Assembly (NCBI RefSeq): GCF_902713615.1
Contig: NC_052158.1
Location: 52,856,823-52,920,822 of the forward strand
Origin: Scyliorhinus canicula
Lineage: Eukaryota
Reading direction: 5' to 3'
Length of the DNA stretch: 64,000 nucleotides
Shown: one piece after another, positions 1 to 64,000 of the stretch
Position numbering within the stretch: the first letter of the stretch is position 1
Layout of the letters: every line of letters starts with the position of its first letter
The notes under the pieces: generated by a model
What the model was told of the DNA's origin: nothing
The model's input: the letters and a program-made list of their open reading frames with translations, nothing else
Database searches by the model: none
Made by a program: the position numbers and the translations under genes

Positions 1-1005
1 AGTCAGTGTGGACATGCCGAATTTCCTTAGTTTCCTGAGGAAGTATAGGTGCTGTTGTGCTTTCTTGGTGGTAGCGTCGACGTGAGTGGACCAGGACAGT
101 TTTTTGGTGACATGCACCCCTCAGAATTTGAAACTGCTAACCATCTCCACCTCAGCCCCGTTGATGCTGACAGGGGTGTGTACAGTACTTTGCTTCCTGA
201 AGTCAATGACCAGCTCTTTAGTTTTGCTGGCATTGAGGGAGAGATTATTGTCATTGCACCACTCCACTAGGTTCTCTATCTCCCTCCTGTATTCGGACTC
301 GTCGTTATTCGAGATCCGGCCCACTATGGTCGTATCGTCAACAAACTTGTAGATGGAGTTGGAACCAAATTTTGCCATGCAGTCGTGTGTGTACAGGGAG
401 TAGAGTAGGGGGCTAAGTACGCAGCCTTGCGGGGCACCGGTATTGAGGACTATTGTGGGGGAGGTGTTGTTGTTTATTCTTACTGATTGTGGTCTGTGGG
501 TTAGAAAGTTGAGGATCCAGTTGCAGAGTGGGGAGCCAAGTCCTCGGTTTTGGAGCTTCGATGTGATCTTGGCTGGGATTGTGGTGTTGAAGGCAGAGCT
601 GCAGTCAATAAATAGGAGTCTGATGTAGGAGTCCTTGTTGTCGAGAGGCTCGAGGGATGAGTGTAAGGCCAGGGAGATGTAGACTGGTTGCGGCGGGATG
701 CCAATTGCAGTGGATCAAGGCGTTCCGGGAGTATGGAGTCGATGCGCTTCATGGCCAACCTCTCGAAGCACTTCATTACGATCGATGTCAGGGCCATCGG
801 ATGGTAGTCATTGAGTAACGTTCTCTGGTTCTTCTTTGGCACCGGTATGATGGTGGTCTTCTTGCCAGCTGGTCCGCGAAGGCTCTGAGTTCACGACCAG
901 GGATCCCATCCAGACCCGTCATCTTCCAAGGGTTCACTTTCAGGAAGGCCGATCTGAATTCAGAAGCTTTGACGGTGGGTTTGGGTGTGTTTTGGGCGGC
1001 TGGGC
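1..1005 (-). mobile_element. Rex1/Babar-type LINE RT fragments, internally deleted
   Basis: [52 protein letters not shown] and NDYHPMALTSIVMKCFERL RT motifs. Confidence 0.8.
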
Positions 1006-1146
1006 CATTCGACAGCAGAATTAAGAAGGTTCCTCTCACACACAAAGTGTCACATTACAGCCACCTTGCTGAACAATCCCACAGCCCTGGGCCTGCTCAC
1101 ACCAGGCTCTGCACCCCTTCACCATGTCAACATTCCTCCCTGGTTC

Positions 1147-1808
1147 AAAAAAAGAACAAAGAAAGGTACAGCACAGGAACAGGCCCTTCGGCCCTCCAAG
1201 CCTGCGCCGATCATGCTGCCCGACTAAACTAAAATCTTCTCCACTTCCGGGGCCTGTATCCCTCTATTCCCATCCTATTCATGTATTTGTCAAGATGCCC
1301 CTTAAATGTCACGATCGTCTCTGCTTCCACCACCTCCTCCGGCAGCGAGTTCCAGGCCCCCACTACCATCTGTGTAAAAAACTTGCCTCGTACATCTCCT
1401 CTAAACCTTGCCCCTCGCACCTTAAACCTATGCCCCCTAGTAATTGACCCCCCTATCCTGGAAAAAAGTCTCTGACTTTTAACTCTGTCTATGCCCCTCA
1501 TAATTTTGTAGACCTCTATCAGGTCGCCCCTCGACCTCCTTCATTCCAGTGAGAACAAACCAAGTTCATTCAACTGCTCCTCATAGCTAATGCCCTCCAT
1601 ACCAGGCAACATCCTGGTAAATCTCTTCTGCACCCTCTCCAAAGCATCCACATCCTTCTGGTAGTGTGGCGACCAAAATTGAACACTATACTCCAAGTGT
1701 GGCCCAACTAAGGTTCTATACAGCTGTAACATGACTTGCCAATTTTTATCCTCAATGCCCCGGCCAATGAAGGCACGTATGCCTTTTTGCCTTCTTGACT
1801 ACCTTCTT
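1147..1808 (-). mobile_element. CR1 LINE 3' fragment inserted into a duplicated host segment
   Basis: LYRTLVGPHLEYSVQFWSP and RGHRFKVRG...FFTQMVVGAWNSLP motifs; (AAGAAC)-type tail at 1147-1160. The flanks are contiguous in the paralogous copy near 8680. Confidence 0.9.
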
Positions 1809-1939
1809 TGAGTGACACTGTGGACCTGTACACTTACTCTACTTGTGCTCTCATCTCTGCTCACAACAGTCCCCCACCCAGTGCACCCTCACCCCCTTAC
1901 TCGCTCTTCTTCCCTGAGCCGGGTGGATAGGAGTGAGGT

Positions 1940-2905
1940 GGATGGGCCGGGGGGGGTCCAGGAGTTGGGAGAGCAGAGCCGGGGTGGGGGGGGGGGGGTA
2001 TCAGGAGTTTGGGGGGGGGGAGCCGGGGGGATATCAGGAGTTGGGGAGTAGAGCCGGGATGGGATATCAGGAGTTGGGGGTGGGGGGGAGCCAGGGGGAT
2101 ATCAGGAGTGGGGGGGATGGGCTGGGGGGGGAATCAGGAGTGGGGGGGCACAGCCGGGGGGGGGGGGGGGGGGGAAATCAGGAGTTGGGGAGCAGAGCCG
2201 GGGTAGGGGGGAATATCAGGAGTTGGGGAGCAGAGCAGGGGGGGATATCAGGAGTTGGGGGGATGGGCCGGGGGATATCAGGAGTTGGGGAGCAGAGCTG
2301 GGGTAGGGGGGATATCAGGAGTTGGGGAGCAGAGCAGGGGGGGATATCAGGAGTTGGGGGGATGGGCCGGGGGATATCAGGAGTTGGGGAGCAGAGCTGG
2401 GGTAGGGGGGATATCAGGAGTTGGGGAGCAGAGCAGGGGGGGATATCAGGAGTTGGGGGGATGGGCCGGGGGATATCAGGAGTTGGGGAGCAGAGCCGGG
2501 GTAGGGGGGAATATCAGGAGTTGGGGAGCAGAGCCGGGGTAGGGGGGAATATCAGGAGTTGGGGAGCAGAGCAGGGGGGGATATCAGGAGTTGGGGGGAT
2601 GGGCCGGGGGATATCAGGAGTTGGGGAGCACAGCCGGGGGGGGGGGATATCAGGAGTTGGGGAGCAGAGCCGGGGTAGGGGGGAATATCAGGAGTTGGGG
2701 AGCAGAGCCGGAGGGGGGATATCAGGAGTTGGGGAGCAGAGCCGGGGGGATATCAAGAGTTGGGGAGCAGAGCCGGGGGGATATCAAGAGTTGGGGAGCA
2801 GAGCCGGGGGGGATATCAGGAGTTGGGGGGATGGGCCGGGGGATATCAGGAGTTGGGGAGCAGAGCCGGGATGATATCAGGAGTTGGGGAGCAGAGCTGG
2901 GGTGT
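1940..2905. repeat. G-rich ~30-bp minisatellite (GGGGGATATCAGGAGTTGGGGAGCAGAGCC) with higher-order variants
   Basis: Directly visible tandem array of about 30 units; the long Gly-rich ORFs here are artefacts of the repeat. Confidence 0.95.
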
Positions 2906-3149
2906 CGAAAGTGCGGTCAAAATGCTGGAACTCCCTCACTAACAGCACAGTGGGCTGATCTACACCCCACGAACTGCAGACGTTCAAGAAGGCAGCTTAA
3001 CACCACCTTCTGAAGGGTAACAAGGGCTGGGCAATAAATGCGGGCCTAATCAGCGATGTTCATATTCCATAAATTAATTTTTACAAAGGTTGATGCGGAG
3101 TTGGACCATTTGGAGCATCCGGGCATCATTCAAACAGTTCAGTTCTTTC

Positions 3150-4020
3150 ATGGATAGGATGGGTATAGAGGGATACGGCACAAGGATGGGTATAGAGGGA
3201 TACGGCACAAGGATGGGTATAGAGGGATACGGCACAAGGATGGGTATAGAGGGATACGGCACAAGGATGGGTATAGAGGGATACGGCACAAGGATGGGTA
3301 TAGAGGGATATGGCACAAGGATGGGTATAGAGAGATACGGCACAAGGATGGGTATAGAGAGATACGGCACAAGGATGGGTATAGAGAGATACGGCACAAG
3401 GATGGGTATAGGGATACAGCACAAGGATGGGTATAGAGGGATACGGCACAAGGATGGGTATAGAGGGATACAGCACAAGGATGGGTATAGAGGCATACGG
3501 CACAAGGATGGGTATAGAGGGATACGGCACAAGGATGGGTATAGAGGGATACGGCACAAGGATGGGTATAGAGGCATATGGCACAAGGATGGGTATAGAG
3601 GGATACAGCACAAGGATGGGTATAGAGGCATACGGCACAAGGATGGGTATAGAGGGATACGGCACAAGGATGGGTATAGAGGGATACGGCACAAGGATGG
3701 GTATAGAGGGATATGGCACAAGGATGGGTATAGAGAGATACGGCACAAGGATGGGTATAGAGGCATATGGCACAAGGATGGGTATAGAGGGATACGGCAC
3801 AAGGAATGGTATAGAGGGATACGGCACAAGGATGGGTATAGAGGGATACGGCACAAGGATGGGTATAGAGGGATACGGCACAAGGATGGGTATAGAGGGA
3901 TACAGCACAAGGATGGGTATAGAGGGATACGGCACAAGGATGGGTATAGAGGCATACGGCACAAGGATGGATATAGAGAGATACGGCACAAGGATGGGTA
4001 TAGAGGGATACGGCACAAGG
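3150..4020. repeat. 27-bp minisatellite (GGATGGGTATAGAGGGATACGGCACAA)n inside a CR1 3' end
   Basis: About 32 tandem units encoding RMGIEGYGT, the same as the CR1 ORF2 terminus RMGIEGY. Followed by CR1 3' UTR (ggagggccgaagggcctgttcctgtgctg) and tail. Confidence 0.93.
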
Positions 4021-4119
4021 AAGTGCTGAGGGTTTGGCAAAGATTGGTATCATGATCTGTACAGGCTGGAGGGCCGAAGGGCCTGTTCCTGTGCTGTATT
4101 GTTCTTCTTTGTTCTTTAA

Positions 4120-4450
4120 CCAGGACGGCTGCTGCTCTGGTATCCGGCTCCAATTGGATGGAGTGTCTGTTTACCTGTAGGGTCACCAGGATGGGGGTAA
4201 CCCGTGGGGCCCTTACACAGTACAGCTGATGGTAGGGGGAGTCTTCCGCACCCGTGTGGTAGGCCCGGTCAGGTGGGCTTCGATTGGCCCGGTCACGGCG
4301 GCTGGGTGGTTCCTGTCCATAATCACCATCCTCGAGGGAAAGCTTGCGGTAGCCTTCGGGGCCTCTGCACCAGTCACCATCTTCAGGCATACCAAATAAT
4401 GGGGTGTCAACCTAGTTATGTACAACACAGGACTACTTGTGTGCCAAACA
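4120..4450 (-). mobile_element. Ty3/Gypsy gag-protease fragment
   Basis: RVTPILVTLQVNRHSIQLEPDTRAAAV (degenerate DTGA protease motif); similar to 11400-11760 and 59540-59900. Confidence 0.6.
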
Positions 4451-6242
4451 AGATAAGCAGTAAGTAATAGATAGAGCGAAGGAATGACGCCACAACCAAT
4501 ATATCAGATCTGAGCTCTGCAGTCCTGCCATATTCAGCTGTGAATGGTGGTGGACAATTAATTGGAAAAGGAGGCTCCACAAATATCCCCATCCTCAATG
4601 ATGGAGGCGCCCAGCATATCAATGACGAGTGCAGGAGGGCATTCCAGGAGCAGCACCAGCCATACCTAAAAAATGAGGTGTCAAACAACAGAAGCAACAA
4701 GTAATAGACAGAGCTAATCAATCCCACAACTAACAGATCAGATCTAAGCTCTGCAATCCAAATCAGATGTTTATGGGAACACCGCCCGGCTGGGGTCTCC
4801 TCAGCGAGGCCGGTTGATGTCGCGAGGCCGATCGATCCTGCGAAGGTAGAGGTAAGTCAGCTTTTAAGTCTACTTCACTCTGCTAGACTGGATTCTGCCC
4901 ATCTAACCAGATCTCGCGGGGCGTAATGGCTGTCGGAAATCCTGGAAGAGGGAATCTCCTGACATGTACGATGGAACACGGCTGGTCGATGGTAGCCGTA
5001 GAGCTCAGATGGGTTGAATAGCCACAGGTTTCCCACTAATATTCCAAAGCCAAGACCACCACCATCTAAAAGGACAAGGGCAGCAGATACCTACCATTCC
5101 TCGACAAGTCACTCATCACCCTGACTTGGAAATATATCGCCCCTCCTTCACTGGTTCAAAATCTGGGAACTCCTTCCCTAACAGCACTGTGGGTGCGGCT
5201 ACACCACATGGGCTGAGTGGTCAAAGGCAGCTCATCACACCTTCTCAAGGACAACGGAGGATGGGCAATCAATGTTGGTGTAACCAGCGACACAAACATT
5301 CTTTGAAATAATACAAAATGTGCTGAAAGACATTTGGTGGAGGTGGTTCCCCAAACAGGAAGAGACCCTGGGAGGGTGTCCCAACTCTCTGAAATAGCCT
5401 GTGGGGGGGGAGGGGGTGAACCCCAGATAGTGGGGAAGATGATCCCCATACACTGAGAGCCTGTGGAACAGTGGGGTGACCGTACCCAGGGTCTAATGGA
5501 GAGGAGGTCCCCTTGGCTGGAAACAGGGATGATGAATCTTACACAGACTGATCCCAAAATGGAGGCTCAGAGAGCGAGAGTGAGGGCCATTACTAAATGC
5601 AAATGGAGCAGGGCGGCTCTGCTCTCTCCCCTCTCCTTGTGTGGGGTTGGTGTTTGGGACTTGCTCTGATGTCTTTCTCTCTCTCTCTTGTATTGGTGAG
5701 TCCCAGTATTCCTGGCTTCTGCTCCTGGCAGCACTCTGGTCCTAGCCTTAATGGCTCCAGACAGTTCTCTGGGATGTCTCTCCCTGGACTCCGGGTCCCT
5801 TCCCCAGTCTCTCTTACCCACCTGGCTCTGCTCCATGTTCTCCTCTCTTCCCTCTCCTCTCTCTCTGCTGAGTCTCTGGGCCCTGGCCTTGTTCCATGCT
5901 CCCTTGCGGGTCCCACTTCTGCTGTACAAGACCTATTCCAGCCTCCTTCCCCATACTCCATTGCCTCCGCCTCTCAACCTCTCCTGCTGACCCCTTCCTG
6001 CTCTCACTTTAGGCCTCAGGCCTGGCTGTGGAGGTGACCTACTTTTCCAGGCAAAAGGCAGTTTGACTTGAGACTGGGTGGTTACTAATTGATTGGGGGA
6101 CAAGGTGCTGCTGCGAGACAAAAGGGGGTTTCCGGAGACTATCCTAGCAGGGCACGGTGATGGAGAGGGAGGGGAGCAGGTCTAATGCAATCCTGTGGAG
6201 TTAATACTTTGGTTCACTAACTCACAAAATTTACAGACCCAT

Positions 6243-6730
6243 CAGCTTGGTGGGTTAACACTGCTGCCTCTCAGCTCCAGAAACCTGGGTCCAATTCTGA
6301 TCTTGTGAGTGGCCTTCTGGCCATTCTCTGTGTGGAGTTTGCACTTTCTCTCCCCGTGTGTGCGTGGGTTTCCTACGGCTGCTCTGGTTTCCTCCCACAG
6401 TCCAAAGATGTGCAGGTTAGATGGATTGGCCATGCTAAATTGTTCCTTAGTGTCCGGGATTGGCCATGTTAAATTGTCCCTTAGTGTCCTGATAAAGGAG
6501 CTGTGCGCCGAAAGCTAGTGATTCCAAACAAACCGGACTTTAACTTGGTGTTGTAATACTTCTTACTATGCCCACCCCAGTCCAACATCGGCATCTCCAT
6601 ATCATCCTAAAGATTAGTTGGAGTTACTGGGTTATGGGGATGGATGGAGGCGTGGGCAATCTTTCCTCGGGCCAGTACAGACTCTATGGGTCGAATGGCC
6701 TCCATCTGCACTGCAGGGATTCTAAATGAT
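6243..6730 (+). mobile_element. Degenerate V-SINE containing a Penelope-like terminal fragment (~6483-6605)
   Basis: V-domain gtgggtttcc...ctctggtttcctcccacagtccaaaga; the insert (ccgaaagctag...ccccagtccaac...catctcc) resembles PLE terminal repeats. Confidence 0.6.
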
Positions 6731-6751
6731 CTCCATGTTGTCTCCCAGAAC

Positions 6752-7967
6752 TAGAACATAGAACATAGAACATTACAGCGCAGTACAGGCCCATCGGCCC
6801 AAGATGTTGCGCCGTCCTGTGAAACCCCTCTAAAGTCCCTCTACACTATTCCCTTATAGTCCATATGCCTATCCAATGACCATTTGAATGCGTTTAGTGT
6901 TGGCGAGTCCACTACTGTTGCAGACAGGACATTCCACGCCCTTACTACTCTCTGAGTAAAGAACCTACCTCTGACATCTGTCCTATATCTATCTCCCCTC
7001 AATTTAAAGCTATGTCCCCTTGTGCTGGACATCACCATCCAAGGAAAAAGGCTCTCACTGTCCACCCTACCTAATCCTCTGATCATCTTGTATGCCTCAA
7101 TTAAGTCACCTCTTAACCTTCTTCTCTCTAACGAAAACAGCCTCAAGTCCTTCAGCCTTTCCTCATATGATCTTCCCTCCATACAAGGCAACATTCTTGT
7201 AAATCTCCTCTGTACCCTTTCCAATGCTTCCACATTCTTCCTATAATATGGCGACCAGAACTGCACGGAATACTCCAAATGCGGCCGCACCAGAGTTTTG
7301 TACAACTGCAACATGACCTCATGGCTCAGAAACTCAATTCCTCTACCAATAAAAGCTAACACGCCGTACGCCTTCTTAACAACCCTCTCAACCTGGGTGG
7401 CAACTTTCAGGGATCTATGGACATGGACACCGAGAGATCTCTGCTCATCCACACTACCAAGAATCTTACCATTAGCCCAGTACTCTGCCTTTCTGTTATT
7501 CCTTCCAAAATGAATCACCTCACACTTTTCTGCATTAAACTCCATTTTGCACCTGTCAGCCCAGCTCTGCAGCTTATCTATGTCCCTCTGTAACTTGTAA
7601 CATCCTTCTGAACTGTCCACAACTCCACCGACTTTAGTGTCATCTGCAAATTTACTAACCCATCCTTCTACGCCCTCCTCCGCGTCATTGATAAAAATGA
7701 CAAACAGCAGCGGCCCCAAAACAGATCCTTGTGGTACACCACTAGTAACTGGACACCAGTCAGAGCATTTCCCCATCAACCACCACTCTTTGTCTTCTGT
7801 CAGCTATCCAATTTCTGATCCAAACCGCTAAATTACCCTGAATCCCATGCCTCTGTATTTTCTGCAATAGCCTACCGTGGGGAACCTTATCAAACGCTTA
7901 CTGAAATCCATATACACCACATCAACTGCTTTACCCTCATCCACCTGTTTGGTCACCTTCTCAAACT
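6752..7967 (-). mobile_element. 5'-truncated CR1 LINE with an open 312-aa RT C-terminal frame
   Basis: GVPQGSVLGPLLF, KFADDTK and LVRPHLEYSVQFWSP motifs; (TAGAACA)n tail at 6752. Confidence 0.95.
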
Positions 7968-8051
7968 AGGGAACAAATGAGACAAAGAGTCTGAATACAA
8001 TTCCTGATAAGATGGGCCAGTTGATATCCCTTCACTCAGGGTCTCTCCCAG

Positions 8052-8187
8052 TTCTGGGAAATTCCCTTCACTTCCCAATTCCTCATCCTGAATCCCTGCT
8101 TCCCAATAAAACCACAGCAAACACTCCCTCGTCCCCTCCCCCAATCTTAGCGATTCCCGGAAACGACAACAATTCCGGGAAACTCCC
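8052..8187. promoter_or_regulatory. Cluster of STAT (GAS) and NF-kB sites
   Basis: TTCTGGGAA (8052-8060) overlaps GGGAAATTCCC (8056-8066); TTCCCGGAA at 8154-8162; TTCCGGGAA (8173-8181) overlaps GGGAAACTCCC (8177-8187). CCAAT at 8103 and 8141; GC-box-like cccgccc near 8217. Confidence 0.8.
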
Positions 8188-8238
8188 GGTCAAAGCGGGA
8201 GGAGTTGGGGTACCTTCCCGCCCTGAGGGAGAGAGACA

Positions 8239-8305
8239 GGCCAATCAGAATAAAGAGCTGAGATGAATCATCTGTTGCCGGGCAGAGTCTGAGAATTCAG
8301 GTTGT
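8239..8305 (-). promoter_or_regulatory. MHC-type S-X1-X2-Y enhanceosome module (RFX/CREB-AP1/NF-Y)
   Basis: Minus strand reads ACAACCT-16nt-CCCGGCAACAGATG/TGATTCA-TCTCAGCTCTTTATT(15nt)-CTGATTGGCC. The HLA-DRA module as I recall it is GGACCCT-16nt-CCTAGCAACAGATG/TGCGTCA-TCTCAAAATATTTTT-CTGATTGGCC, so both sequence and spacing match. Confidence 0.88.
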
Positions 8306-8368
8306 TTCCAGTCAGCCGAGCTAAGGAACAGCCTCTGCCGCCCCCCTGTGGAGAAAGAGGGAACTGCA

Positions 8369-8533
8369 ATGGCTCATTCATTGCTGGAGAATGGAGACTG
8401 GAGGGGGCTGACAGAGAGAGAGTACAGCAGCAAAGAGAAACCCCTCCATTCTCCTTCTGAAGAGGCTTCAGGAACAGAGGGACCTGGGGGTCTATGATTC
8501 CATCTGTGAACAAGGGCAGTTGGTTCTCATTGG
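8369..8533 (+). other. Candidate first exon of an unidentified gene next to the SXY/kB/GAS promoter
   Basis: ATG at 8369 in good context (gcaATGG); 42-aa ORF stops at 8497; donor-like GG|gtgagg at 8534. One extra AG in the (AG)5 run at 8413-8422 would open the frame through to the donor. No homolog recognised. Confidence 0.3.
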
Positions 8534-9084
8534 GTGAGGATTTAGTCTGAGAGCTGAATTAGGAAGATTTCTCTCACACACAAAGTATCACATTACAGTC
8601 ACCTTGCTGAACAATCCCACACCCCTGGGTCTGCTCACAGCAGGCTCTGCACCCCTTCAACATGTCAACATTCTTCCCCGGTTCTTGTGCTCTCATCTCT
8701 GCTCACAACTGCAACCCCCCTCCCCCCACCCCTCCAACCCACTGCACCCCCCCACCCCTCCAACCCACTGCACCCTCCCCCCTCACTCGCCCTTTTCCTT
8801 CCCTGAGCTACTCTCCTACCTACCTCTCGAATACCCTCCAGATTCCCACAGCTCCTAAAGTCCTGCTCTTGTTCACGAGATGCTCTCCCTCCTCCTCCCC
8901 AAGGCACCACTGGCAAATTCCACCCTCCCTCCAGCCCGTCTCTCTCCCCACCCTCCACCCAGCACCACTTACTGGACCCTCCCACCGCCTCCCCCTGCAG
9001 CCACTATCCAGCCCATGTCGGAGAGTCAGGAGTGGTTTTGTAGTTCAAAGGAGTTATTGTGGGCAGAGGTGCAGAGCTGGGGGA

Positions 9085-9300
9085 AGTCAGGAGTTGGGGG
9101 AGCAGAGCCAAGGGGATATCAGGAGTTGGGGAGCAGAGCCGGGGGGATATCAGGAGTTGGGGGAGCAGAGCCGGGGGGATATCAGGAGTTGGGGAGCAGA
9201 GCCGGGGGGATATCAGGAGTTGGGGGAGCAGAGCCGAGGGGATATCAGGAGTTGGGGAGCAGAGCCGGGGGGATATCAGGAGTTGGGGAGCAGAGCCGGT
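9085..9300. repeat. Second, shorter array of the 30-bp G-rich minisatellite
   Basis: About 7 units of GGGGGATATCAGGAGTTGGGGAGCAGAGCC; ends in ggtgtcga like the first array. Confidence 0.93.
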
Positions 9301-9304
9301 GTGT

Positions 9305-9660
9305 CGAGGTAGACCGCGACCTGGATGGAAGTTTTCCACAACCTGCTGGAAAATGGCACACACCGAGGAAACCCTGAAAGGTAAACGGATGTACCCGTAC
9401 AGGCCCTGGATGTGTGAAATGCCACAAGTCATGTCCAGCTTTGTGACTGTGCAACCTCCGCTGAGCTCACATACAGGTCCTCAATTCGGGGGCCGGGGAA
9501 CGGTCCAAACAAGAGACCCGGTTTACTGCCATTTTGTAGTCACCACACAAGTGAACGGAGCCATTGGACTTCAGAACAGGGACGACCGGGGAAGCCCAAT
9601 CCGAGAACTAAACTACTTGAATTATGACCAGATGCTCCAAATGATTCAATCCTTATCAAC
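9305..9660 (-). mobile_element. Gypsy RT fragment
   Basis: THKGLYxYIRLPFRVSSVCAIFQQVVEN-like RT motif. Confidence 0.7.
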
Positions 9661-10089
9661 CTTTTAAAAAATTCAGTTATGGGATGTGAGCATTTCTGGT
9701 TAGGCCAGCATTTATCGCCCACCACTAGTTGCCCTTCGGAAGATGGTGAATCACTTTCTTGAACCGCTACAGTTCCTGGGGTGTAGGTACACCCGCTGTG
9801 CTGTTAGGGAGGGAGTTCCAGGATGTTGCCCCAGCGACAGTGAAGCAACGGCGATACATGCCCAAGTCAAGATGGTGAGTGACTTCCAGGTGGTGAGGTT
9901 CTCAAGTATCTGCTGCTCTTGTCCTTCTAGATGGTAGTGGTCGTGGGTTTGGAAGGTGCTGCCTAAGGAACCTTGGCGAGTTCCTGCAGTACATCTTGGA
10001 GATGGCGCAGTGATGTCCTTCAGGCACAGGGCATACACGGCCAGTCGGGCTAAATCCAGCACAGTTGTGCCTGCGGGTCCATACGACCA

Positions 10090-10780
10090 TAAGACATAGG
10101 AGCAGGATTGGGCCACAGAGCCTTCTACAGCCTCAGAAGTACGTTTTCTGGTCTTGTATTCTAGCCCTCTCGACATGAATGCTAACATTGCATTTGCCTT
10201 CTTAACTACTGACAACCTGCACATTAACCTTAAGAGAATCATGAACAAGGACTCCCAAGTCCCTTTGTGATTCTGCTTTCCTAAGCATTTCCCCATTTAG
10301 AAAATAGTCTATGCCTAAATTCCTCCTTCCAAAGTGCATAACCTTACACTTTTCCACATTGTATTTCATTTGCCACTTCATTGCCTGTCCAAATCCTTCT
10401 GCAGCCCCCTTTCTTCCTCAATACTACCTGTCCCTCTACAGATCTTTGTATCATCTGCAAACTCAGCAACAATGAAAAATTGTGGTCCCAGCACAGACCC
10501 CTGAGGCACACCACTAGTCGCCGGCTGCCATCCTGAAAAAGACCTCTTTATCCCCACTCTCTGCCTTCTGCCAGTCAGCCAATCCTCTGTCCATGCCAGA
10601 ATCTTACCCTTAACACCATGGGCTCTGAACTTATTTAACAGTCTCCTATGCGGCACCTTATCAAAGGCCTTCTGGAAATCTAAATAAATCACATCCACCG
10701 GTTCTCCTTTGTCTAATTTCCTTGTTACCTCCTCAAAGAACTCTAACAGATTTGTCAGACACGACCTCTTTGTCCACACT
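10090..10780 (-). mobile_element. CR1 fragments, deleted
   Basis: RSCLTNLLEFFEEVT, YLDFQKAFDKVPH, GVPQGSVLGP and FADDTK motifs. Confidence 0.9.
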
Positions 10781-12330
10781 GATCCTGGCCATGGCCCGCT
10801 TTATGGTGACCAGGCCCCTCCTGGAATATGCCGGGGAATTTCACCAAACCTCCTTCCAGCAAACCTGCTGCCAAACCAACAGCAGGTGCCACTGCCAATC
10901 GCAGCCCAGCAAACTCTGTCCACCGCAGTGTAGCAGGTGCCACTGCCAATCGCAGCCCAGCAAACTCTGTCCACCGCAGTGTAGCAGGTGCCACTGCCAA
11001 TCGCAGCCCAGCAAACTCTGTCCACCGCAGTGTAGCAGGTGCCACTGCCAATCGCAGCCCAGCAAACTCTGTCCACCGCAGTGTAGCAGGTGCCACTGCC
11101 AATCGCAGCCCAGCAAACTCTGTCCACCGCAGTGTAGCAGGTGCCACTGCCAATCGCAGCCCAGCAAACTCTGTCCACCGCAGTGTAGCAGGTGCCACTG
11201 CCAATCGCAGCCCAGCAAACTCTGTCCACCGCAGGGTAGGCTTGCTGTTTGCTGTCTGTATGTGACGGGGCCCATCAATATACCTTCTGACACCAATGGG
11301 CCTCCCCCCGTTTACGTTGCCAACTAGGCACCAGTATCCCTCAACATCAATGTCTGGGGGTCGGACCGAATTCTGTTGAAAGTGCGGCACCTGACCACGG
11401 AGACCGCTGCCCTGGAGACAGCTCCATTTGGATGGAGTGTCCATTTATCTGTCGGGTCATCTGGATGGGGGCAACTCGTCCAGTACAGCTGTTCGTAAGG
11501 GGGCGTCTTCTACCCCCATGTGGTAAGCCCGGACACATAGACTTCAATCGCGCCCAGTCAGGCGACAGACAAATGCAGACAATTGATTGGCCCAGTTGTG
11601 GCGGCTGGATGGTGCCAACCCATAATCACCATCCGGGCCTTCGTTCTCAGGGGAAAGCTCACGGTGGCTTTCGGGGCCTCTGCACCAGTGGCCGGCTTCC
11701 CTGTGGGTCTGCCCCATTGAGGCCCTGCAGGCCGCAGACAAAATGATCCTGCAGAGTCTCATTCAATACAGCACTATACCTGCAGCTTTCCGCTAGTTTC
11801 TCAGTCAGGAAAAAAAATAATCGCTGGTCAATTCGCCCTGGGCCTGGGAGGAGGTATGGAAGTGAAAACGGTGAACAATGCGCCGGGGTTTTGGGTGGTA
11901 ATGATTCCCCACGAGGGCCATCGAAATGTCAAAAGACCAGGTACTGGGCGCAACTAGGTGAGTCAGACTGTTAATTATGCTATAGGTTGGCCTTTCATCC
12001 CCTATAATCGCATTCGTCTGAAAAAAGTATCACATCCGTTCGATGTACTGCTCCCAGTTGTCTGTACCCGCCTCGAATGGTTCCAACTTCCCAATGTGGA
12101 GCATCTCTGCAGGCGGGTTGGAGGCCACCGTGGGCCGAAACCAGATGGTTTGGCTTTGCAGCACCCAGTGCCACCGGCGGCTCCACTTTAACATTGTTGC
12201 CAATGTAATATCTAAGCTGAGAGGGTCTCCCTCCACGACCTGCACCCAGGTTGGTGTTTTCAATACTGTGAGGGCTCCTCACATTAAGGGGGAATCTCAT
12301 CCCAAAGCTGGGGAATTTCATATGCATTGA
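10780..12330 (-). mobile_element. Decayed Gypsy element (LTR-like part, gag start, protease, 3' region) containing a 51-bp minisatellite
   Basis: MLHIGKLEPFEAGTDNWEQYIERM gag start; protease-like segment at 11400-11480; about 7 x 51-bp units at 10882-11233. Confidence 0.65.
10882..11233. repeat. 51-bp tandem repeat, about 7 near-identical copies
   Basis: GCAGGTGCCACTGCCAATCGCAGCCCAGCAAACTCTGTCCACCGCAGTGTA repeated. Confidence 0.95.
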
Positions 12331-12399
12331 AGATCACTGGGAAAACAATAATTCCTCCCCTTTTGGCTCCATGAGCTGGTAAGGTGGATACAGAACTGG

Positions 12400-13088
12400 C
12401 TCGGTCACAGAAAAAAGGGTAAAAGTAGAGGAATGCTTTTTTGAATGGAGGGCTGTGGATGCTAGTGTTCCACAGGGATCAGTGCTGGGAACTTTGGTAT
12501 ATCATAAATAAATGATTTGGAGGAAAATGTAATTGGTTTGATTAGTAAGTTTGTAGATGACACAAAGGTTGGTGGAATTGCGGATAGAGATGAGGACTGT
12601 CAGAGGATGCAGCAGGATATAGTTGGAGACTTGGGTGGAGAGATGGCAGATGGAGTTTACCCTGGATAAATGTGAGATAATGCAGTTTGAAAGATCTAAT
12701 ACAACAAAGAACAAAGAAAATTACAGCACAGTAACAAGCCCTTCGGCCCTCCCAGCCTGCGCCGATCCAGATCCTTTATCTAAACCTGTCTCCTTTTTTC
12801 CAAGGTCTACTTCTCTCTGTTGTCCGCCCATTCATGTATCTGTCTAGATGCCTCTTAAATGATGCTATCGTGTCCGCCTCTACCACCTCCGCTGGCAAAG
12901 CGTTCCAGGCACCCACCACCCTCTGCATAAAAAACTTTCCACGCACATCTCCCTTAAACTTTTCACCTCTCACCTTGAAATCGTGACCCTTTGTAATTGA
13001 CACCCCCACTCTTGGAAAAAGCCTGTTGCTATCCACCTTGTCCATACCCCTCATAATTTTGTAGACCTCAATCAGGTCCCCCCTCAAC
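12400..13088. mobile_element. Two CR1 fragments: + strand 12400-12700 and - strand 3' end 12705-13088
   Basis: SVPQGSVLG and KFVDDTK on +; RLRGDLIEVYKIMRG...FFMQRVVGAWNALP on -. Confidence 0.85.
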
Positions 13089-13089
13089 C

Positions 13090-13441
13090 GCACGGTAGCA
13101 CGGTATCATTGTGGATAGCACAATCGCTTCACAGCTCCAGGGTCCCAGGTTCGATTCTGGCTTGGGTCACTGTCTGTGCGGAGTCTGCACATCCTCCCTG
13201 TGTGTGCGTGGGTTTCCTCCGGGTGCTCCGGTTTCCTCCCACAGTCCAAAGATGTGCAGGTTAGGTGGATTGGCCATGATAAATTGCCCTTAGTGTCCAA
13301 AATTGCCCTTAGTGTTTGGTGGGGTTACTGGGTTATGGGGATAGGATGGAGGTGTTGACCTTGGGTAGGATGTTCTTTCCAAGAGCCGGTGCAGACTCGA
13401 TGGGCCGAATGGCCTCCTTCTGCACTGTAAAATCTACTATG
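13090..13441 (+). mobile_element. tRNA-derived V-SINE (HE1-like), full length
   Basis: A/B-box head (gcacggtagc...ggttcgattc), V-domain, and CR1-like 3' tail gatgggccgaatggcctccttctgcactg. Confidence 0.9.
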
Positions 13442-13984
13442 AAAACCTCTGTCTTTCCAACAGAAGGTAGTAAAGAAGGTATACGGCATGCTTACCTTCA
13501 TCGGCTGGGGCATTGTGTATAAAAATGGCAAGTCATGTTGCAGCTGTATAGAACCTTAGGCCACACTTGGAACATAGTGTTCAGTTCTGGTTAGCACACT
13601 ACCAGAAGGCTTTGGAGATGGTGCAGAATTTCTTTCTAGGATGTTGCCTGGTATGGAGGGCTTTAACTATGAGGAGAGGTTGGATAAACTAGATTTGTTC
13701 TCACGCGAACGACCCAGGTTGAGCGGTGACCTGCTAGAAGTCTACAAAATTATGAGTGGCATGGACAGAGTGGATAGTCAGAAGCTTTTTCCCAGAATGG
13801 AGGAGTCAATAACTTCTGTACCTCTCCCAAGCTTTTGGAATTTTCTGTTCTTCAGCTTGTGGCCTGCTCTCTATCGTCTTCTTTCATATCCTGCGAGTCT
13901 TAACCTGCTCCCTGCACCTGAGGGCATTTAGCACCAACTGAACCTCAAACTGTTTTCTGTTCTCCTGTAGCCTCTCTGTTACTA

Positions 13985-14301
13985 GGCAGCACGGTAGCAT
14001 TGTGGATAGCACAAATGCTTAACAGCTCCAGGGTCCCAGGTTCGATTCCGGCTTGGGTCACTGTCTGTGCGGAGTCTGCACATCCTCCCCTTGTGTGCGT
14101 GGGTTTCCTCCGGGTGCTCCGGTTTCCTCCCACAGTCCAAAGATGTGCAGGTTAGGTGGATTGGCCATGATAAATTGCCCATAGTGTCCAAAGCTGTCCT
14201 TAGTGTTGGGTGGGGCTACAGGGTGGAGGTGTGGGCTTGATGCAAGAGCCGGTGCAGACTCGATGGGCCCAATGGCCTCCTTCTGCACTGTAAATTCTAT
14301 G
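13985..14301 (+). mobile_element. V-SINE (HE1-like)
   Basis: Same head, V-domain and tail as 13090-13441. Confidence 0.9.
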
Positions 14302-14614
14302 AAAAAAAACACTCAGTTTTTTAATAATCAGCTCAGTTTTTTAATAATCTGTTTTAGAGTCATAAAACCTCATTTAAATGCAGACTTCTTTTAATATGAA
14401 ACAAATCTCCAGTTTACTTAACACACACTGCAGAAATGTTAATTAAGCTGAAACTTGCAAACGACACTTTATTCCTAACATGCACAAATCCAAGTACAAT
14501 TTTCCCAACTATCTTTATTTCCAAACAATGCTTAAATAATTTCGAACCGCAGATAGTACCGGAAACCACAGTTAGCAAAGCAAACATAAAAGCAATTAAA
14601 ATTGTTATGAAGAT

Positions 14615-14935
14615 TAGAATAATAATAATGATAATCTTTATTAGTGTCACAAGTTGGCTTACATTAACACTGCAATGTAGTTACTGTGAAAATCCCAGAG
14701 TCACCACATTCCGGCGCCTGTTCGGGTACACGGAGAAGAATTCAGAATGTCCAATTCACCTAACAACATGTCTTTCGGGACTTGTGGGAGGAAACTGAAG
14801 CACCCGGAGGAAACTCATGCAGACACGCGGAGAAGGTGCAGACTCCGCACAGACAGTGACCTAATTCGGGAATCAAACCTGGGACCCTGACACTGTGAAG
14901 CAACAATGCTACCCACTGTGCTACCGTGCTGCCCT
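14615..14935 (-). mobile_element. V-SINE variant
   Basis: Reverse-complement V-domain cacccggaggaaactc and tRNA head; (AAT)n tail at 14615. Confidence 0.8.
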
Positions 14936-15769
14936 GTAATCCACCTAGCAGACTGTGGCCCTACTGGACCTCAAGGAACGTTCCTTCCTCTGCTGATGTG
15001 ACAGATGGTGCGAACATGTTTCTGTCTCCTCACTAATCCTCCCGGATCCACGTCAATTGTCGTTTCCTTTAACTGGCAAAGTTAATCCCGGCTGTTCCAG
15101 GGGAATCAGGGAAGGCCACACTTCCCAACACAGTCACGGGTATCCACCTCCCCTTCACTGACTGGAGAATCTACTCAGTGTCCAGATCTGAGTACCACAC
15201 TGGATATGAAGATATTCGAGAGAGTGCAGGATTCACGGGAGTACTACGGGGATGAGAAACCAGTGACATGGATAAACTGGAAAGGTTGGGGCTGTTCTCC
15301 ATGGAGAAGTCAAAGGTGGAAAGCAGATTTGATGGGGTTTTCAATACCATCATGGACAGGGTAGATTGGGAGAAACTATTCCCATTGGTGGAAGGATAGG
15401 GACCAGATAGAAGGTGAATAATTTAAGGTAGCTCTTCCAAAGTTGCCATTATCCCATTAAAAGATCTGACTTTAATTCTTGGCTCCTGCCTGTTATTACC
15501 ATTTATTCCCTATATCCTGTCCAATGAGCTTTCCCCATGTCCATTCATGTACACATTCAGCCTGCTGTTCCGGCTCTGATCCCATAAATCTATTCCTGCT
15601 TTTTCCTTTTGTTATAATCCTCATGGGAGGTCAAGGGAAAAGGACCATCCGGTTTCGCCTGAGCTCCACGAAATATGAACTTCCCAGGTAATGCAGAGGG
15701 GCTTCCTGTTTAACGAGGAGTGCCTTCATTTTTATACAAACCTCGGCCTTAGTGCAGGTTTTCCAGGAT

Positions 15770-16700
15770 AATCTGGGCACCATAAGAAAGGGTTTGTGGC
15801 CCACATTCCCTTGGCTCTGCCATATTATTTCTATATGGCCCCATATGTTTGCGGCCTAAAGTGGGCGCTGAGTTAGACCAACTAGAAAGTCTGATCATAC
15901 ATCCTGTCCAGTTCTCTGACTGGGCGCCGCCGGTCATACCCGTGATGAAGCCTGATGGCTCCGTGTGGCGATTACAAGATGACGGTGAACCGTGTCACTT
16001 GACTGGACCCTGAAATAGAAGACTTGTACGCAAAGCTCAGTGGCAGCCGCACATTTACCAAGCTAGGCACGAGCCACTCGTACACTCCAGGTGATCCTGG
16101 CCCCCAGCTCCCGCACTTGTGACCATAAACACGCTTTGGGGGCTCGTTGAATATACCCGGTTGCCATTTGGGGATTCCTCAGCATGCGCCATTTTCCAGA
16201 GGGTAATGAAAAACATCCTGGGGGAGCTGCTGCATGTGGCGGTATATCGGGTTGACGTCTTAATTATGGGCTCATCTGACCGACAGTTGCACAACTTGGC
16301 CAAGATACTCCGGTGCTTCGAGGAGGTTGCCGTTCGCCTCCAATAGGAAAAAATGTGTTCTCAACACAGCCGGAGTCACATATCTGGGATACTTCATCAG
16401 CCATGGGTTACCTCCCATCGAAGGGAACGTACGGGCAATTCAACAGGCACCCGCACCCACCCGGACCGATGGATGCTTATTTTCAGGCCTGCTGAACTAT
16501 TGCGGGAAGTTCATCCCGCGCCTGGCCATGCCTTAGTGCCTCTCCACAGTCTGTTGAAGAAGGGTCAACCATGGGAATAGGTCCAAGTGCAGAAAATGGC
16601 TTTTGCCACAGTGAAACATCAGCTGTCATCCAAAAACTGCTGGCCCATTTCGACCCTTCAAAACAGCTCTCACTGACGTGCGACGCCTCCCTTAATGGAG
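15770..16700 (+). pseudogene. Gypsy RT/RNase H pseudogene fragment
   Basis: QFSDWAPPVIPVMKPDG, TINTLWGLVEYTRLPFGDSSACAIFQRVM and LTCDAS motifs, frameshifted. Confidence 0.85.
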
Positions 16701-17089
16701 TTGGTGTCACCCTTGGATTGGATTTGACTGGATTTGTTTATTGTCACGTGTACCGAGGTACAGTGAAAAGTATTTTTCTGCAAGCAGCTCAAAAGATCAT
16801 TAAGTATATGGGATGAAAAGGGAATAAAAGGAAATACATAATAGGGCAACACAAGGTATACAATGTAACTACATAAGCACCGGTATCGGATGAAGCATTC
16901 AGGGTTCGTTCGCTCTGGGCTTCCTCGCGAGGACTCTGGGCGCTCTGTCAAATTCCAGGGGCCGAGGGAACGCCCTAGCCCCCATCAACTTCTCCAACAT
17001 GTCAGTCACATATACCCTCGCATACAATCCCCCACTGCCTTCAGGGAGGCCTTTGCCTTCAGCAAATGTAAGGGAGCTGTAGACGCTTC

Positions 17090-19780
17090 TTTCCGAATTA
17101 TTAGGTCTCCTACACTCAATTGGATGTAAAGTTAACCCGGAAAAGGCCCAAATCCGAAAAGAAAAGGTCTTTTATTTGGGCACCGTCATCAAACACAGAA
17201 AAAGAGAGATTGAGCAAAAAACGGATTGATTCGATTATTAAATTGCCCTTGCCCCATAATGCACTGCACTCCGGTCATTTTTAGGACTGGTTGGTTACTG
17301 TAGGAACCATATAGACGGTTTTGCCACCAAGGCAGCCCCACTTTCTGAGGTCCGTAAAAAGGACGCCCTTTGGGAATGGCTTCCACAGCATACGGATGCC
17401 ATTGATGCATTAAAACGCGCCCTCGGTACAGTCCCCGCTTTGGAGGGACCAGACCCACACGCCCCATACGCCATAGAAGTAGAGACCACCAACCGAACCC
17501 TATCGGCCGTACTACTCCAAGAAAGGCACAATCGTTTAGGATCCGGAGCCAATGCCTCCCGAGTTATGGACCCAGTCGAGCAAGGATTTTCAGCCTGCGA
17601 AAGGCTGTTTTTTGGGCTGTTCAGTACTTCGCGTACATCACAGACCTCAACCCCGTAACAATTTTAACCGAGCACACCCCCATACTGTTAGACGGTAGGT
17701 TAAAGGACGGTTCAGTTAGCCAGATTAGAGCAGTGCGCTGGACCCTACTCTTACAAGGAAGGGACATCACGGTAAAAAGGACAAAGACACACACATTTTA
17801 GCAGATAGCTTGCAGTATGAAGGAACCCCACATGAGTGTCACATCATTGCAGCCAGGCAGCACACAGGACCCTTTATTCCAAAATCCCTACACCCACGTG
17901 TAGGTAGTAAAGCACAGAATCCACCGACCACGGATAACTCTTCAAAAATTTATGTAGATGGTTCCTCCACCATTGATAATGGAAAAAGGATAACAGGATG
18001 CGGTATTTATGTGGAAGACGCGCAGGGACGCGCGCTAGAGGAGATATCGCTAAAATTACCAGGTCACTTAGGATCGCAGGCAGCCAAATTAGCAGCAATA
18101 GCAGATATAGTGCAGCACCCGGATTCCTTCCCGACCCCCACAGATATAGGGCCGAATTCTCCGACCCCCCACAGGGTCACAGAATCGCCCGGGGCTGGCG
18201 TAAATCCCGCCCCTGCCGTGGCCGAAATTCTCCGCCACCCGGGAATTGGGCGGGGGGCGGGAATTGCGCTCTGCCGGTCGGCGGGCCCCCGCGGCGATTC
18301 TCCGGCCCGCGATGGGCCGAAGTCCCGTCGCTGTCAGGCCTCTCCCGTTGACGTGGTTTAAACCACCTCTGGGAGCAGGCGGCGGGAGTGGGCCCCGGGG
18401 TCCTGGGGGGGACACGGGGCGATCAGACCCCGGGGGATGCCCCCACGGTGGCCTGGCCCGCGATCGGGGCCCACCGATCGGCGGGCGGGCCTGTGCCGTG
18501 GGGGCACTCTTTTTCTTCTGCCGCCACCACGGCCTCCACCATGGCGTAGGCAGAAGAGACCCCCTCCACCACGCATGCGTCGGTGGTGATGTCAGTGGCT
18601 GCTGACGCCCTGGCGCATGCGTGGACTCACGCCGAACGGCGAAGGCCTTTCTGCCAGCCCTGACGCCAGGTTGCGTGGCGCCAAAGGCCGTTGGCGCCAG
18701 TCGGCGGAGCGGGGGCCACTCCGGCGCGGGCCTAGCCCCTAAGGGAGGCCCGACACCAGAGTGGTTGGTGCCATTCCGCTATGCCGGGACCCCCCGCCCC
18801 GCCAGGTAGGGGAGAGTTTCGCCCATATATTCAGACAGTTTATATGTCTGTAACAGTTTGATGGAATTCCTGCCCCTGTGGGAATCTAGAGGATTCATAT
18901 CCGCCGACGGTAAACCCCTACCCACAGCGCCATTACTGAAGCCCATTCTTGAAACAGCGAAAGACCTCAAATGTGGCATAATAAGTTAAAAGTCATCCTC
19001 GTTTGTCCCCACCTGGTAACATAAAAGCAGACGCCCTAGCAAAGGCAGGATCACGACACGGTCACTTTTGGAAAGCCCCCGAGAGTGCCCCAGTACACAC
19101 AGTCCCAGTCTCACAGGCGAATGTCCAAGGTTTAACACAGGCCCAAAAGGCAGACGATACTCTTCAGCAAATTTTAAATGGTAACTTCGCAGCCCCATAC
19201 GACAAATTCAAGGACACACTGACGGTACAGGACGGAATAATTTGAAAGAATGGAATTTATTTGGTCCCCACCCAGGACAAGAACCAGATTATTTGTCAAT
19301 TTCATGACGAACATGGACATCAGGGGATAGAAACCACCATTGCCCACTTAAGACCTTTGTGCTGGTGGCCCGATTTAAAAGCAGACGTCACGCATTATAT
19401 GGAATATTGTTTAATTTGCACTCAAAATAATCCAGAAAGATACTCTATAGAAAGGTCAGTTAAGACACATCCGCCCTGTTAATGGCCTGGACAAATTTAC
19501 AGCTAGATTATATTGGTTCCCCCCCCCCCCCCTCCCCACCCTGCAGAAATGGTTTCAAATATGTGTTGGTAGTAGTCGACACCTTCACAAAATGGGTGGA
19601 AGCATTTCCCGCCAGGACAAACACAGCTAAGGCAACAGCGAAGATTTTAACACAGCAAATATTTACACCCCCCGCAGCATTGAATCGGACCAAGGTTCGC
19701 ATTTTACAGGAAGAGTGATGCAGAACGTTTTGACGATGTTTGGGATAAAACCAAAATTCCATATTGCCTATCACCCACAA
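17090..19780 (+). pseudogene. Retrovirus-like pol remnant: RT thumb - tether - RNase H - integrase
   Basis: GCKVNPEKAQI...FYLG; LRSFLGLVGYCRNHI; degenerate RH tether (YAIEVETTNRTLSAVLLQ...ASRVM); RNase H IYVDGS/GCGIYV/SQAAKLAA/YSDS/GNIKADALAK; IN FHDEHGHQ..CLIC, QLDYIG, VVDTFTKWVEAFP, ESDQG, YHPQSSG. Several frameshifts and a MITE insertion. Confidence 0.85.
18149..18824. mobile_element. GC-rich MITE (Harbinger-like) inserted in the RNase H coding region
   Basis: TIRs GGGCCGAATTCTCC / GGAGAGTTTCGCCC; 3-bp ATA duplication at 18146-18148 and 18825-18827. Removing it restores TDIYSDS. Confidence 0.85.
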
Positions 19781-20724
19781 TCCAGCGGCCCGCCTACTGA
19801 CAACCTAGTCTGACCTTCCCCCAGCCAGGACAGCACGTCCACAGACCCGACCTTGTCTCTGCCCCCAGGAACGACTTTCCACCTTAAACTTGATTTGGAC
19901 GCTAGCGACAGCACTCCAAACTTATAGCCACCCATGCCCCAGTCGCTTCAGCCCCAGGAACCCCGACCAAGGTATGTTTCGTCCCTCATACCCCCTTTCA
20001 TTGCCACAGCCAGAGCCACCGCCACCGCCCGACGATAGAAATTTGCCCTTTGCAGCTACCGCCCCTCATGACCAAAGAATTCCCCATTGGCACCACGATA
20101 ACTCTAGTCGATTAAAACAAAACGATGATTCGGATCCCACAACGCGCACGCGGCCACAGCACGAAAACGGCAGACATGAGTTTGGCAACCGGGTGATGGT
20201 GATGACTCAGAGTCTGACTCCCATTATGGTAACCCTTTCACGACGCTTTTTGAAATGGAACCCTGAGGTGTCCAGATGATGAGAAAAAGGAACTGATTGA
20301 GATTTACGGTGTCCTATTTTCTGATGGAGCCTCCCCGAATTTATTTCTGGAATTTCTTGATACACTTTATTCTTCCGGTCTCGGATGTTTAATTAATGTC
20401 ACCCATCCACTAAATTTCTTGATGCAGTCATGATTACTCGTTTGCACATTGTCGGAGTCCATATGTTACAAATTGTTTCCGCTCGTGTAAGGACACCCAG
20501 GCAGTGGAGTAACGACACTAATCCCCGCCCTGCCTGAGGACCCCCATGTATTCGGTCAGCCAAGCTCGAGTAGTTGAGCAACGGCACTGATCATCGCCCG
20601 ACACGGGGATTCCACCCATTCTTCCCCTGGTAGTAGTCTCATACACACCTCATGTTCCCATCACTGATTTGGAAAAGTTTTTTTTTAAAGTCTTTGTTTC
20701 CCCTGATCTGTTCTTTTTTGTGTT

Positions 20725-21493
20725 ATGGTTGAAAGAATGCTCTTTGCCACAGCCTCTGCCCACAGCTCTTTACTTTCAGCGACTCTTTGGTCGCTACCCT
20801 ACCTGCTATTCACATGTTTGACCCCCTTGGTTGTAACAAAAGTTGCTGCTATACACAAACTACCTTTACACAGGACAGATAAATTGTCCACCCACTCAAT
20901 GCATCGACCACACGCTGCGAGATGGCTTGCACTTTAACAGAATGTTTTTTTTTTGGATGTCTTATCTCCAAAATGGTCATTTCAAAAAAAATGAGGGAGT
21001 TACCAATAGTGACAATTTTACTGGGAAATTAGGGAGAGAAAGACAGACAAACGCAATATTAAACAAAGGTAATAAAGATATAATGCTTGCACCTCCAAGA
21101 ATGTACGAGGATACAAGGCACAAAAGACAAGAAGGTGAATACAGAACTGATGACCTCCATTATGATCATTGTTGGATCACTACAGTTGCGCCGTCAACAG
21201 CCCCTGTAACCCACACCACACTGGCCGCAAACACAACCATACCACACGATACCCCGAGCCCAGACACTACACCTCACATGGAAATGAACACTGATACGCC
21301 CACATGGTGCAAAAACATTGTAAAATGGTATCCCCTCTCGGACATGGTAAACGCCCTATTGGTAACTGCAATACTCTGCAGTGTCTTTCAGACACTTAGA
21401 CTTCGAAAATGGCGAAGGAGAGCCTCCCGCTCCCCGATATATACACTCCGAGCCCCTTTTCTTGGAATTCAACAGACCCCACAAACATTTTGA
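20725..21493 (+). pseudogene. env-like / type I membrane glycoprotein ORF of the retrovirus-like element, frameshifted near 20840
   Basis: Hydrophobic N-terminus (20725 frame); NFT and NTT sequons; RHKR furin-type site; Thr/Pro-rich stalk; TM MVNALLVTAILCSVFQTL; basic stop-transfer RLRKWRRR. Confidence 0.55.
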
Positions 21494-21721
21494 ACCCCTT
21501 TCCCTGATGAATAAAGTTTTTGTTTTCTGTAAATTTAAGGAGTTAAGTAGAATTGTATTGCTACTGTTGTTTAAAATTTTTGTATTGTAATATAAGTTCC
21601 CTTTTTGTTATTTGACATCAGCATGAGTGTAGTTTAGGTAATGACAGTTAGAGGTTCCCCTTGTGTAAAGAAGTTACGTGAATGATGAAATGTTATAGTG
21701 CCCCCAAAGAATTTATAAATG

Positions 21722-22705
21722 TGTGATATATTGGAAATAAAAACTTAGGTAAGTGCTCCAATACAGAGGACAGAGTAGTATAGAACCTGTCCTTGACCCA
21801 GGGTAACCGGCACACCAAAGAACAGATGAAGGATCAGTATTATGATCCACCACGATTCGAGTTTATGACCAAGAGGATGGACTGTAGCCATCTGGGATTG
21901 CCACTTACAAAGGAAACATGGATACTCGCAAAGACTTAAGGGAAATATGGTCAATACAGGATTCAGGCAAATTCAGAGCCTAAATGTATATTTGCTAACA
22001 GAGAACCAGACAGTATCGAAACCCCTAGCCGATTTGCATTCTAATGGCACATTTCCCCAGGACAAAGGACTGGTAACTCAGGTATCAGATACAATTCCAG
22101 ACACATCGGCGTCACTCCCTTCACCCAGGAAGCCCAAACAGCCAAGGTCAATAACCGCTCAGGACACGCCCAGCCACCAAGGCCCCTGCCCCTTTATTGG
22201 CTCAAATCAAAGGCAGTAATCGAAGCCTGCCGAATTATTGGGTCCAAAGTGAAGGACCACCAAAAAGAGCGCGAAACCCCAAAGGATAAAGAGAGAGACT
22301 GACATGTGTTCGATCTCTTTTGGCCCTGGCACACCGGCACTCTTCGGCCCGACGTATACCTGAAGCCAACAACCAGAAGCAAGTTCAAGATCAACGATTG
22401 CTACCAGACGGATGAGCCCAGCAGAACCGAAGTTATTTCCCCAGACCCAGCCACTCCAGATCCGAACAAAGGCCTTGTTCCTCTGCCAAAGCCGGGTGCC
22501 CGAAGTTAAGTACAGGTTGTTATAGTGTTAGGTATAATTTAGCTTGTAGTGTTTTTATGTTGCATGTGTGAGTTGATTTTGTGTGTAAATAAACTATTAT
22601 TGAACTTGAACTAACTAACTGGTTGTTGGGTCTTTGATCAATATCCAGTTGAACCTTGTGGTGGTATCATTTGATGCCTGGCGATTCTGAAAGCAATATC
22701 CTTAC
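21722..22705 (+). mobile_element. Probable 3' LTR of the retrovirus-like element
   Basis: Begins TGTGATATA after an AT-rich 3' UTR; AATAAA near 22588 followed by a U5-like tract. No partner LTR or clear PPT seen. Confidence 0.45.
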
Positions 22706-22715
22706 TAATATCTGA

Positions 22716-36104: not shown

Positions 36105-39100
36105 TTTAAAAAAAAATGCTTTTATTACAGATTACCTTTTAAACACAACAAAAATAGAAATACACAGTTCTGTACAAACACGTTACAGTTAACGTGCATT
36201 TGAGTTAGCCTCCAACACCCCACCCCGCCTTGCTCTCCCCAAACCCCTCCCCTTTCTCTTATATATTATGTTCTCAATATTGGTTTTCATTGCCATTCAT
36301 AATAGGGTTGTTTGACGACACACAGATTACATCCTGCTTGGGTATACCACATCGGCTGCCTGTGCTTCCAAACGTTCTCTCGGGGGCCGCATAGGGTGTG
36401 GTCGGCCTATGTGCCTCCTTACTTTCTCCAACCCCCCCTCCCTTCCTGTTGCTGTTTGTGGGGCCCCCTCCCCTTTGCTCTATTGGTTGTTGGCTACAAA
36501 CATGTCCTGGAACAGGTTTGTGAATGGCCTCCATATCTTGTGGAAGCCCTCTTCCGACCCCCAGATGGTGAATTTGAAGAAATTCCCACAGGTCTGCCAG
36601 CCAGTCTGCAGCTTTGGGTAGTGCTGCTGATCGCCAGCCAAGCAGGATTCTCTGGCAGATGATTAGGGAGGCAAAGGCTATGGTGTCGGCCCCATTCCCC
36701 ATAAAAAGTTCTGGTTGACCTGATACCTCAAAGACTGCCACTTTTGGGCACAGCTCCACTCTCACCCCCACAACCTTGGACATTGTGTTGAAGAAGGCTG
36801 TCCAGAACCTGACAAGTTTGGGGCATGCCCCAGAATATGTGGGCGTGGTTGGCGGGGCCTCCCTGGCACCGCTCACATTTGTCCTCCACATCCGGGAAGA
36901 ATCTGTTCATTCGGGCTCTGGTTAGGTGTACTCTATATACCAGTCGCATTCAGCTTAGCCTTGCGCATGTGGAGTTGACCCTGTTCAGTGCTTCGCTCCA
37001 GTGTCCCCACCCTATTTCAAACCCTAGCTCCTGAGGTGAATGTAATTCACACTGTAATATATATACCATATTATTGTAAGCGCAGTTACATTGCCCGACC
37101 ACTAGGGGGAGTAGCACTGGGAATGCATAGGAGTTTGTACAGGGCTCCACCCTTGGCTCCGCCCACGGCTCCTCCCCTGAACTGCTGTATAAAGATCGAT
37201 GCCCAGAGCCAGCCGACCAGTTCATCCAGGGTTCATCGTGTTACTGGCTGGCTCTGTTGTAAGTAGATTAAAACCACTATTCATATCTTAAAGCACGTGT
37301 CTCGTGAATTGATGGTCTCAACAATTTAATCTACTTAAGAAACAGTAAGGAACAATCATGGAATCAGCCCTCAAGCCTGAGCGATTGGAACTTGACCCAC
37401 AGGATGCAGAGGCAAAATAAATCTTTTCGCATTGGCTCCAATGTTTTAAGGCCTACCTGGCTGAAGCAAGCACAGCTGAAACGATGGAGGAACAGAAACT
37501 TAGCCTACTGCACGCGAGGGTAAGCCACAGAATTTCCACTCAACTAAATTGTACCAGCTCATATACTGAAGCCCTAGCGCTACTTGACAAAATGTATGTG
37601 AGGCCTGTAAATGAGGTCTATGCGCGACACGTGTTTACTACTCGCCGCCAGCGGCCTACGGAATCACTAGAAGAATTCCTCAGAGAACTAAAAACTCTAT
37701 CTCGGGACTGTAACTATCAGGCTGTAACTGCTGCAGAGCATAGAGACCTTGCTGTCCGCGATGTCTTTGTTGCAGGCCTGAGATCAAATTACGTGCGCCA
37801 GCGACTGCTGGAAAAGGGGGCCCAAAATCTTGAAGATACTGTTGAACTTGCTACGACTATGGAGGTCTCATTTCGCAGCCTCACCTCGTTCCCCGCGGAC
37901 CCCGCGACCCGCCATGGGCCCCCGACCAGCAACTCCTCCAGGCCTCCAGGGGCAGCAGGGTAGCATGGTGGTTAGCATAAATGCTTCACAGCTCCAGGGT
38001 CCCAGGTTCGATTCCCGAGCTGGGTCACTGTCTGTGTGGAGTCTGCACGTCCTCCCCCTGTGTGCGTGGGTTTCCTCCGGGTGCTCCGGTTTCCTCCCGC
38101 AGTCCAAAGATGTGCGGGTTAGGTGGATTGGCCAGGCTAAATTGCCCGTAGTGTCCTAATTAAAAGTAAGGTTAAGAGGGGGGTTGTTGGGTTACGGGTA
38201 TAGGGTGGATACGTGGGTTTGAGTAGGGTGATCATGGCTCGGCACAACATTGAGGGCCGAAGGGCCTGTTCTGTGCTGTACTGTTCTATGTCTATGTCTA
38301 TGCCTGCGCCACGCGGCCACCCAGCCACAATGCTGCCCCAGCCTGCAACTTTTGTGGCCAGCCCCAGCACCCGCGGCAGCACTGCCCGGCCCGCAACGCG
38401 ACGTGCAGCAGCTGCGGGCGAAAAGGACACTATGCCAGATTGTGTCTGGCGAAGAAAGCCCCAGCCTCTAACCCTCCCACGGCTCAAAGCACTCGTTCCC
38501 CGAATTCACAGGCCCGCAGGCCTCGAAGTGCTGCAGCCTGTATGCCGACTCCGCCCCCACCCAACATGTGCGTCTCATGGGGGTGGCCATCTTGGCAATC
38601 CACCTCCATGCGGCCGGCCATGTGCGACTCATGGGGGCAGCCATCTTGGGATCCACCCCATTCAAACTCTGAAACTTACCTCGACGACTACGAACTCAGA
38701 GGGCGGTCATCACGGGGCCACTCCAGCACAGCTGATCGAGCCGCCGACTACCCGCAACTCAGCGCAGTCACACTGGACCAATCGCGCCCAAAGCACCTCC
38801 ACAACTCGATGGCGATGGTCCAAATCAACGGGTACAACGCGCCGTGCCTTTTCGACTCCGGGAGCACTGAGAGCTTCGTACACCCAGATCTGGTAAGACG
38901 CTGTTCGCTCCCCGTTTTCCCTGCACAGCAAACTATCTCCCTCGCTTCGGGCTCCCACTCTGTTCAGATCCAAGGGTGCACCACCGTGACTCTCACAATC
39001 CAAGGCGCTAGCTATTCTAACTTCCAACTCTACGTCCTGCCCGAACTCTGCGCCTCACTCTTATTGGGACTCGATTTTCAATGTAATCTCAAGAGTCTCA

Positions 39101-42100
39101 CCCTCAGTTTCACCGGACCCCTACCCCCACTCACTATCTGCAGCCTGGCCACGTTGCGAATCTCCCCCCCTCCTCTCTTTGCCAACCTCACCCCGGACTG
39201 TAAACCCGTAGCCACTCGCAGCAGGCGATGCAGCCGACAGGACAGGGTGTTCATCCGATCGGAGGGGATCATAGAGGCCAGCAACAGCCCCTGGAGAGCT
39301 CAGGTGGTGGTCGTCAAGACCGGGGAAAAATTCCGCATGGTCATAGACTATAGTCAGACCATTAATAGGTTTACGCTCCTCGACGCATACCCCCTCCCCA
39401 GGATTGCAGACATGGTTAACCAGATCGCCCAGTATCGGATTTTTTCCACGGTGGATCTGAAGTCTGCATACCACCAGCTCCCAATCCACCCGGAGATCCG
39501 CCACTACACGGCATTCGAGGCGGATGGCCGCCTCTTCCATTTCCTCCGGGTTCCCTTCGGCGTCACAAATGGGGTTTCGGTGTTCCAACGAGCAATGGAC
39601 CGAATGGTGGACCAGTACGGGCTACGGGCCACATTCCCGTACTTGGATAACATTACCATCTGTGGCTATGACCAGCAGAACCACGACGCCAACCTCTACC
39701 GTTTTCTCCAGACGGCTCAGAAACTAAATCTAACAGGAGAAATGCGTTTTCCGCACGACCAGATATGCCGTGGAAAACGGAGTCCTGGGCCCCGACCCGG
39801 ACCGTATGCTCTTAGAAGTCCCTCTCCCTCATTGTCCCAAGGCCCTCAAACAGTGCTTGGGATTTTTTTTCCTATTACGCCCAGTGGGTCCCTCAATATG
39901 CGGACAAAGCCCGCCCACTCTTTAAGGCCACACTATTTCCCCTGTCAGCTGAGGTGCGCCAGGCCTTCAACTGCATCAAGGAGGACATCGCCAAAGCGGC
40001 CATGCGGGCGGTGGATGAATCCACTCCATTCCAGGTTGAGAGCGATGCCTCAGAGGTAGCTCTTGCAGCCACATTAAATCAGGCAGGGAGACCAGTCGCA
40101 TTTTTCTCCCGAAACCTCTCTGCTTCGGAACTCCGACACTCGGCAGTCGAAAAGGAAGCACAAGCCATTGTGGAGGCTATTCGTCACTGGAGGCACTACC
40201 TCGCAGGTAGGAGGTTCACCCTCATCACCGACCAAAGATTGGTTGCCTTCATGTTCGACAACTCGCAAAGGGGCAAAATTAAAAACGATAAAATTCTGCG
40301 GTGGAGGATCGAAGTCACCACCTATAGCTACGATATTAAATATCGACCGGGGAAGCTCAACGAGCCCCCAGATGCCCTATCCCGCGGGACGTGTGCCAGC
40401 GCACAGAGCGACCGCCTAAAAGTCATCCACAACGACCTCTGCCACCCGGGGGTCACCCTGCTCGCCCACTACATCAAAGCCCGAAATCTGCCTTTCTCCA
40501 CTGAGGAGGTAAAAGCTGTCACCAGAGACTGCCCGATCTGTGCGGAGTGCAAACCGCACTTCTATAGACCAGACAGGGCCCACCTGGTCAAGGCTTCTAG
40601 GCCCTTTGAACGCCTCGCGATCAATTTCAAAGGGCCACTCCCCTCAACTAACAGGAACGTTTACTTCCTAAACGTTATAGACGAGTTCTCCCGCTTCCCC
40701 TTTGCTATCCCATGCCCTGATATGACCTCCCACACAGTCATTAGGGCCCTGCATAGTATCTTCACCCTGTTTGGTTTCCCCAGATACGTGCACAGCGACC
40801 GGGGTTCGTCCTTCATGAGCGACGATCTGCGTCAGTACCTGCTCGACAAGGGCATCGCCTCGAGCAGGACTACCAGCTACAACCCCAGGGGGAACGGGCA
40901 GGTGGAGAGGGAGAACGCGTCGGTCTGGAAGACCGTCCTACTGACCCTCCGGTCCAGGAATCTCCCAGTCTCCCATTGGCAGGATGTCCTTCCAGACGCG
41001 CTCCACGCCATTAGGTCCCTCTTATGCACCGCGACCAATCAGACCCCTCACGAGCGGCTCTTTCGTTTTTCCAGGGGCACTACCACGGGAGTCTCTCTCC
41101 CGGCATGGCTGAAGACACCGGGCCCCGTACTCCACAGGAAGCACGTAAGGGCGCACAAAACTGACCCCCTTGTAGAGAAGGTGCGCCTGCTTCACTCAAA
41201 TCCCCAGTACGCCTTCGTAGAGCTCCCTGACGGCCGTCAGGACACGGTATCCCTCCGGGATCTAGTACCCGCAGGATCCAGCATCCCCACTATCACTGCA
41301 CAGGTCACTCTACACCCCACCCAGCCGCCCCCTCGCGCTCCTGAGCCCACTAGCTCGCTACAATTGTTTCGCGCACCCACACCGGCTAGCTCCCAGCGCC
41401 CCCAGTCCCCAGTCGAACCAGACGTGTATGGAGCTCGGATGCAATCGCCCCCGGAGTCCGCCATCGTACCCCAACCCACAACACCCATCCAGCCACCACA
41501 AGAGGCTGCAAACCCGGTGCTCCGCAGATCACAGCGGACGACTCGACTACCGGACAGACTCAATTTGTGAACCACCACACCCGCCGGACTTGATTTTTTG
41601 TAGGGGGTGAATGTGGTGAATGTAATTCACACTGTAATATATTATTGTAAGCGCAGTTGCGTTGCCCTACCACAAGGGGGAGTAGCACTGGGAATGCATA
41701 GGAGTTTGTACAGGGCTCCACCCTTGGCTCCGCCCACAGCTCCTCCCCCTGGACTGCTGTATAAAGATCGATGTCCAGTGCCAGCCGACCAGTTCATCCA
41801 GGGTTCATCGTGTTACAGGCTGGGTCTGTTGTAAGTAGATTAAAACCACTGTTCATATCTTAAAGCACGTATCTCGTGAATTGATGGTCTCATCAGCTCT
41901 TCCTTCCATTTTTCTCTTATTCTCTCGTGTCTTTTCCGAACAATCACCCGTATAGGTCTCCGCAATTTCCCCCTCCTAAGTTTGCCACGTCTAACAGTTC
42001 CTTCAGTAGTGTTTGTCTCGGCACCCATGGGCATGTCCTTGTTTTCCCTACGAAGGAAGCTTTTGACTTGTGTAAATCACAATTCATTCCTCCTGGCCAG

Positions 42101-43015
42101 TTGGAACTTCTCTGTCAGTTCGTCTCGTGTCGTCAGTCTGTTGTCTGTGTAGAAGTCACTAACTCTCAGTAGTCCCCCCTTCCTGTCTCCATCTTTTGAA
42201 GGTGGCACCCATGTTGGCTGGCGCGGACCTGTGATTGTTGCAGATGGGGACCATAGTGAGCATTTCGACCAGACTGGTCTTAATTGTTTCCACGTGGCTA
42301 CCACCCCTGGGCTTGGCTTGTAGGGATGGGAGCGCTGCTGTGGCCAGGGAATGGAGAAACAGCCCTGGAGATGAGGTGTCCTCTATTTTACCCATTCAGC
42401 TTGTGGTTCCTTTCCCCATCCCCTCACTATTTCTGCTGTGGCTGCCCAGTGGTAATATTTCAGGTTTGGGAGGGCCATGCTTCTAGTTCTTTGTCTAGCA
42501 CTTTTTTGAGAATCCTTGGGTTCCTCTTCCCCCACACAACATAGAACATAGAACATAGAACAGTACAGCACAGAACAGGCCCTTCGGCCCTCGATGTTGT
42601 GCCGAGCAATGATCACCCTACTCAAACCCACGTATCCACCCTATTCCCGTAACCCAACAACTCCCCCTTAACCTTACTTTTTAGGACACTACGGGCAATT
42701 TAGCATGGCCAATCCACATAACCCGCACATCTTTGGACTGTGGAAGGAAACCGGAGCACCCGGAGGAAACCCACACACACACGGGGAGGACGTGCAGACT
42801 CTGCACAGACAGTGACCCAGCCGGGAACCGAACCTGAGACCCTAGAGCTGTGAAGCATTTATGCTAACCACCATGCTACCGTGCTGCCCGTATAATGCCA
42901 TAATAATTTTTTCTACTGTGTTAAAGAAGGCCTTGGGGATGAAGATCAGGAGGAATCAAAACAGGAAGAGGAACATGGGCAGCAAATTCATTTTGATCGT
43001 CTGCACCCTTCCCGT
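36105..43015 (-). mobile_element. L1-clade LINE 3' part, split by a Gypsy element (37032-41895) and a V-SINE (42538-42890)
   Basis: ORF2 C-terminal motifs (RLVYRVHLTRARM..C..C..NHAH) continue on the far side of the Gypsy element (PNLKYYHWAA). Confidence 0.85.
37032..41895 (+). mobile_element. Near full-length Gypsy LTR retrotransposon with paired LTRs
   Basis: LTRs 37032-37323 and 41612-41895 (TG...CA); PPT-like agggggtgaa; probable 5-bp TSD GCTCC/GCTCT. gag; FDSGS protease; YLDN RT; ESDAS RNase H; HCC zinc finger and HSDRG integrase. Frameshifts near 39740-39950; V-SINE in gag at ~37950-38302. Confidence 0.95.
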
Positions 43016-43145
43016 CAGGCAGAGTGGGAGTGTGTCAGAGGCGGCGGAGGAGGATTCTGGGAGAAATCACCTCAGTCACCTTAACTGCACTGTGGGTACC
43101 CGAAGAACCCCTCCAGTGACAAACAGGAAGAATACAGGAAGAAAC

Positions 43146-43495
43146 AGGGCAGCACGGTAGCATGGTGGTTAGCACAATTGCTTCACAGTTCCAGGGTCCC
43201 AGGTTCGATTCCCGGCTTGGATCACTGTCTGTGTGGAGTCTGCACGTTCTCCCCGTGTGTGTGTGGGTTTCCTCCGGGTGTTCCGGTTTCCTCCCACAGT
43301 CCAAAGATGTGCAGGTTAGGTGGATTGGCCATGATAAATTGCCCTTAGTGTCCAAAATTGCCCTTAGTGTTGGGTCGGGTTACTGGGTTATTGGAATAGG
43401 GTGGAGGTGTGGGCTTGGGTAGGATGCTCTTTCAAAGAGCCGGAGCAGACTCGATGGGCCGAACGGCCTCCTTCTGCGCTGTAAATTCGATGATA
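43146..43495 (+). mobile_element. V-SINE (HE1-like)
   Basis: tRNA head, V-domain and CR1-like tail. Confidence 0.9.
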
Positions 43496-43499
43496 AGAT

Positions 43500-45070
43500 C
43501 ATGATCCAGTGGAGGCGGCAGAAGAGGATTCTGGGAGAAGTAAACTCAGTCACCTTGACTGTACTGTGGGTAGCCGAAGAGGTGGGATCAAAGAACGTTT
43601 AAGCCCAAAACACTAGATTAGTGTTTCCCTCCCTCCCTCCTCCTCTAACCTAAAAAAAGGCATTGTGAAGAGACAAGTAGGATATCACAGCCAGCAGATT
43701 AATTCTGGGAGAAGTCAACTCAGTCACCTCGATTGTACTGTGGGTAGCCGAACATAGAACATAGAACAGTACAGCACAGAACAGGCCCTTCGGCCCTTGA
43801 TGTTGTGCCGAGCAATGATCACCCTACTTAAACCAAAGTGACAAACAAGACCGACGTCCAGCAGAGGCAGCAGAAGAGGATTCTGGGAGAAGTCAACTCA
43901 GTCACCTCAACCAGCAGGAAGTAATTGGTTGGTGACTGGTTTTCTCTTGACATTGTAGTTGTTGTTGTAAGCTAACTTAAGGTTTAAGTGGCTTGAGAGG
44001 CGGTGTAAGTGGGAGGGATTGAAATTCCTGGGACACCGGAACCAGTTCTGGGGGAGGTAGGATTAGTACAAACCAGATGGTCTGCACCTGGGCAGGACTG
44101 GAACCAATGTCCTCGGGGGTGTTGTGTGCTAGCGTTGGGGAGGGTTTAAACTAATGTGGCAGGGGGATGTAGGAAGTCAGAGGGAATTAAATTGTGGGCA
44201 GAAACAAAAAGCAGTAAGGGGAAAAGTGAATGGCAGAGAAACCAAAGTCAAAAATCAAAAAGGATCACAGTACAGAGACTGTGGGGAATTCAGTGAATGG
44301 GTTCAGTAAGACTATGAAAAATAAAACACAGGGAGAGTGCACAAAACATGGTCTGAGAATGCAGGGCAGAGGTCAAGGGAAGCCTAGATTAAACTGCATT
44401 TATTTCAATGCAAGAGGCCTGATGGGCAAGGCAGACGAACTCAGGGCATGGATGGGTACCTGGGACTGGGATATTATAGCTATTACTGAACCATGGCTAA
44501 GGGAGGGGCAGGACAATGTTCCAGGGTCCAGATGCTACAGGAAAGATAGGACAGGAGGTAAGAGGGGAGGGGGAGTTGCGTTTTTGATTAGGGAGAATAT
44601 CACAGAAGTACTGAGAGGGGATAGATCCGAGGGTTCTGTGTGGGTAGAACTGAAAAATAAGAAGGGAGAGATGACTTTGATAAGGTTGTACTACAGGCCC
44701 TCAAATAGTTAATGAGAAATTGAGGAGCAAATATGCAAGGAGATTGCAGAGAGCTGCGAGAAAAATAGTGTGGTAATAGGTAAAACTTCAATTTTCCCAA
44801 CATTGACTGGGACAGCCATACAATAGGGGCATGGCTGGAGGGAGATTTGTTGAGTGTATTCAGGAGGAATTTCTCATTTAGTATGTGGATGGCCCAACCT
44901 CCTTTTGAGAAATAAGGAAGGGCAGTAGTTAGTGAGGGACCACTTTTGGACCAGTGACCATAATTTCATGAGTTTTAAGATAACTATGGAGAATGATACT
45001 TCTGGCCCAAAAGTAAAATTGCTAATTTGGGGCAAGGCTAATTTTGATGGTATTCCACAGGAACTTTCAA
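43500..45070 (+). mobile_element. Degenerate CR1 5' region (repeated gaggcggcagaagaggattctgggagaagtcaactcagtcacct units; ORF1 end; endonuclease)
   Basis: LNCIYFNARGL..KADEL, IIAITEPWL, GGGVAFLI and YYRPSNS APE motifs. Confidence 0.8.
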
Positions 45071-45071
45071 A

Positions 45072-47520
45072 AGTTTTTTTTATAAAATGTTTTTGATTGA
45101 CTTTTAATATTTTATATCCAACAAATTACAAATTATTAGAAAAAAAAAACAGCAAAAATTAACATGTATATTTACAGGTAAGCATCTTCATAACAACAAC
45201 TGTGGCCGCCCCCTTTAGCCGGCATACATATTTTACATTCCCCAATATGGCCGAGGCACATGTTTCTAGGCATTTATTTACAGTTTGGTTTTGGGCCTTA
45301 GCTAGCCATCAAACCCCCATAACGAACCCGTAGCCCCCCCCCCCCCCCCGATTCCCGTCCATTTTCCCCTGATTCTTGGCCACCCGACTATTCTTCCTCT
45401 TGTACGTTGTCCACAAACAGGTCCCGGAACAATTGCATGAATGGCTCCCATGTTCTGTGGAAGCCGTCGTCTGACCCTCGGATGGCGAATTTGATTTTCT
45501 CCATTTGGAGAGATTCCGAGAGGTCGGACAGCCAGCCTGCAGCTCTGGGCGGTGCTGCTGACCGCCAGCCAAACAGGATTCTACGGCGGGCCATCAGGGA
45601 GGCAAAGGCAAGGGCGTCCGCCCTCCTCCCCAGGAATAGATCTGGCTGGTCTGAAACCCCAAAGACCGCCACTATCGGGCATGGCTCCACCCTCGCCCCC
45701 ACCACTTTGGTCCAGTACTCCACAAGTCTGGGGCAAGACCAGAACATGTGGGCGTGGTTGGCCGGGCCTCTTTGGCACGTTCACCTGTCCTCCACCTCCG
45801 GGAAGAACCTACTCATACGGTTTCTTGTTAAGTGGGCTCGATGTACCACTTTTAGTTGCGTCAGGCTGAGCCTTGCGCACGTGGAGGTGGAGTTGACCCT
45901 ATGCAGTGCTTCGCTCCAGAGTCCCCACCCTATCTCCATCCCCAGGTCGTCCTCCCATTTCATTCTTGTTGCGTCCAGTACGGTGTCGTCCCTTTCTACC
46001 AGTCGGTCATACATGTCGCTACAGTTCCCTTTCTCTAGGATACTTGCGTCCAGTAGGTCTTTCAGTAGTGTCTGTCGTGGCGGTTGTGGGTACGTCCTTG
46101 TCTCCTTTCGTAGGAAGTTTTTGAGCTGCAGGTACTGTAGCTCGTTCCCCCCAGCTAGCCGAAATTTCTCTGTCAGTTCGTCCAGTGTTGCGATCCTGTG
46201 ATCCGTGTATAGGTCCCTGACTGTCAGTGTCCCCTCGTCCTGCCTCCACCTTTTGAAGGTGGCGTCAGTCAGTGCTGGTGTGAACCTATGGTTGTTACAG
46301 ATGGGAGCCTTGTCCGACATTCTGGTCAGGCCAAATTGCTGCCGCAGTTGGTTCCAGGATTGGAGGGTGGCTGTCACCACTGGGCTGCTGGAGTGTTTTT
46401 TGGGTGGGGATGGGAGTGCTGCCGTGGCGAGGGCCCGGAGGGAGGTCCCCATGCAGGGGGCCTCCTCCGCACGCAGCCACTCTGCTTCTGGCTCCTGGAT
46501 CCATCCCCTTACTCGCTCGGCTGCTGCTGCCCAGTGGTAGAATTGTAGATTCGGGAGGGCTAGCCCCCCCCTGGATTTTGTTTTTTGTAGGACCCTCTTT
46601 GGGATCCTAGCATTTTTACCCCCCCCATACGAACGCCATGATAAGTTTGTCCAGCACTTTGAAAAAGGCCTTGGGGATGTAGATCGGAATGGATCTAAAC
46701 AGGAAGAGGAACCTGGGCAGTACGTTCATTTTGATCGTCTGGACTCTCCCCGCGAGGGAGAGCGGGAGTGTGTTCCATCTTTGCAGGTCCTTTTTTACTT
46801 CCTCCGTCAGGCTGGTGAGGTTCCATTTGTGGATCCCTTTCCAGTTATGGGCTATTTGGATCCCCAGGTAGTGGAATTTGTGTCGGGCTTGTTTGAACGG
46901 CAGCCCTTTAGTGCTGCCCCTCCCCCCCCCCCCCCCCCCCCCCCCCTTGCGGGTGTACTGGGAAGATCTCGCTTTTGCTCATGTTGAGTTTGTAGCCCGA
47001 GAAGGCTCCAAACTCTTTCGCGATGATTCCGTCCATGCTGCTTTGTGGGTCCGAGATGTAGAGGAGCAGATCATCTGCATAGAGTGAGACTCTGTGCTCT
47101 CTGCCTCCCCTTCGGATCCCCCTCCAATTTTTTGCTGCCCTGAGCGCGATTGCTAGCGGTTCGATTGCTAGTGCGAACAGCAGCTGGGACAGTGGGCATC
47201 CTTGTCTGGTGCCCCTGTGCAGCTGGAAGTATTGGGAGTTGGTATTGTTGGTCCGTTCACTCGCCATGGGAGCGTTGTATAGGAGCTTTACCCAAGCGGT
47301 GAACCCTGTTCCAAGCCAGAACCGCTCCAGTACCTCTATGAGCGGTATATCGACTCTATCGAAGGCCTTTTCTGCGTCCAGGGAGACGATCACCTCTTGT
47401 GTTCTCTCCCCGGAGGGGGTCATTATCACGTTCAGCAGGCGCCTGATGTTCGAGGTAAGCTGTCTACCTTTGACGAAGCCCGTCTGGTCCTCTGTGACCA
47501 CCTCAGGTACACAGTCTTCT
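45072..47520 (-). mobile_element. L1-clade LINE ORF2 3' half, frameshifted
   Basis: EDQTGFVKGR, SLDAEKAFDRV, RGTRQGCPLS, SLYADDLLLY; Cys-rich C-terminus. Confidence 0.92.
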
Positions 47521-47659
47521 AGCCATCCCCTATGGACAAGCCCTCCGTATACACAGGATCCGCTCAGATGATGGGTTTCAAGATGCCCTCGATGTGGCCA
47601 GAGAGGTCCCATTGCCTGAAACGATAGGACGGCCTGGTGTGTTGGCGACATCGAGGGCA

Positions 47660-48035
47660 TCTTGAAACCCATCGTACAAGGTACACCCAGCTTCTGTCGC
47701 GACACGACGGACTTCCTACAGAAACTCAGCACCCATGGACCAGTTGAACCAGGAACATTCCTCGTCACAATGGATGTCTCGGCACTCTACACCAGCATCC
47801 CCCATGACGACGGCATTGCTGCAACAGCCTCAGCCCTCAACACCGACAACTGCCAATCTCCAGATGCAATTCTGCAACTCACCCGCTTCATTCTAGATCA
47901 CAACGTCTTCACCTTCGACAACAAACTCTTCATCCAGATGCATGGAACAGCCATAGGGACCAAATTTGCACCTCAATATGCCAACATCTTCATGCACAAG
48001 TTTGAAAAAGACTTCCTCACCACACAGGACCTGCA
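47660..48035 (+). mobile_element. Penelope-like element RT fragment
   Basis: RDTTDFLQKL, LVTMDVSALYTSIPH, FTFDNKLFIQMHGTAIGTKFAPQYANIFM are typical PLE RT motifs. Confidence 0.9.
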
Positions 48036-51000
48036 GGTAATAAAATCATTACAGATCCAGAGAGAGGGATAATGGGATAATCACAGGTTAAAGATCTAAG
48101 ACAGGTTATCTTTAACCTGTGATTATCCCTCTCTCTGGATCAGTAATGATTTGATTACCTGCAAATGCTCGCATTCCAAGCATTGTCCACCATCTCTGAC
48201 TTTGTCTATATCCAGAGTGGGGATTGAAACTTGGTAATTTGGTGCAGTGAGGTAATTCGGTGCAGAGTGTGAGGAGGTGCTTTTTAACCCTGGTAAGTGA
48301 CTGGTAAGTAGTCTCTCTTTTTCTTTTCATTGTCTAATTTATTTATTTTTATTTTGAAATTCTAGTTGTTTAAGTTTACCAAGGGTTTAAGACACGGCAG
48401 GAGATCCCAGACCCGTGTCATGCTCCTCGTGTGCGATGTGGGAGCTCAGGGACACGTCCACTGTCCCTGGCTCCTTCACGTGCAAGAAGTGTATTCAGTT
48501 GCAGCACTTGTTAGACCGCTTGACGGCTCTGGAGCTGCGGATGGACTCACTTTGGAGCATCCGCGATGCTGAGGAGGTCGTGGATAGCACGTTTAGCGAG
48601 TTGGTCACACCGCAGGTGAAGGTTACTGAGGGAGATAGAAAATGGGTGACCAAAAGAAAGAGCAAGAGTAGGAAGGCAGTGCAGGTGTCCCCTGCGGTCA
48701 TCTCCCTGCAAAACAGATATACCGCTTTGGATACTGTTGAGGGAGATGGCTCACCAGGGGAAGGCAGCAGCAGCCAGGTTCATGGCACTGTGGCTGGCTC
48801 TGCTGCACAGCAGGGCAGGAAGAAAAATGGCAGGGTTATAGTGATAGGGGACTTGATCGTAAGGGGAATAGACAGGCGGTTCTGTGGACGCAATCGAGAC
48901 TCCAGGATGGTATGTTGCCACCCTGGTGCAAGGGTCAAGGATGTCTCGGAGCGGCTGCAGGACATTCTGGGGGGGGGGGGGGGGGGGGGGGGTAAACAGC
49001 CAGATGTTGTGGTGCACATAGGCACCAACGATATAGGTAAAAAACGGGATGAGGTCCTACAAGCGGAATTCAGGGAGTTAGGAGTTAAACTAAAAAGTAG
49101 GACCTCAAAGGTAGTAATCTCAGGATTGCTACCAGTGCCACGAGCTAGTCAGAGTAGGAATGTCAGGATAGATAGGATGAATGCGTGGCTCGAGAGATGG
49201 TGCAAGAGGGAGGGATTCAAATTTCTGGGGCATTGGGACCGGTTCTGGGGGAGGTGGGACCAGTACAAACCGGACGGTCTGCACCTGGGCAGGACTGGAA
49301 CCGATGTCCTGGGGGGGGGGGGGGGGGGGGGGTTTCTAGAGCTGTTGGGGAGGGTTTAAACTAATGTTGCAGGGGGATGGGAACCGATGCAGGAAGTTGG
49401 AAGGTAGTAAAACAGGGACAGAAACAAAAGGAAGTAAGGGGAAAAGTTCAAGGCAGAGAAGACATAGTCAATCTAAAAGGGCGACTGTAGAAGGTACGGA
49501 GACTGAGGGGAGCTCAGTGAATAGGCCCAGTAATAACAAAAGGAATAAACCTGGAGATGTTAAGATTCAAAACAGAGGTAAAAAAACCAACATAAGTGTA
49601 CTTTACCTGAATGCTCGTAGTATTCGGAATAAAGTAAATGAGTTGATGGCACAAATCATCGTGAATGACTATGATTTAGTGGCCATTACTGAAACATGGT
49701 TAAAGGATGGTCACGACTGGGAGTTAAATATCCGAGGGTATCAAACTATTCGGAAGGACAGAGTGGATGGTAAGGGAGGTGGTGTTGCTCTGTTATTTAA
49801 GGATGACATCCGGGCAATAGTAAGGGATGACATCGGTGCTATGGAGGATAAGGTTGAATCCATTTGGGTGGAAATCAGGAATAGAAAGGCGAAAAAGTCA
49901 CTGATAGGAGTAGTCTATCGGCCACCAAATAGTAACGAGATGGTGGGGCAGGCAATAAACAAAGAAATAACTGATGCATGTAGAAATGGTACAGCAGTTA
50001 TCATGGGGGATTTTAATCTACATGTCGATTGGTTTAACCAGGTCGGTCAAGGCAACCTTGAGGAGGAGTTTATAGAATGTATCCGCGATAGTTTCCTAGA
50101 ACAGTATGTAATGGAACCTACGAGGGAACAAGCGGTCCTAGATCTTGTCCTGTGTAATGAGACAGGATTGATTCATGATCTCATAGTTAGGGATCCTCTC
50201 AGAAGGAGCGATCACAATATGGTGGAATTTAAAATACAGATGGAGGGTGAGAAAGTAAAATCAAATACTAGTGTTTTGTGTTTAAACAAAGGAGATTACA
50301 AGGGGATGAGAGAAGAACTAGCTAAGGTAGACTGGGAGCTAAGACTTTATGGTGGAACAGTTGAGGAACAGTGGAGAACCTTCCAAGCGATTTTTCACAG
50401 TGCTCAGCAAAGGTTTATACCAACAAAAAGGAAGGACGGATGAAAGAGGGAAAATCGACCGTGGATATCTAAGGAAATAAGGGAGAGTATCAAATTGAAG
50501 GAAAAAGCATATAAAGTGGCAAAGATTGCTGGGAGATTAGAGGACTGGGAAATCTTTAGGGGGCAACAGAAAGCTACTAAAAAAGCTATAAAGAAGAGTA
50601 AGATAGAGTATGAGAGTAAACTTGCTCAGAATATAAAAACAGACAGTAAAAGTTTTTACAAATATATAAGACAAAAAAGAGTGGCTAAGGTAAATATTGG
50701 TCCTTTAGAGGATGAGAAGGGAGTTTTAATAATGGGAAATGAGGAAATGGCTGAGGAACTTAACAGGTTTTTTGGGTCGGTCTTCACAGTGGAAGACACA
50801 AATAACATGCCAGCGACTGATAGAAATGAGGCTATGACAGGTGAGGACCTTGAGAGGATTGTTATCACTAAGGAGGGAGTGATGGGCAAGCTAATGGGGC
50901 TAAAGGTAGACAAGTCTCCTGGCCCTGATGGAATGCATCCCAGAGTGCTAAAAGAGATGGCTAGGGAAATTGCAGATGCACTAGTGATAATTTACCGAAA

Positions 51001-52497
51001 TTCACTAGATTCTGGGGTGGTCCCGGTGGATTGGAAATTAGCAAACGTGACGCCACTGTTTAAAAAAGGAGGTAGGCAGAAAGCAGGAAATTATAGGCCA
51101 GTGAGCTTAACTTCGGTAGTAGGGAAGATGCTGGAATCTATCATCAAGGAAGAAATTGCGAGGCATCTGGATAGAAATTGTCCCATTGGGCAGACGCAGC
51201 ATGGGTTCGTAAAGGGCAGGTCATGCCTAACTAATTTAGTGGAATTTTTTGAGGACATTACCAGTGCAGTAGATAACGGGGAGCCGATGGATGTGGTATA
51301 TCTGGATTTCCAGAAAGCCTTTGACAAGGTGCCACACAAAAGGTTGCTGCATAAGATAAAGATGCATGGCATTAAGGGTAAAGTAGTAGCATGGATAGAG
51401 GATTGGTTAATTAATAGAAAGCAAAGAGTTGGGATAAATGGGTGTTTCTCTGGTTGGCAATCAGTAGCTAGTGGTGTCCATCAGGGATCCGTGTTGGGCC
51501 CACAATTGTTCACAATTTACATAGATGATTTGGAGTTGGGGACCAAGGGCAATGTGTCCAAGTTTGCAGATGACACTAAGATGAGTGGTAAAGCGAAAAG
51601 TGCAAAGGATACTGGAAGTCTGCAGAGGGATTTGGATAGGTTAAGTGAATGGGCTAGGGTCTGGCAGATGGAATACAATGTTGACAAATGTGAGGTTATC
51701 CATTTTGGTAGGAATAACAGCAAACGGGATTATTATTTAAACGATAAAATATTAAAGCATGCCGCTGTTCAGAGAGACTTGGGTGTGCTAGTGCATGAGT
51801 CACAGAAGGTTGGTTTACAAGTGCAACAGGTGATTAAGAAGGCAAATGGAATTTTGTCCTTCATTGCTAGAGGGATGGAGTTTAAGACTAGGGAGGTTAT
51901 GTTGCAATTGTATAAGGTGTTAGTGCGGCCACACCTGGAGTATTGTGTTCAGTTTTGGTCTCCTTACTTGAGAAAGGACGTACTGGCGCTGGAGGGTGTG
52001 CAGAGGAGATTCACGAGGTTAATCCCAGAGCTGAAGGGGTTGGATTATGAGGAGAGGTTGAGTAGACTGGGACTGTACTCGTTGGAATTTAGAAGGATGA
52101 GGGGGGATCTTATAGAAACATTTAAAATTATGAAGGGAATAGATAGGATAGATGCGGGCAGGTTGTTTCCACTGGCGGGTGACAGCAGAACTAGGGGACA
52201 TAGCCTCAAAATAAGGGGAAGTAGATTTAGGACTGAGTTTAGGAGGAACTTCTTCACCCAAAGGGTTGTGAATCTATGGAATTCCTTGCCCAGTGAAGCA
52301 GTTGAGGCTCCTTCATTACATGTTTTTAAGGTAAAGATAGATCGTTTTTTGAAGAATAAAGGGATTAAGGGTTATGGTGATCGGGCCGGAAAGTGGAGCT
52401 GAGTCCACAAAAGACCAGCCATGATCTAATTGAATGGTGGAGCAGGCTCGAGGGGCCAGATGGCCTACTCCTGCTCCTAGTTCTTATGTTCTTATCT
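48036..52497 (+). mobile_element. Near full-length CR1 LINE: 5' UTR, ORF1 (48415-49359), ORF2 (49364-52402, one in-frame TGA at 50441-50443) and tail
   Basis: ORF1 has CxxC..CxxC zinc finger and SGNH-esterase-like IGDLIVRG/HIGTND/DGLHL motifs. ORF2 has APE (YLNARS, ITETW, GDFN, SDH) and RT (YLDFQKAFD, QGSVLGP, FADD); (CTTATGTT) tail. Confidence 0.96.
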
Positions 52498-53844
52498 CTT
52501 CCCTGTCTACTCTTCTCCTTAGTCACAATGAGTTTATGATCTAGTACCTTACTGGCTTTCGTTGCTGCCTCTTTACTGACCTCTAACTTCCTTATCTGGT
52601 TCCCATCCACCTGCCACATTAGTTTAAAACCTCCCCAACAGTGTTAACAAAAGCACCCTCTGGAACATTGGTTCCAGTCCTGCCCAGGTGTATACCATCC
52701 GATCTGTAATGGACCCACCCCCCCAGAACCGGTTCCAATGCCCCATAAATCTGAACCCCTCCCTCCTGCACCATCTCTCAAGCCACCTATTAATTTTAAC
52801 TATTAGGAGGATTGCATGGATGAGATCCAGTTTCGAATCATGTCTGGATTACCTGGGAAAATTGATCAGAATGGCCAGTCAGACTGAGCTGCCTCTTTCA
52901 CCATCCAATCAGAACCAGAGTTATCCTCTTGCTGGAACCCTTCTGTTCCGGCATCAACTTTATCATTTCCAATGAAACAGTTTTCCTCTACATTTAAAAA
53001 AAAAATCATTTATAGGATGTGGATGTCGATGGCTAGGCCAGCATTTATTGCCCATCCCTAGTTGCTCTTCTGAGGTGGTGGTGAGTTGCATTCTTGAACC
53101 GCTGCAATTCCGGAGGTGTAGTTACACCCATAGTGCTGTTAGGGAGGGTGTTCTAGGATTTTGACCCAGTGACAGAGAAGGAATGGCGATATATTTTTGA
53201 GTCAGGGTGGTGAGTGACTTAGAGAGGAACCTCCAGGTGGTGTGGTTCCAAGATATCTGCTGCTCTTGTCCTTCTAGATGGTAGTGGCCGTGAGTTTGGA
53301 AGGTGCTGCCTAAGGAATCTTGGGGAGTTCCTGCAGTGCATCTTGTAGATGGTACACATGCTGCCACTGTTCATTGGTGGTGGAGGGTTTGAATGTTTGT
53401 GGAGGGGGGCAATCAAGCAGGCTGCTTTATCCTAGATGGTGTCAAGCTTCTCGAGTGTTGTTGGAGATAATACTCTCTACTTGCCTGGATGAGTGTGAGT
53501 TACACGCCTGACGTGCCTTATCGATGGAGGACAGGTTTTGGGGGTGGGGGGAGGGCTGGGTGTCTGGGGTGAGTTACTCATCATAAGATTCCTAGCCTTT
53601 GACCTGTTCTGGTAGCCACAGCATTAATGCGGTTACTTTCTGATCAATGGTAACCGCCAGGATGTTGATTGTGGGGGATTCAGTGATGGTAATGCCGAAT
53701 AATGTCAAGGGGTGATGGTTAGATCCTCTCTTGTCGGAGATGGTCATTGCCTGGCACTTGTGTGGCACGAATGTAACTTGCCACTTGCCAACCCAAGCCT
53801 GGATATTGTTCAGGTCTTGCTGCATTTTGGACATGGACTGTGTG

Positions 53845-54742
53845 TTGATCACAAGTTAACTAGATGCAATACAACTGAGCAAACACTAGAGGGGGCACGG
53901 GAGAGCCATACAAATACACCGGGACAGGAAGTGAGGACACACTTCACAGAAGGCAGAACTCGTAGCAGGACACAGACATACCAGCTAGTAGCATTTGAGG
54001 TAGCCGTAGGTAAAGGTCTGAAGAGAGAACAAATTCACAATAAAGCATCTTCTCCACATTTGAGACTACGAGCTTTATTAAGACACGAGTAACAACACAT
54101 GGTACCCAGGAGTGGCTTCAGACGCTTACTACAGGACAACTCAGTGGCAGACACAGAAAGCTCAAAATGGCATGGAAATCTCCTACTGGACATTCGACTT
54201 GGGAAGACATCGCTGATGGGAGGATGTGCCTTGGATTCCCACTTCAGCTGGACACGACTGGAAATGTAAGAAGTGTCTGGAAAAGGTTTAAACAATGGTT
54301 CGATTTCGGTATCATAGCAAATGATGCAGCAGCAGCCTCAGACGAAATTAAAATAGCAATTCTCATCGAAGGACATGAAGCTACGAAAGTTTATAATGGA
54401 TTTAAATACTCAAAAGGTGAAGACAGAAACAGCTTACAAACAATACTAAACAAATTTGAAGAGTACTGTAAGGAATTTGAACAGCAAGGCATGCTCAGAG
54501 GCCAAACTGCACAGAGACTGAGTGATGCAAAACTTAAACAATCACGAAAAGAACAAGAAATCGCGAATGAAAAGTACAGATCAAAAAGAAGAAATAACAT
54601 GAATTTTTCACAAAGCCAAAACGCTGAAATCCAGTCCAGATCGGAAAGAAAAGGTAACTTGCAACTTTTAGAAAGAAAAAAAACGCTGAAATCCGCGATA
54701 AAATGGCGTCGGAGCACATTTTGCAGTCTCGGGCAAGCAAAA
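53845..54742 (+). mobile_element. Gypsy 5' LTR, PBS (TGGTACC) and gag start, cut off by the assembly gap
   Basis: LQLDTTGNVRSVWKRFKQWFDF gag N-terminus. Confidence 0.75.
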
Positions 54743-55243
54743 ANNNNNNNNNNNNNNNNNNNNNNNNNNNNNNNNNNNNNNNNNNNNNNNNNNNNNNNNN
54801 NNNNNNNNNNNNNNNNNNNNNNNNNNNNNNNNNNNNNNNNNNNNNNNNNNNNNNNNNNNNNNNNNNNNNNNNNNNNNNNNNNNNNNNNNNNNNNNNNNNN
54901 NNNNNNNNNNNNNNNNNNNNNNNNNNNNNNNNNNNNNNNNNNNNNNNNNNNNNNNNNNNNNNNNNNNNNNNNNNNNNNNNNNNNNNNNNNNNNNNNNNNN
55001 NNNNNNNNNNNNNNNNNNNNNNNNNNNNNNNNNNNNNNNNNNNNNNNNNNNNNNNNNNNNNNNNNNNNNNNNNNNNNNNNNNNNNNNNNNNNNNNNNNNN
55101 NNNNNNNNNNNNNNNNNNNNNNNNNNNNNNNNNNNNNNNNNNNNNNNNNNNNNNNNNNNNNNNNNNNNNNNNNNNNNNNNNNNNNNNNNNNNNNNNNNNN
55201 NNNNNNNNNNNNNNNNNNNNNNNNNNNNNNNNNNNNNNNNNNN
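54743..55243. other. Assembly gap (about 500 N)
   Basis: Run of N. Confidence 1.
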
Positions 55244-55920
55244 GACACTCAGTCCCTCCCCTCACTCCCCGACACTCAGTCCCCCCCTCACTCCCCGACA
55301 CTCAGTCCCCCCTCACTCCCCGACACTCAGTCCCTCCCCTCACTCCCCGACACTCAGTCCCCCCCCTCCCCGACACTCAGTCCCCCCTCTCACTCTCCGA
55401 CACTCAGTCCCCCCCCTCACTCCCCCCCCCTCACTCCCCGACAGTCCCCCCTCACTCCCCGACAGTCCCCCCTCACTCCCCGACTGTCCCCCCCGACAGT
55501 CCCCCCCTCACTCCCCGACAGTCCCCCCTCACTCCCCGACTGTCCCCCCCTCTCACTCCCCGACAGTCCCCCCCTCTCACTCCCCGACAGTCCACCCCTC
55601 TCACTCCCCGACAGTCCTCCCCTCTCACTCCCCGACTCTCAGTCCCCCCCTCACTCTCCGACACTCAGTCCCCTCTCACTCCCCGACAGTCCCCCCCTCT
55701 CACTCCCCGACACTCAGTCCCCCCTCACTCCCCGACAGTCCCCCCCTCTCACTCCCCGACACTCAGTCCCCCCCTCACTCCCCGACACTCAGTCCCCCCC
55801 TCACTCCCCGACACTTAGTCCCCCCTCACTCCTTGGCACTCAGTTCCCCCTCACTCTCCGACACTCAGTCACCCCCTCTCACTCCCCGACTCTCAGTCCC
55901 TCCTCCCTCACTCCCTGACA
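55244..55920. repeat. C-rich ~20-26-bp minisatellite (GACACTCAGTCCCCCCCTCACTCCCC) in the intron after the alpha2 exon
   Basis: Visible array starting about 25 bp from the alpha2 donor and running into the gap. Confidence 0.93.
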
Positions 55921-55948
55921 CTCTGTCTCTTTCCCCTCGTTCACTTAC

Positions 55949-56221
55949 CGACACTCAATGCCCTCTCGCCAGTCTTCAGATATTTCTTCAGATTACTGAT
56001 ACACTCCTGCTCCAGGTAACTCTTCCAGTATTGGTTGTCAGACTTGAACCCGTCACACTGCTTTTTGGCGCTATTTGCTAATGGCAATGCCGTTTGCCAT
56101 AGCATCTTCTCTTTGTCGAAGAAGAGGAAATCTTGCCCATCCCAGCCAAACACAGTGAATGCGTTGGTGCTCCCATCCGTGTGAAGGTCACAGCCCCACG
56201 TTCGCTGATATGTGTGAAAAA
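55949..56221 (-). CDS. MHC class I heavy chain, alpha2-domain exon (273 bp, phase 1-1)
   Basis: Acceptor tttctgccaatgacag and donor G|gtaagt at 55948-55943; in frame with the alpha1 exon. Reads (V)FHTYQRTWGCDLHTDGSTNAFTVFGWDGQDFLFFDKEKMLWQTALPLANSAKKQCDGFKSDNQYWKSYLEQECISNLKKYLKTGERALSV, with HTxQ..GC, WDG-DF and YLE..C..LKKYL motifs and the disulfide Cys pair. Confidence 0.96.
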
Positions 56222-56734
56222 CTGTCATTGGCAGAAAAATAGATCCAGTCAGAAACTGCCAAGGTGGTGAGTGTCTCCGTTATGTTGCTCAGAATACTTT
56301 CAACTAAATGGGAACAAAGTCCCATAGAGAGCACGCTAAGCCACGGAGAATGCGCGGCCAAGGCCACATACAGCCCCGTTTTTTACAGAGGAGCTCCGCT
56401 CACCGGAACACCTCTGTGTAGCGAGAGATCAGGACACCATTTGTCAATCATGACCCAACATCCGAGGCCCCTGAAGCGAACCTCGACCTCTGCATCAGCC
56501 TCAAAGCAGTATGGGAGGGTCCCCGGCACCCTCCCCCAACACCCACACAGGGCAGCCCATCCTGACCACACATGTGCAATAAATGTCAGCCTGGCATCCT
56601 GGCAGTGCCCTTGCCAGCTGGTAGTGCCATCAGGGCACCTTGGCAGTGCCAAGCTGGCTGTGCCAGGATGCCCAGGTGGCAAGTGTCAGGGCACACCTTG
56701 CCCGATCCCCTGGGAGACCTGAACAAGTGCCGTT

Positions 56735-57235
56735 CTGTCTTGTCATGTGAGAGTACCTTTAAGAAATGGGTGTTTATTACTGCAGTGATGTCAGAGTGTG
56801 GGTGGAGCTGGGCTGTCTGTCAGCTTTTAGTTTCAATTTGAGAAAAGCTTGGGTGTGTCTTGGGTGTTTATTTTGGTTTTGTTTCAGTGTTGGAGCTGAA
56901 GCCAGACTAAGCAGGTGTACTGTTGTTCTTTCTGCCATGAAAAGACTATCACTTGATCATTTGGTGAATTCAGAATTATAAATGTTCTCAGTAGTGAATG
57001 TAAACCTAATGTGCTTCTGTTAAAAGATTTTTGTCTTCTGGATGTTGTTTGGGAATTTATTCAAGATTTTCTTAGTGTTGCATTCTTTGGGGGGGGGGGG
57101 GGGTGTATTTTAATTAATGGTTGCTAAATTGTTCGCTGTATGTTTTAAAAAGGTTAACTTGAGTTCATAGAATAAACATTGTTTTGCTTTAAAAAATACT
57201 TTTCCATTTTTTGTTGTACCACACCTGCCCGTGGG
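56735..57235. mobile_element. Solo-LTR-like element in MHC intron 2
   Basis: Begins TGTCATG, contains AATAAA and a GT-rich U5-like tract, and ends near ccacacc; no internal coding sequence. Confidence 0.55.
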
Positions 57236-58133
57236 GCATTTTGGGGTTCTCTAATCCCTGGCCCATAACAGTCTGGTTTCCGTTTCAGGAGACCAGTGTT
57301 TAATGACGCTCGCCCAAGGTCTCCGAGGTGAAGGTGTTGGACCTCAAAGCCACAGGTACCTTGGGAATCTGCAGATTAGAATGAGACTTACGGTCTTGTT
57401 CTAATACGCAGATTTGCAACATCTCACAAGATTGTGTTGAATCTTGTGAGGCGTTGCAAGCTGGGTAGATCCCGGGAGCGGGGTCTCCTGGCTTTCATCG
57501 CCCTCACTGCGTCACAGCGAGCTGCTTTGCAGGCATAGCGTGGCTGCTGGATCGCACCCTATTCCTCACACGCAATGTCAGTGTGGTGATGAACTGGGAA
57601 TTGTTGTTTTTCCTCTCCCCAGAACACTGAAACCACCCTCCCCAACCCAGGGGCACCTGCCTTCCCATACCAATCTCTCTGAGGCACCAGATCACAGTCT
57701 CATCACCCTGAGACATGGATACACACCCTTCCTCCAGGGCACTGAAAGTGCCCACATTCCTCCATGGGACACCCCAATCTCCAGAATGCACTGAAATAAT
57801 GATAACCCATCCCCAGGGGAACCAAATGTTCCACACTCTGCCCAAAGAGCACAGCCTCCTCTCAACAATCCCCCCACAGTCCACTGGTTAGCCCCTCAAC
57901 AGGGCAAAGACATTCTCTCCCATCTTGAGCGGGCATCACACCTTTCTGCCCCATTCTCCAGAGAGATCATGTCCCCCATCTCCATCGGACAAACGGACCC
58001 CTCCCTATACCTTCACTCAGATATCAGACCACTGATATTGGCCACCATTTCCTGACCTCACAAACCAAGCCATCACCACATTACTGAACCTAAGTCACAA
58101 GAAAAATACATGCGACGGAGGATGAGAACTCAC

Positions 58134-58394
58134 CACTAGTCTGGTTGGTCTTCTTCATTAGGATCTGAATATTGGCCCTTCCCCATTGCTCCCATTCCTG
58201 TGCCTCCCGCGTGTACCGCTCCCAGTATGCGGGTCCCTCATTCTCTGCGATCCAGCGCTGTGAAGGAATCATCTCCTTCCGAACACTGTCATAGTAAACA
58301 ATCTGCACGTCGTCCATATAACCCACAACAACAAAGTCAGGTACGCCAGGAATAGGGGACATAGCAGTGTAGAAATAATGCAGAGAATGAGAGC
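58134..58394 (-). CDS. MHC class I heavy chain, alpha1-domain exon (261 bp, phase 1-1)
   Basis: Acceptor ctttgtgtttcag at 58395+ and donor G|gtgagt at 58133-58128. Open frame (G)SHSLHYFYTAMSPIPGVPDFVVVGYMDDVQIVYYDSVRKEMIPSQRWIAENEGPAYWERYTREAQEWEQWGRANIQILMKKTNQTS shows class I hallmarks SHSLxYF, GYxDD, YDS, YWE and the NQT glycan site. Confidence 0.96.
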
Positions 58395-58578
58395 CTGAAA
58401 CACAAAGAATAAGAAAGACATCAGGACATTAACTCTAAAACACCAACCCCAGAGAGAGAGAGAGAAAGAAAGAGAAAGAGAAAAAGAGAGAGAGTGAGAG
58501 AGATTGAGAGAGAGAGATCAGGACAAGAACCCCAAAACACCAACCCCAGAGAGACAGATAGACATCTGGATATGAACC

Positions 58579-61500
58579 TGTCACAAGATAAGGACAATTA
58601 GATTCCAGATGACCTCATCCGAATCGGAGGTCTCCCAGGGTTTCTCCCTTAACTGGAAGCTCAGCTCTCCAGTATAAAGCCGCTGCCTGGGAGCAGCTCG
58701 GGGTGGAGGCCCTTTGGGGAGCGGAGAGTGTAATATTGGGAATAAATAGAATCTTTATTTACCACCTGGCTGATGAGAATAAATGGAGCTGCTGCCGACG
58801 CCAGACACTACACATCAGAGCCACTTAGAGAGGCCTCGCATCCTTCCGCTGACATGCCACCCATTGGTAAACTTGAGCCTTTTCAGGCAGAGGTTGATGA
58901 CTGGGGATGTCGAAAAAATGCAATACATTTTGCGTACAAATGGGATCGACGGGAATGTGCAACGGACAATGGTGTTGCTTACGGCTTGCGGGGGCGGGGT
59001 CCACATACAGCCTCATTAAGAGCCTCACCCACCCACAGCCGCTGGATACCTGGCTGTTCACCGCGTTGGTGGCCTCAGTGAAGGGGCATCTAGACCCGCA
59101 ACCGCTATTAATCGTCCGAAGATTCCTCACAGCCGCTCAGACCCAGTCGGAATCGACCAGCAACTTCATGGCTCACCTGCGAAAATCAGCAGAAACATGC
59201 GAATTTGGTGCCGATCTTTTTTTTTTTTTTATAAATTTAGAGTACCCAATTATTTTTTCCAATTAAGGGGCAATTTAGTGTGGCCAATCTACCTACTCTG
59301 CACATCTTTGGGTTGTGGGGGTGAAACCCACGCAGACACGGGGAGAATGTGCAAACTCCACACGGACAGTGACCCAGGGCCGGGATTCGAACCCGGGTCC
59401 TCAGCGCCGTAGGCAGCAATGCTAACCACTGTGCCACCGTGCTTTTGGTGCCGATCTTAATGAATCACTGCGAGACAGATTAGTTTGTGGAATCTGTGCC
59501 GGCGACACACAGAGAAAAGTTCTGGGCGTCACTGACCTGATATTGCAAAGCACTGTGGAGATTGCCATCTCCCGTGAAAGCCCGGCAAACGGGGTTCCAG
59601 GAGCTCAGACGAATGGTGGTCTGAACCTCGGCTATCAAACTGCCCGCCACTGGCTCCCGCTCCGGAGGCAGAGCCCCGACAGTGGGCGCCCTCCACAGTG
59701 ACACAGGGCACCACCTCTGAGGCCCGGAATGACACAATACGGTGACCGGGAATATCATTCCTGGCTGGTGACCACCAGCCGTTGGATACCAGGGAACAGC
59801 CGGCCTAGAGAGGGCCCTCTATCCTGCCACCCCACTAGGCGAAACCGCCACCAAAGGGACCAGGCCCCTCCGTGGACAATGAATAGGAGGCCCACCGCAG
59901 GCTGTATTGCATTCCTTCGTCTTGGTTCGATCCTTTGCGAACACCTTTAAGTTTCGTCCCACCGGACATTGGTGGGAAATTCCACCGGGGCCAGGATCGA
60001 GCCGAGACTGACGCTTGATGACGTTCGCCTTTATTCACCTTCGCGGTGGGAAATTCAGTGTAAATCCGGAATTTTGGAGAATGAGCCACTGGGACACCAG
60101 CCGTTGTGTTGGCCCAGATGGTACCAGTCTCCATCGAGTGCGGGCACAAGGACACAAATCCCGTACCAGCCTCCCCGAACAGGCGCCGGAATGTGGCAAC
60201 TAGGGGCTTTTCACAGTAACTTCATTTGAAGCCTACTCATGACAATAAGCAATTTCATTTCATTTCATTTCATTCATCAACATGTGGGCCACCTGCAAAG
60301 TCGCATCCAAGAATTGCCAGTTCCGATTGTAGAGTTATCAGCCCAAAACTGCCCCCAGCTCAAACTGACACCTCCGCCCAGTCGCCAGCATTGGTTTTGG
60401 ATGCACCTACCGTAGAGAAAACTGGTCTTGGACGTACAGGACGGTGAAATGATGAACTACGAGAAACCCTTGGACACTGATTCAGAGGTCGACATGGACA
60501 TGTTGCCACCACCCGAGCCAACGGTGTCTGTTGCAGCACCTATGACCCCACCGAGACGTTCTGCCTGAAGGCGATGCTCCCCAGTCCGGTACAGACGTTT
60601 CGTTTTGGTCTTGGATGGCCGTCTCCGGGCTCAGACGCCTCGACCACCTCCGGGCTCGGACGCCTGGACCATCTCCGGGCTCGGACGCCTGGACAACCTC
60701 CGGGCTCGGACGCCTCGACCACCTCCGGGCTCGGACGCCTCGACCACCTCCGGGCTCGGACGCCTCGACCACCTCCGGGCTCGGACGCCTCGACCACCTC
60801 CGGGCTCGGACGCCTCGACCACCTCCGGGCTCGGACGCCTCGACCACCTCCGGGCTCGGACGCCTCGACCATCTCCGGGCTCGGACGCCTCGACCACCTC
60901 CGGGCTCGGACGCCTCGACCACCTCCGGGCTCGGACGCCTCGACCACCTCCGGGCTCGGACGCCTCGACCACCTCCGGGCTCGGACGCCTCGACCACCTC
61001 CGGGCTCGGACGCCTCGACCACCTCCGGGCTCGGACGCCTCGACCACCTCCGGGCTCGGACGCCTCGACCACCTCCGGGCTCGGACGCCTCGACCACCTC
61101 CGGGCTCGGACGCCTCGACCACCTCCGGGCTCGGACGCCTCGACCACCTCCGGGCTCGGACGCCTCGACCACCTCCGGGCTCGGACGCCTCGACCATCTC
61201 CGGGCTCGGACGCCTCGACCACCTCCGGGCTCGGACGCCTCGACCACCTCCGGGCTCGGACGCCTGGACCACCTCCGGGCTCGGACGCCTCGACCACCTC
61301 CGGGCTCGGACGCCTCGACCACCTCCGGGCTCGGACGCCTCGACCACCTCCGGGCTCGGACGCCTGGACCATCTCCGGACTCGGACGCCTGGACCATCTC
61401 CGGACTCGGACGCCTCGACCACCTCCGGGCTCGGACGCCTGGACCATCTCCGGACTCGGACGCCTCGACCATCTCCGGACTCGGACGCCTCGACCATCTC

Positions 61501-62190
61501 CGGACTCGGACGCCTCGACCATCTCCGGACTCGGACGCCTGGACCATCTCCGGACTCGGACGCCTCGACCATCTCCGGGCTCGGACGCCTCGACCATCTC
61601 CGGGCTCGGACGCCTGGACCATAAGACATAGGAGCGGAATTAGGCCACTCGGCCCATCGAATCTGCTCCGCCCTTCAATAATGGCTGATATTTTCTCATT
61701 CCCATTCTCCTCCCTTGTCCCCATAACTCCTGACCCCTGATTAATCAAGAGCCTATCTATCTGTCTTAAAGACACTCAGTGATTTGGCCTCCACAGCCTT
61801 CAGCGACAAAGAGTTCCACAGATTCACCACCCTTTGGCTGAAGAAATCCTTGCTTAGATACGAGGCCTAAAACTGCTCCTAATATTCCAAATGGGGTCTG
61901 ACCAGAGCCTTACATAGCCTCAGAAGTACATCCCTGGTTTTGTCCCAGTCGCAGATATGGACATGGACATATCTCCGGATTTGGGGGATATAATAACCCT
62001 CAGGAAGGTCACAAGATAAGGACAATTAGACTCTAGATGACCTTCTCTGAATGAGAGTTCCCCTGGTAACGAGGGGGCGGGTTCCACCATTAACTGAGAG
62101 CTGAGCTCTCTCAAATAAAAACCCCAGCCTGGGAGCAGAGGAGGCCCTTCCGGGAGTGTGGAGTGTAATATTGTGAATAAATAGAGCGGA
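58579..62190 (+). mobile_element. Internally deleted Gypsy element in MHC intron 1, antisense to the gene, with nested SINEs, a 25-bp VNTR and a CR1 fragment
   Basis: Related LTR copies (tcacaagataaggacaattaga...) at ~58579-58810 and ~62008-62190; gag MPPIGKLEPF; V-SINE 59215-59443 (-); tRNA-SINE ~60150-60280; CR1 tail 61620-61945 (-). Confidence 0.8.
60620..61620. repeat. CpG-rich 25-bp minisatellite (CGACCACCTCCGGGCTCGGACGCCT), about 40 copies
   Basis: Directly visible; 25-aa periodic ORFs in all six frames reflect a stop-free 25-nt unit. Confidence 0.96.
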
Positions 62191-63104
62191 ATACTCTGTA
62201 GCCCAACGCCAAAATTGGGAATGGCAATCAAGCGGAGAATGGCTTCCGACGCCGGAATCGGGGCAGGCGCCAGTTGGACCCAGGTTCGCTATGCTCTGCC
62301 CCCTCCAAATCGGCATCATGGCGACGCGTGCAGTCACAATGCTGTTGGCGCATCATCAGCTGGCCCACCCGTGATTCTCCGCCCATTCCCCCCATGGGCT
62401 GAATTCCCGACAGCGCGAGCCACGTGTGGTCCCAGCGGTTGGGAACCTGGCGTGCCGGCTGCAGTGTCGCTGGGATCCATGCTGCTCGCCGGGGGCTTCT
62501 GCTGGGGGAGTGGTGGGCTCTGGGGCCGGGGTGGGCGGGTTAGGGTTCAAGCAGCAGGCGCCGTGTTTTCAGTGCGACGAGTGCAGCTCGTCAGCCCTGA
62601 GCTTGCGTGGCCCAGGACCCGCCGATTCACCTCCATTTTCTGCGCGATCAGTGGGTGTTCCACGTGGTGCTGGTGCTAGCTCCTGACCGGGAGGGGTTCA
62701 CGTTGATTTTCCCATCTTGAAACACCCGTGGATCCCCCGTTGGCCTCAGGAACAGGGAAATCCACCAAGAATGTTTGTGTTCTGCCTGGATGATGAAAAT
62801 GAAATGAAATGAAATTAGATTCCAGGTGCAGGTCCAGGTGGGGTTCAGGTCCACCTGATCCAGGTGTGCTGCTTTAGCGGATTCTACAAAACACCAAACC
62901 CACGGAGTGAGAGAGAGAGTGTGAGAGAGTGAAACAGAGAAAGACAAAGAGAGATCAGGACATGAACACTAAAACACAAACCCTACAGGGAGAGAGAGCT
63001 GTCCAGTCATGGGCAGCACGGTAGCATAGTGGTTAGCATCAATGCTTCACAGCTCCAGGGTCCCAACTCACAGAGAGACTGCGGTCCAGTCACATAGAAC
63101 ATGG

Positions 63105-64000
63105 TTAATACCCCAGTACCCAGACACGGAGACCCTCTCTGACCCCATTACCCACTGAGGGTTAATACCCCAGTACCCAGACACTGAGACCCTCTCTGAC
63201 CCCATTACCCACTGACTGAGGGTTAATACCCCAGTACCCAGACACTGAGACCCTCTCTGTGTGGGCAGCACAGTGTTTAGCACATTTGCTTCACAGCTCT
63301 CGGGTCCCAGGGTCGATTTCCGGCTTGGGTCACTGTCTGTGCGGAGTCTGCACATTCACCCCATTACTGAGTGGGTTTCCTCCGGGTGCTCCGGTTTCCT
63401 CCCACAGTCCAAAGATGTGCGGGTTAGGTGGATTCGCCCTGATAAATTGCCCTTACGGGAATAGGGTGGAGGCATGGTCTTAAGTAGGGTGCTCTTTCCA
63501 AAGGCCAGTGCAGACTCGATGGGCTGAATGGCCTCCTTCTGCACTGTAAATTCTATGATTCTATGACCCCATTCCCCACAGACTGAGGGTTAATACCCCA
63601 GTACCCTGGGCAGCACGGTAGCATTGTGGATAGCACAATCGCTTCACAGCTCTCGGGTCCCAGGTTCGATTCCGGCTTGGGTCACTGTCTGTGCGGAGTC
63701 TGCACATCCTCCCCGTGTGTGCGTGGGTTTCCTCCCGGTGCTCCGGTTTCCTCCCACAGTCCAAAGATGTGCAGGTTAGGTGGATTGGCCATGATAAATT
63801 GCCATTAGTGTTGGGTGGGGTTACTGGGTTATGGTGATAGGGTGGAGGTGTTGACCTTGGGTAGGGTGCTCTTTCCAAGAGCTGGTGCAGACTCGATGGG
63901 CCGAATGGCCTCCTTCTGCACTGTAAATTCTATGATACCCAGACACTGAGACCCTCTCTGACCCCATTACCCACTGACTGAGGGTTAATACCCCAGTACC
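63105..64000. repeat. 57/61-bp tandem repeat interrupted by two V-SINEs (63262-63560 and 63608-63935)
   Basis: GGGTTAATACCCCAGTACCCAGACACTGAGACCCTCTCTGACCCCATTACCCACTGA units. Confidence 0.88.

What the first reader, a model, noticed from the sequence alone, without database searches (positions are those of the whole stretch)
8050..8305. Orphan MHC-style promoter: HLA-DRA-like S-X-Y module joined to doubled GAS/NF-kB composite sites
Seen: on the minus strand, ACAACCT-16-CCCGGCAACAGATGATTCA-15-CTGATTGGCC, followed by TTCCGGGAA/GGGAAACTCCC, TTCCCGGAA and TTCTGGGAA/GGGAAATTCCC within 140 bp. Two of the GAS sites physically overlap a kB site in the same geometry. Known: SXY modules with fixed spacing bind RFX/CREB/NF-Y and recruit CIITA or NLRC5; the CAACCT S-box is the class I/NLRC5-type variant and the X-Y part is class II-like. 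Inference: this is a conserved antigen-presentation promoter or enhancer inducible by IFN-gamma/IL-6 and TNF. No class I/II leader exon follows in the SXY direction (a CR1 lands at 7967). It may therefore be a bidirectional promoter (TAP1/PSMB9-like), drive an unknown plus-strand gene, or act as a distal enhancer for the class I gene ~50 kb away. A hybrid SXY with direct STAT/kB composites in a shark would inform how MHC regulation arose.
Basis: partly seen in the sequence, partly recalled or inferred. Interest (0 to 1): 0.82.

Follow-up and report, generated by a model that had tools for sequence, protein, structure and literature searches.

The report
Orphan shark MHC-type promoter module copies
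This 250-base stretch is a real MHC-style S-X-Y promoter module, built exactly like the promoters of this shark's own class I genes, but it is one of eight duplicated copies with no gene attached, so it is probably a stranded promoter core or distal enhancer, not a new antigen-presentation gene.

Summary
All motifs sit at the stated coordinates with the stated spacings.

The stretch is not a high-copy repeat. It is one of eight copies, all on the same chromosome (C13, 51.60-51.86 and 52.83-52.87 Mb). All eight share the S-X-Y core (window 8216-8400). Only three (c1 here, c2, c3) carry the GAS/kB cluster.

A sequence profile built from the eight copies recovered genuine MHC promoter modules elsewhere in this genome:
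- modules about 130 nt upstream of class I leader exons at 32.3-32.5 Mb;
- the promoter of the window's own class I gene, 0.7 kb beyond the window's end;
- two modules in the class II region.

All of these align with ours over 78 nt without a gap, so the MHC-type call is supported by in-genome relatives.

The orphan status also holds. No copy has a leader exon or an MHC exon within 10 kb. TEs sit where exon 1 should be: a CR1 in c1 and an L1-like fragment in c4/c7/c8. One RNA run gave no reads on c1's unique sequence.

The X1-to-S block is far more conserved than the rest of the core, which hints at retained factor binding.

Best reading: stranded class I-type promoter cores spread by local duplication, possibly still working as distal enhancers. 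Function is untested. Other X-Y modules were noted earlier in this genome, but not this family.

The parts
8299..8305 (-). S box ACAACCT. AACCT is invariant in all 8 copies. The same AACCT sits in the same register in class I promoters and in one of the two class II-region modules of this genome (the other reads AACTG).
8264..8282 (-). X1-X2 box CCCGGCAACAGATGATTCA. This is an RFX-type X1 abutting a TRE/CRE-like X2 (TGATTCA). It matches 19 of 23 bases of a published HLA-DRA X-box probe.
8239..8248 (-). Y box CTGATTGGCC, an inverted CCAAT (NF-Y type). It is intact in 7 of 8 copies.
8173..8187 (+). GAS (TTCCGGGAA) overlapping a kB site (GGGAAACTCC), 52 nt below the Y box in the SXY direction. 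Copies c2 and c3 read TTCCGGGAAATTCCT at this place.
8154..8162 (+). GAS site TTCCCGGAA, present in c1, c2 and c3.
8052..8066 (+). GAS (TTCTGGGAA) overlapping a kB site (GGGAAATTCC), identical in c1, c2 and c3.
8216..8400 (-). Core shared by all 8 paralogous copies (83-96% identical). It holds S-X-Y plus about 95 nt on the S-box side. The 38-nt X1-to-S block (8266-8303) is nearly invariant.
7964..8215 (-). Segment found only in subtype A (c1, c2, c3). It carries the GAS/kB cluster and locally retains CpG (o/e 0.81 in 8100-8230).
6755..7963 (-). 5'-truncated CR1 (its RT open frame is 6841-7779) inserted 275 nt below the Y box in c1 only. It is absent from c2 and c3.

Best explanation
Window 8050-8305 is copy c1 of an eight-member, chromosome-restricted family of MHC class I-type S-X-Y promoter cores that have no gene attached ('solo' promoter modules).

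The core has the exact architecture of this shark's working class I promoters: S AACCT, 16 nt, X1X2, 15 nt, Y. By analogy, it is the platform for the RFX5/RFXAP/RFXANK, CREB/ATF or AP-1-like, and NF-Y enhanceosome that recruits NLRC5 or CIITA.

The copies arose by local segmental duplication, with recombination or gene conversion among them. Their downstream parts were replaced or invaded by TEs. Subtype A (c1-c3) carries three STAT (GAS) sites, two of them fused to NF-kB sites, 52-190 nt below Y.

In c1 a CR1 cuts the sequence 275 nt below Y. No transcript is seen, so c1 is most likely not a working promoter today. The strongly conserved X1-to-S block suggests that the copies may still bind factors and could act as distal elements.

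Shown: the motifs, the copy number, the in-genome homologs, the orphan status and the conservation pattern. Inferred: factor binding, the origin from class I promoters, and any present activity.
For: - Family: 8 copies only, all on C13.
- In-genome relatives: the profile R1 of the family hits C13:32423479, 32312102, 32512575 and 32379973. Each lies about 130 nt upstream of a leader exon MIGLMALLLLCxEVSAG|GT of a class I gene.
- R1 also hits L055 679-724/759-798. This is the promoter of the window's own class I gene, with leader MRRLMLLVILCGAVSAG|gtgagt.
- R1 also hits C13:42465355 and 43426740 in the class II region (E 0.005 and 0.026).
- Six module types align over 78 nt with zero gaps, at 51-62% identity to ours.
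- Orphan status: tblastn with class I and II exons and a leader regex (positive controls worked) find nothing in 20 kb around each copy or anywhere in the window.
- TEs at the exon-1 position: CR1 in c1 and an L1-like fragment in c4/c7/c8.
- No RNA reads on the unique sequence 8100-9699 in X8.
- Constraint: 3 parsimony changes in the 38-nt X1-S block against 64 in the other 141 columns (scan-corrected permutation p 2e-4). A priori motif columns show 8 changes in 36 against 59 in 143 (p 0.04).
- Factors: RFXAP and RFX5_N domains are encoded in the genome. CIITA and NLRC5 orthologs are reported in whale shark (PMC8455134).
Against: - Similarity to the genuine promoters is confined to about 46-78 nt. 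Common descent is therefore likely but not proven; motif-level convergence under the same architecture cannot be excluded.
- Three copies (c5, c7, c8) have a 2-nt deletion in the X2-Y spacer. c8 has a broken CCAAT and a changed X2, and c7 a changed X2. This argues for decay in part of the family.
- The near-invariant X1-S block argues against plain neutral relics.
- The 92-99% identity of c1 and c3 over 7964-8700, against about 78% in the flanks, includes a TE-derived piece. It therefore reflects recent duplication or gene conversion, not selection.
- RNA evidence is thin. Only one raw oligo-dT run of unknown tissue was read. Contigs from one sample (S1) and from X2 cover a piece just below the third GAS/kB site in the CR1-less paralogs. 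This could mean weak activity there.
Confidence: 0.5

Rival explanations
1. The copies are working distal enhancers, like a locus control region. They are still bound by the RFX/CREB/NF-Y enhanceosome, and in c1-c3 also by STAT and NF-kB. They boost the extended-MHC class I genes at 52.91 and 53.02 Mb, or other genes, in response to IFN-gamma/IL-6 and TNF-type signals.
For: - The X1-to-S block is nearly invariant across 8 copies that otherwise differ by up to 17%.
- The Y box is intact in 7 of 8 copies.
- CpG is retained in the GAS/kB block (o/e 0.81 against a window median of 0.52).
- The GAS/kB clustering is improbable by chance.
- Other catshark SXY modules also carry a kB site about 95 nt below Y.
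- Human MHC-II has distal S-Y enhancers and X box-like elements that bind RFX and CIITA (cited in PMC2278383).
- A piece next to the third GAS/kB site of c3 recurs in 6 runs of one sample.
Against: - There are no accessibility or binding data of known type.
- c1 is 50 kb from the nearest class I exon, and the cluster at 51.6-51.86 Mb has no class I exon detected nearby.
- The spacer deletions and the broken Y box in some copies argue against uniform function.
- Conservation of the block could come from gene conversion.
Confidence: 0.28
2. It is a live promoter, in the SXY direction or bidirectional, for an unannotated transcript. This would be a noncoding RNA or an exon spliced to a distant gene, mainly from the CR1-less copies c2 and c3.
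For: - Contigs in X1 and X2 start at window-equivalent 8062-8098 and run colinearly across the 7964 junction without the CR1. That is 140-170 nt below the Y box in the SXY direction, which is about where a transcript from this promoter might start (records 5 and 16).
- S1 runs hold 11-20% of the words of L003:1585-2185.
Against: - The library type of those runs is not on record, and they may be DNA.
- Their depth is low (2.5-5.6).
- X2 also shows a trace on the S-box side (8300-8499).
- No conserved ORF, start codon or splice donor lies downstream in c1, c2 and c3. The candidate ATG at 5826 is GTG in c3 and deleted in c2.
- The plus-strand ATG at 8369 is out of frame between copies and is GTG in c7 and c8.
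- X8 has zero reads on 8100-9699.
Confidence: 0.12
3. The resemblance is chance, or the module is cargo of an old repeat: a duplicated piece of junk DNA that happens to contain SXY-like and GAS/kB-like words.
For: - The module sits in a TE-rich gene desert.
- One profile hit (C3:42213573, E 0.026) lies in what looks, from my own recollection and untested here, like a diverged SINE copy, and shares 32 of 40 nt with the X region.
- Single GAS/kB composites occur at chance frequency genome-wide.
Against: - The gap-free 78-nt register is shared with five independent genuine or MHC-region modules.
- 5 of 8 non-family profile hits fall in about 2 Mb of MHC clusters within a 4.2-Gb genome.
- Only 8 copies exist, all within 1.3 Mb.
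- There is no Rfam hit and no RNA structure signal.
- The similarity to that putative SINE copy does not extend beyond 40 nt.
Confidence: 0.07

Closest known systems
Proximal S-X-Y (W/S, X1, X2, Y) enhanceosome module of MHC class I promoters (NLRC5 type; Ludigs et al. 2015, PMC4374748)
   Same: - The order is S-X1X2-Y, and the S-X spacing is 16 nt, the value reported for NLRC5 targets.
- S is AACCT, and Y is an inverted CCAAT.
- The module aligns gap-free with the modules about 130 nt upstream of catshark class I leader exons. The X2-to-Y half (GATGATTCA...TTATTCTGATTGG) is nearly identical to them.
   Different: - No TSS, leader exon or class I gene follows; TEs or unrelated DNA take their place.
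- There are eight copies.
- STAT and kB sites lie below Y, whereas enhancer A and the ISRE lie above S in mammals (own knowledge).
- The real catshark class I promoters have an extra X-Y unit about 90 nt upstream, which this family lacks.
HLA-DRA-type class II X-Y module (CIITA type)
   Same: - X1X2 is CCCGGCAACAGATGATTCATCTC against the published DRA X-box probe CCTAGCAACAGATGCGTCATCTC, 19 of 23 identical (PMC4806502).
- X1 is identical over 11 nt to the X boxes of leader-bearing class II-type promoters at C13 42.45-42.47 Mb. The X1-to-ATTGG offset is 33 nt here and 34 nt there.
   Different: - X2 is TGATTCA, not a CRE-like TGCGTCA.
- No class II exon lies nearby.
- Profile R1 did not report the two leader-bearing class II-type modules.
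- The rest of the DRA comparison (spacer and Y box) rests on my memory of the human sequence.
Distal S-Y enhancers and X box-like (XL) elements of the human MHC class II region (Krawczyk et al. 2004; Gomez et al. 2005; cited in PMC2278383)
   Same: These are S-Y-type modules that lie away from any promoter inside the MHC, in several copies. They are reported to bind RFX and CIITA and to keep regulatory function.
   Different: - Those elements have in vivo binding data; these have none.
- Here the copies are clear paralogs of one another (83-96% identical).
- They lie about 9 Mb from the class II genes.
- Three of them carry added STAT/kB composites.
Promoter-only remnants of duplicated MHC class I pseudogenes
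   Same: The module sits in an extended-MHC region with class I genes at 52.91 and 53.02 Mb. It has been duplicated locally and invaded by CR1, L1-like and SINE elements, as is usual for class I gene fragments (own knowledge).
   Different: No remnant of any class I exon was found next to any of the eight copies. The X1-S block looks constrained.

Membership tests
MHC S-X-Y enhanceosome module | S/W box about 15-17 nt upstream of X1 | tested here: met
   ACAACCT lies 16 nt before CCCGG.... AACCT stands at the identical column in catshark class I promoters and in one of the two class II-region modules. A 16-nt S-X distance is reported for NLRC5 targets (PMC4374748).
MHC S-X-Y enhanceosome module | X1 box (RFX5-complex half site, GCAAC.GATG type) | tested here: met
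   GGCAACAGATG is invariant in 7 of 8 copies; c7 has one change, at its last base. It is identical over 11 nt to the X boxes at C13 42.45-42.47 Mb and matches the DRA probe at 19 of 23 bases.
MHC S-X-Y enhanceosome module | X2 box (CRE/TRE-like) directly abutting X1 | tested here: inconclusive
   TGATTCA is in the right place and is identical to X2 of catshark class I promoters. It departs from the CRE (TGACGTCA) and the TRE at its centre. It is changed in c7 and c8. Binding was not tested.
MHC S-X-Y enhanceosome module | Y box (inverted CCAAT) at a fixed distance from X | tested here: met
   CTGATTGG lies 15 nt after X2. The offset from X1 to ATTGG is 33 nt, against 33-34 nt in five other in-genome modules. 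A 2-nt deletion is present in c5, c7 and c8, and the CCAAT is broken in c8.
MHC S-X-Y enhanceosome module | Lies just upstream of the TSS or leader exon of an MHC or antigen-presentation gene | tested here: not met
   No leader-like exon and no MHC I/II or C1-set exon lies within 10 kb of any copy or in the window's first 30 kb. Positive controls found the leaders of L049-L051 and L055.
MHC S-X-Y enhanceosome module | Occupied by RFX, CREB, NF-Y and CIITA or NLRC5 in vivo, and dependent on the transactivator | not testable with these tools
   Only the parts list can be checked. RFXAP (147 bits) and RFX5_N domains are encoded in the genome. CIITA and NLRC5 are reported in whale shark.
GAS / NF-kB cytokine response element | TTCNNNGAA and GGGRNWYYCC consensus sites, clustered | tested here: met
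   Three GAS sites and two kB sites lie in 8052-8187. The window holds 15 GAS matches and 16 kB matches (about 10 distinct kB sites) in 64 kb. A single composite site is at chance frequency genome-wide.
GAS / NF-kB cytokine response element | Inducible STAT or Rel binding and transcriptional response | not testable with these tools
   No data are available.
   BLAST and the profile over the whole genome find 8 copies, all within C13 51.60-52.87 Mb.
Structured non-coding RNA gene | Rfam match or a fold more stable than shuffled sequence | tested here: not met
   There is no Rfam hit at E up to 1. Fold z-scores are +1.28 and +0.10.

The most novel reading that the evidence does not exclude
The catshark keeps an amplified set of gene-less S-X-Y enhanceosome platforms in its extended MHC. 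Three of them have fused STAT/NF-kB composite sites directly below the Y box. They act as NLRC5/CIITA-dependent, cytokine-gated distal enhancers for class I genes. That would be an early-vertebrate counterpart of mammalian MHC distal S-Y enhancers, with the cytokine inputs placed downstream of SXY rather than upstream.
Probability: 0.2. Interest if true: 0.6.

Novelty: new member of a known kind. Interest (0 to 1): 0.4.

Why it matters
The result shows that the S-X-Y architecture, down to single-nucleotide spacing, is already fixed in a cartilaginous fish. It also gives a ready, aligned set of catshark modules for testing how NLRC5/CIITA control arose:
- class I promoters with their leader exons;
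- class II-region modules;
- eight gene-less copies.

The gene-less copies are a natural experiment. If they are bound and active, they are ancient distal MHC enhancers. If they are not, they show how fast a detached enhanceosome site decays.

For annotation, the finding itself is not a hidden gene. The window's class I gene has its own promoter and leader just beyond the window's end.

Tried and rejected
- Plus-strand gene from the module: the ATG at 8369 is followed by a 4-nt indel between copies and is GTG in c7 and c8. No conserved donor is present. Rejected.
- Minus-strand first exon further down (window 6240-5000, which abutted the module before TE insertions): the candidate ATGGAGCAGAGCCAG|GTGGGT is GTG with a weakened donor in c3 and deleted in c2. 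The 122-aa ORF 5593-5961 is not conserved. Rejected.
- 'ATGGCGGATCC...' below c4/c7/c8 is part of a 5'-truncated L1-like element (zf-RVT motif, polyA), not a leader.
- Solo LTR: homology of c1-c3 continues past both putative ends, so no LTR boundaries exist. Rejected.
- ncRNA: no Rfam hit and no fold signal.
- Derivation from the tRNA-type SINE at 13094-13436: alignment score equals that of shuffles.
- Pfam whole-genome scans for MHC_II_beta (no hits at all, control silent) and C1-set (swamped by Ig clusters) were uninformative.
- A marginal C1-set tblastn hit near c4 is not an Ig domain.
- The true class II alpha promoters could not be located in 42.69-42.72 Mb.
- Homology between the nearby 31-nt minisatellite and the class I intron-1 minisatellite: none.
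- The high c1-c3 identity cannot be used as evidence of selection, because the tract includes TE-derived sequence.
- Cross-species conservation could not be tested; no elasmobranch genomes are within reach.

Full report
**1. The observation**

- ACAACCT at 8305-8299;
- 16 nt of spacer;
- CCCGGCAACAGATGATTCA at 8282-8264;
- 15 nt of spacer;
- CTGATTGGCC at 8248-8239.

In the same direction follow three GAS sites. Two of them overlap kB sites in one geometry (TTCYGGGAAAYTCCC). On the plus strand they read:
- TTCCGGGAAACTCCC at 8173-8187;
- TTCCCGGAA at 8154-8162;
- TTCTGGGAAATTCCC at 8052-8066.

A 5'-truncated CR1 occupies 6755-7963.

The clustering is not random. The window holds 15 TTCNNNGAA matches in 64 kb and about 10 distinct kB sites. 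Three GAS sites and two kB sites fall in 136 nt.

A single composite 15-mer is at chance frequency in the genome: 36 matches against 17 for the reversed control, and about 31 by my estimate from its length. Only the doubling carries weight.

The pattern GCAACNGATGNNTCA-N12-18-YTGATTGG occurs in 4.2 Gb only in this family (6 hits, control 0).

**2. It is one of eight copies**

BLAST of 8040-8320 against the window's own genome gives eight places. All are on contig C13:
- five at 51.60-51.86 Mb on the plus strand (c7, c4, c8, c5, c3);
- three at 52.83-52.87 Mb on the minus strand (c6, c2, and c1, which is this window).

So it is not a high-copy repeat.

All eight share window 8216-8400, which is S-X-Y plus about 95 nt on the S side. 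Four or five copies extend to 8496. The GAS/kB segment (7964-8215) exists only in c1, c2 and c3, at 94-96% identity. The others diverge 16 nt past the Y box.

The flanks are mosaics of TEs:
- The CR1 is specific to c1.
- c4, c7 and c8 share a 5'-truncated L1-like fragment with a polyA tail starting 100-200 nt below Y.
- c2 and c6 share a different sequence beyond 8496.

This mosaic pattern points to duplication with recombination or gene conversion among members. In line with that, c1 and c3 are 92-99% identical over 7964-8700 but only about 78% identical in the colinear flanks. The high-identity tract includes a TE-derived piece, so it is not evidence of selection.

**3. It really is an MHC-type module**

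I built a sequence-only profile of the 97-nt S-to-Y segment of the eight copies (A1 and R1) and searched the whole genome with it. Besides the family it returned eight weaker hits. Five of them lie in the MHC gene clusters of C13.

- Three hits (32.31, 32.42 and 32.51 Mb; E about 1-2 each) lie about 130 nt upstream of an ATG that opens a signal-peptide exon, MIGLMALLLLCxEVSAG, ending in a GT donor. At 32.31 and 32.42 Mb this is 1.6-2.8 kb upstream of Pfam-detected class I alpha1 exons on the same strand; at 32.51 Mb the nearest detected alpha1 exon is about 19 kb downstream. A fourth gene of that cluster has the module too.
- A local search just beyond the window's right end found the same arrangement upstream of the window's own class I gene. 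It reads: distal X-Y, S CAACCT, X CAGAGACTGATGGCTCA, Y CCAATTGG, leader MRRLMLLVILCGAVSAG|gtgagt.
- Two further hits (42.465 and 43.427 Mb; E 0.005 and 0.026) lie in the class II region.

Six module types, including ours, align over 78 nt without a single gap. AACCT (AACTG in one class II-region module), G.AAC.GATG, X2 and ATTGG stand in the same columns. Identity to ours is 51-62%.

Even the X2-Y spacer word CTCTTTATT is shared with the window's class I promoter.

The X box matches a published HLA-DRA X-box probe at 19 of 23 positions (PMC4806502).

The S-X distance of 16 nt is the value reported for NLRC5-occupied modules, where the S box sets NLRC5 specificity (PMC4374748).

RFXAP and RFX5_N domains are encoded in this genome. 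CIITA and NLRC5 orthologs are reported for whale shark (PMC8455134).

AACCT is not class I-specific here. X1 is closest to the class II-region modules, and X2-Y to the class I promoters.

**4. It is orphan**

In real catshark class I promoters the leader exon starts about 115-130 nt below Y. None of the eight copies has one. The evidence:
- A leader regex that recovers all four control leaders finds nothing in 20 kb around each copy or in the whole window.
- tblastn with class I alpha1 and alpha2 exons, class II alpha1 exons and C1 exons finds nothing credible.
- DNA search with the leader finds nothing.
- Candidate start codons below the module are not conserved between c1, c2 and c3.
- The plus-strand ATG at 8369 is out of frame between copies.
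- The neighbourhood is a TE-rich desert.

Apart from TEs, the 20-kb surroundings of the copies share nothing but the module. No gene travels with it.

**5. Activity**

Reads of one raw oligo-dT RNA run (X8) and contigs of three other runs were laid on window 5300-11299. Depth sits on the SINE and CR1 parts only. The unique stretch 8100-9699 has zero reads in X8.

Low-depth contigs of X1 and X2 cover 7964-8062/8098 and continue across the junction without the CR1. They therefore come from c3 or c2.

Six runs of one sample hold 11-20% of the words of the segment below c3's Y box. Their library type is not on record. This may be weak transcription starting about 140-170 nt below Y, or an accessibility-type DNA signal. 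I cannot tell which, and I record it as unexplained.

The module is not a CpG island (o/e 0.31), apart from the GAS/kB sub-block at 0.81. There is no Rfam hit and no RNA fold signal.

**6. Constraint**

Within the 179-column core, the 38-nt block 8266-8303 (X1, spacer and S) shows 3 parsimony changes on the family tree, against 64 in the other 141 columns. The permutation p allowing for scanning is 2e-4.

The motif columns defined beforehand show 8 changes in 36, against 59 in 143 (p 0.04).

Signs of decay also exist. There is a 2-nt spacer deletion in c5, c7 and c8. c8 has a broken CCAAT and a changed X2, and c7 a changed X2.

**7. Reading**

Most likely (about 0.5), these are stranded class I-type promoter cores. 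They were spread by local duplication in the extended MHC and have lost their genes to TE turnover. c1 itself is cut by a CR1 and is silent.

The conserved X1-S block, the non-random STAT/kB cluster and the recurrent kB site below Y in other catshark modules keep a working distal-enhancer reading alive (about 0.28). That would parallel the distal S-Y enhancers and X box-like elements of the human class II region (cited in PMC2278383).

A live promoter for an unannotated transcript from c2 or c3 is possible (about 0.12). Chance or TE cargo is unlikely (about 0.07).

The species name (small-spotted catshark) comes from earlier notes of this scan and was not verified here.

**8. Novelty**

S-X-Y modules, distal S-Y enhancers and promoter remnants in MHC regions are all known. 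What is new is this specific gene-less, eight-copy family and its STAT/kB-bearing subtype in a shark, together with the documented gap-free architecture shared with the species' real promoters.

I rate it a new member of a known kind, of moderate interest, with function untested.

Noticed in passing
L055:500-800 (G000:C13:52921322-52921622; window-equivalent about 64.5-64.8 kb, just past the window's end), minus strand: The promoter and leader exon of the window's own class I gene lie about 6.2 kb upstream of its alpha1 exon (58132-58395). The order is: distal X-Y unit, S CAACCT, X CAGAGACTGATGGCTCA, Y CCAATTGG, leader MRRLMLLVILCGAVSAG|gtgagt, then a roughly 61-nt minisatellite intron.
   Followed up: partly
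L049, L050, L051, L057 (C13 32.31-32.51 Mb): Class I genes of this cluster share a promoter with two tandem X-Y units (the proximal one with S AACCT). L049-L051 also show the leader MIGLMALLLLCxEVSAG and a 61-63-nt minisatellite filling intron 1; for L057 only the module itself was seen.
   Followed up: partly
L046:1501-1565 (+) and L048:1501-1553 (-) (C13:42465355 and 43426740): These are two paralogous S-X-Y modules in the class II region. Each is followed about 95 nt below Y by a kB site (GGGATTTTCC or GGGAGTTTCC) and then by what looks like a Penelope-type RT fragment. No leader exon was seen, so they may be orphan too.
   Followed up: partly
L027 (minus) and L028 (plus), C13 42.451 and 42.469 Mb: An earlier scan note described these X-Y modules as having 'no class II gene attached'. 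Each is in fact followed about 50 nt below Y by a paralogous signal-peptide-like ORF (MISCPNRSCGFCVLLSAL... and MVSFPNGNCCFVV...). They are probably real class II-type promoters with leader exons.
   Followed up: partly
window 60600-61700: A CpG island (GC about 0.75, CpG o/e about 1.2) lies between the class I alpha1 exon and its leader. Its gene or role was not examined.
   Followed up: no
window 9060-9300 and 1930-2900; also beside c3 and c6: A 31-nt minisatellite (GGGGATATCAGGAGTTGGGGAGCAGAGCCGG) lies 0.6-0.8 kb on the S-box side of copies c1, c3 and c6, so it belongs to the ancestral duplicated unit. It has no similarity to the class I intron-1 minisatellite.
   Followed up: partly
G000:C13 51602260/51621862 and 52854900/52835323: The spacing c7 to c4 (19,602 nt) and c2 to c6 (19,577 nt) is nearly identical in the SXY direction. 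This may reflect a larger ancient duplicated unit now overwritten by TEs.
   Followed up: no
L003:1585-2185 (copy c3) and window 7964-8098: Six runs of one sample (S1) and run X2 hold a 100-160-nt piece next to the third GAS/kB site of the CR1-less paralogs. The library type is unknown, so whether it is RNA or an open-chromatin DNA signal is undecided.
   Followed up: partly

Follow-up and report, generated by a model that had tools for sequence, protein, structure and literature searches.

Structure of the element

The window, i.e., the whole stretch of 64,000 nucleotides that was analysed, harbors a 5'-truncated and broken member of a multi-copy endogenous retrovirus (ERV) family, and matches to other copies of the family begin at 17084-17088. 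Its features are the following:

17084..17450 (+) 5' break and end (thumb) of the reverse transcriptase (RT), at the start of matches to other copies
17380..17800 (+) tether, a frameshifted, degenerate Gypsy-type RNase H without the first catalytic Asp (RT_RNaseH_2, E = 1e-11; motifs compared with Gypsy RNase H)
17945..18148 (+) first part of the second, retroviral RNase H, with one catalytic position substituted in the window copy (Pfam; matches to the Pols of relatives)
18149..18824 (.) GC-rich MITE, a later insertion (inverted ends; 3-bp target duplication; absent at the site in other copies)
18825..19060 (+) remainder of the second RNase H, frameshifted (Pfam; matches to the Pols of relatives; RNase H tree of another copy)
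19246..19789 (+) broken integrase, with the HHCC finger and part of the core (Pfam; copy comparison)
19790..20266 (+) proline-rich C-terminal tail of Pol (frame open to 20264 across copies; synonymous/non-synonymous 30/37 shared against 57/196 private, p = 6e-4, counting sites and not independent events)
20267..21134 (+) non-coding spacer (no selection signal; many non-triplet indels), closed near 21100 by a splice-acceptor-like tract
21135..21493 (+) gene for a small predicted membrane protein (family length ~119 codons), here without ATG start and frameshifted after the leader
21871..21882 (+) purine-rich tract before the LTR
21883..22775 (+) 3' LTR, TG...CA, ~890 nt (paired in other copies, 90-95% identity)

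Neither a second LTR nor any gag-PR-RT piece was found in the 64-kb window; the 5' LTR, gag, protease and the RT palm are missing from it. Pfam matches over the cut-off were obtained for RT_RNaseH_2 (17260-17655, E = 1e-11) and Integrase_H2C2, while RNase_H matched as two weak pieces flanking the insert and rve as two pieces below the cut-off. Eight of the nine tested pol pieces (17260-19810) match one group of Pols in collinear order, and the piece 17105-17281 has no significant match. These Pfam and collinear matches show that the order of RT thumb, tether, RNase H and integrase read in the original prediction is real, as is the degenerate Gypsy-type nature of the first RNase H, given its domain match and missing Asp. 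The insertion within the second RNase H was also correctly recognized: this MITE, which we take to be Harbinger-like, carries the expected inverted ends and target duplication, and its site is empty in every other copy spanning it.

Other claims had to be amended. The HHCC/DD(E) integrase retains its finger and part of its core, but it is broken, and a deletion at 19789 removed ~580 nt that other copies possess, i.e., the end of the core and the GPY/F region. The ~0.9 kb of extra reading frames after the integrase is mostly Pol tail (to ~20264) and non-coding spacer. An overlapping frame (~19809-20112) is likewise open across copies and carries no selection signal. A gene for a predicted membrane protein is present, although the 218-aa ORF proposed is a frameshifted view of a gene of ~119 codons, and the LTR-like end is a true LTR that runs to 22775 and not to 22705. 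The single RNase H ascribed to the other Gypsy elements of the window holds for both that can be judged, since an RNase H-integrase junction exists in just two of them, at 31.5-33.9 kb and 39.2-41.1 kb; queries with the second RNase H match only the 17090-22705 element at E<0.1.

Fuller copies of the family

A genome search for fuller copies, suggested in the original prediction, recovered members with paired LTRs, gag, protease, a YVDD RT and a tRNA-Arg primer site, which matches the genomic tRNA-Arg(CCG) gene L031. With these 5' parts taken from other copies, the complete PR-RT-tether-RH-IN order, LTRs and primer site are all present in the family, and 18 of 20 fuller loci display the integrase and the collinear 3' region. 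Like that of the snakehead retrovirus (genome L032), Gag contains a coiled coil and one CCHC, and it shares a single frame with pol, the two being split by one stop. GPY/F is present besides the CCHC, and a 4-bp target site duplication is exact in one of three copies and conserved at three of four bases in the two others.

Absence of env

No env was found in any family copy examined, a statement limited to these copies since thousands of further candidates are unscored and could include an env-bearing member. The longest stop-free frame between the GPY/F end of Pol and the small gene measures 106-187 aa in 13 of 14 further loci, and no long frame follows Pol in the copies examined, including any loki-type, Mononegavirales-like fusion env. 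Motifs of the CX6CC or ISD-like type gave three scattered matches across 40 copies, and the C-terminal part of the snakehead retrovirus env, used as genome query, was not found. Among the 20 class I env loci checked out of 78, 17 present an epsilon-like integrase, two have none and one is unclear; none of the 20 carries the LTR of this family. A small-gene match beside one class I env locus turned out to be a neighbouring piece of the family.

We read the lack of env as a secondary loss, as occurred in mammalian ERV-L, and the family is therefore an env-less ERV rather than an infectious retrovirus. Env-less ERVs are thought to multiply intracellularly using gag and pol alone.

The gene for a small predicted membrane protein

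The ~119-codon gene sits between pol and the 3' LTR, at the usual position of env, in at least 150 loci (150 of the 5800 candidates were scored, giving 151 listed matches); the original prediction noticed the membrane ORF and missed both this placement and the selection described below. The splice-acceptor-like tract upstream is found in 24 of 40 copies. Predicted features include a signal peptide, a glycosylation site, one membrane helix and a basic patch, and two helices are predicted at 2-22 and 58-98. With a hydropathy of 1.3 in the closest copies, the first hydrophobic stretch is modest as a signal peptide, and an aromatic stretch precedes the membrane helix. All aligned copies begin with MK, none has an N-myristoylation motif, and the Asn of the N-x-S/T site is near-invariant among them. 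Gene length is constant across subfamilies down to 40% identity.

This gene is under purifying selection between subfamilies and decays neutrally after insertion. Indeed, the median dN/dS is 0.38 at a dS of ~0.9, with values below 1 in 45 of 45 pairs, and the shared synonymous/non-synonymous count is 27/20 against 53/193 private (p = 1.7e-6), these counts again referring to sites and not to independent events. No comparable signal was detected in other frames or spacers, save one spacer frame (p = 0.03). A longer frame of ~275 codons upstream of the small gene was rejected, as it exhibits no selection and 217 non-triplet against 48 triplet indels.

The origin of this gene may be viewed in several ways. 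It is quite conceivable that the gene either was captured from the host, where it encoded a membrane protein, or is an ancestral accessory gene, and that its product works within the producing cell, for instance by countering a restriction factor, without taking part in transfer between cells. Such a replacement has a precedent in CrocERV31, where nectin3 took the place of env (PMC4299795), and three of seven copies gave a weak Pfam match to TMEM156 (E = 6e-4, below the cut-off). However, the genome search with TMEM156 yielded six sub-threshold matches, five of which adjoin the Pol of this family, and no host TMEM156-like gene over the cut-off. Similarly, no homolog was found in protein, atlas, viral-contig (small-gene alignment) or BFVD fold searches, which carry little weight as negatives, the protein being short and its model having a pLDDT of 63. 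Rather less probable is a shrunken env, in which the signal peptide was joined to the anchor and tail and which was retained to assist trafficking or to block a host factor. The position, the predicted topology and the aromatic stretch are those such a remnant would display, but the protein bears no similarity to the snakehead retrovirus env, the env-type motifs are as scattered as stated above, and a constant length across such divergent subfamilies argues against a remnant.

Phylogenetic placement

Trees, free of Odin, class II and fish foamy-like rows, were built with other family copies as RT and RNase H/integrase rows, not the window copy. The RT falls inside canonical retroviruses (100/98), in a clade (96/94) with frog, coelacanth and other unnamed Pols, and outside both class I and the loki clade (100/99). 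The snakehead retrovirus is sister at 88/77, a weak link that a larger tree does not resolve. AU tests, conducted under LG+G4, rejected a grouping with loki-motif Pols (p = 0.003), with Gypsy (p = 0.027) and, marginally, with foamy viruses (p = 0.049). RNase H and integrase did not cluster inside a Gypsy clade, the outcome named in the original prediction as contrary to it, and are placed away from both Gypsy and loki rows. A viral-contig scan with the family RT revealed no relative. The family may belong to class III, clade Huo, given its weak grouping with the snakehead retrovirus.

A tether followed by a second RNase H is a feature of every retrovirus. This clade has already been published from cartilaginous fish, and the dual RNase H is therefore ordinary; nor is the group, supposed to be poorly sampled, an unsampled one, since snakehead-retrovirus-like ERVs are described from chimaera (PMC4422223) and most cartilaginous-fish ERV RTs belong to clade III (10.1101/2023.10.17.562709). 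Two published elements were considered and set aside. The shark ERV-Spuma.0-Sca (PMC10699275) differs at the start of its LTR, in the 400 nt compared, and on that portion is likely another family, whereas ERV4 (PMC4299795) has a 5-bp duplication, no Gag zinc finger, no GPY/F and an env, against the 4-bp duplication, CCHC and GPY/F observed here.

The sister-lineage option of the original prediction is not supported: that the family is a lokiretrovirus or of Odin type, which would be new for cartilaginous fish, is highly improbable. The dual RNase H, the coiled coil in the Gag region and the NYNRIN-like annotation of the closest named Pols, loki integrase being close to CGIN1, all recall these elements, but the RT nests in canonical retroviruses with the loki grouping rejected, the loki and Odin RT motifs of PMC9040795 sd002 are absent as judged by eye, and no fusion-glycoprotein env is found. 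A Gypsy element with a chance insertion of a second RNase H is practically negligible: the tether does score as Gypsy-type, but RT, RNase H and integrase all group with retroviruses, and the second RNase H, absent in 10 of 10 Gypsy rows, is collinear with the Pols of relatives and hence native. The original prediction was right in calling the element retroviral and not Gypsy.

Interpretation

The element is probably a truncated, broken copy of a multi-copy ERV family whose Pol groups with those of class III (clade Huo). The copies examined have no env and possess in its place a gene, maintained by selection, for a small glycoprotein predicted to lie at the cell surface, which probably served the spread of the element. 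An enveloped ancestor would have lost env before the lineage multiplied in the genome; Pol would be made by read-through of the gag-pol stop, and the small gene would be expressed from a spliced RNA as a type I membrane protein. As a working guess that we hold possible though doubtful, this protein would have assisted capsids in getting to the cell surface, or across it, and into adjacent cells. A bolder reading, which seems unlikely, is that a vertebrate retrovirus lineage exchanged env for a fusogen-like membrane protein of ~119 aa and reached the germ line by passing from cell to cell, in convergence with reovirus FAST proteins and the sORF2 retrotransposons of insects.

The small gene, and not the dual RNase H, is the less ordinary part of the family: a lineage without env nevertheless maintained by selection, through deep divergence, a protein predicted to lie at the surface. 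Should this protein bridge membranes, Retroviridae would also have evolved the env-independent cell-to-cell spread that has so far been described for insect Gypsy elements; otherwise, the gene would still be an ERV accessory gene not described before, whose many natural variants can be compared.

Comparison with known systems

The snakehead retrovirus is primed by an Arg tRNA, and its primer site was located in its genome. Its RT core is 45% identical to that of the shark family, which shares with it and with the clade Huo ERVs (PMC6001957; CmiERV lineage I, PMC4422223) a Gag coiled coil with one CCHC, an in-frame gag-pol stop, a long Pol tail and an Arg tRNA primer. On the contrary, the shark family lacks env, which defines CmiERVs (PMC4422223), differs from the snakehead retrovirus in primer-site sequence and in a gag-pol stop that is TGA instead of TAG, and its small gene has no match in the snakehead (L032) frames of 90 aa or more. 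The clade of the family also contains P0188 and the unnamed "NYNRIN-like" Pols of frog and coelacanth (P0001-P0009), a comparison made at the level of Pol, with RT-tether identities of 48-53% (P0001-P0007) and 79% (P0188). Lokiretroviruses and Odin (PMC7947760, PMC9040795) also possess a tether and a second RNase H, and Odin is similarly devoid of env, whereas lokiretroviruses form a separate RT clade and encode a Mononegavirales-like env.

CrocERV31 (PMC4299795) likewise carries a selected membrane-protein ORF in place of env, there a host gene that can still be recognised, in six insertions; in the present family no source gene was found, and the ORF occupies at least 150 loci. The insect sORF2 and reovirus FAST proteins (PMC11952523) offer another likeness, namely an env-less LTR element and a small membrane protein, predicted in the present case, with a single pass and a basic patch after the helix, and some sORF2 genes also lie downstream of pol (PMC11952523). 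Most sORF2/FAST-like members have an N-myristoylation motif (PMC11952523), whereas the shark protein has none and exhibits a predicted signal peptide and an N-glycan site. The likeness is one of layout, with no sequence similarity seen, between Metaviridae for the sORF2 elements and Retroviridae for the shark family.

Structure of the window copy

The features of the window copy, a 5'-truncated and broken endogenous retrovirus (ERV), and of the repeats around it are as follows (window coordinates).

From the 5' cut at 17084, + strand: reverse transcriptase (RT) end, Gypsy-type RNase H (RH), second RNase H and HHCC/DDE integrase (IN), in this order
18149-18824: MITE insert with inverted ends and a 3-bp duplication, absent at the same site from other copies
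21883-22775: LTR of the copy
22776-23807: Harbinger-type transposase fragment directly 3' of the LTR (DDE_Tnp_4, E 9e-30)
15840-16720: decayed Gypsy RT fragment, truncated by another repeat where its RH begins
31450-33880: Gypsy element with RT, single RH and IN, interrupted by a SINE-like repeat
39150-41070: Gypsy element with RT, single RH and IN
3031-4108: tandem array of 27-nt units
10830-11290: tandem array of 51-nt units
60473-61500: tandem array of 25-nt units

The Gypsy-type RNase H lacks its first catalytic Asp, the second RNase H is split by the insert at 18149-18824, and the integrase has lost about 580 nt at its end. The RT-tether-second RNase H-integrase layout of the original prediction is nevertheless present, and since eight of nine pol pieces match a single Pol group in collinear order, the second RNase H is native to the element and not an unrelated insertion. 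This dual RNase H, which had been stressed as unusual, is ordinary retroviral anatomy in a clade already known. Clade Huo is reported to infect all major vertebrate lineages (PMC6001957), a snakehead-like ERV lineage is described in chimaera (PMC4422223) and clade III is given as the majority of cartilaginous-fish ERV RTs (10.1101/2023.10.17.562709).

The LTR ends bear short tandem units whose own ends resemble the terminus. A frame of about 100 codons overlapping the Pol tail (19809-20112) lacks any majority stop among the copies, but shows no selection signal.

Phylogenetic placement

Trees were built from open frames that occur naturally in other copies (with the RT taken from locus L025), leaving the window copy unrepaired. 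The RT tree comprised 53 rows picked by hand among 325 RT domains, none of them Odin, class II or fish foamy-like; loki rows were recognised by motif alone and the snakehead retrovirus through a motif match to an alignment (PMC9040795 sd002). The element is nested within canonical retroviruses (support 100/98), in a clade with frog, coelacanth and unnamed Pols (96/94) to which the snakehead retrovirus is a weak sister (88/77). In a quick tree of 95 rows, the position of the latter was unresolved and an ERV-L-like row fell inside the clade.

The element had been proposed as a basal retrovirus or retrovirus-sister lineage. A loki-type lineage would have been of interest because a search of three Orectolobiformes genomes is reported to have found no lokiretroviruses (PMC7947760). 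This reading fails on the RT tree, on the RH and IN trees, which set the element apart from both Gypsy and loki rows, and on the AU test (p 0.003). Grouping with Gypsy was also rejected (p 0.027), in line with a retroviral rather than Gypsy nature, and grouping with foamy viruses was rejected marginally (p 0.049). A safe working label for the element is a class III, clade Huo-type ERV.

A family without env in the copies examined

The RH-IN stretch retrieved 3671 candidates from the genome, and the 40 that were scored showed 79-89% identity. Twenty fuller loci, taken together, exhibit paired LTRs of about 890 nt, a Gag bearing a coiled coil and a single CCHC knuckle, and a Pol with DTG protease, YVDD RT and GPY/F integrase. 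The primer site of one copy corresponds to the 3' terminus of a tRNA-Arg(CCG) gene present in the genome (20 nt + CCA). In both copies checked, gag and pol share one frame separated by a single stop, as in the snakehead retrovirus. LTR pairs diverge by 0.048, 0.051 and 0.096 (K2P), about 50-100 Myr with the PMC10699275 rate and 110-220 Myr with that of PMC4422223, each of these rates being approximate.

The integrase and 3' region are collinear with the window in 18 of the 20 fuller loci, unrelated insertions aside; of the other two, one runs into a tandem repeat and the second is without pol. In 13 of 14 divergent loci, the Pol GPY/F end lies 1.3-1.7 kb (11 loci) or more (two loci) from a small gene upstream of the 3' LTR, and this interval holds no long env-like frame (no stop-free frame above 187 aa). 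The snakehead retrovirus env found no match in nine copies and the window. The copies seen form an ERV family without env that was amplified to high copy number; a member with env may exist among the candidates left unscored.

Env-bearing epsilon-like class I ERVs are abundant in the same genome (78 loci), and the family LTR was absent from the 20 checked. A divergent family piece (L123:6055-7001) adjoins an epsilon-like provirus; its small gene has 41% identity and a clear signal peptide.

A small gene for a predicted membrane protein, under selection

A membrane ORF had been predicted and is present, but its 218-aa length was a frameshifted view: the gene is unbroken from ATG to stop in 9/40 close copies (105-124 aa) and 8/14 divergent loci (113-120 aa). 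A protein search of the genome gave 5800 candidates; all 150 scored matched (55-100% identity), and further copies go as low as 40% identity. The predicted protein opens with a hydrophobic leader, followed by a stalk rich in Thr and Pro in which the Asn of an N-x-S/T site is nearly invariant; then come a conserved Cys and an aromatic stretch, a single predicted membrane helix, a patch of basic residues and a short tail.

Changes shared among copies comprised 27 synonymous and 20 non-synonymous ones, whereas private changes comprised 53 and 193, respectively (p 1.7e-6; RH-IN control, 85 to 25), and spacers gave no comparable signal in this test (lowest p 0.03, one frame). Among 10 unbroken copies, dN/dS was below 1 in 45/45 pairs, with a median of 0.38 (0.25 in the C-terminal half; dS about 0.9). 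The gene was kept under selection while the family replicated.

RNA reads aligned at 85% likeness derive mostly from other copies (11/2086 at 99% or more in read set X4). In sets X5 and X6, the small gene was covered at a depth of 1.4-4.6 on the strand that sense RNA would give versus 0-0.3 on the opposite one, and the preceding 200 nt had zero depth; X4 was mixed. Assuming library strandedness, this fits, thinly, a subgenomic RNA. In 24/40 copies, an acceptor-like tract lies ahead of the start. The LTR-like sequence is the element's most covered part in RNA runs, MITE excepted, on both strands.

Clusters of similar small-gene copies lie in long local duplications on contigs C31 (9.4-11.2 Mb; L094, L103) and C27 (L095, L096), several with an unbroken gene and little pol; segmental amplification or host use is possible.

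Origin and known counterparts

Env was probably lost from an enveloped ancestor, and the small-gene product is probably a surface glycoprotein serving the element. Two rival explanations carry similar weight: the gene may be what remains of a reduced env, or it may be a captured or accessory one, as described for CrocERV31 (PMC4299795). Searches found no homolog, the sole lead being TMEM156, below cut-off, and a full-text literature search, with Repbase and subscription journals outside its scope, found no description of the gene. What is new, and worth following, is the combination of an env-less design and an orphan membrane gene under selection. The layout of the small protein recalls the sORF2/FAST proteins, which have been linked to the way insect elements without env enter the germ line (PMC11952523), although it has, in place of their myristoylation motif, a predicted signal peptide.

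Follow-up and report, generated by a model that had tools for sequence, protein, structure and literature searches.

The MHC class I locus at 52.91 Mb on chromosome 13 (C13) of Scyliorhinus canicula is, in our judgement, rather likely to be an expressed, essentially monomorphic class Ib gene that belongs to the shark UAA/UBA/UCA radiation, borders the class Ia region and lacks its 3' exons in the present assembly. The first-pass annotation had regarded it as nonclassical, and this was supported. The gene has a class I fold, it has lost the triad that binds the C-terminus of the peptide, and its exons are spliced in RNA. It adds one more gene to the nonclassical class I genes already described in sharks and does not represent a new kind. 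The gene, which seems to be present as a single copy, corresponds to the public entry XP_038671319.1 (P0001; 'MHC class I-related gene protein-like', 'MR1-like'), a protein of 234 residues. Its features are given below, numbered from the first letter of the window, i.e. the whole stretch of 64,000 nt that was analysed.

58395..64000, minus strand: intron 1, partial within the window; the leader exon lies past the window end
58134..58394, minus strand: alpha1 exon (exon 2), 261 nt, phase 1; from translation, splice sites and the match to XP_038671319.1
56222..58133, minus strand: intron 2, 1912 nt, GT..AG; from the joint in RNA contigs
55949..56221, minus strand: alpha2 exon (exon 3), 273 nt, phase 1; C101, C164, Y159 and Y171 retained
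56067-56069 (A143), 56058-56060 (Q146), 56055-56057 (C147) and 55992-55994 (N167), minus strand: replaced codons of alpha2
55244..55927, minus strand: minisatellite at the start of intron 3; from TRF, read in gene orientation
54744..55243, no strand: scaffold gap of 500 N, true size unknown, 0.7 kb downstream of alpha2
52852..52997, minus strand: last coding exon in the public model, from tblastn of XP_038671319.1 and sequence; doubtful in the real transcript

The alpha1 exon showed a 100% match with XP_038671319.1 and encodes (G)SHSLHYFYTAMS...NQTS, which comprises Y7, Y59, K84 and the N86 sequon (NQT). Both exons have AG acceptors, and their donors are GTGAGT/GTAAGT. The leader exon (MRRLMLLVILCGAVSAG) was located with tblastn 512-562 nt past the window end (100% identity), with CCAAT/ATTGG-rich promoter sequence upstream of it. 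The exon coordinates, open frames and canonical splice sites first proposed proved exact by translation, and both exons were found to be spliced in RNA. Intron 2 contains interspersed repeats at about 56674-57275, which are very abundant across RNA assemblies.

The existence of a spliced transcript was confirmed by the exact joint 56221->58134, which skips 1912 nt (CT..AC) and was carried by one contig in each of four runs (4/4) from 4 studies. The alpha1 exon was covered by RNA contigs in the same 4/4 runs, and the complete alpha2 exon was present in 18 RNA runs from 8 studies. Across alpha2, the contigs of four runs from four studies were identical, with zero differing letters. Because of this letter-for-letter match, the substitutions described below are not sequencing errors, an explanation that had been considered at the outset and that the four RNA assemblies rule out. 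The alpha1 exon contained a synonymous SNP at 58261 (TCA>TCG, Ser) in 2/4 runs. This amounts to 1 synonymous difference per 534 coding nt in the four RNA datasets, a small sample of contigs that drop rare variants. In classical class Ia genes, both alpha1 and alpha2 are highly polymorphic between alleles. Since the RNA contigs contained just this one synonymous SNP, the gene seems essentially monomorphic, and allelic polymorphism of the class Ia type was not observed in the four datasets, within the limits of this small sample. Neither exon contains a stop or a frameshift, although dS to each of the catshark paralogues is 0.9 or more; the pairwise dN/dS was 0.25-0.48, a weak test since dS is saturated.

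The class I platform consists of an eight-strand sheet under two helices. PF00129 was precomputed for XP_038671319.1, and the best PDB match was nurse-shark UAA (6LUP, 192 bits), with 482 PDB class I chains matching at E<=1e-20. The AF2 model (pLDDT 92.1) displayed the expected strands and helices, and Foldseek aligned it with 6LUP with a TM of 0.92. The catshark gene has both the alpha1-alpha2 fold and the C101-C164 disulfide of an MHC class I platform.

The catshark protein was aligned with UAA of Triakis and of the nurse shark by MAFFT and by HMMER. Both alignments were gapless over the alpha2 helix and placed K84, A143, Q146, C147 and N167 in the catshark protein, which bears out the calls initially made by eye. 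Y7, Y59, Y159, Y171, C101, C164, D119 and the N86 sequon are retained. Within the classical set of residues that bind the peptide termini (Y7, Y59, R/Y84, T143, K146, W147, Y159, W167 and Y171), the gene departs at 143, 146, 147 and 167; R84K would be a conservative change. The four groove tyrosines form hydrogen bonds with the N-terminus of the peptide, and W167 is the end wall of the A-pocket. The A-pocket had been described as intact, which holds for Y7, Y59, Y159 and Y171. The word is too strong, however, because the end wall W167 is N, a change that the first-pass annotation itself had listed. An alignment of 51 class I alpha1-alpha2 sequences contained 50 columns conserved at >=90%. The catshark gene is altered at 9 of these, the highest number of any row (median 1), and keeps 41, all structural ones included.

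The encoded platform keeps the alpha2 disulfide, the N86 glycan and the tyrosines that bind the N-terminus, whereas its C-terminus clamp is replaced (T143A, K146Q, W147C) together with the end wall of the A-pocket (W167N). To judge from these residues, closed-ended peptide binding of the classical type would be impossible. The ligands may overhang or be non-peptide; alternatively, the molecule may serve mainly as a ligand of innate-type receptors, like other class Ib molecules. The adduct or heavy-chain dimer proposed at first for Cys147 would be a further possibility.

In the phylogenetic tree, in which lineage names are based on reference sequences, the catshark gene fell within the selachian clade (98/97). 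It grouped (93/83) with a pseudogene of the catshark located at 36.82 Mb, which has a stop in alpha1 and a UCA-type alpha3. Neither the UBA clade (98/95) nor the clade of UCA-like genes (98/93) included the gene, but the AU test rejected neither a forced membership of UBA (p 0.165) nor one of the UCA-like clade (p 0.135), so that the gene is assigned to no named lineage. For the alpha1 domain, the best match is classical shark UAA (61% identity, E 1.5e-32), as had been suspected. As for the UAA-derived lineage that had been proposed from this likeness, the trees indicate that the gene sits inside the UAA/UBA/UCA radiation, and they make its derivation from UAA plausible without settling it. 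The end branch of alpha2 is the longest in the tree (1.85 versus a median of 0.25, i.e. 7 times), which could reflect relaxed constraint. A search of annotated proteins, Scyliorhinus torazame included, yielded no orthologue with more than about 53% identity, which is odd if the gene is old and constrained. One protein with the look-alike motif ASVAKKQLD (P0011) was discarded as an unrelated multi-domain, teleost-like protein.

We searched for the 3' part of the gene by motif scan and tblastn in the whole window and 20 kb beyond it, which covers 76 kb from the alpha2 exon down to C13:52836823, the 500-N gap included; no alpha3 or transmembrane exon was found there. Intron 3 opens with a minisatellite in which a unit of 24-26 nt is repeated about 27 times (TRF). 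This unit (gene strand ...ACTGAGTGTCGGGGAGTGAG...) derives from the final nucleotides of alpha2 and the splice donor of that exon, and it is essentially confined to the catshark locus and to the UBA genes at 32.4-32.5 Mb. The minisatellite continues into the 500-N gap (C13:52911566-52912065), the far side of which (up to 54743) ends within a retroelement gag-like ORF and not within the minisatellite. The public model closes with a tail of 40 residues (EENCFIGND...DWPF), followed by a stop and then by a possible GT donor. The tail exon has a 98% copy at C13:52978333-52978478, and its sequence adjoins an interspersed repeat. At most 9% of the words of the tail region (52404-52997) were recovered in any RNA run carrying alpha2, and the X1 run was absent among the tail matches listed (lowest share 0.07). 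The X1 contig (1259 nt) extends 594 nt past the exact end of the alpha2 exon, into sequence unlike the annotated tail, and the contigs of the three other runs end 28-35 nt past alpha2. We therefore rejected the annotated tail exon, which is without RNA support, as the true 3' end; the public model probably has a false one.

Two readings of this region have to be weighed. One, which we regard as unlikely, is that the locus is a truncated or decaying duplicate, made only of the leader, alpha1 and alpha2 exons and spliced into unrelated downstream sequence; it would produce a short soluble alpha1-alpha2 protein, such as the 234-residue public model, or feed nonsense-mediated decay, and would play no part in antigen presentation. 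It fits the 76 kb devoid of alpha3 and transmembrane exons and a public tail that lies beside a repeat and has a second copy nearby, but the tail exon is missing from the RNA assemblies that carry alpha2, and the scaffold gap sits where alpha3 should come, beside a minisatellite that plausibly broke the contig. Decay would also agree with the long alpha2 branch and the number of departures at conserved columns, with a pseudogene as sister and with the lack of an orthologue among annotated proteins. Against it, the 534 nt are open despite a dS of about 1 or more to all paralogues, most of the conserved columns are kept and expression is seen in all 8 studies mentioned above. In the reading that we prefer, that of a class Ib gene incompletely assembled, alpha3, transmembrane and cytoplasmic exons would exist and be absent from the assembly. 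The splice-donor-derived minisatellite in intron 3 would have broken the contig, and the 234-residue model with its 40-residue tail would then be an annotation artefact.

Classical class Ia genes are tightly linked to TAP1/2 and PSMB8/9, for which the following matches were found on the same chromosome.

C13 51.76 and 51.88 Mb: proteasome matches
C13 51.65, 51.82 and 52.49-52.52 Mb: TAP-like matches

The catshark gene lies ~0.4 Mb from the nearest TAP-like match and ~1 Mb from the proteasome matches and from a UAA-type alpha3. This puts it on the margin, not in the core, of the class Ia (TAP/PSMB) region.

The UAA-type alpha3 belongs to an orphan pair of UAA-like alpha3 and transmembrane exons (C13:51954133-51954721, minus strand), located 3.6 kb below another 500-N gap (C13:51958308-51958807). 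It is quite unlikely, in our opinion, that the catshark gene is the 5' half of the sole catshark UAA-type gene and that this pair is its 3' half, misplaced by ~0.95 Mb through a scaffolding error. The assembly does contain a single alpha1-alpha2 pair without alpha3 and a single UAA-type alpha3/transmembrane pair without alpha1-alpha2. The two pairs share chromosome and strand (minus), and a 500-N gap adjoins each of them. Moreover, the orphan exons are 66% identical to Triakis UAA, and a full-length UAA protein is annotated in neither Scyliorhinus species. A monomorphic gene without T143, K146 and W147 is nevertheless unlike a classical UAA. The contig end above the orphan alpha3 has one similar donor-derived minisatellite unit (22/24 nt), but minisatellites of the donor type are a family trait, found also in the UBA genes and in a neighbour gene. 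An array of a 32-bp unit, at least 5 kb long (TRF), lies just above the 51.958 Mb gap. The unit has about 900 genome-wide matches on that strand, all of those listed being at 51.9589-51.9634 Mb; it also occurs directly upstream of alpha1 in the 43.69 Mb paralogue and is absent from intron 1 of the catshark gene. The placement of this array makes it more likely that the 51.958 Mb gap hides UAA's own alpha1 and alpha2. In addition, the 72-kb contig that bears the catshark gene joins its neighbour at its other end within one minisatellite, which supports its present place. Together, the 32-bp array and this well-supported join speak for two separate broken genes. A 46-nt match between the contig end by the 51.958 Mb gap and intron 2 of the catshark gene was set aside as too short to serve as evidence. 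A scaffold gap thus splits the UAA-type gene of the catshark as well, and both breaks adjoin minisatellites derived from splice sites. Because of the probably false 3' end and of the split UAA-type gene, MHC mining of this assembly will miscount or misname genes.

The public name of the protein refers to MR1, whose Lys43 forms a Schiff base with the ligand. We find it extremely improbable that the gene is a shark counterpart of MR1 presenting small metabolites. Mammalian MR1 was the second-best PDB match overall (144 bits, 41% identity) and ranked first when alpha2 was compared by itself (69 bits, gapless). The two have several aromatic groove residues in common; Y7, Y62, W69, R94 and Y152 were matched in the alignments. 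However, classical Triakis UAA scored higher against MR1 (168 versus 144 bits), so that shark class I molecules in general resemble MR1. The position of K43 is occupied by Met, and the catshark gene is nested in the selachian class I clade, with no phylogenetic link to MR1. Orthology with MR1 was rejected on the control search with classical UAA and on this Met. A 2025 review lists no MR1 for cartilaginous fish (PMC12562908). It is likewise very improbable that this is a monomorphic, UAA-derived class Ib molecule in which the thiol of Cys147, at the groove rim, covalently captures small electrophilic ligands. If it did, the protein would combine this thiol with a partly MR1-like aromatic cradle (Y7, Y62, W69, Y152) and would be an independent shark analogue of the Schiff base of MR1; the recurrent Cys147 of Mustelus and other shark class Ib molecules would then represent a shared capture device, not drift.

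No living vertebrates with an MHC are older than the sharks, whose class Ib genes illustrate the shift of early antigen-presenting molecules to other tasks. What is new here is an expressed, apparently single-copy class Ib gene that borders the catshark class Ia region and whose groove is predicted to be open at both sides.

Among known systems, shark UAA (6LUP; Triakis scyllium) is the best match in both sequence and fold, down to the domain lengths and the extra residue of the alpha2 helix. The two have in common Y7, Y59, Y159 and Y171, the N86 glycan and the disulfide C101-C164; TAP and PSMB genes also occur in the wider chromosomal neighbourhood of the catshark gene, at the distances given above. 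The catshark gene differs from UAA by T143A, K146Q, W147C and W167N, by an alpha2 that is only 43-50% identical, by being practically monomorphic in the four RNA datasets, and by alpha3 and transmembrane exons not being seen. Class Ia-like genes lying away from the TAP/PSMB/UAA block, with zinc-finger genes around them, have been mentioned as unpublished data (2023, PMC10751288). The catshark gene, which is class Ia-like and lies some hundreds of kb off that block, fits the description, and the S. canicula genome was used in that work, which gives neither sequences nor names, so that the likeness is one of description and place only. Those genes are flanked by zinc-finger genes, whereas a C2H2 pattern scan of the 194 kb around the catshark gene detected none. 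The UCA-like genes (Squalus Q8HWH7 type; catshark 43.69 Mb and 53.02 Mb) have an alpha3 of the YSCQ[YF][ED]Q type. The UBA lineage (Hefr-19; the catshark cluster at C13 32.0-32.5 Mb; Mustelus asterias paralogues) consists of UAA-related class Ib genes with variable F-pocket residues, such as I143/R146/L147 in catshark P0207 and Cys147 in Mustelus P0215 and P0208 and in P0079, and their introns too carry minisatellites derived from splice sites. The catshark gene is 20 Mb away from the UBA cluster and is without the UBA alpha1 motifs REQWMV and W.RKK. As the aligned residues show, both Cys147 and the loss of T143, K146 and W147 recur in other shark class Ib genes.

The nonclassical class I gene on the minus strand of the window (Scyliorhinus canicula, C13:52856823-52920822) is represented in the databases by XP_038671319.1 (P0001, 234 residues), named 'major histocompatibility complex class I-related gene protein-like'. 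Three exons account for residues 1-194 of this model, and of these alpha1 and alpha2 coincide exactly with those delimited in the first-pass annotation, and are open with canonical splice sites as it had described:

L003:512-562 (L003 adjoins the window), i.e. 512-562 nt past the window's end, minus strand: leader exon, part of the public model
Window 58134-58394, minus strand: alpha1 exon, phase 1, canonical splice sites
Window 55949-56221, minus strand: alpha2 exon, phase 1, canonical splice sites

Intron 1 contains 40 copies of a 25-bp unit (window 60623-61621, 97% identity), several frames of which are open (PSPEVVEASEPGGGRGVRARRWSRR... type ORFs).

All sampled words of the alpha2 exon were present in 18 sequencing runs of 8 studies. 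Contigs from four runs, belonging to four studies, were compared with window 55900-58450. In each run, one contig joined 56221 to 58134, skipping 1912 nt bounded by GT..AG on the gene strand, which indicates that the four runs are RNA; the spliced transcript that the first-pass annotation had proposed to look for is thus found, with the exact exon join, in four studies. No letter differed in the alpha2 exon in any of these runs, while the alpha1 exon showed a single difference (58261 T>C, in two of the four), at a synonymous third position of a Ser codon (TCA>TCG). The agreement of the alpha2 contigs with the reference ruled out sequencing error as the source of the odd residues described below. 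Furthermore, one synonymous site over alpha1 and alpha2 in the contigs of four RNA runs is not polymorphism of the kind found at a classical locus. The interspersed repeats of intron 2 (window 56674-57275) reached a summed contig depth of up to ~42,000 in RNA assemblies, which reflects an abundantly transcribed repeat family and not expression of the intron.

Residues 84, 143, 146, 147, and 167 (HLA-A2 numbering) have established roles in peptide holding by classical class I molecules, the triad T143/K146/W147 binding the peptide C-terminus. The alpha2 helix has the same length in our gene as in the shark classical molecule UAA, so that the alignment over 133-171 is gapless. It gave A143, Q146, C147, and N167, with K84 in alpha1, bearing out the changes read previously; the residues called retained (Y7, Y59, Y159, Y171, D119, C101 and C164, and the NQT sequon at 86) were all present. 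Among the ~345 class I alpha2 domains gathered here, T143 was found in 227, K146 in 206, W147 in 266, and W167 in 277. The gene deviated at 9 of the 50 columns conserved at 90% or more, the highest value among 51 aligned alpha1-alpha2 sequences (median 1), and retained the other 41, including all structural ones. All three cysteines of the alpha1-alpha2 platform lie in alpha2, which leaves C147 with no obvious partner; the adduct or dimer suggested for it by the first-pass annotation would be conceivable. The alignment-based AlphaFold2 model (pLDDT 92.1) showed the expected sheet and helices, with nurse-shark UAA as top structural match (TM 0.92). The gene encodes an expressed and spliced class I platform in which both the clamp for the peptide C-terminus and the end wall of the A-pocket are replaced. 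Judging from the classical roles of 84/143/146/147 and 167, a peptide would not be held by both ends in this groove, which might bind peptides in an open-ended manner or accommodate a non-peptide ligand; the molecule could also act, independently of any ligand, as a ligand for a receptor. The initial observation was thus confirmed, and its interpretation supported in part.

The alpha1 domain was closest to nurse-shark UAA (E 1.5e-32, 61% identity), while alpha2 was at most 51% identical to any sequence and had the longest end branch in its tree (1.85 versus a median of 0.25). In a joint tree, the gene fell within the selachian class I clade (98/97), with rays and chimaera apart, paired (93/83) with a pseudogene of the catshark at 36.82 Mb whose alpha1 contains a stop, and outside both the UBA (98/95) and the UCA-like (98/93) clades. 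AU tests rejected neither its forced placement in the UBA clade (p 0.165) nor that in the UCA-like clade (p 0.135), and no lineage name is therefore given. The closeness to UAA proposed earlier holds for alpha1, and derivation from UAA is plausible. The dS to every catshark paralogue was at least 0.9, i.e. saturated, and pairwise dN/dS was 0.25-0.48; the gene is an old copy with a frame kept open, not a recent duplicate. Identity did not exceed ~53% for any annotated protein, S. torazame proteins included. In the pseudogene (36.81-36.83 Mb; L019:1431-7445 and L021:1523-1699 on C13), alpha1 is interrupted by a stop and lacks two residues, and W167 is likewise missing (CIASL).

With alpha2 alone as query, MR1 chains were the top PDB matches, and they ranked second overall. 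However, classical Triakis UAA matched MR1 better (168 bits) than our gene did (144 bits), and the MR1 ligand lysine K43 corresponds to Met. MR1 orthology was therefore rejected; the public name is an automatic-annotation artefact.

Neither an alpha3 nor a transmembrane exon was detected in the window, in the 20 kb past its start, or within 0.95 Mb downstream. The public model ends with 40 residues from window 52869-52997, an exon with a 98% identical copy 69 kb off and adjoining repeat sequence. At most 9% of the words of 52404-52997 were present in any run carrying alpha2. In X1, one of the four RNA runs, a 1259-nt contig matched up to 55949, the precise end of the exon, and then ran on for a further 594 nt; X1 was absent among the runs listed for 52404-52997, where the lowest listed share was 0.07. 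Contigs in the three other runs ended 28-35 nt past the alpha2 exon, as would be expected from a 31-mer assembly graph when the next exon is common to another transcript. The annotated tail is thus unsupported as part of the transcript by RNA assemblies that carry alpha2. A second copy of the tail exon and its surroundings (window 52488-53840; 92-98% identity) lies at C13:52977969-52979280, with the transmembrane exon of the neighbour gene 12 kb upstream of this copy, and the tail exon in part resembles sequence upstream of the gene's own leader (ctgattggatggtg).

Intron 3 starts with ~27 copies of a 24-26-nt unit made of the last exon bases plus the splice donor, a unit essentially confined to this locus and to UBA genes at 32.4-32.5 Mb:

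Window 55244-55927: donor-derived minisatellite, ~27 units, at the start of intron 3, abutting the scaffold gap
Window 54744-55243: scaffold gap of 500 N, into which the minisatellite runs straight
Window 54167-54743: retroelement gag-like ORF (MAWKSPTGHSTWEDIADG...), cut by the gap, on its far side

From this arrangement we conclude that the minisatellite is where the contig broke, and that the real 3' exons are most likely absent from the assembly; a truly truncated gene is less likely. Several catshark class I genes have such an array, derived from the alpha2 end and splice donor, at the start of intron 3 (window 55244-55927; C13:53021822-53022860; C13:32419469-32419809), apparently a family trait that interrupts long-read contigs.

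The sole UAA-type alpha3 in the assembly, with its transmembrane exon, lies elsewhere on C13; a 32-bp unit occurs near it and at a paralogue:

C13:51954133-51954721 (L004:134-719), minus strand: UAA-type alpha3 and transmembrane exons, 66% and ~50% identical to Triakis UAA
L004:4809-9994 (C13:51958808 onward): 32-bp-unit array, above the gap beside the UAA-type alpha3, at least 5 kb by TRF
C13:43690265-43691178: 32-bp unit, immediately 5' of alpha1 in a UCA-like paralogue at 43.69 Mb

No alpha1 or alpha2 was found above this alpha3, a 500-N gap occurs 3.6 kb upstream, and no full-length UAA protein is annotated for either Scyliorhinus species; the catshark classical class I gene appears to be split by the gap. 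That these exons and our alpha1-alpha2 are halves of one gene seems improbable to us, even though the contig end just below the orphan-alpha3 gap carries one donor-type unit (22/24 nt matching). The 32-bp array lies directly above that gap, while intron 1 of our gene is devoid of this unit; the 72-kb contig of our gene is joined to the next one above within one minisatellite, in support of the present placement; and donor minisatellites after alpha2 are also present in the neighbour gene and UBA genes. We therefore consider it more likely that there are two genes, each broken separately. The 32-bp unit (CACAGAGCCCCTGTAAATAAACCCC...), with ~900 same-strand matches genome-wide (those listed all at 51.9589-51.9634 Mb), resembles on the gene strand a splice acceptor and exon start, and looks to be derived from the alpha1-exon acceptor of the 43.69 Mb paralogue.

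The surroundings on C13 were as follows:

51.65, 51.82, and 52.49-52.52 Mb: TAP-type matches
51.76 and 51.88 Mb: proteasome-type matches
51.95 Mb: UAA-type alpha3
52.91 Mb: the present gene
53.02 Mb: UCA-like gene

In the neighbour class I gene (L008:4862-5652 and L007:590-3877; 53.02 and 52.99 Mb), 29 kb separate alpha2 from a downstream alpha3 of UCA type; Y7 is lacking (alpha1 HSWLVMY), and T143, K146, and W147 are retained. Window 26694-45075 is repeated ~41.5 kb on, across our gene (C13:52925001-52949291; ~18-24 kb, 92-98% identity), explained either by recent segmental duplication or by duplication in the assembly. The gene also draws attention to faults in how the catshark MHC has been assembled and annotated.

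It is probably one of the class Ia-like genes mentioned, without sequences or names, by Verissimo et al. (2023, PMC10751288). Among the proteins compared, triad loss and Cys147 are not unique to it: the triad reads I143/R146/L147 in catshark UBA (P0207) and I/W/C and I/R/C in UBA-like proteins of Mustelus asterias, and P0079, another class I protein, also has Cys at 147. What is particular is the combination of retained N-terminal tyrosines, loss of W167 and of the triad, and a free Cys, in an apparently single-copy, monomorphic gene beside the class Ia region. Triad loss and Cys147 recur in shark class Ib, to which this gene adds a further example.
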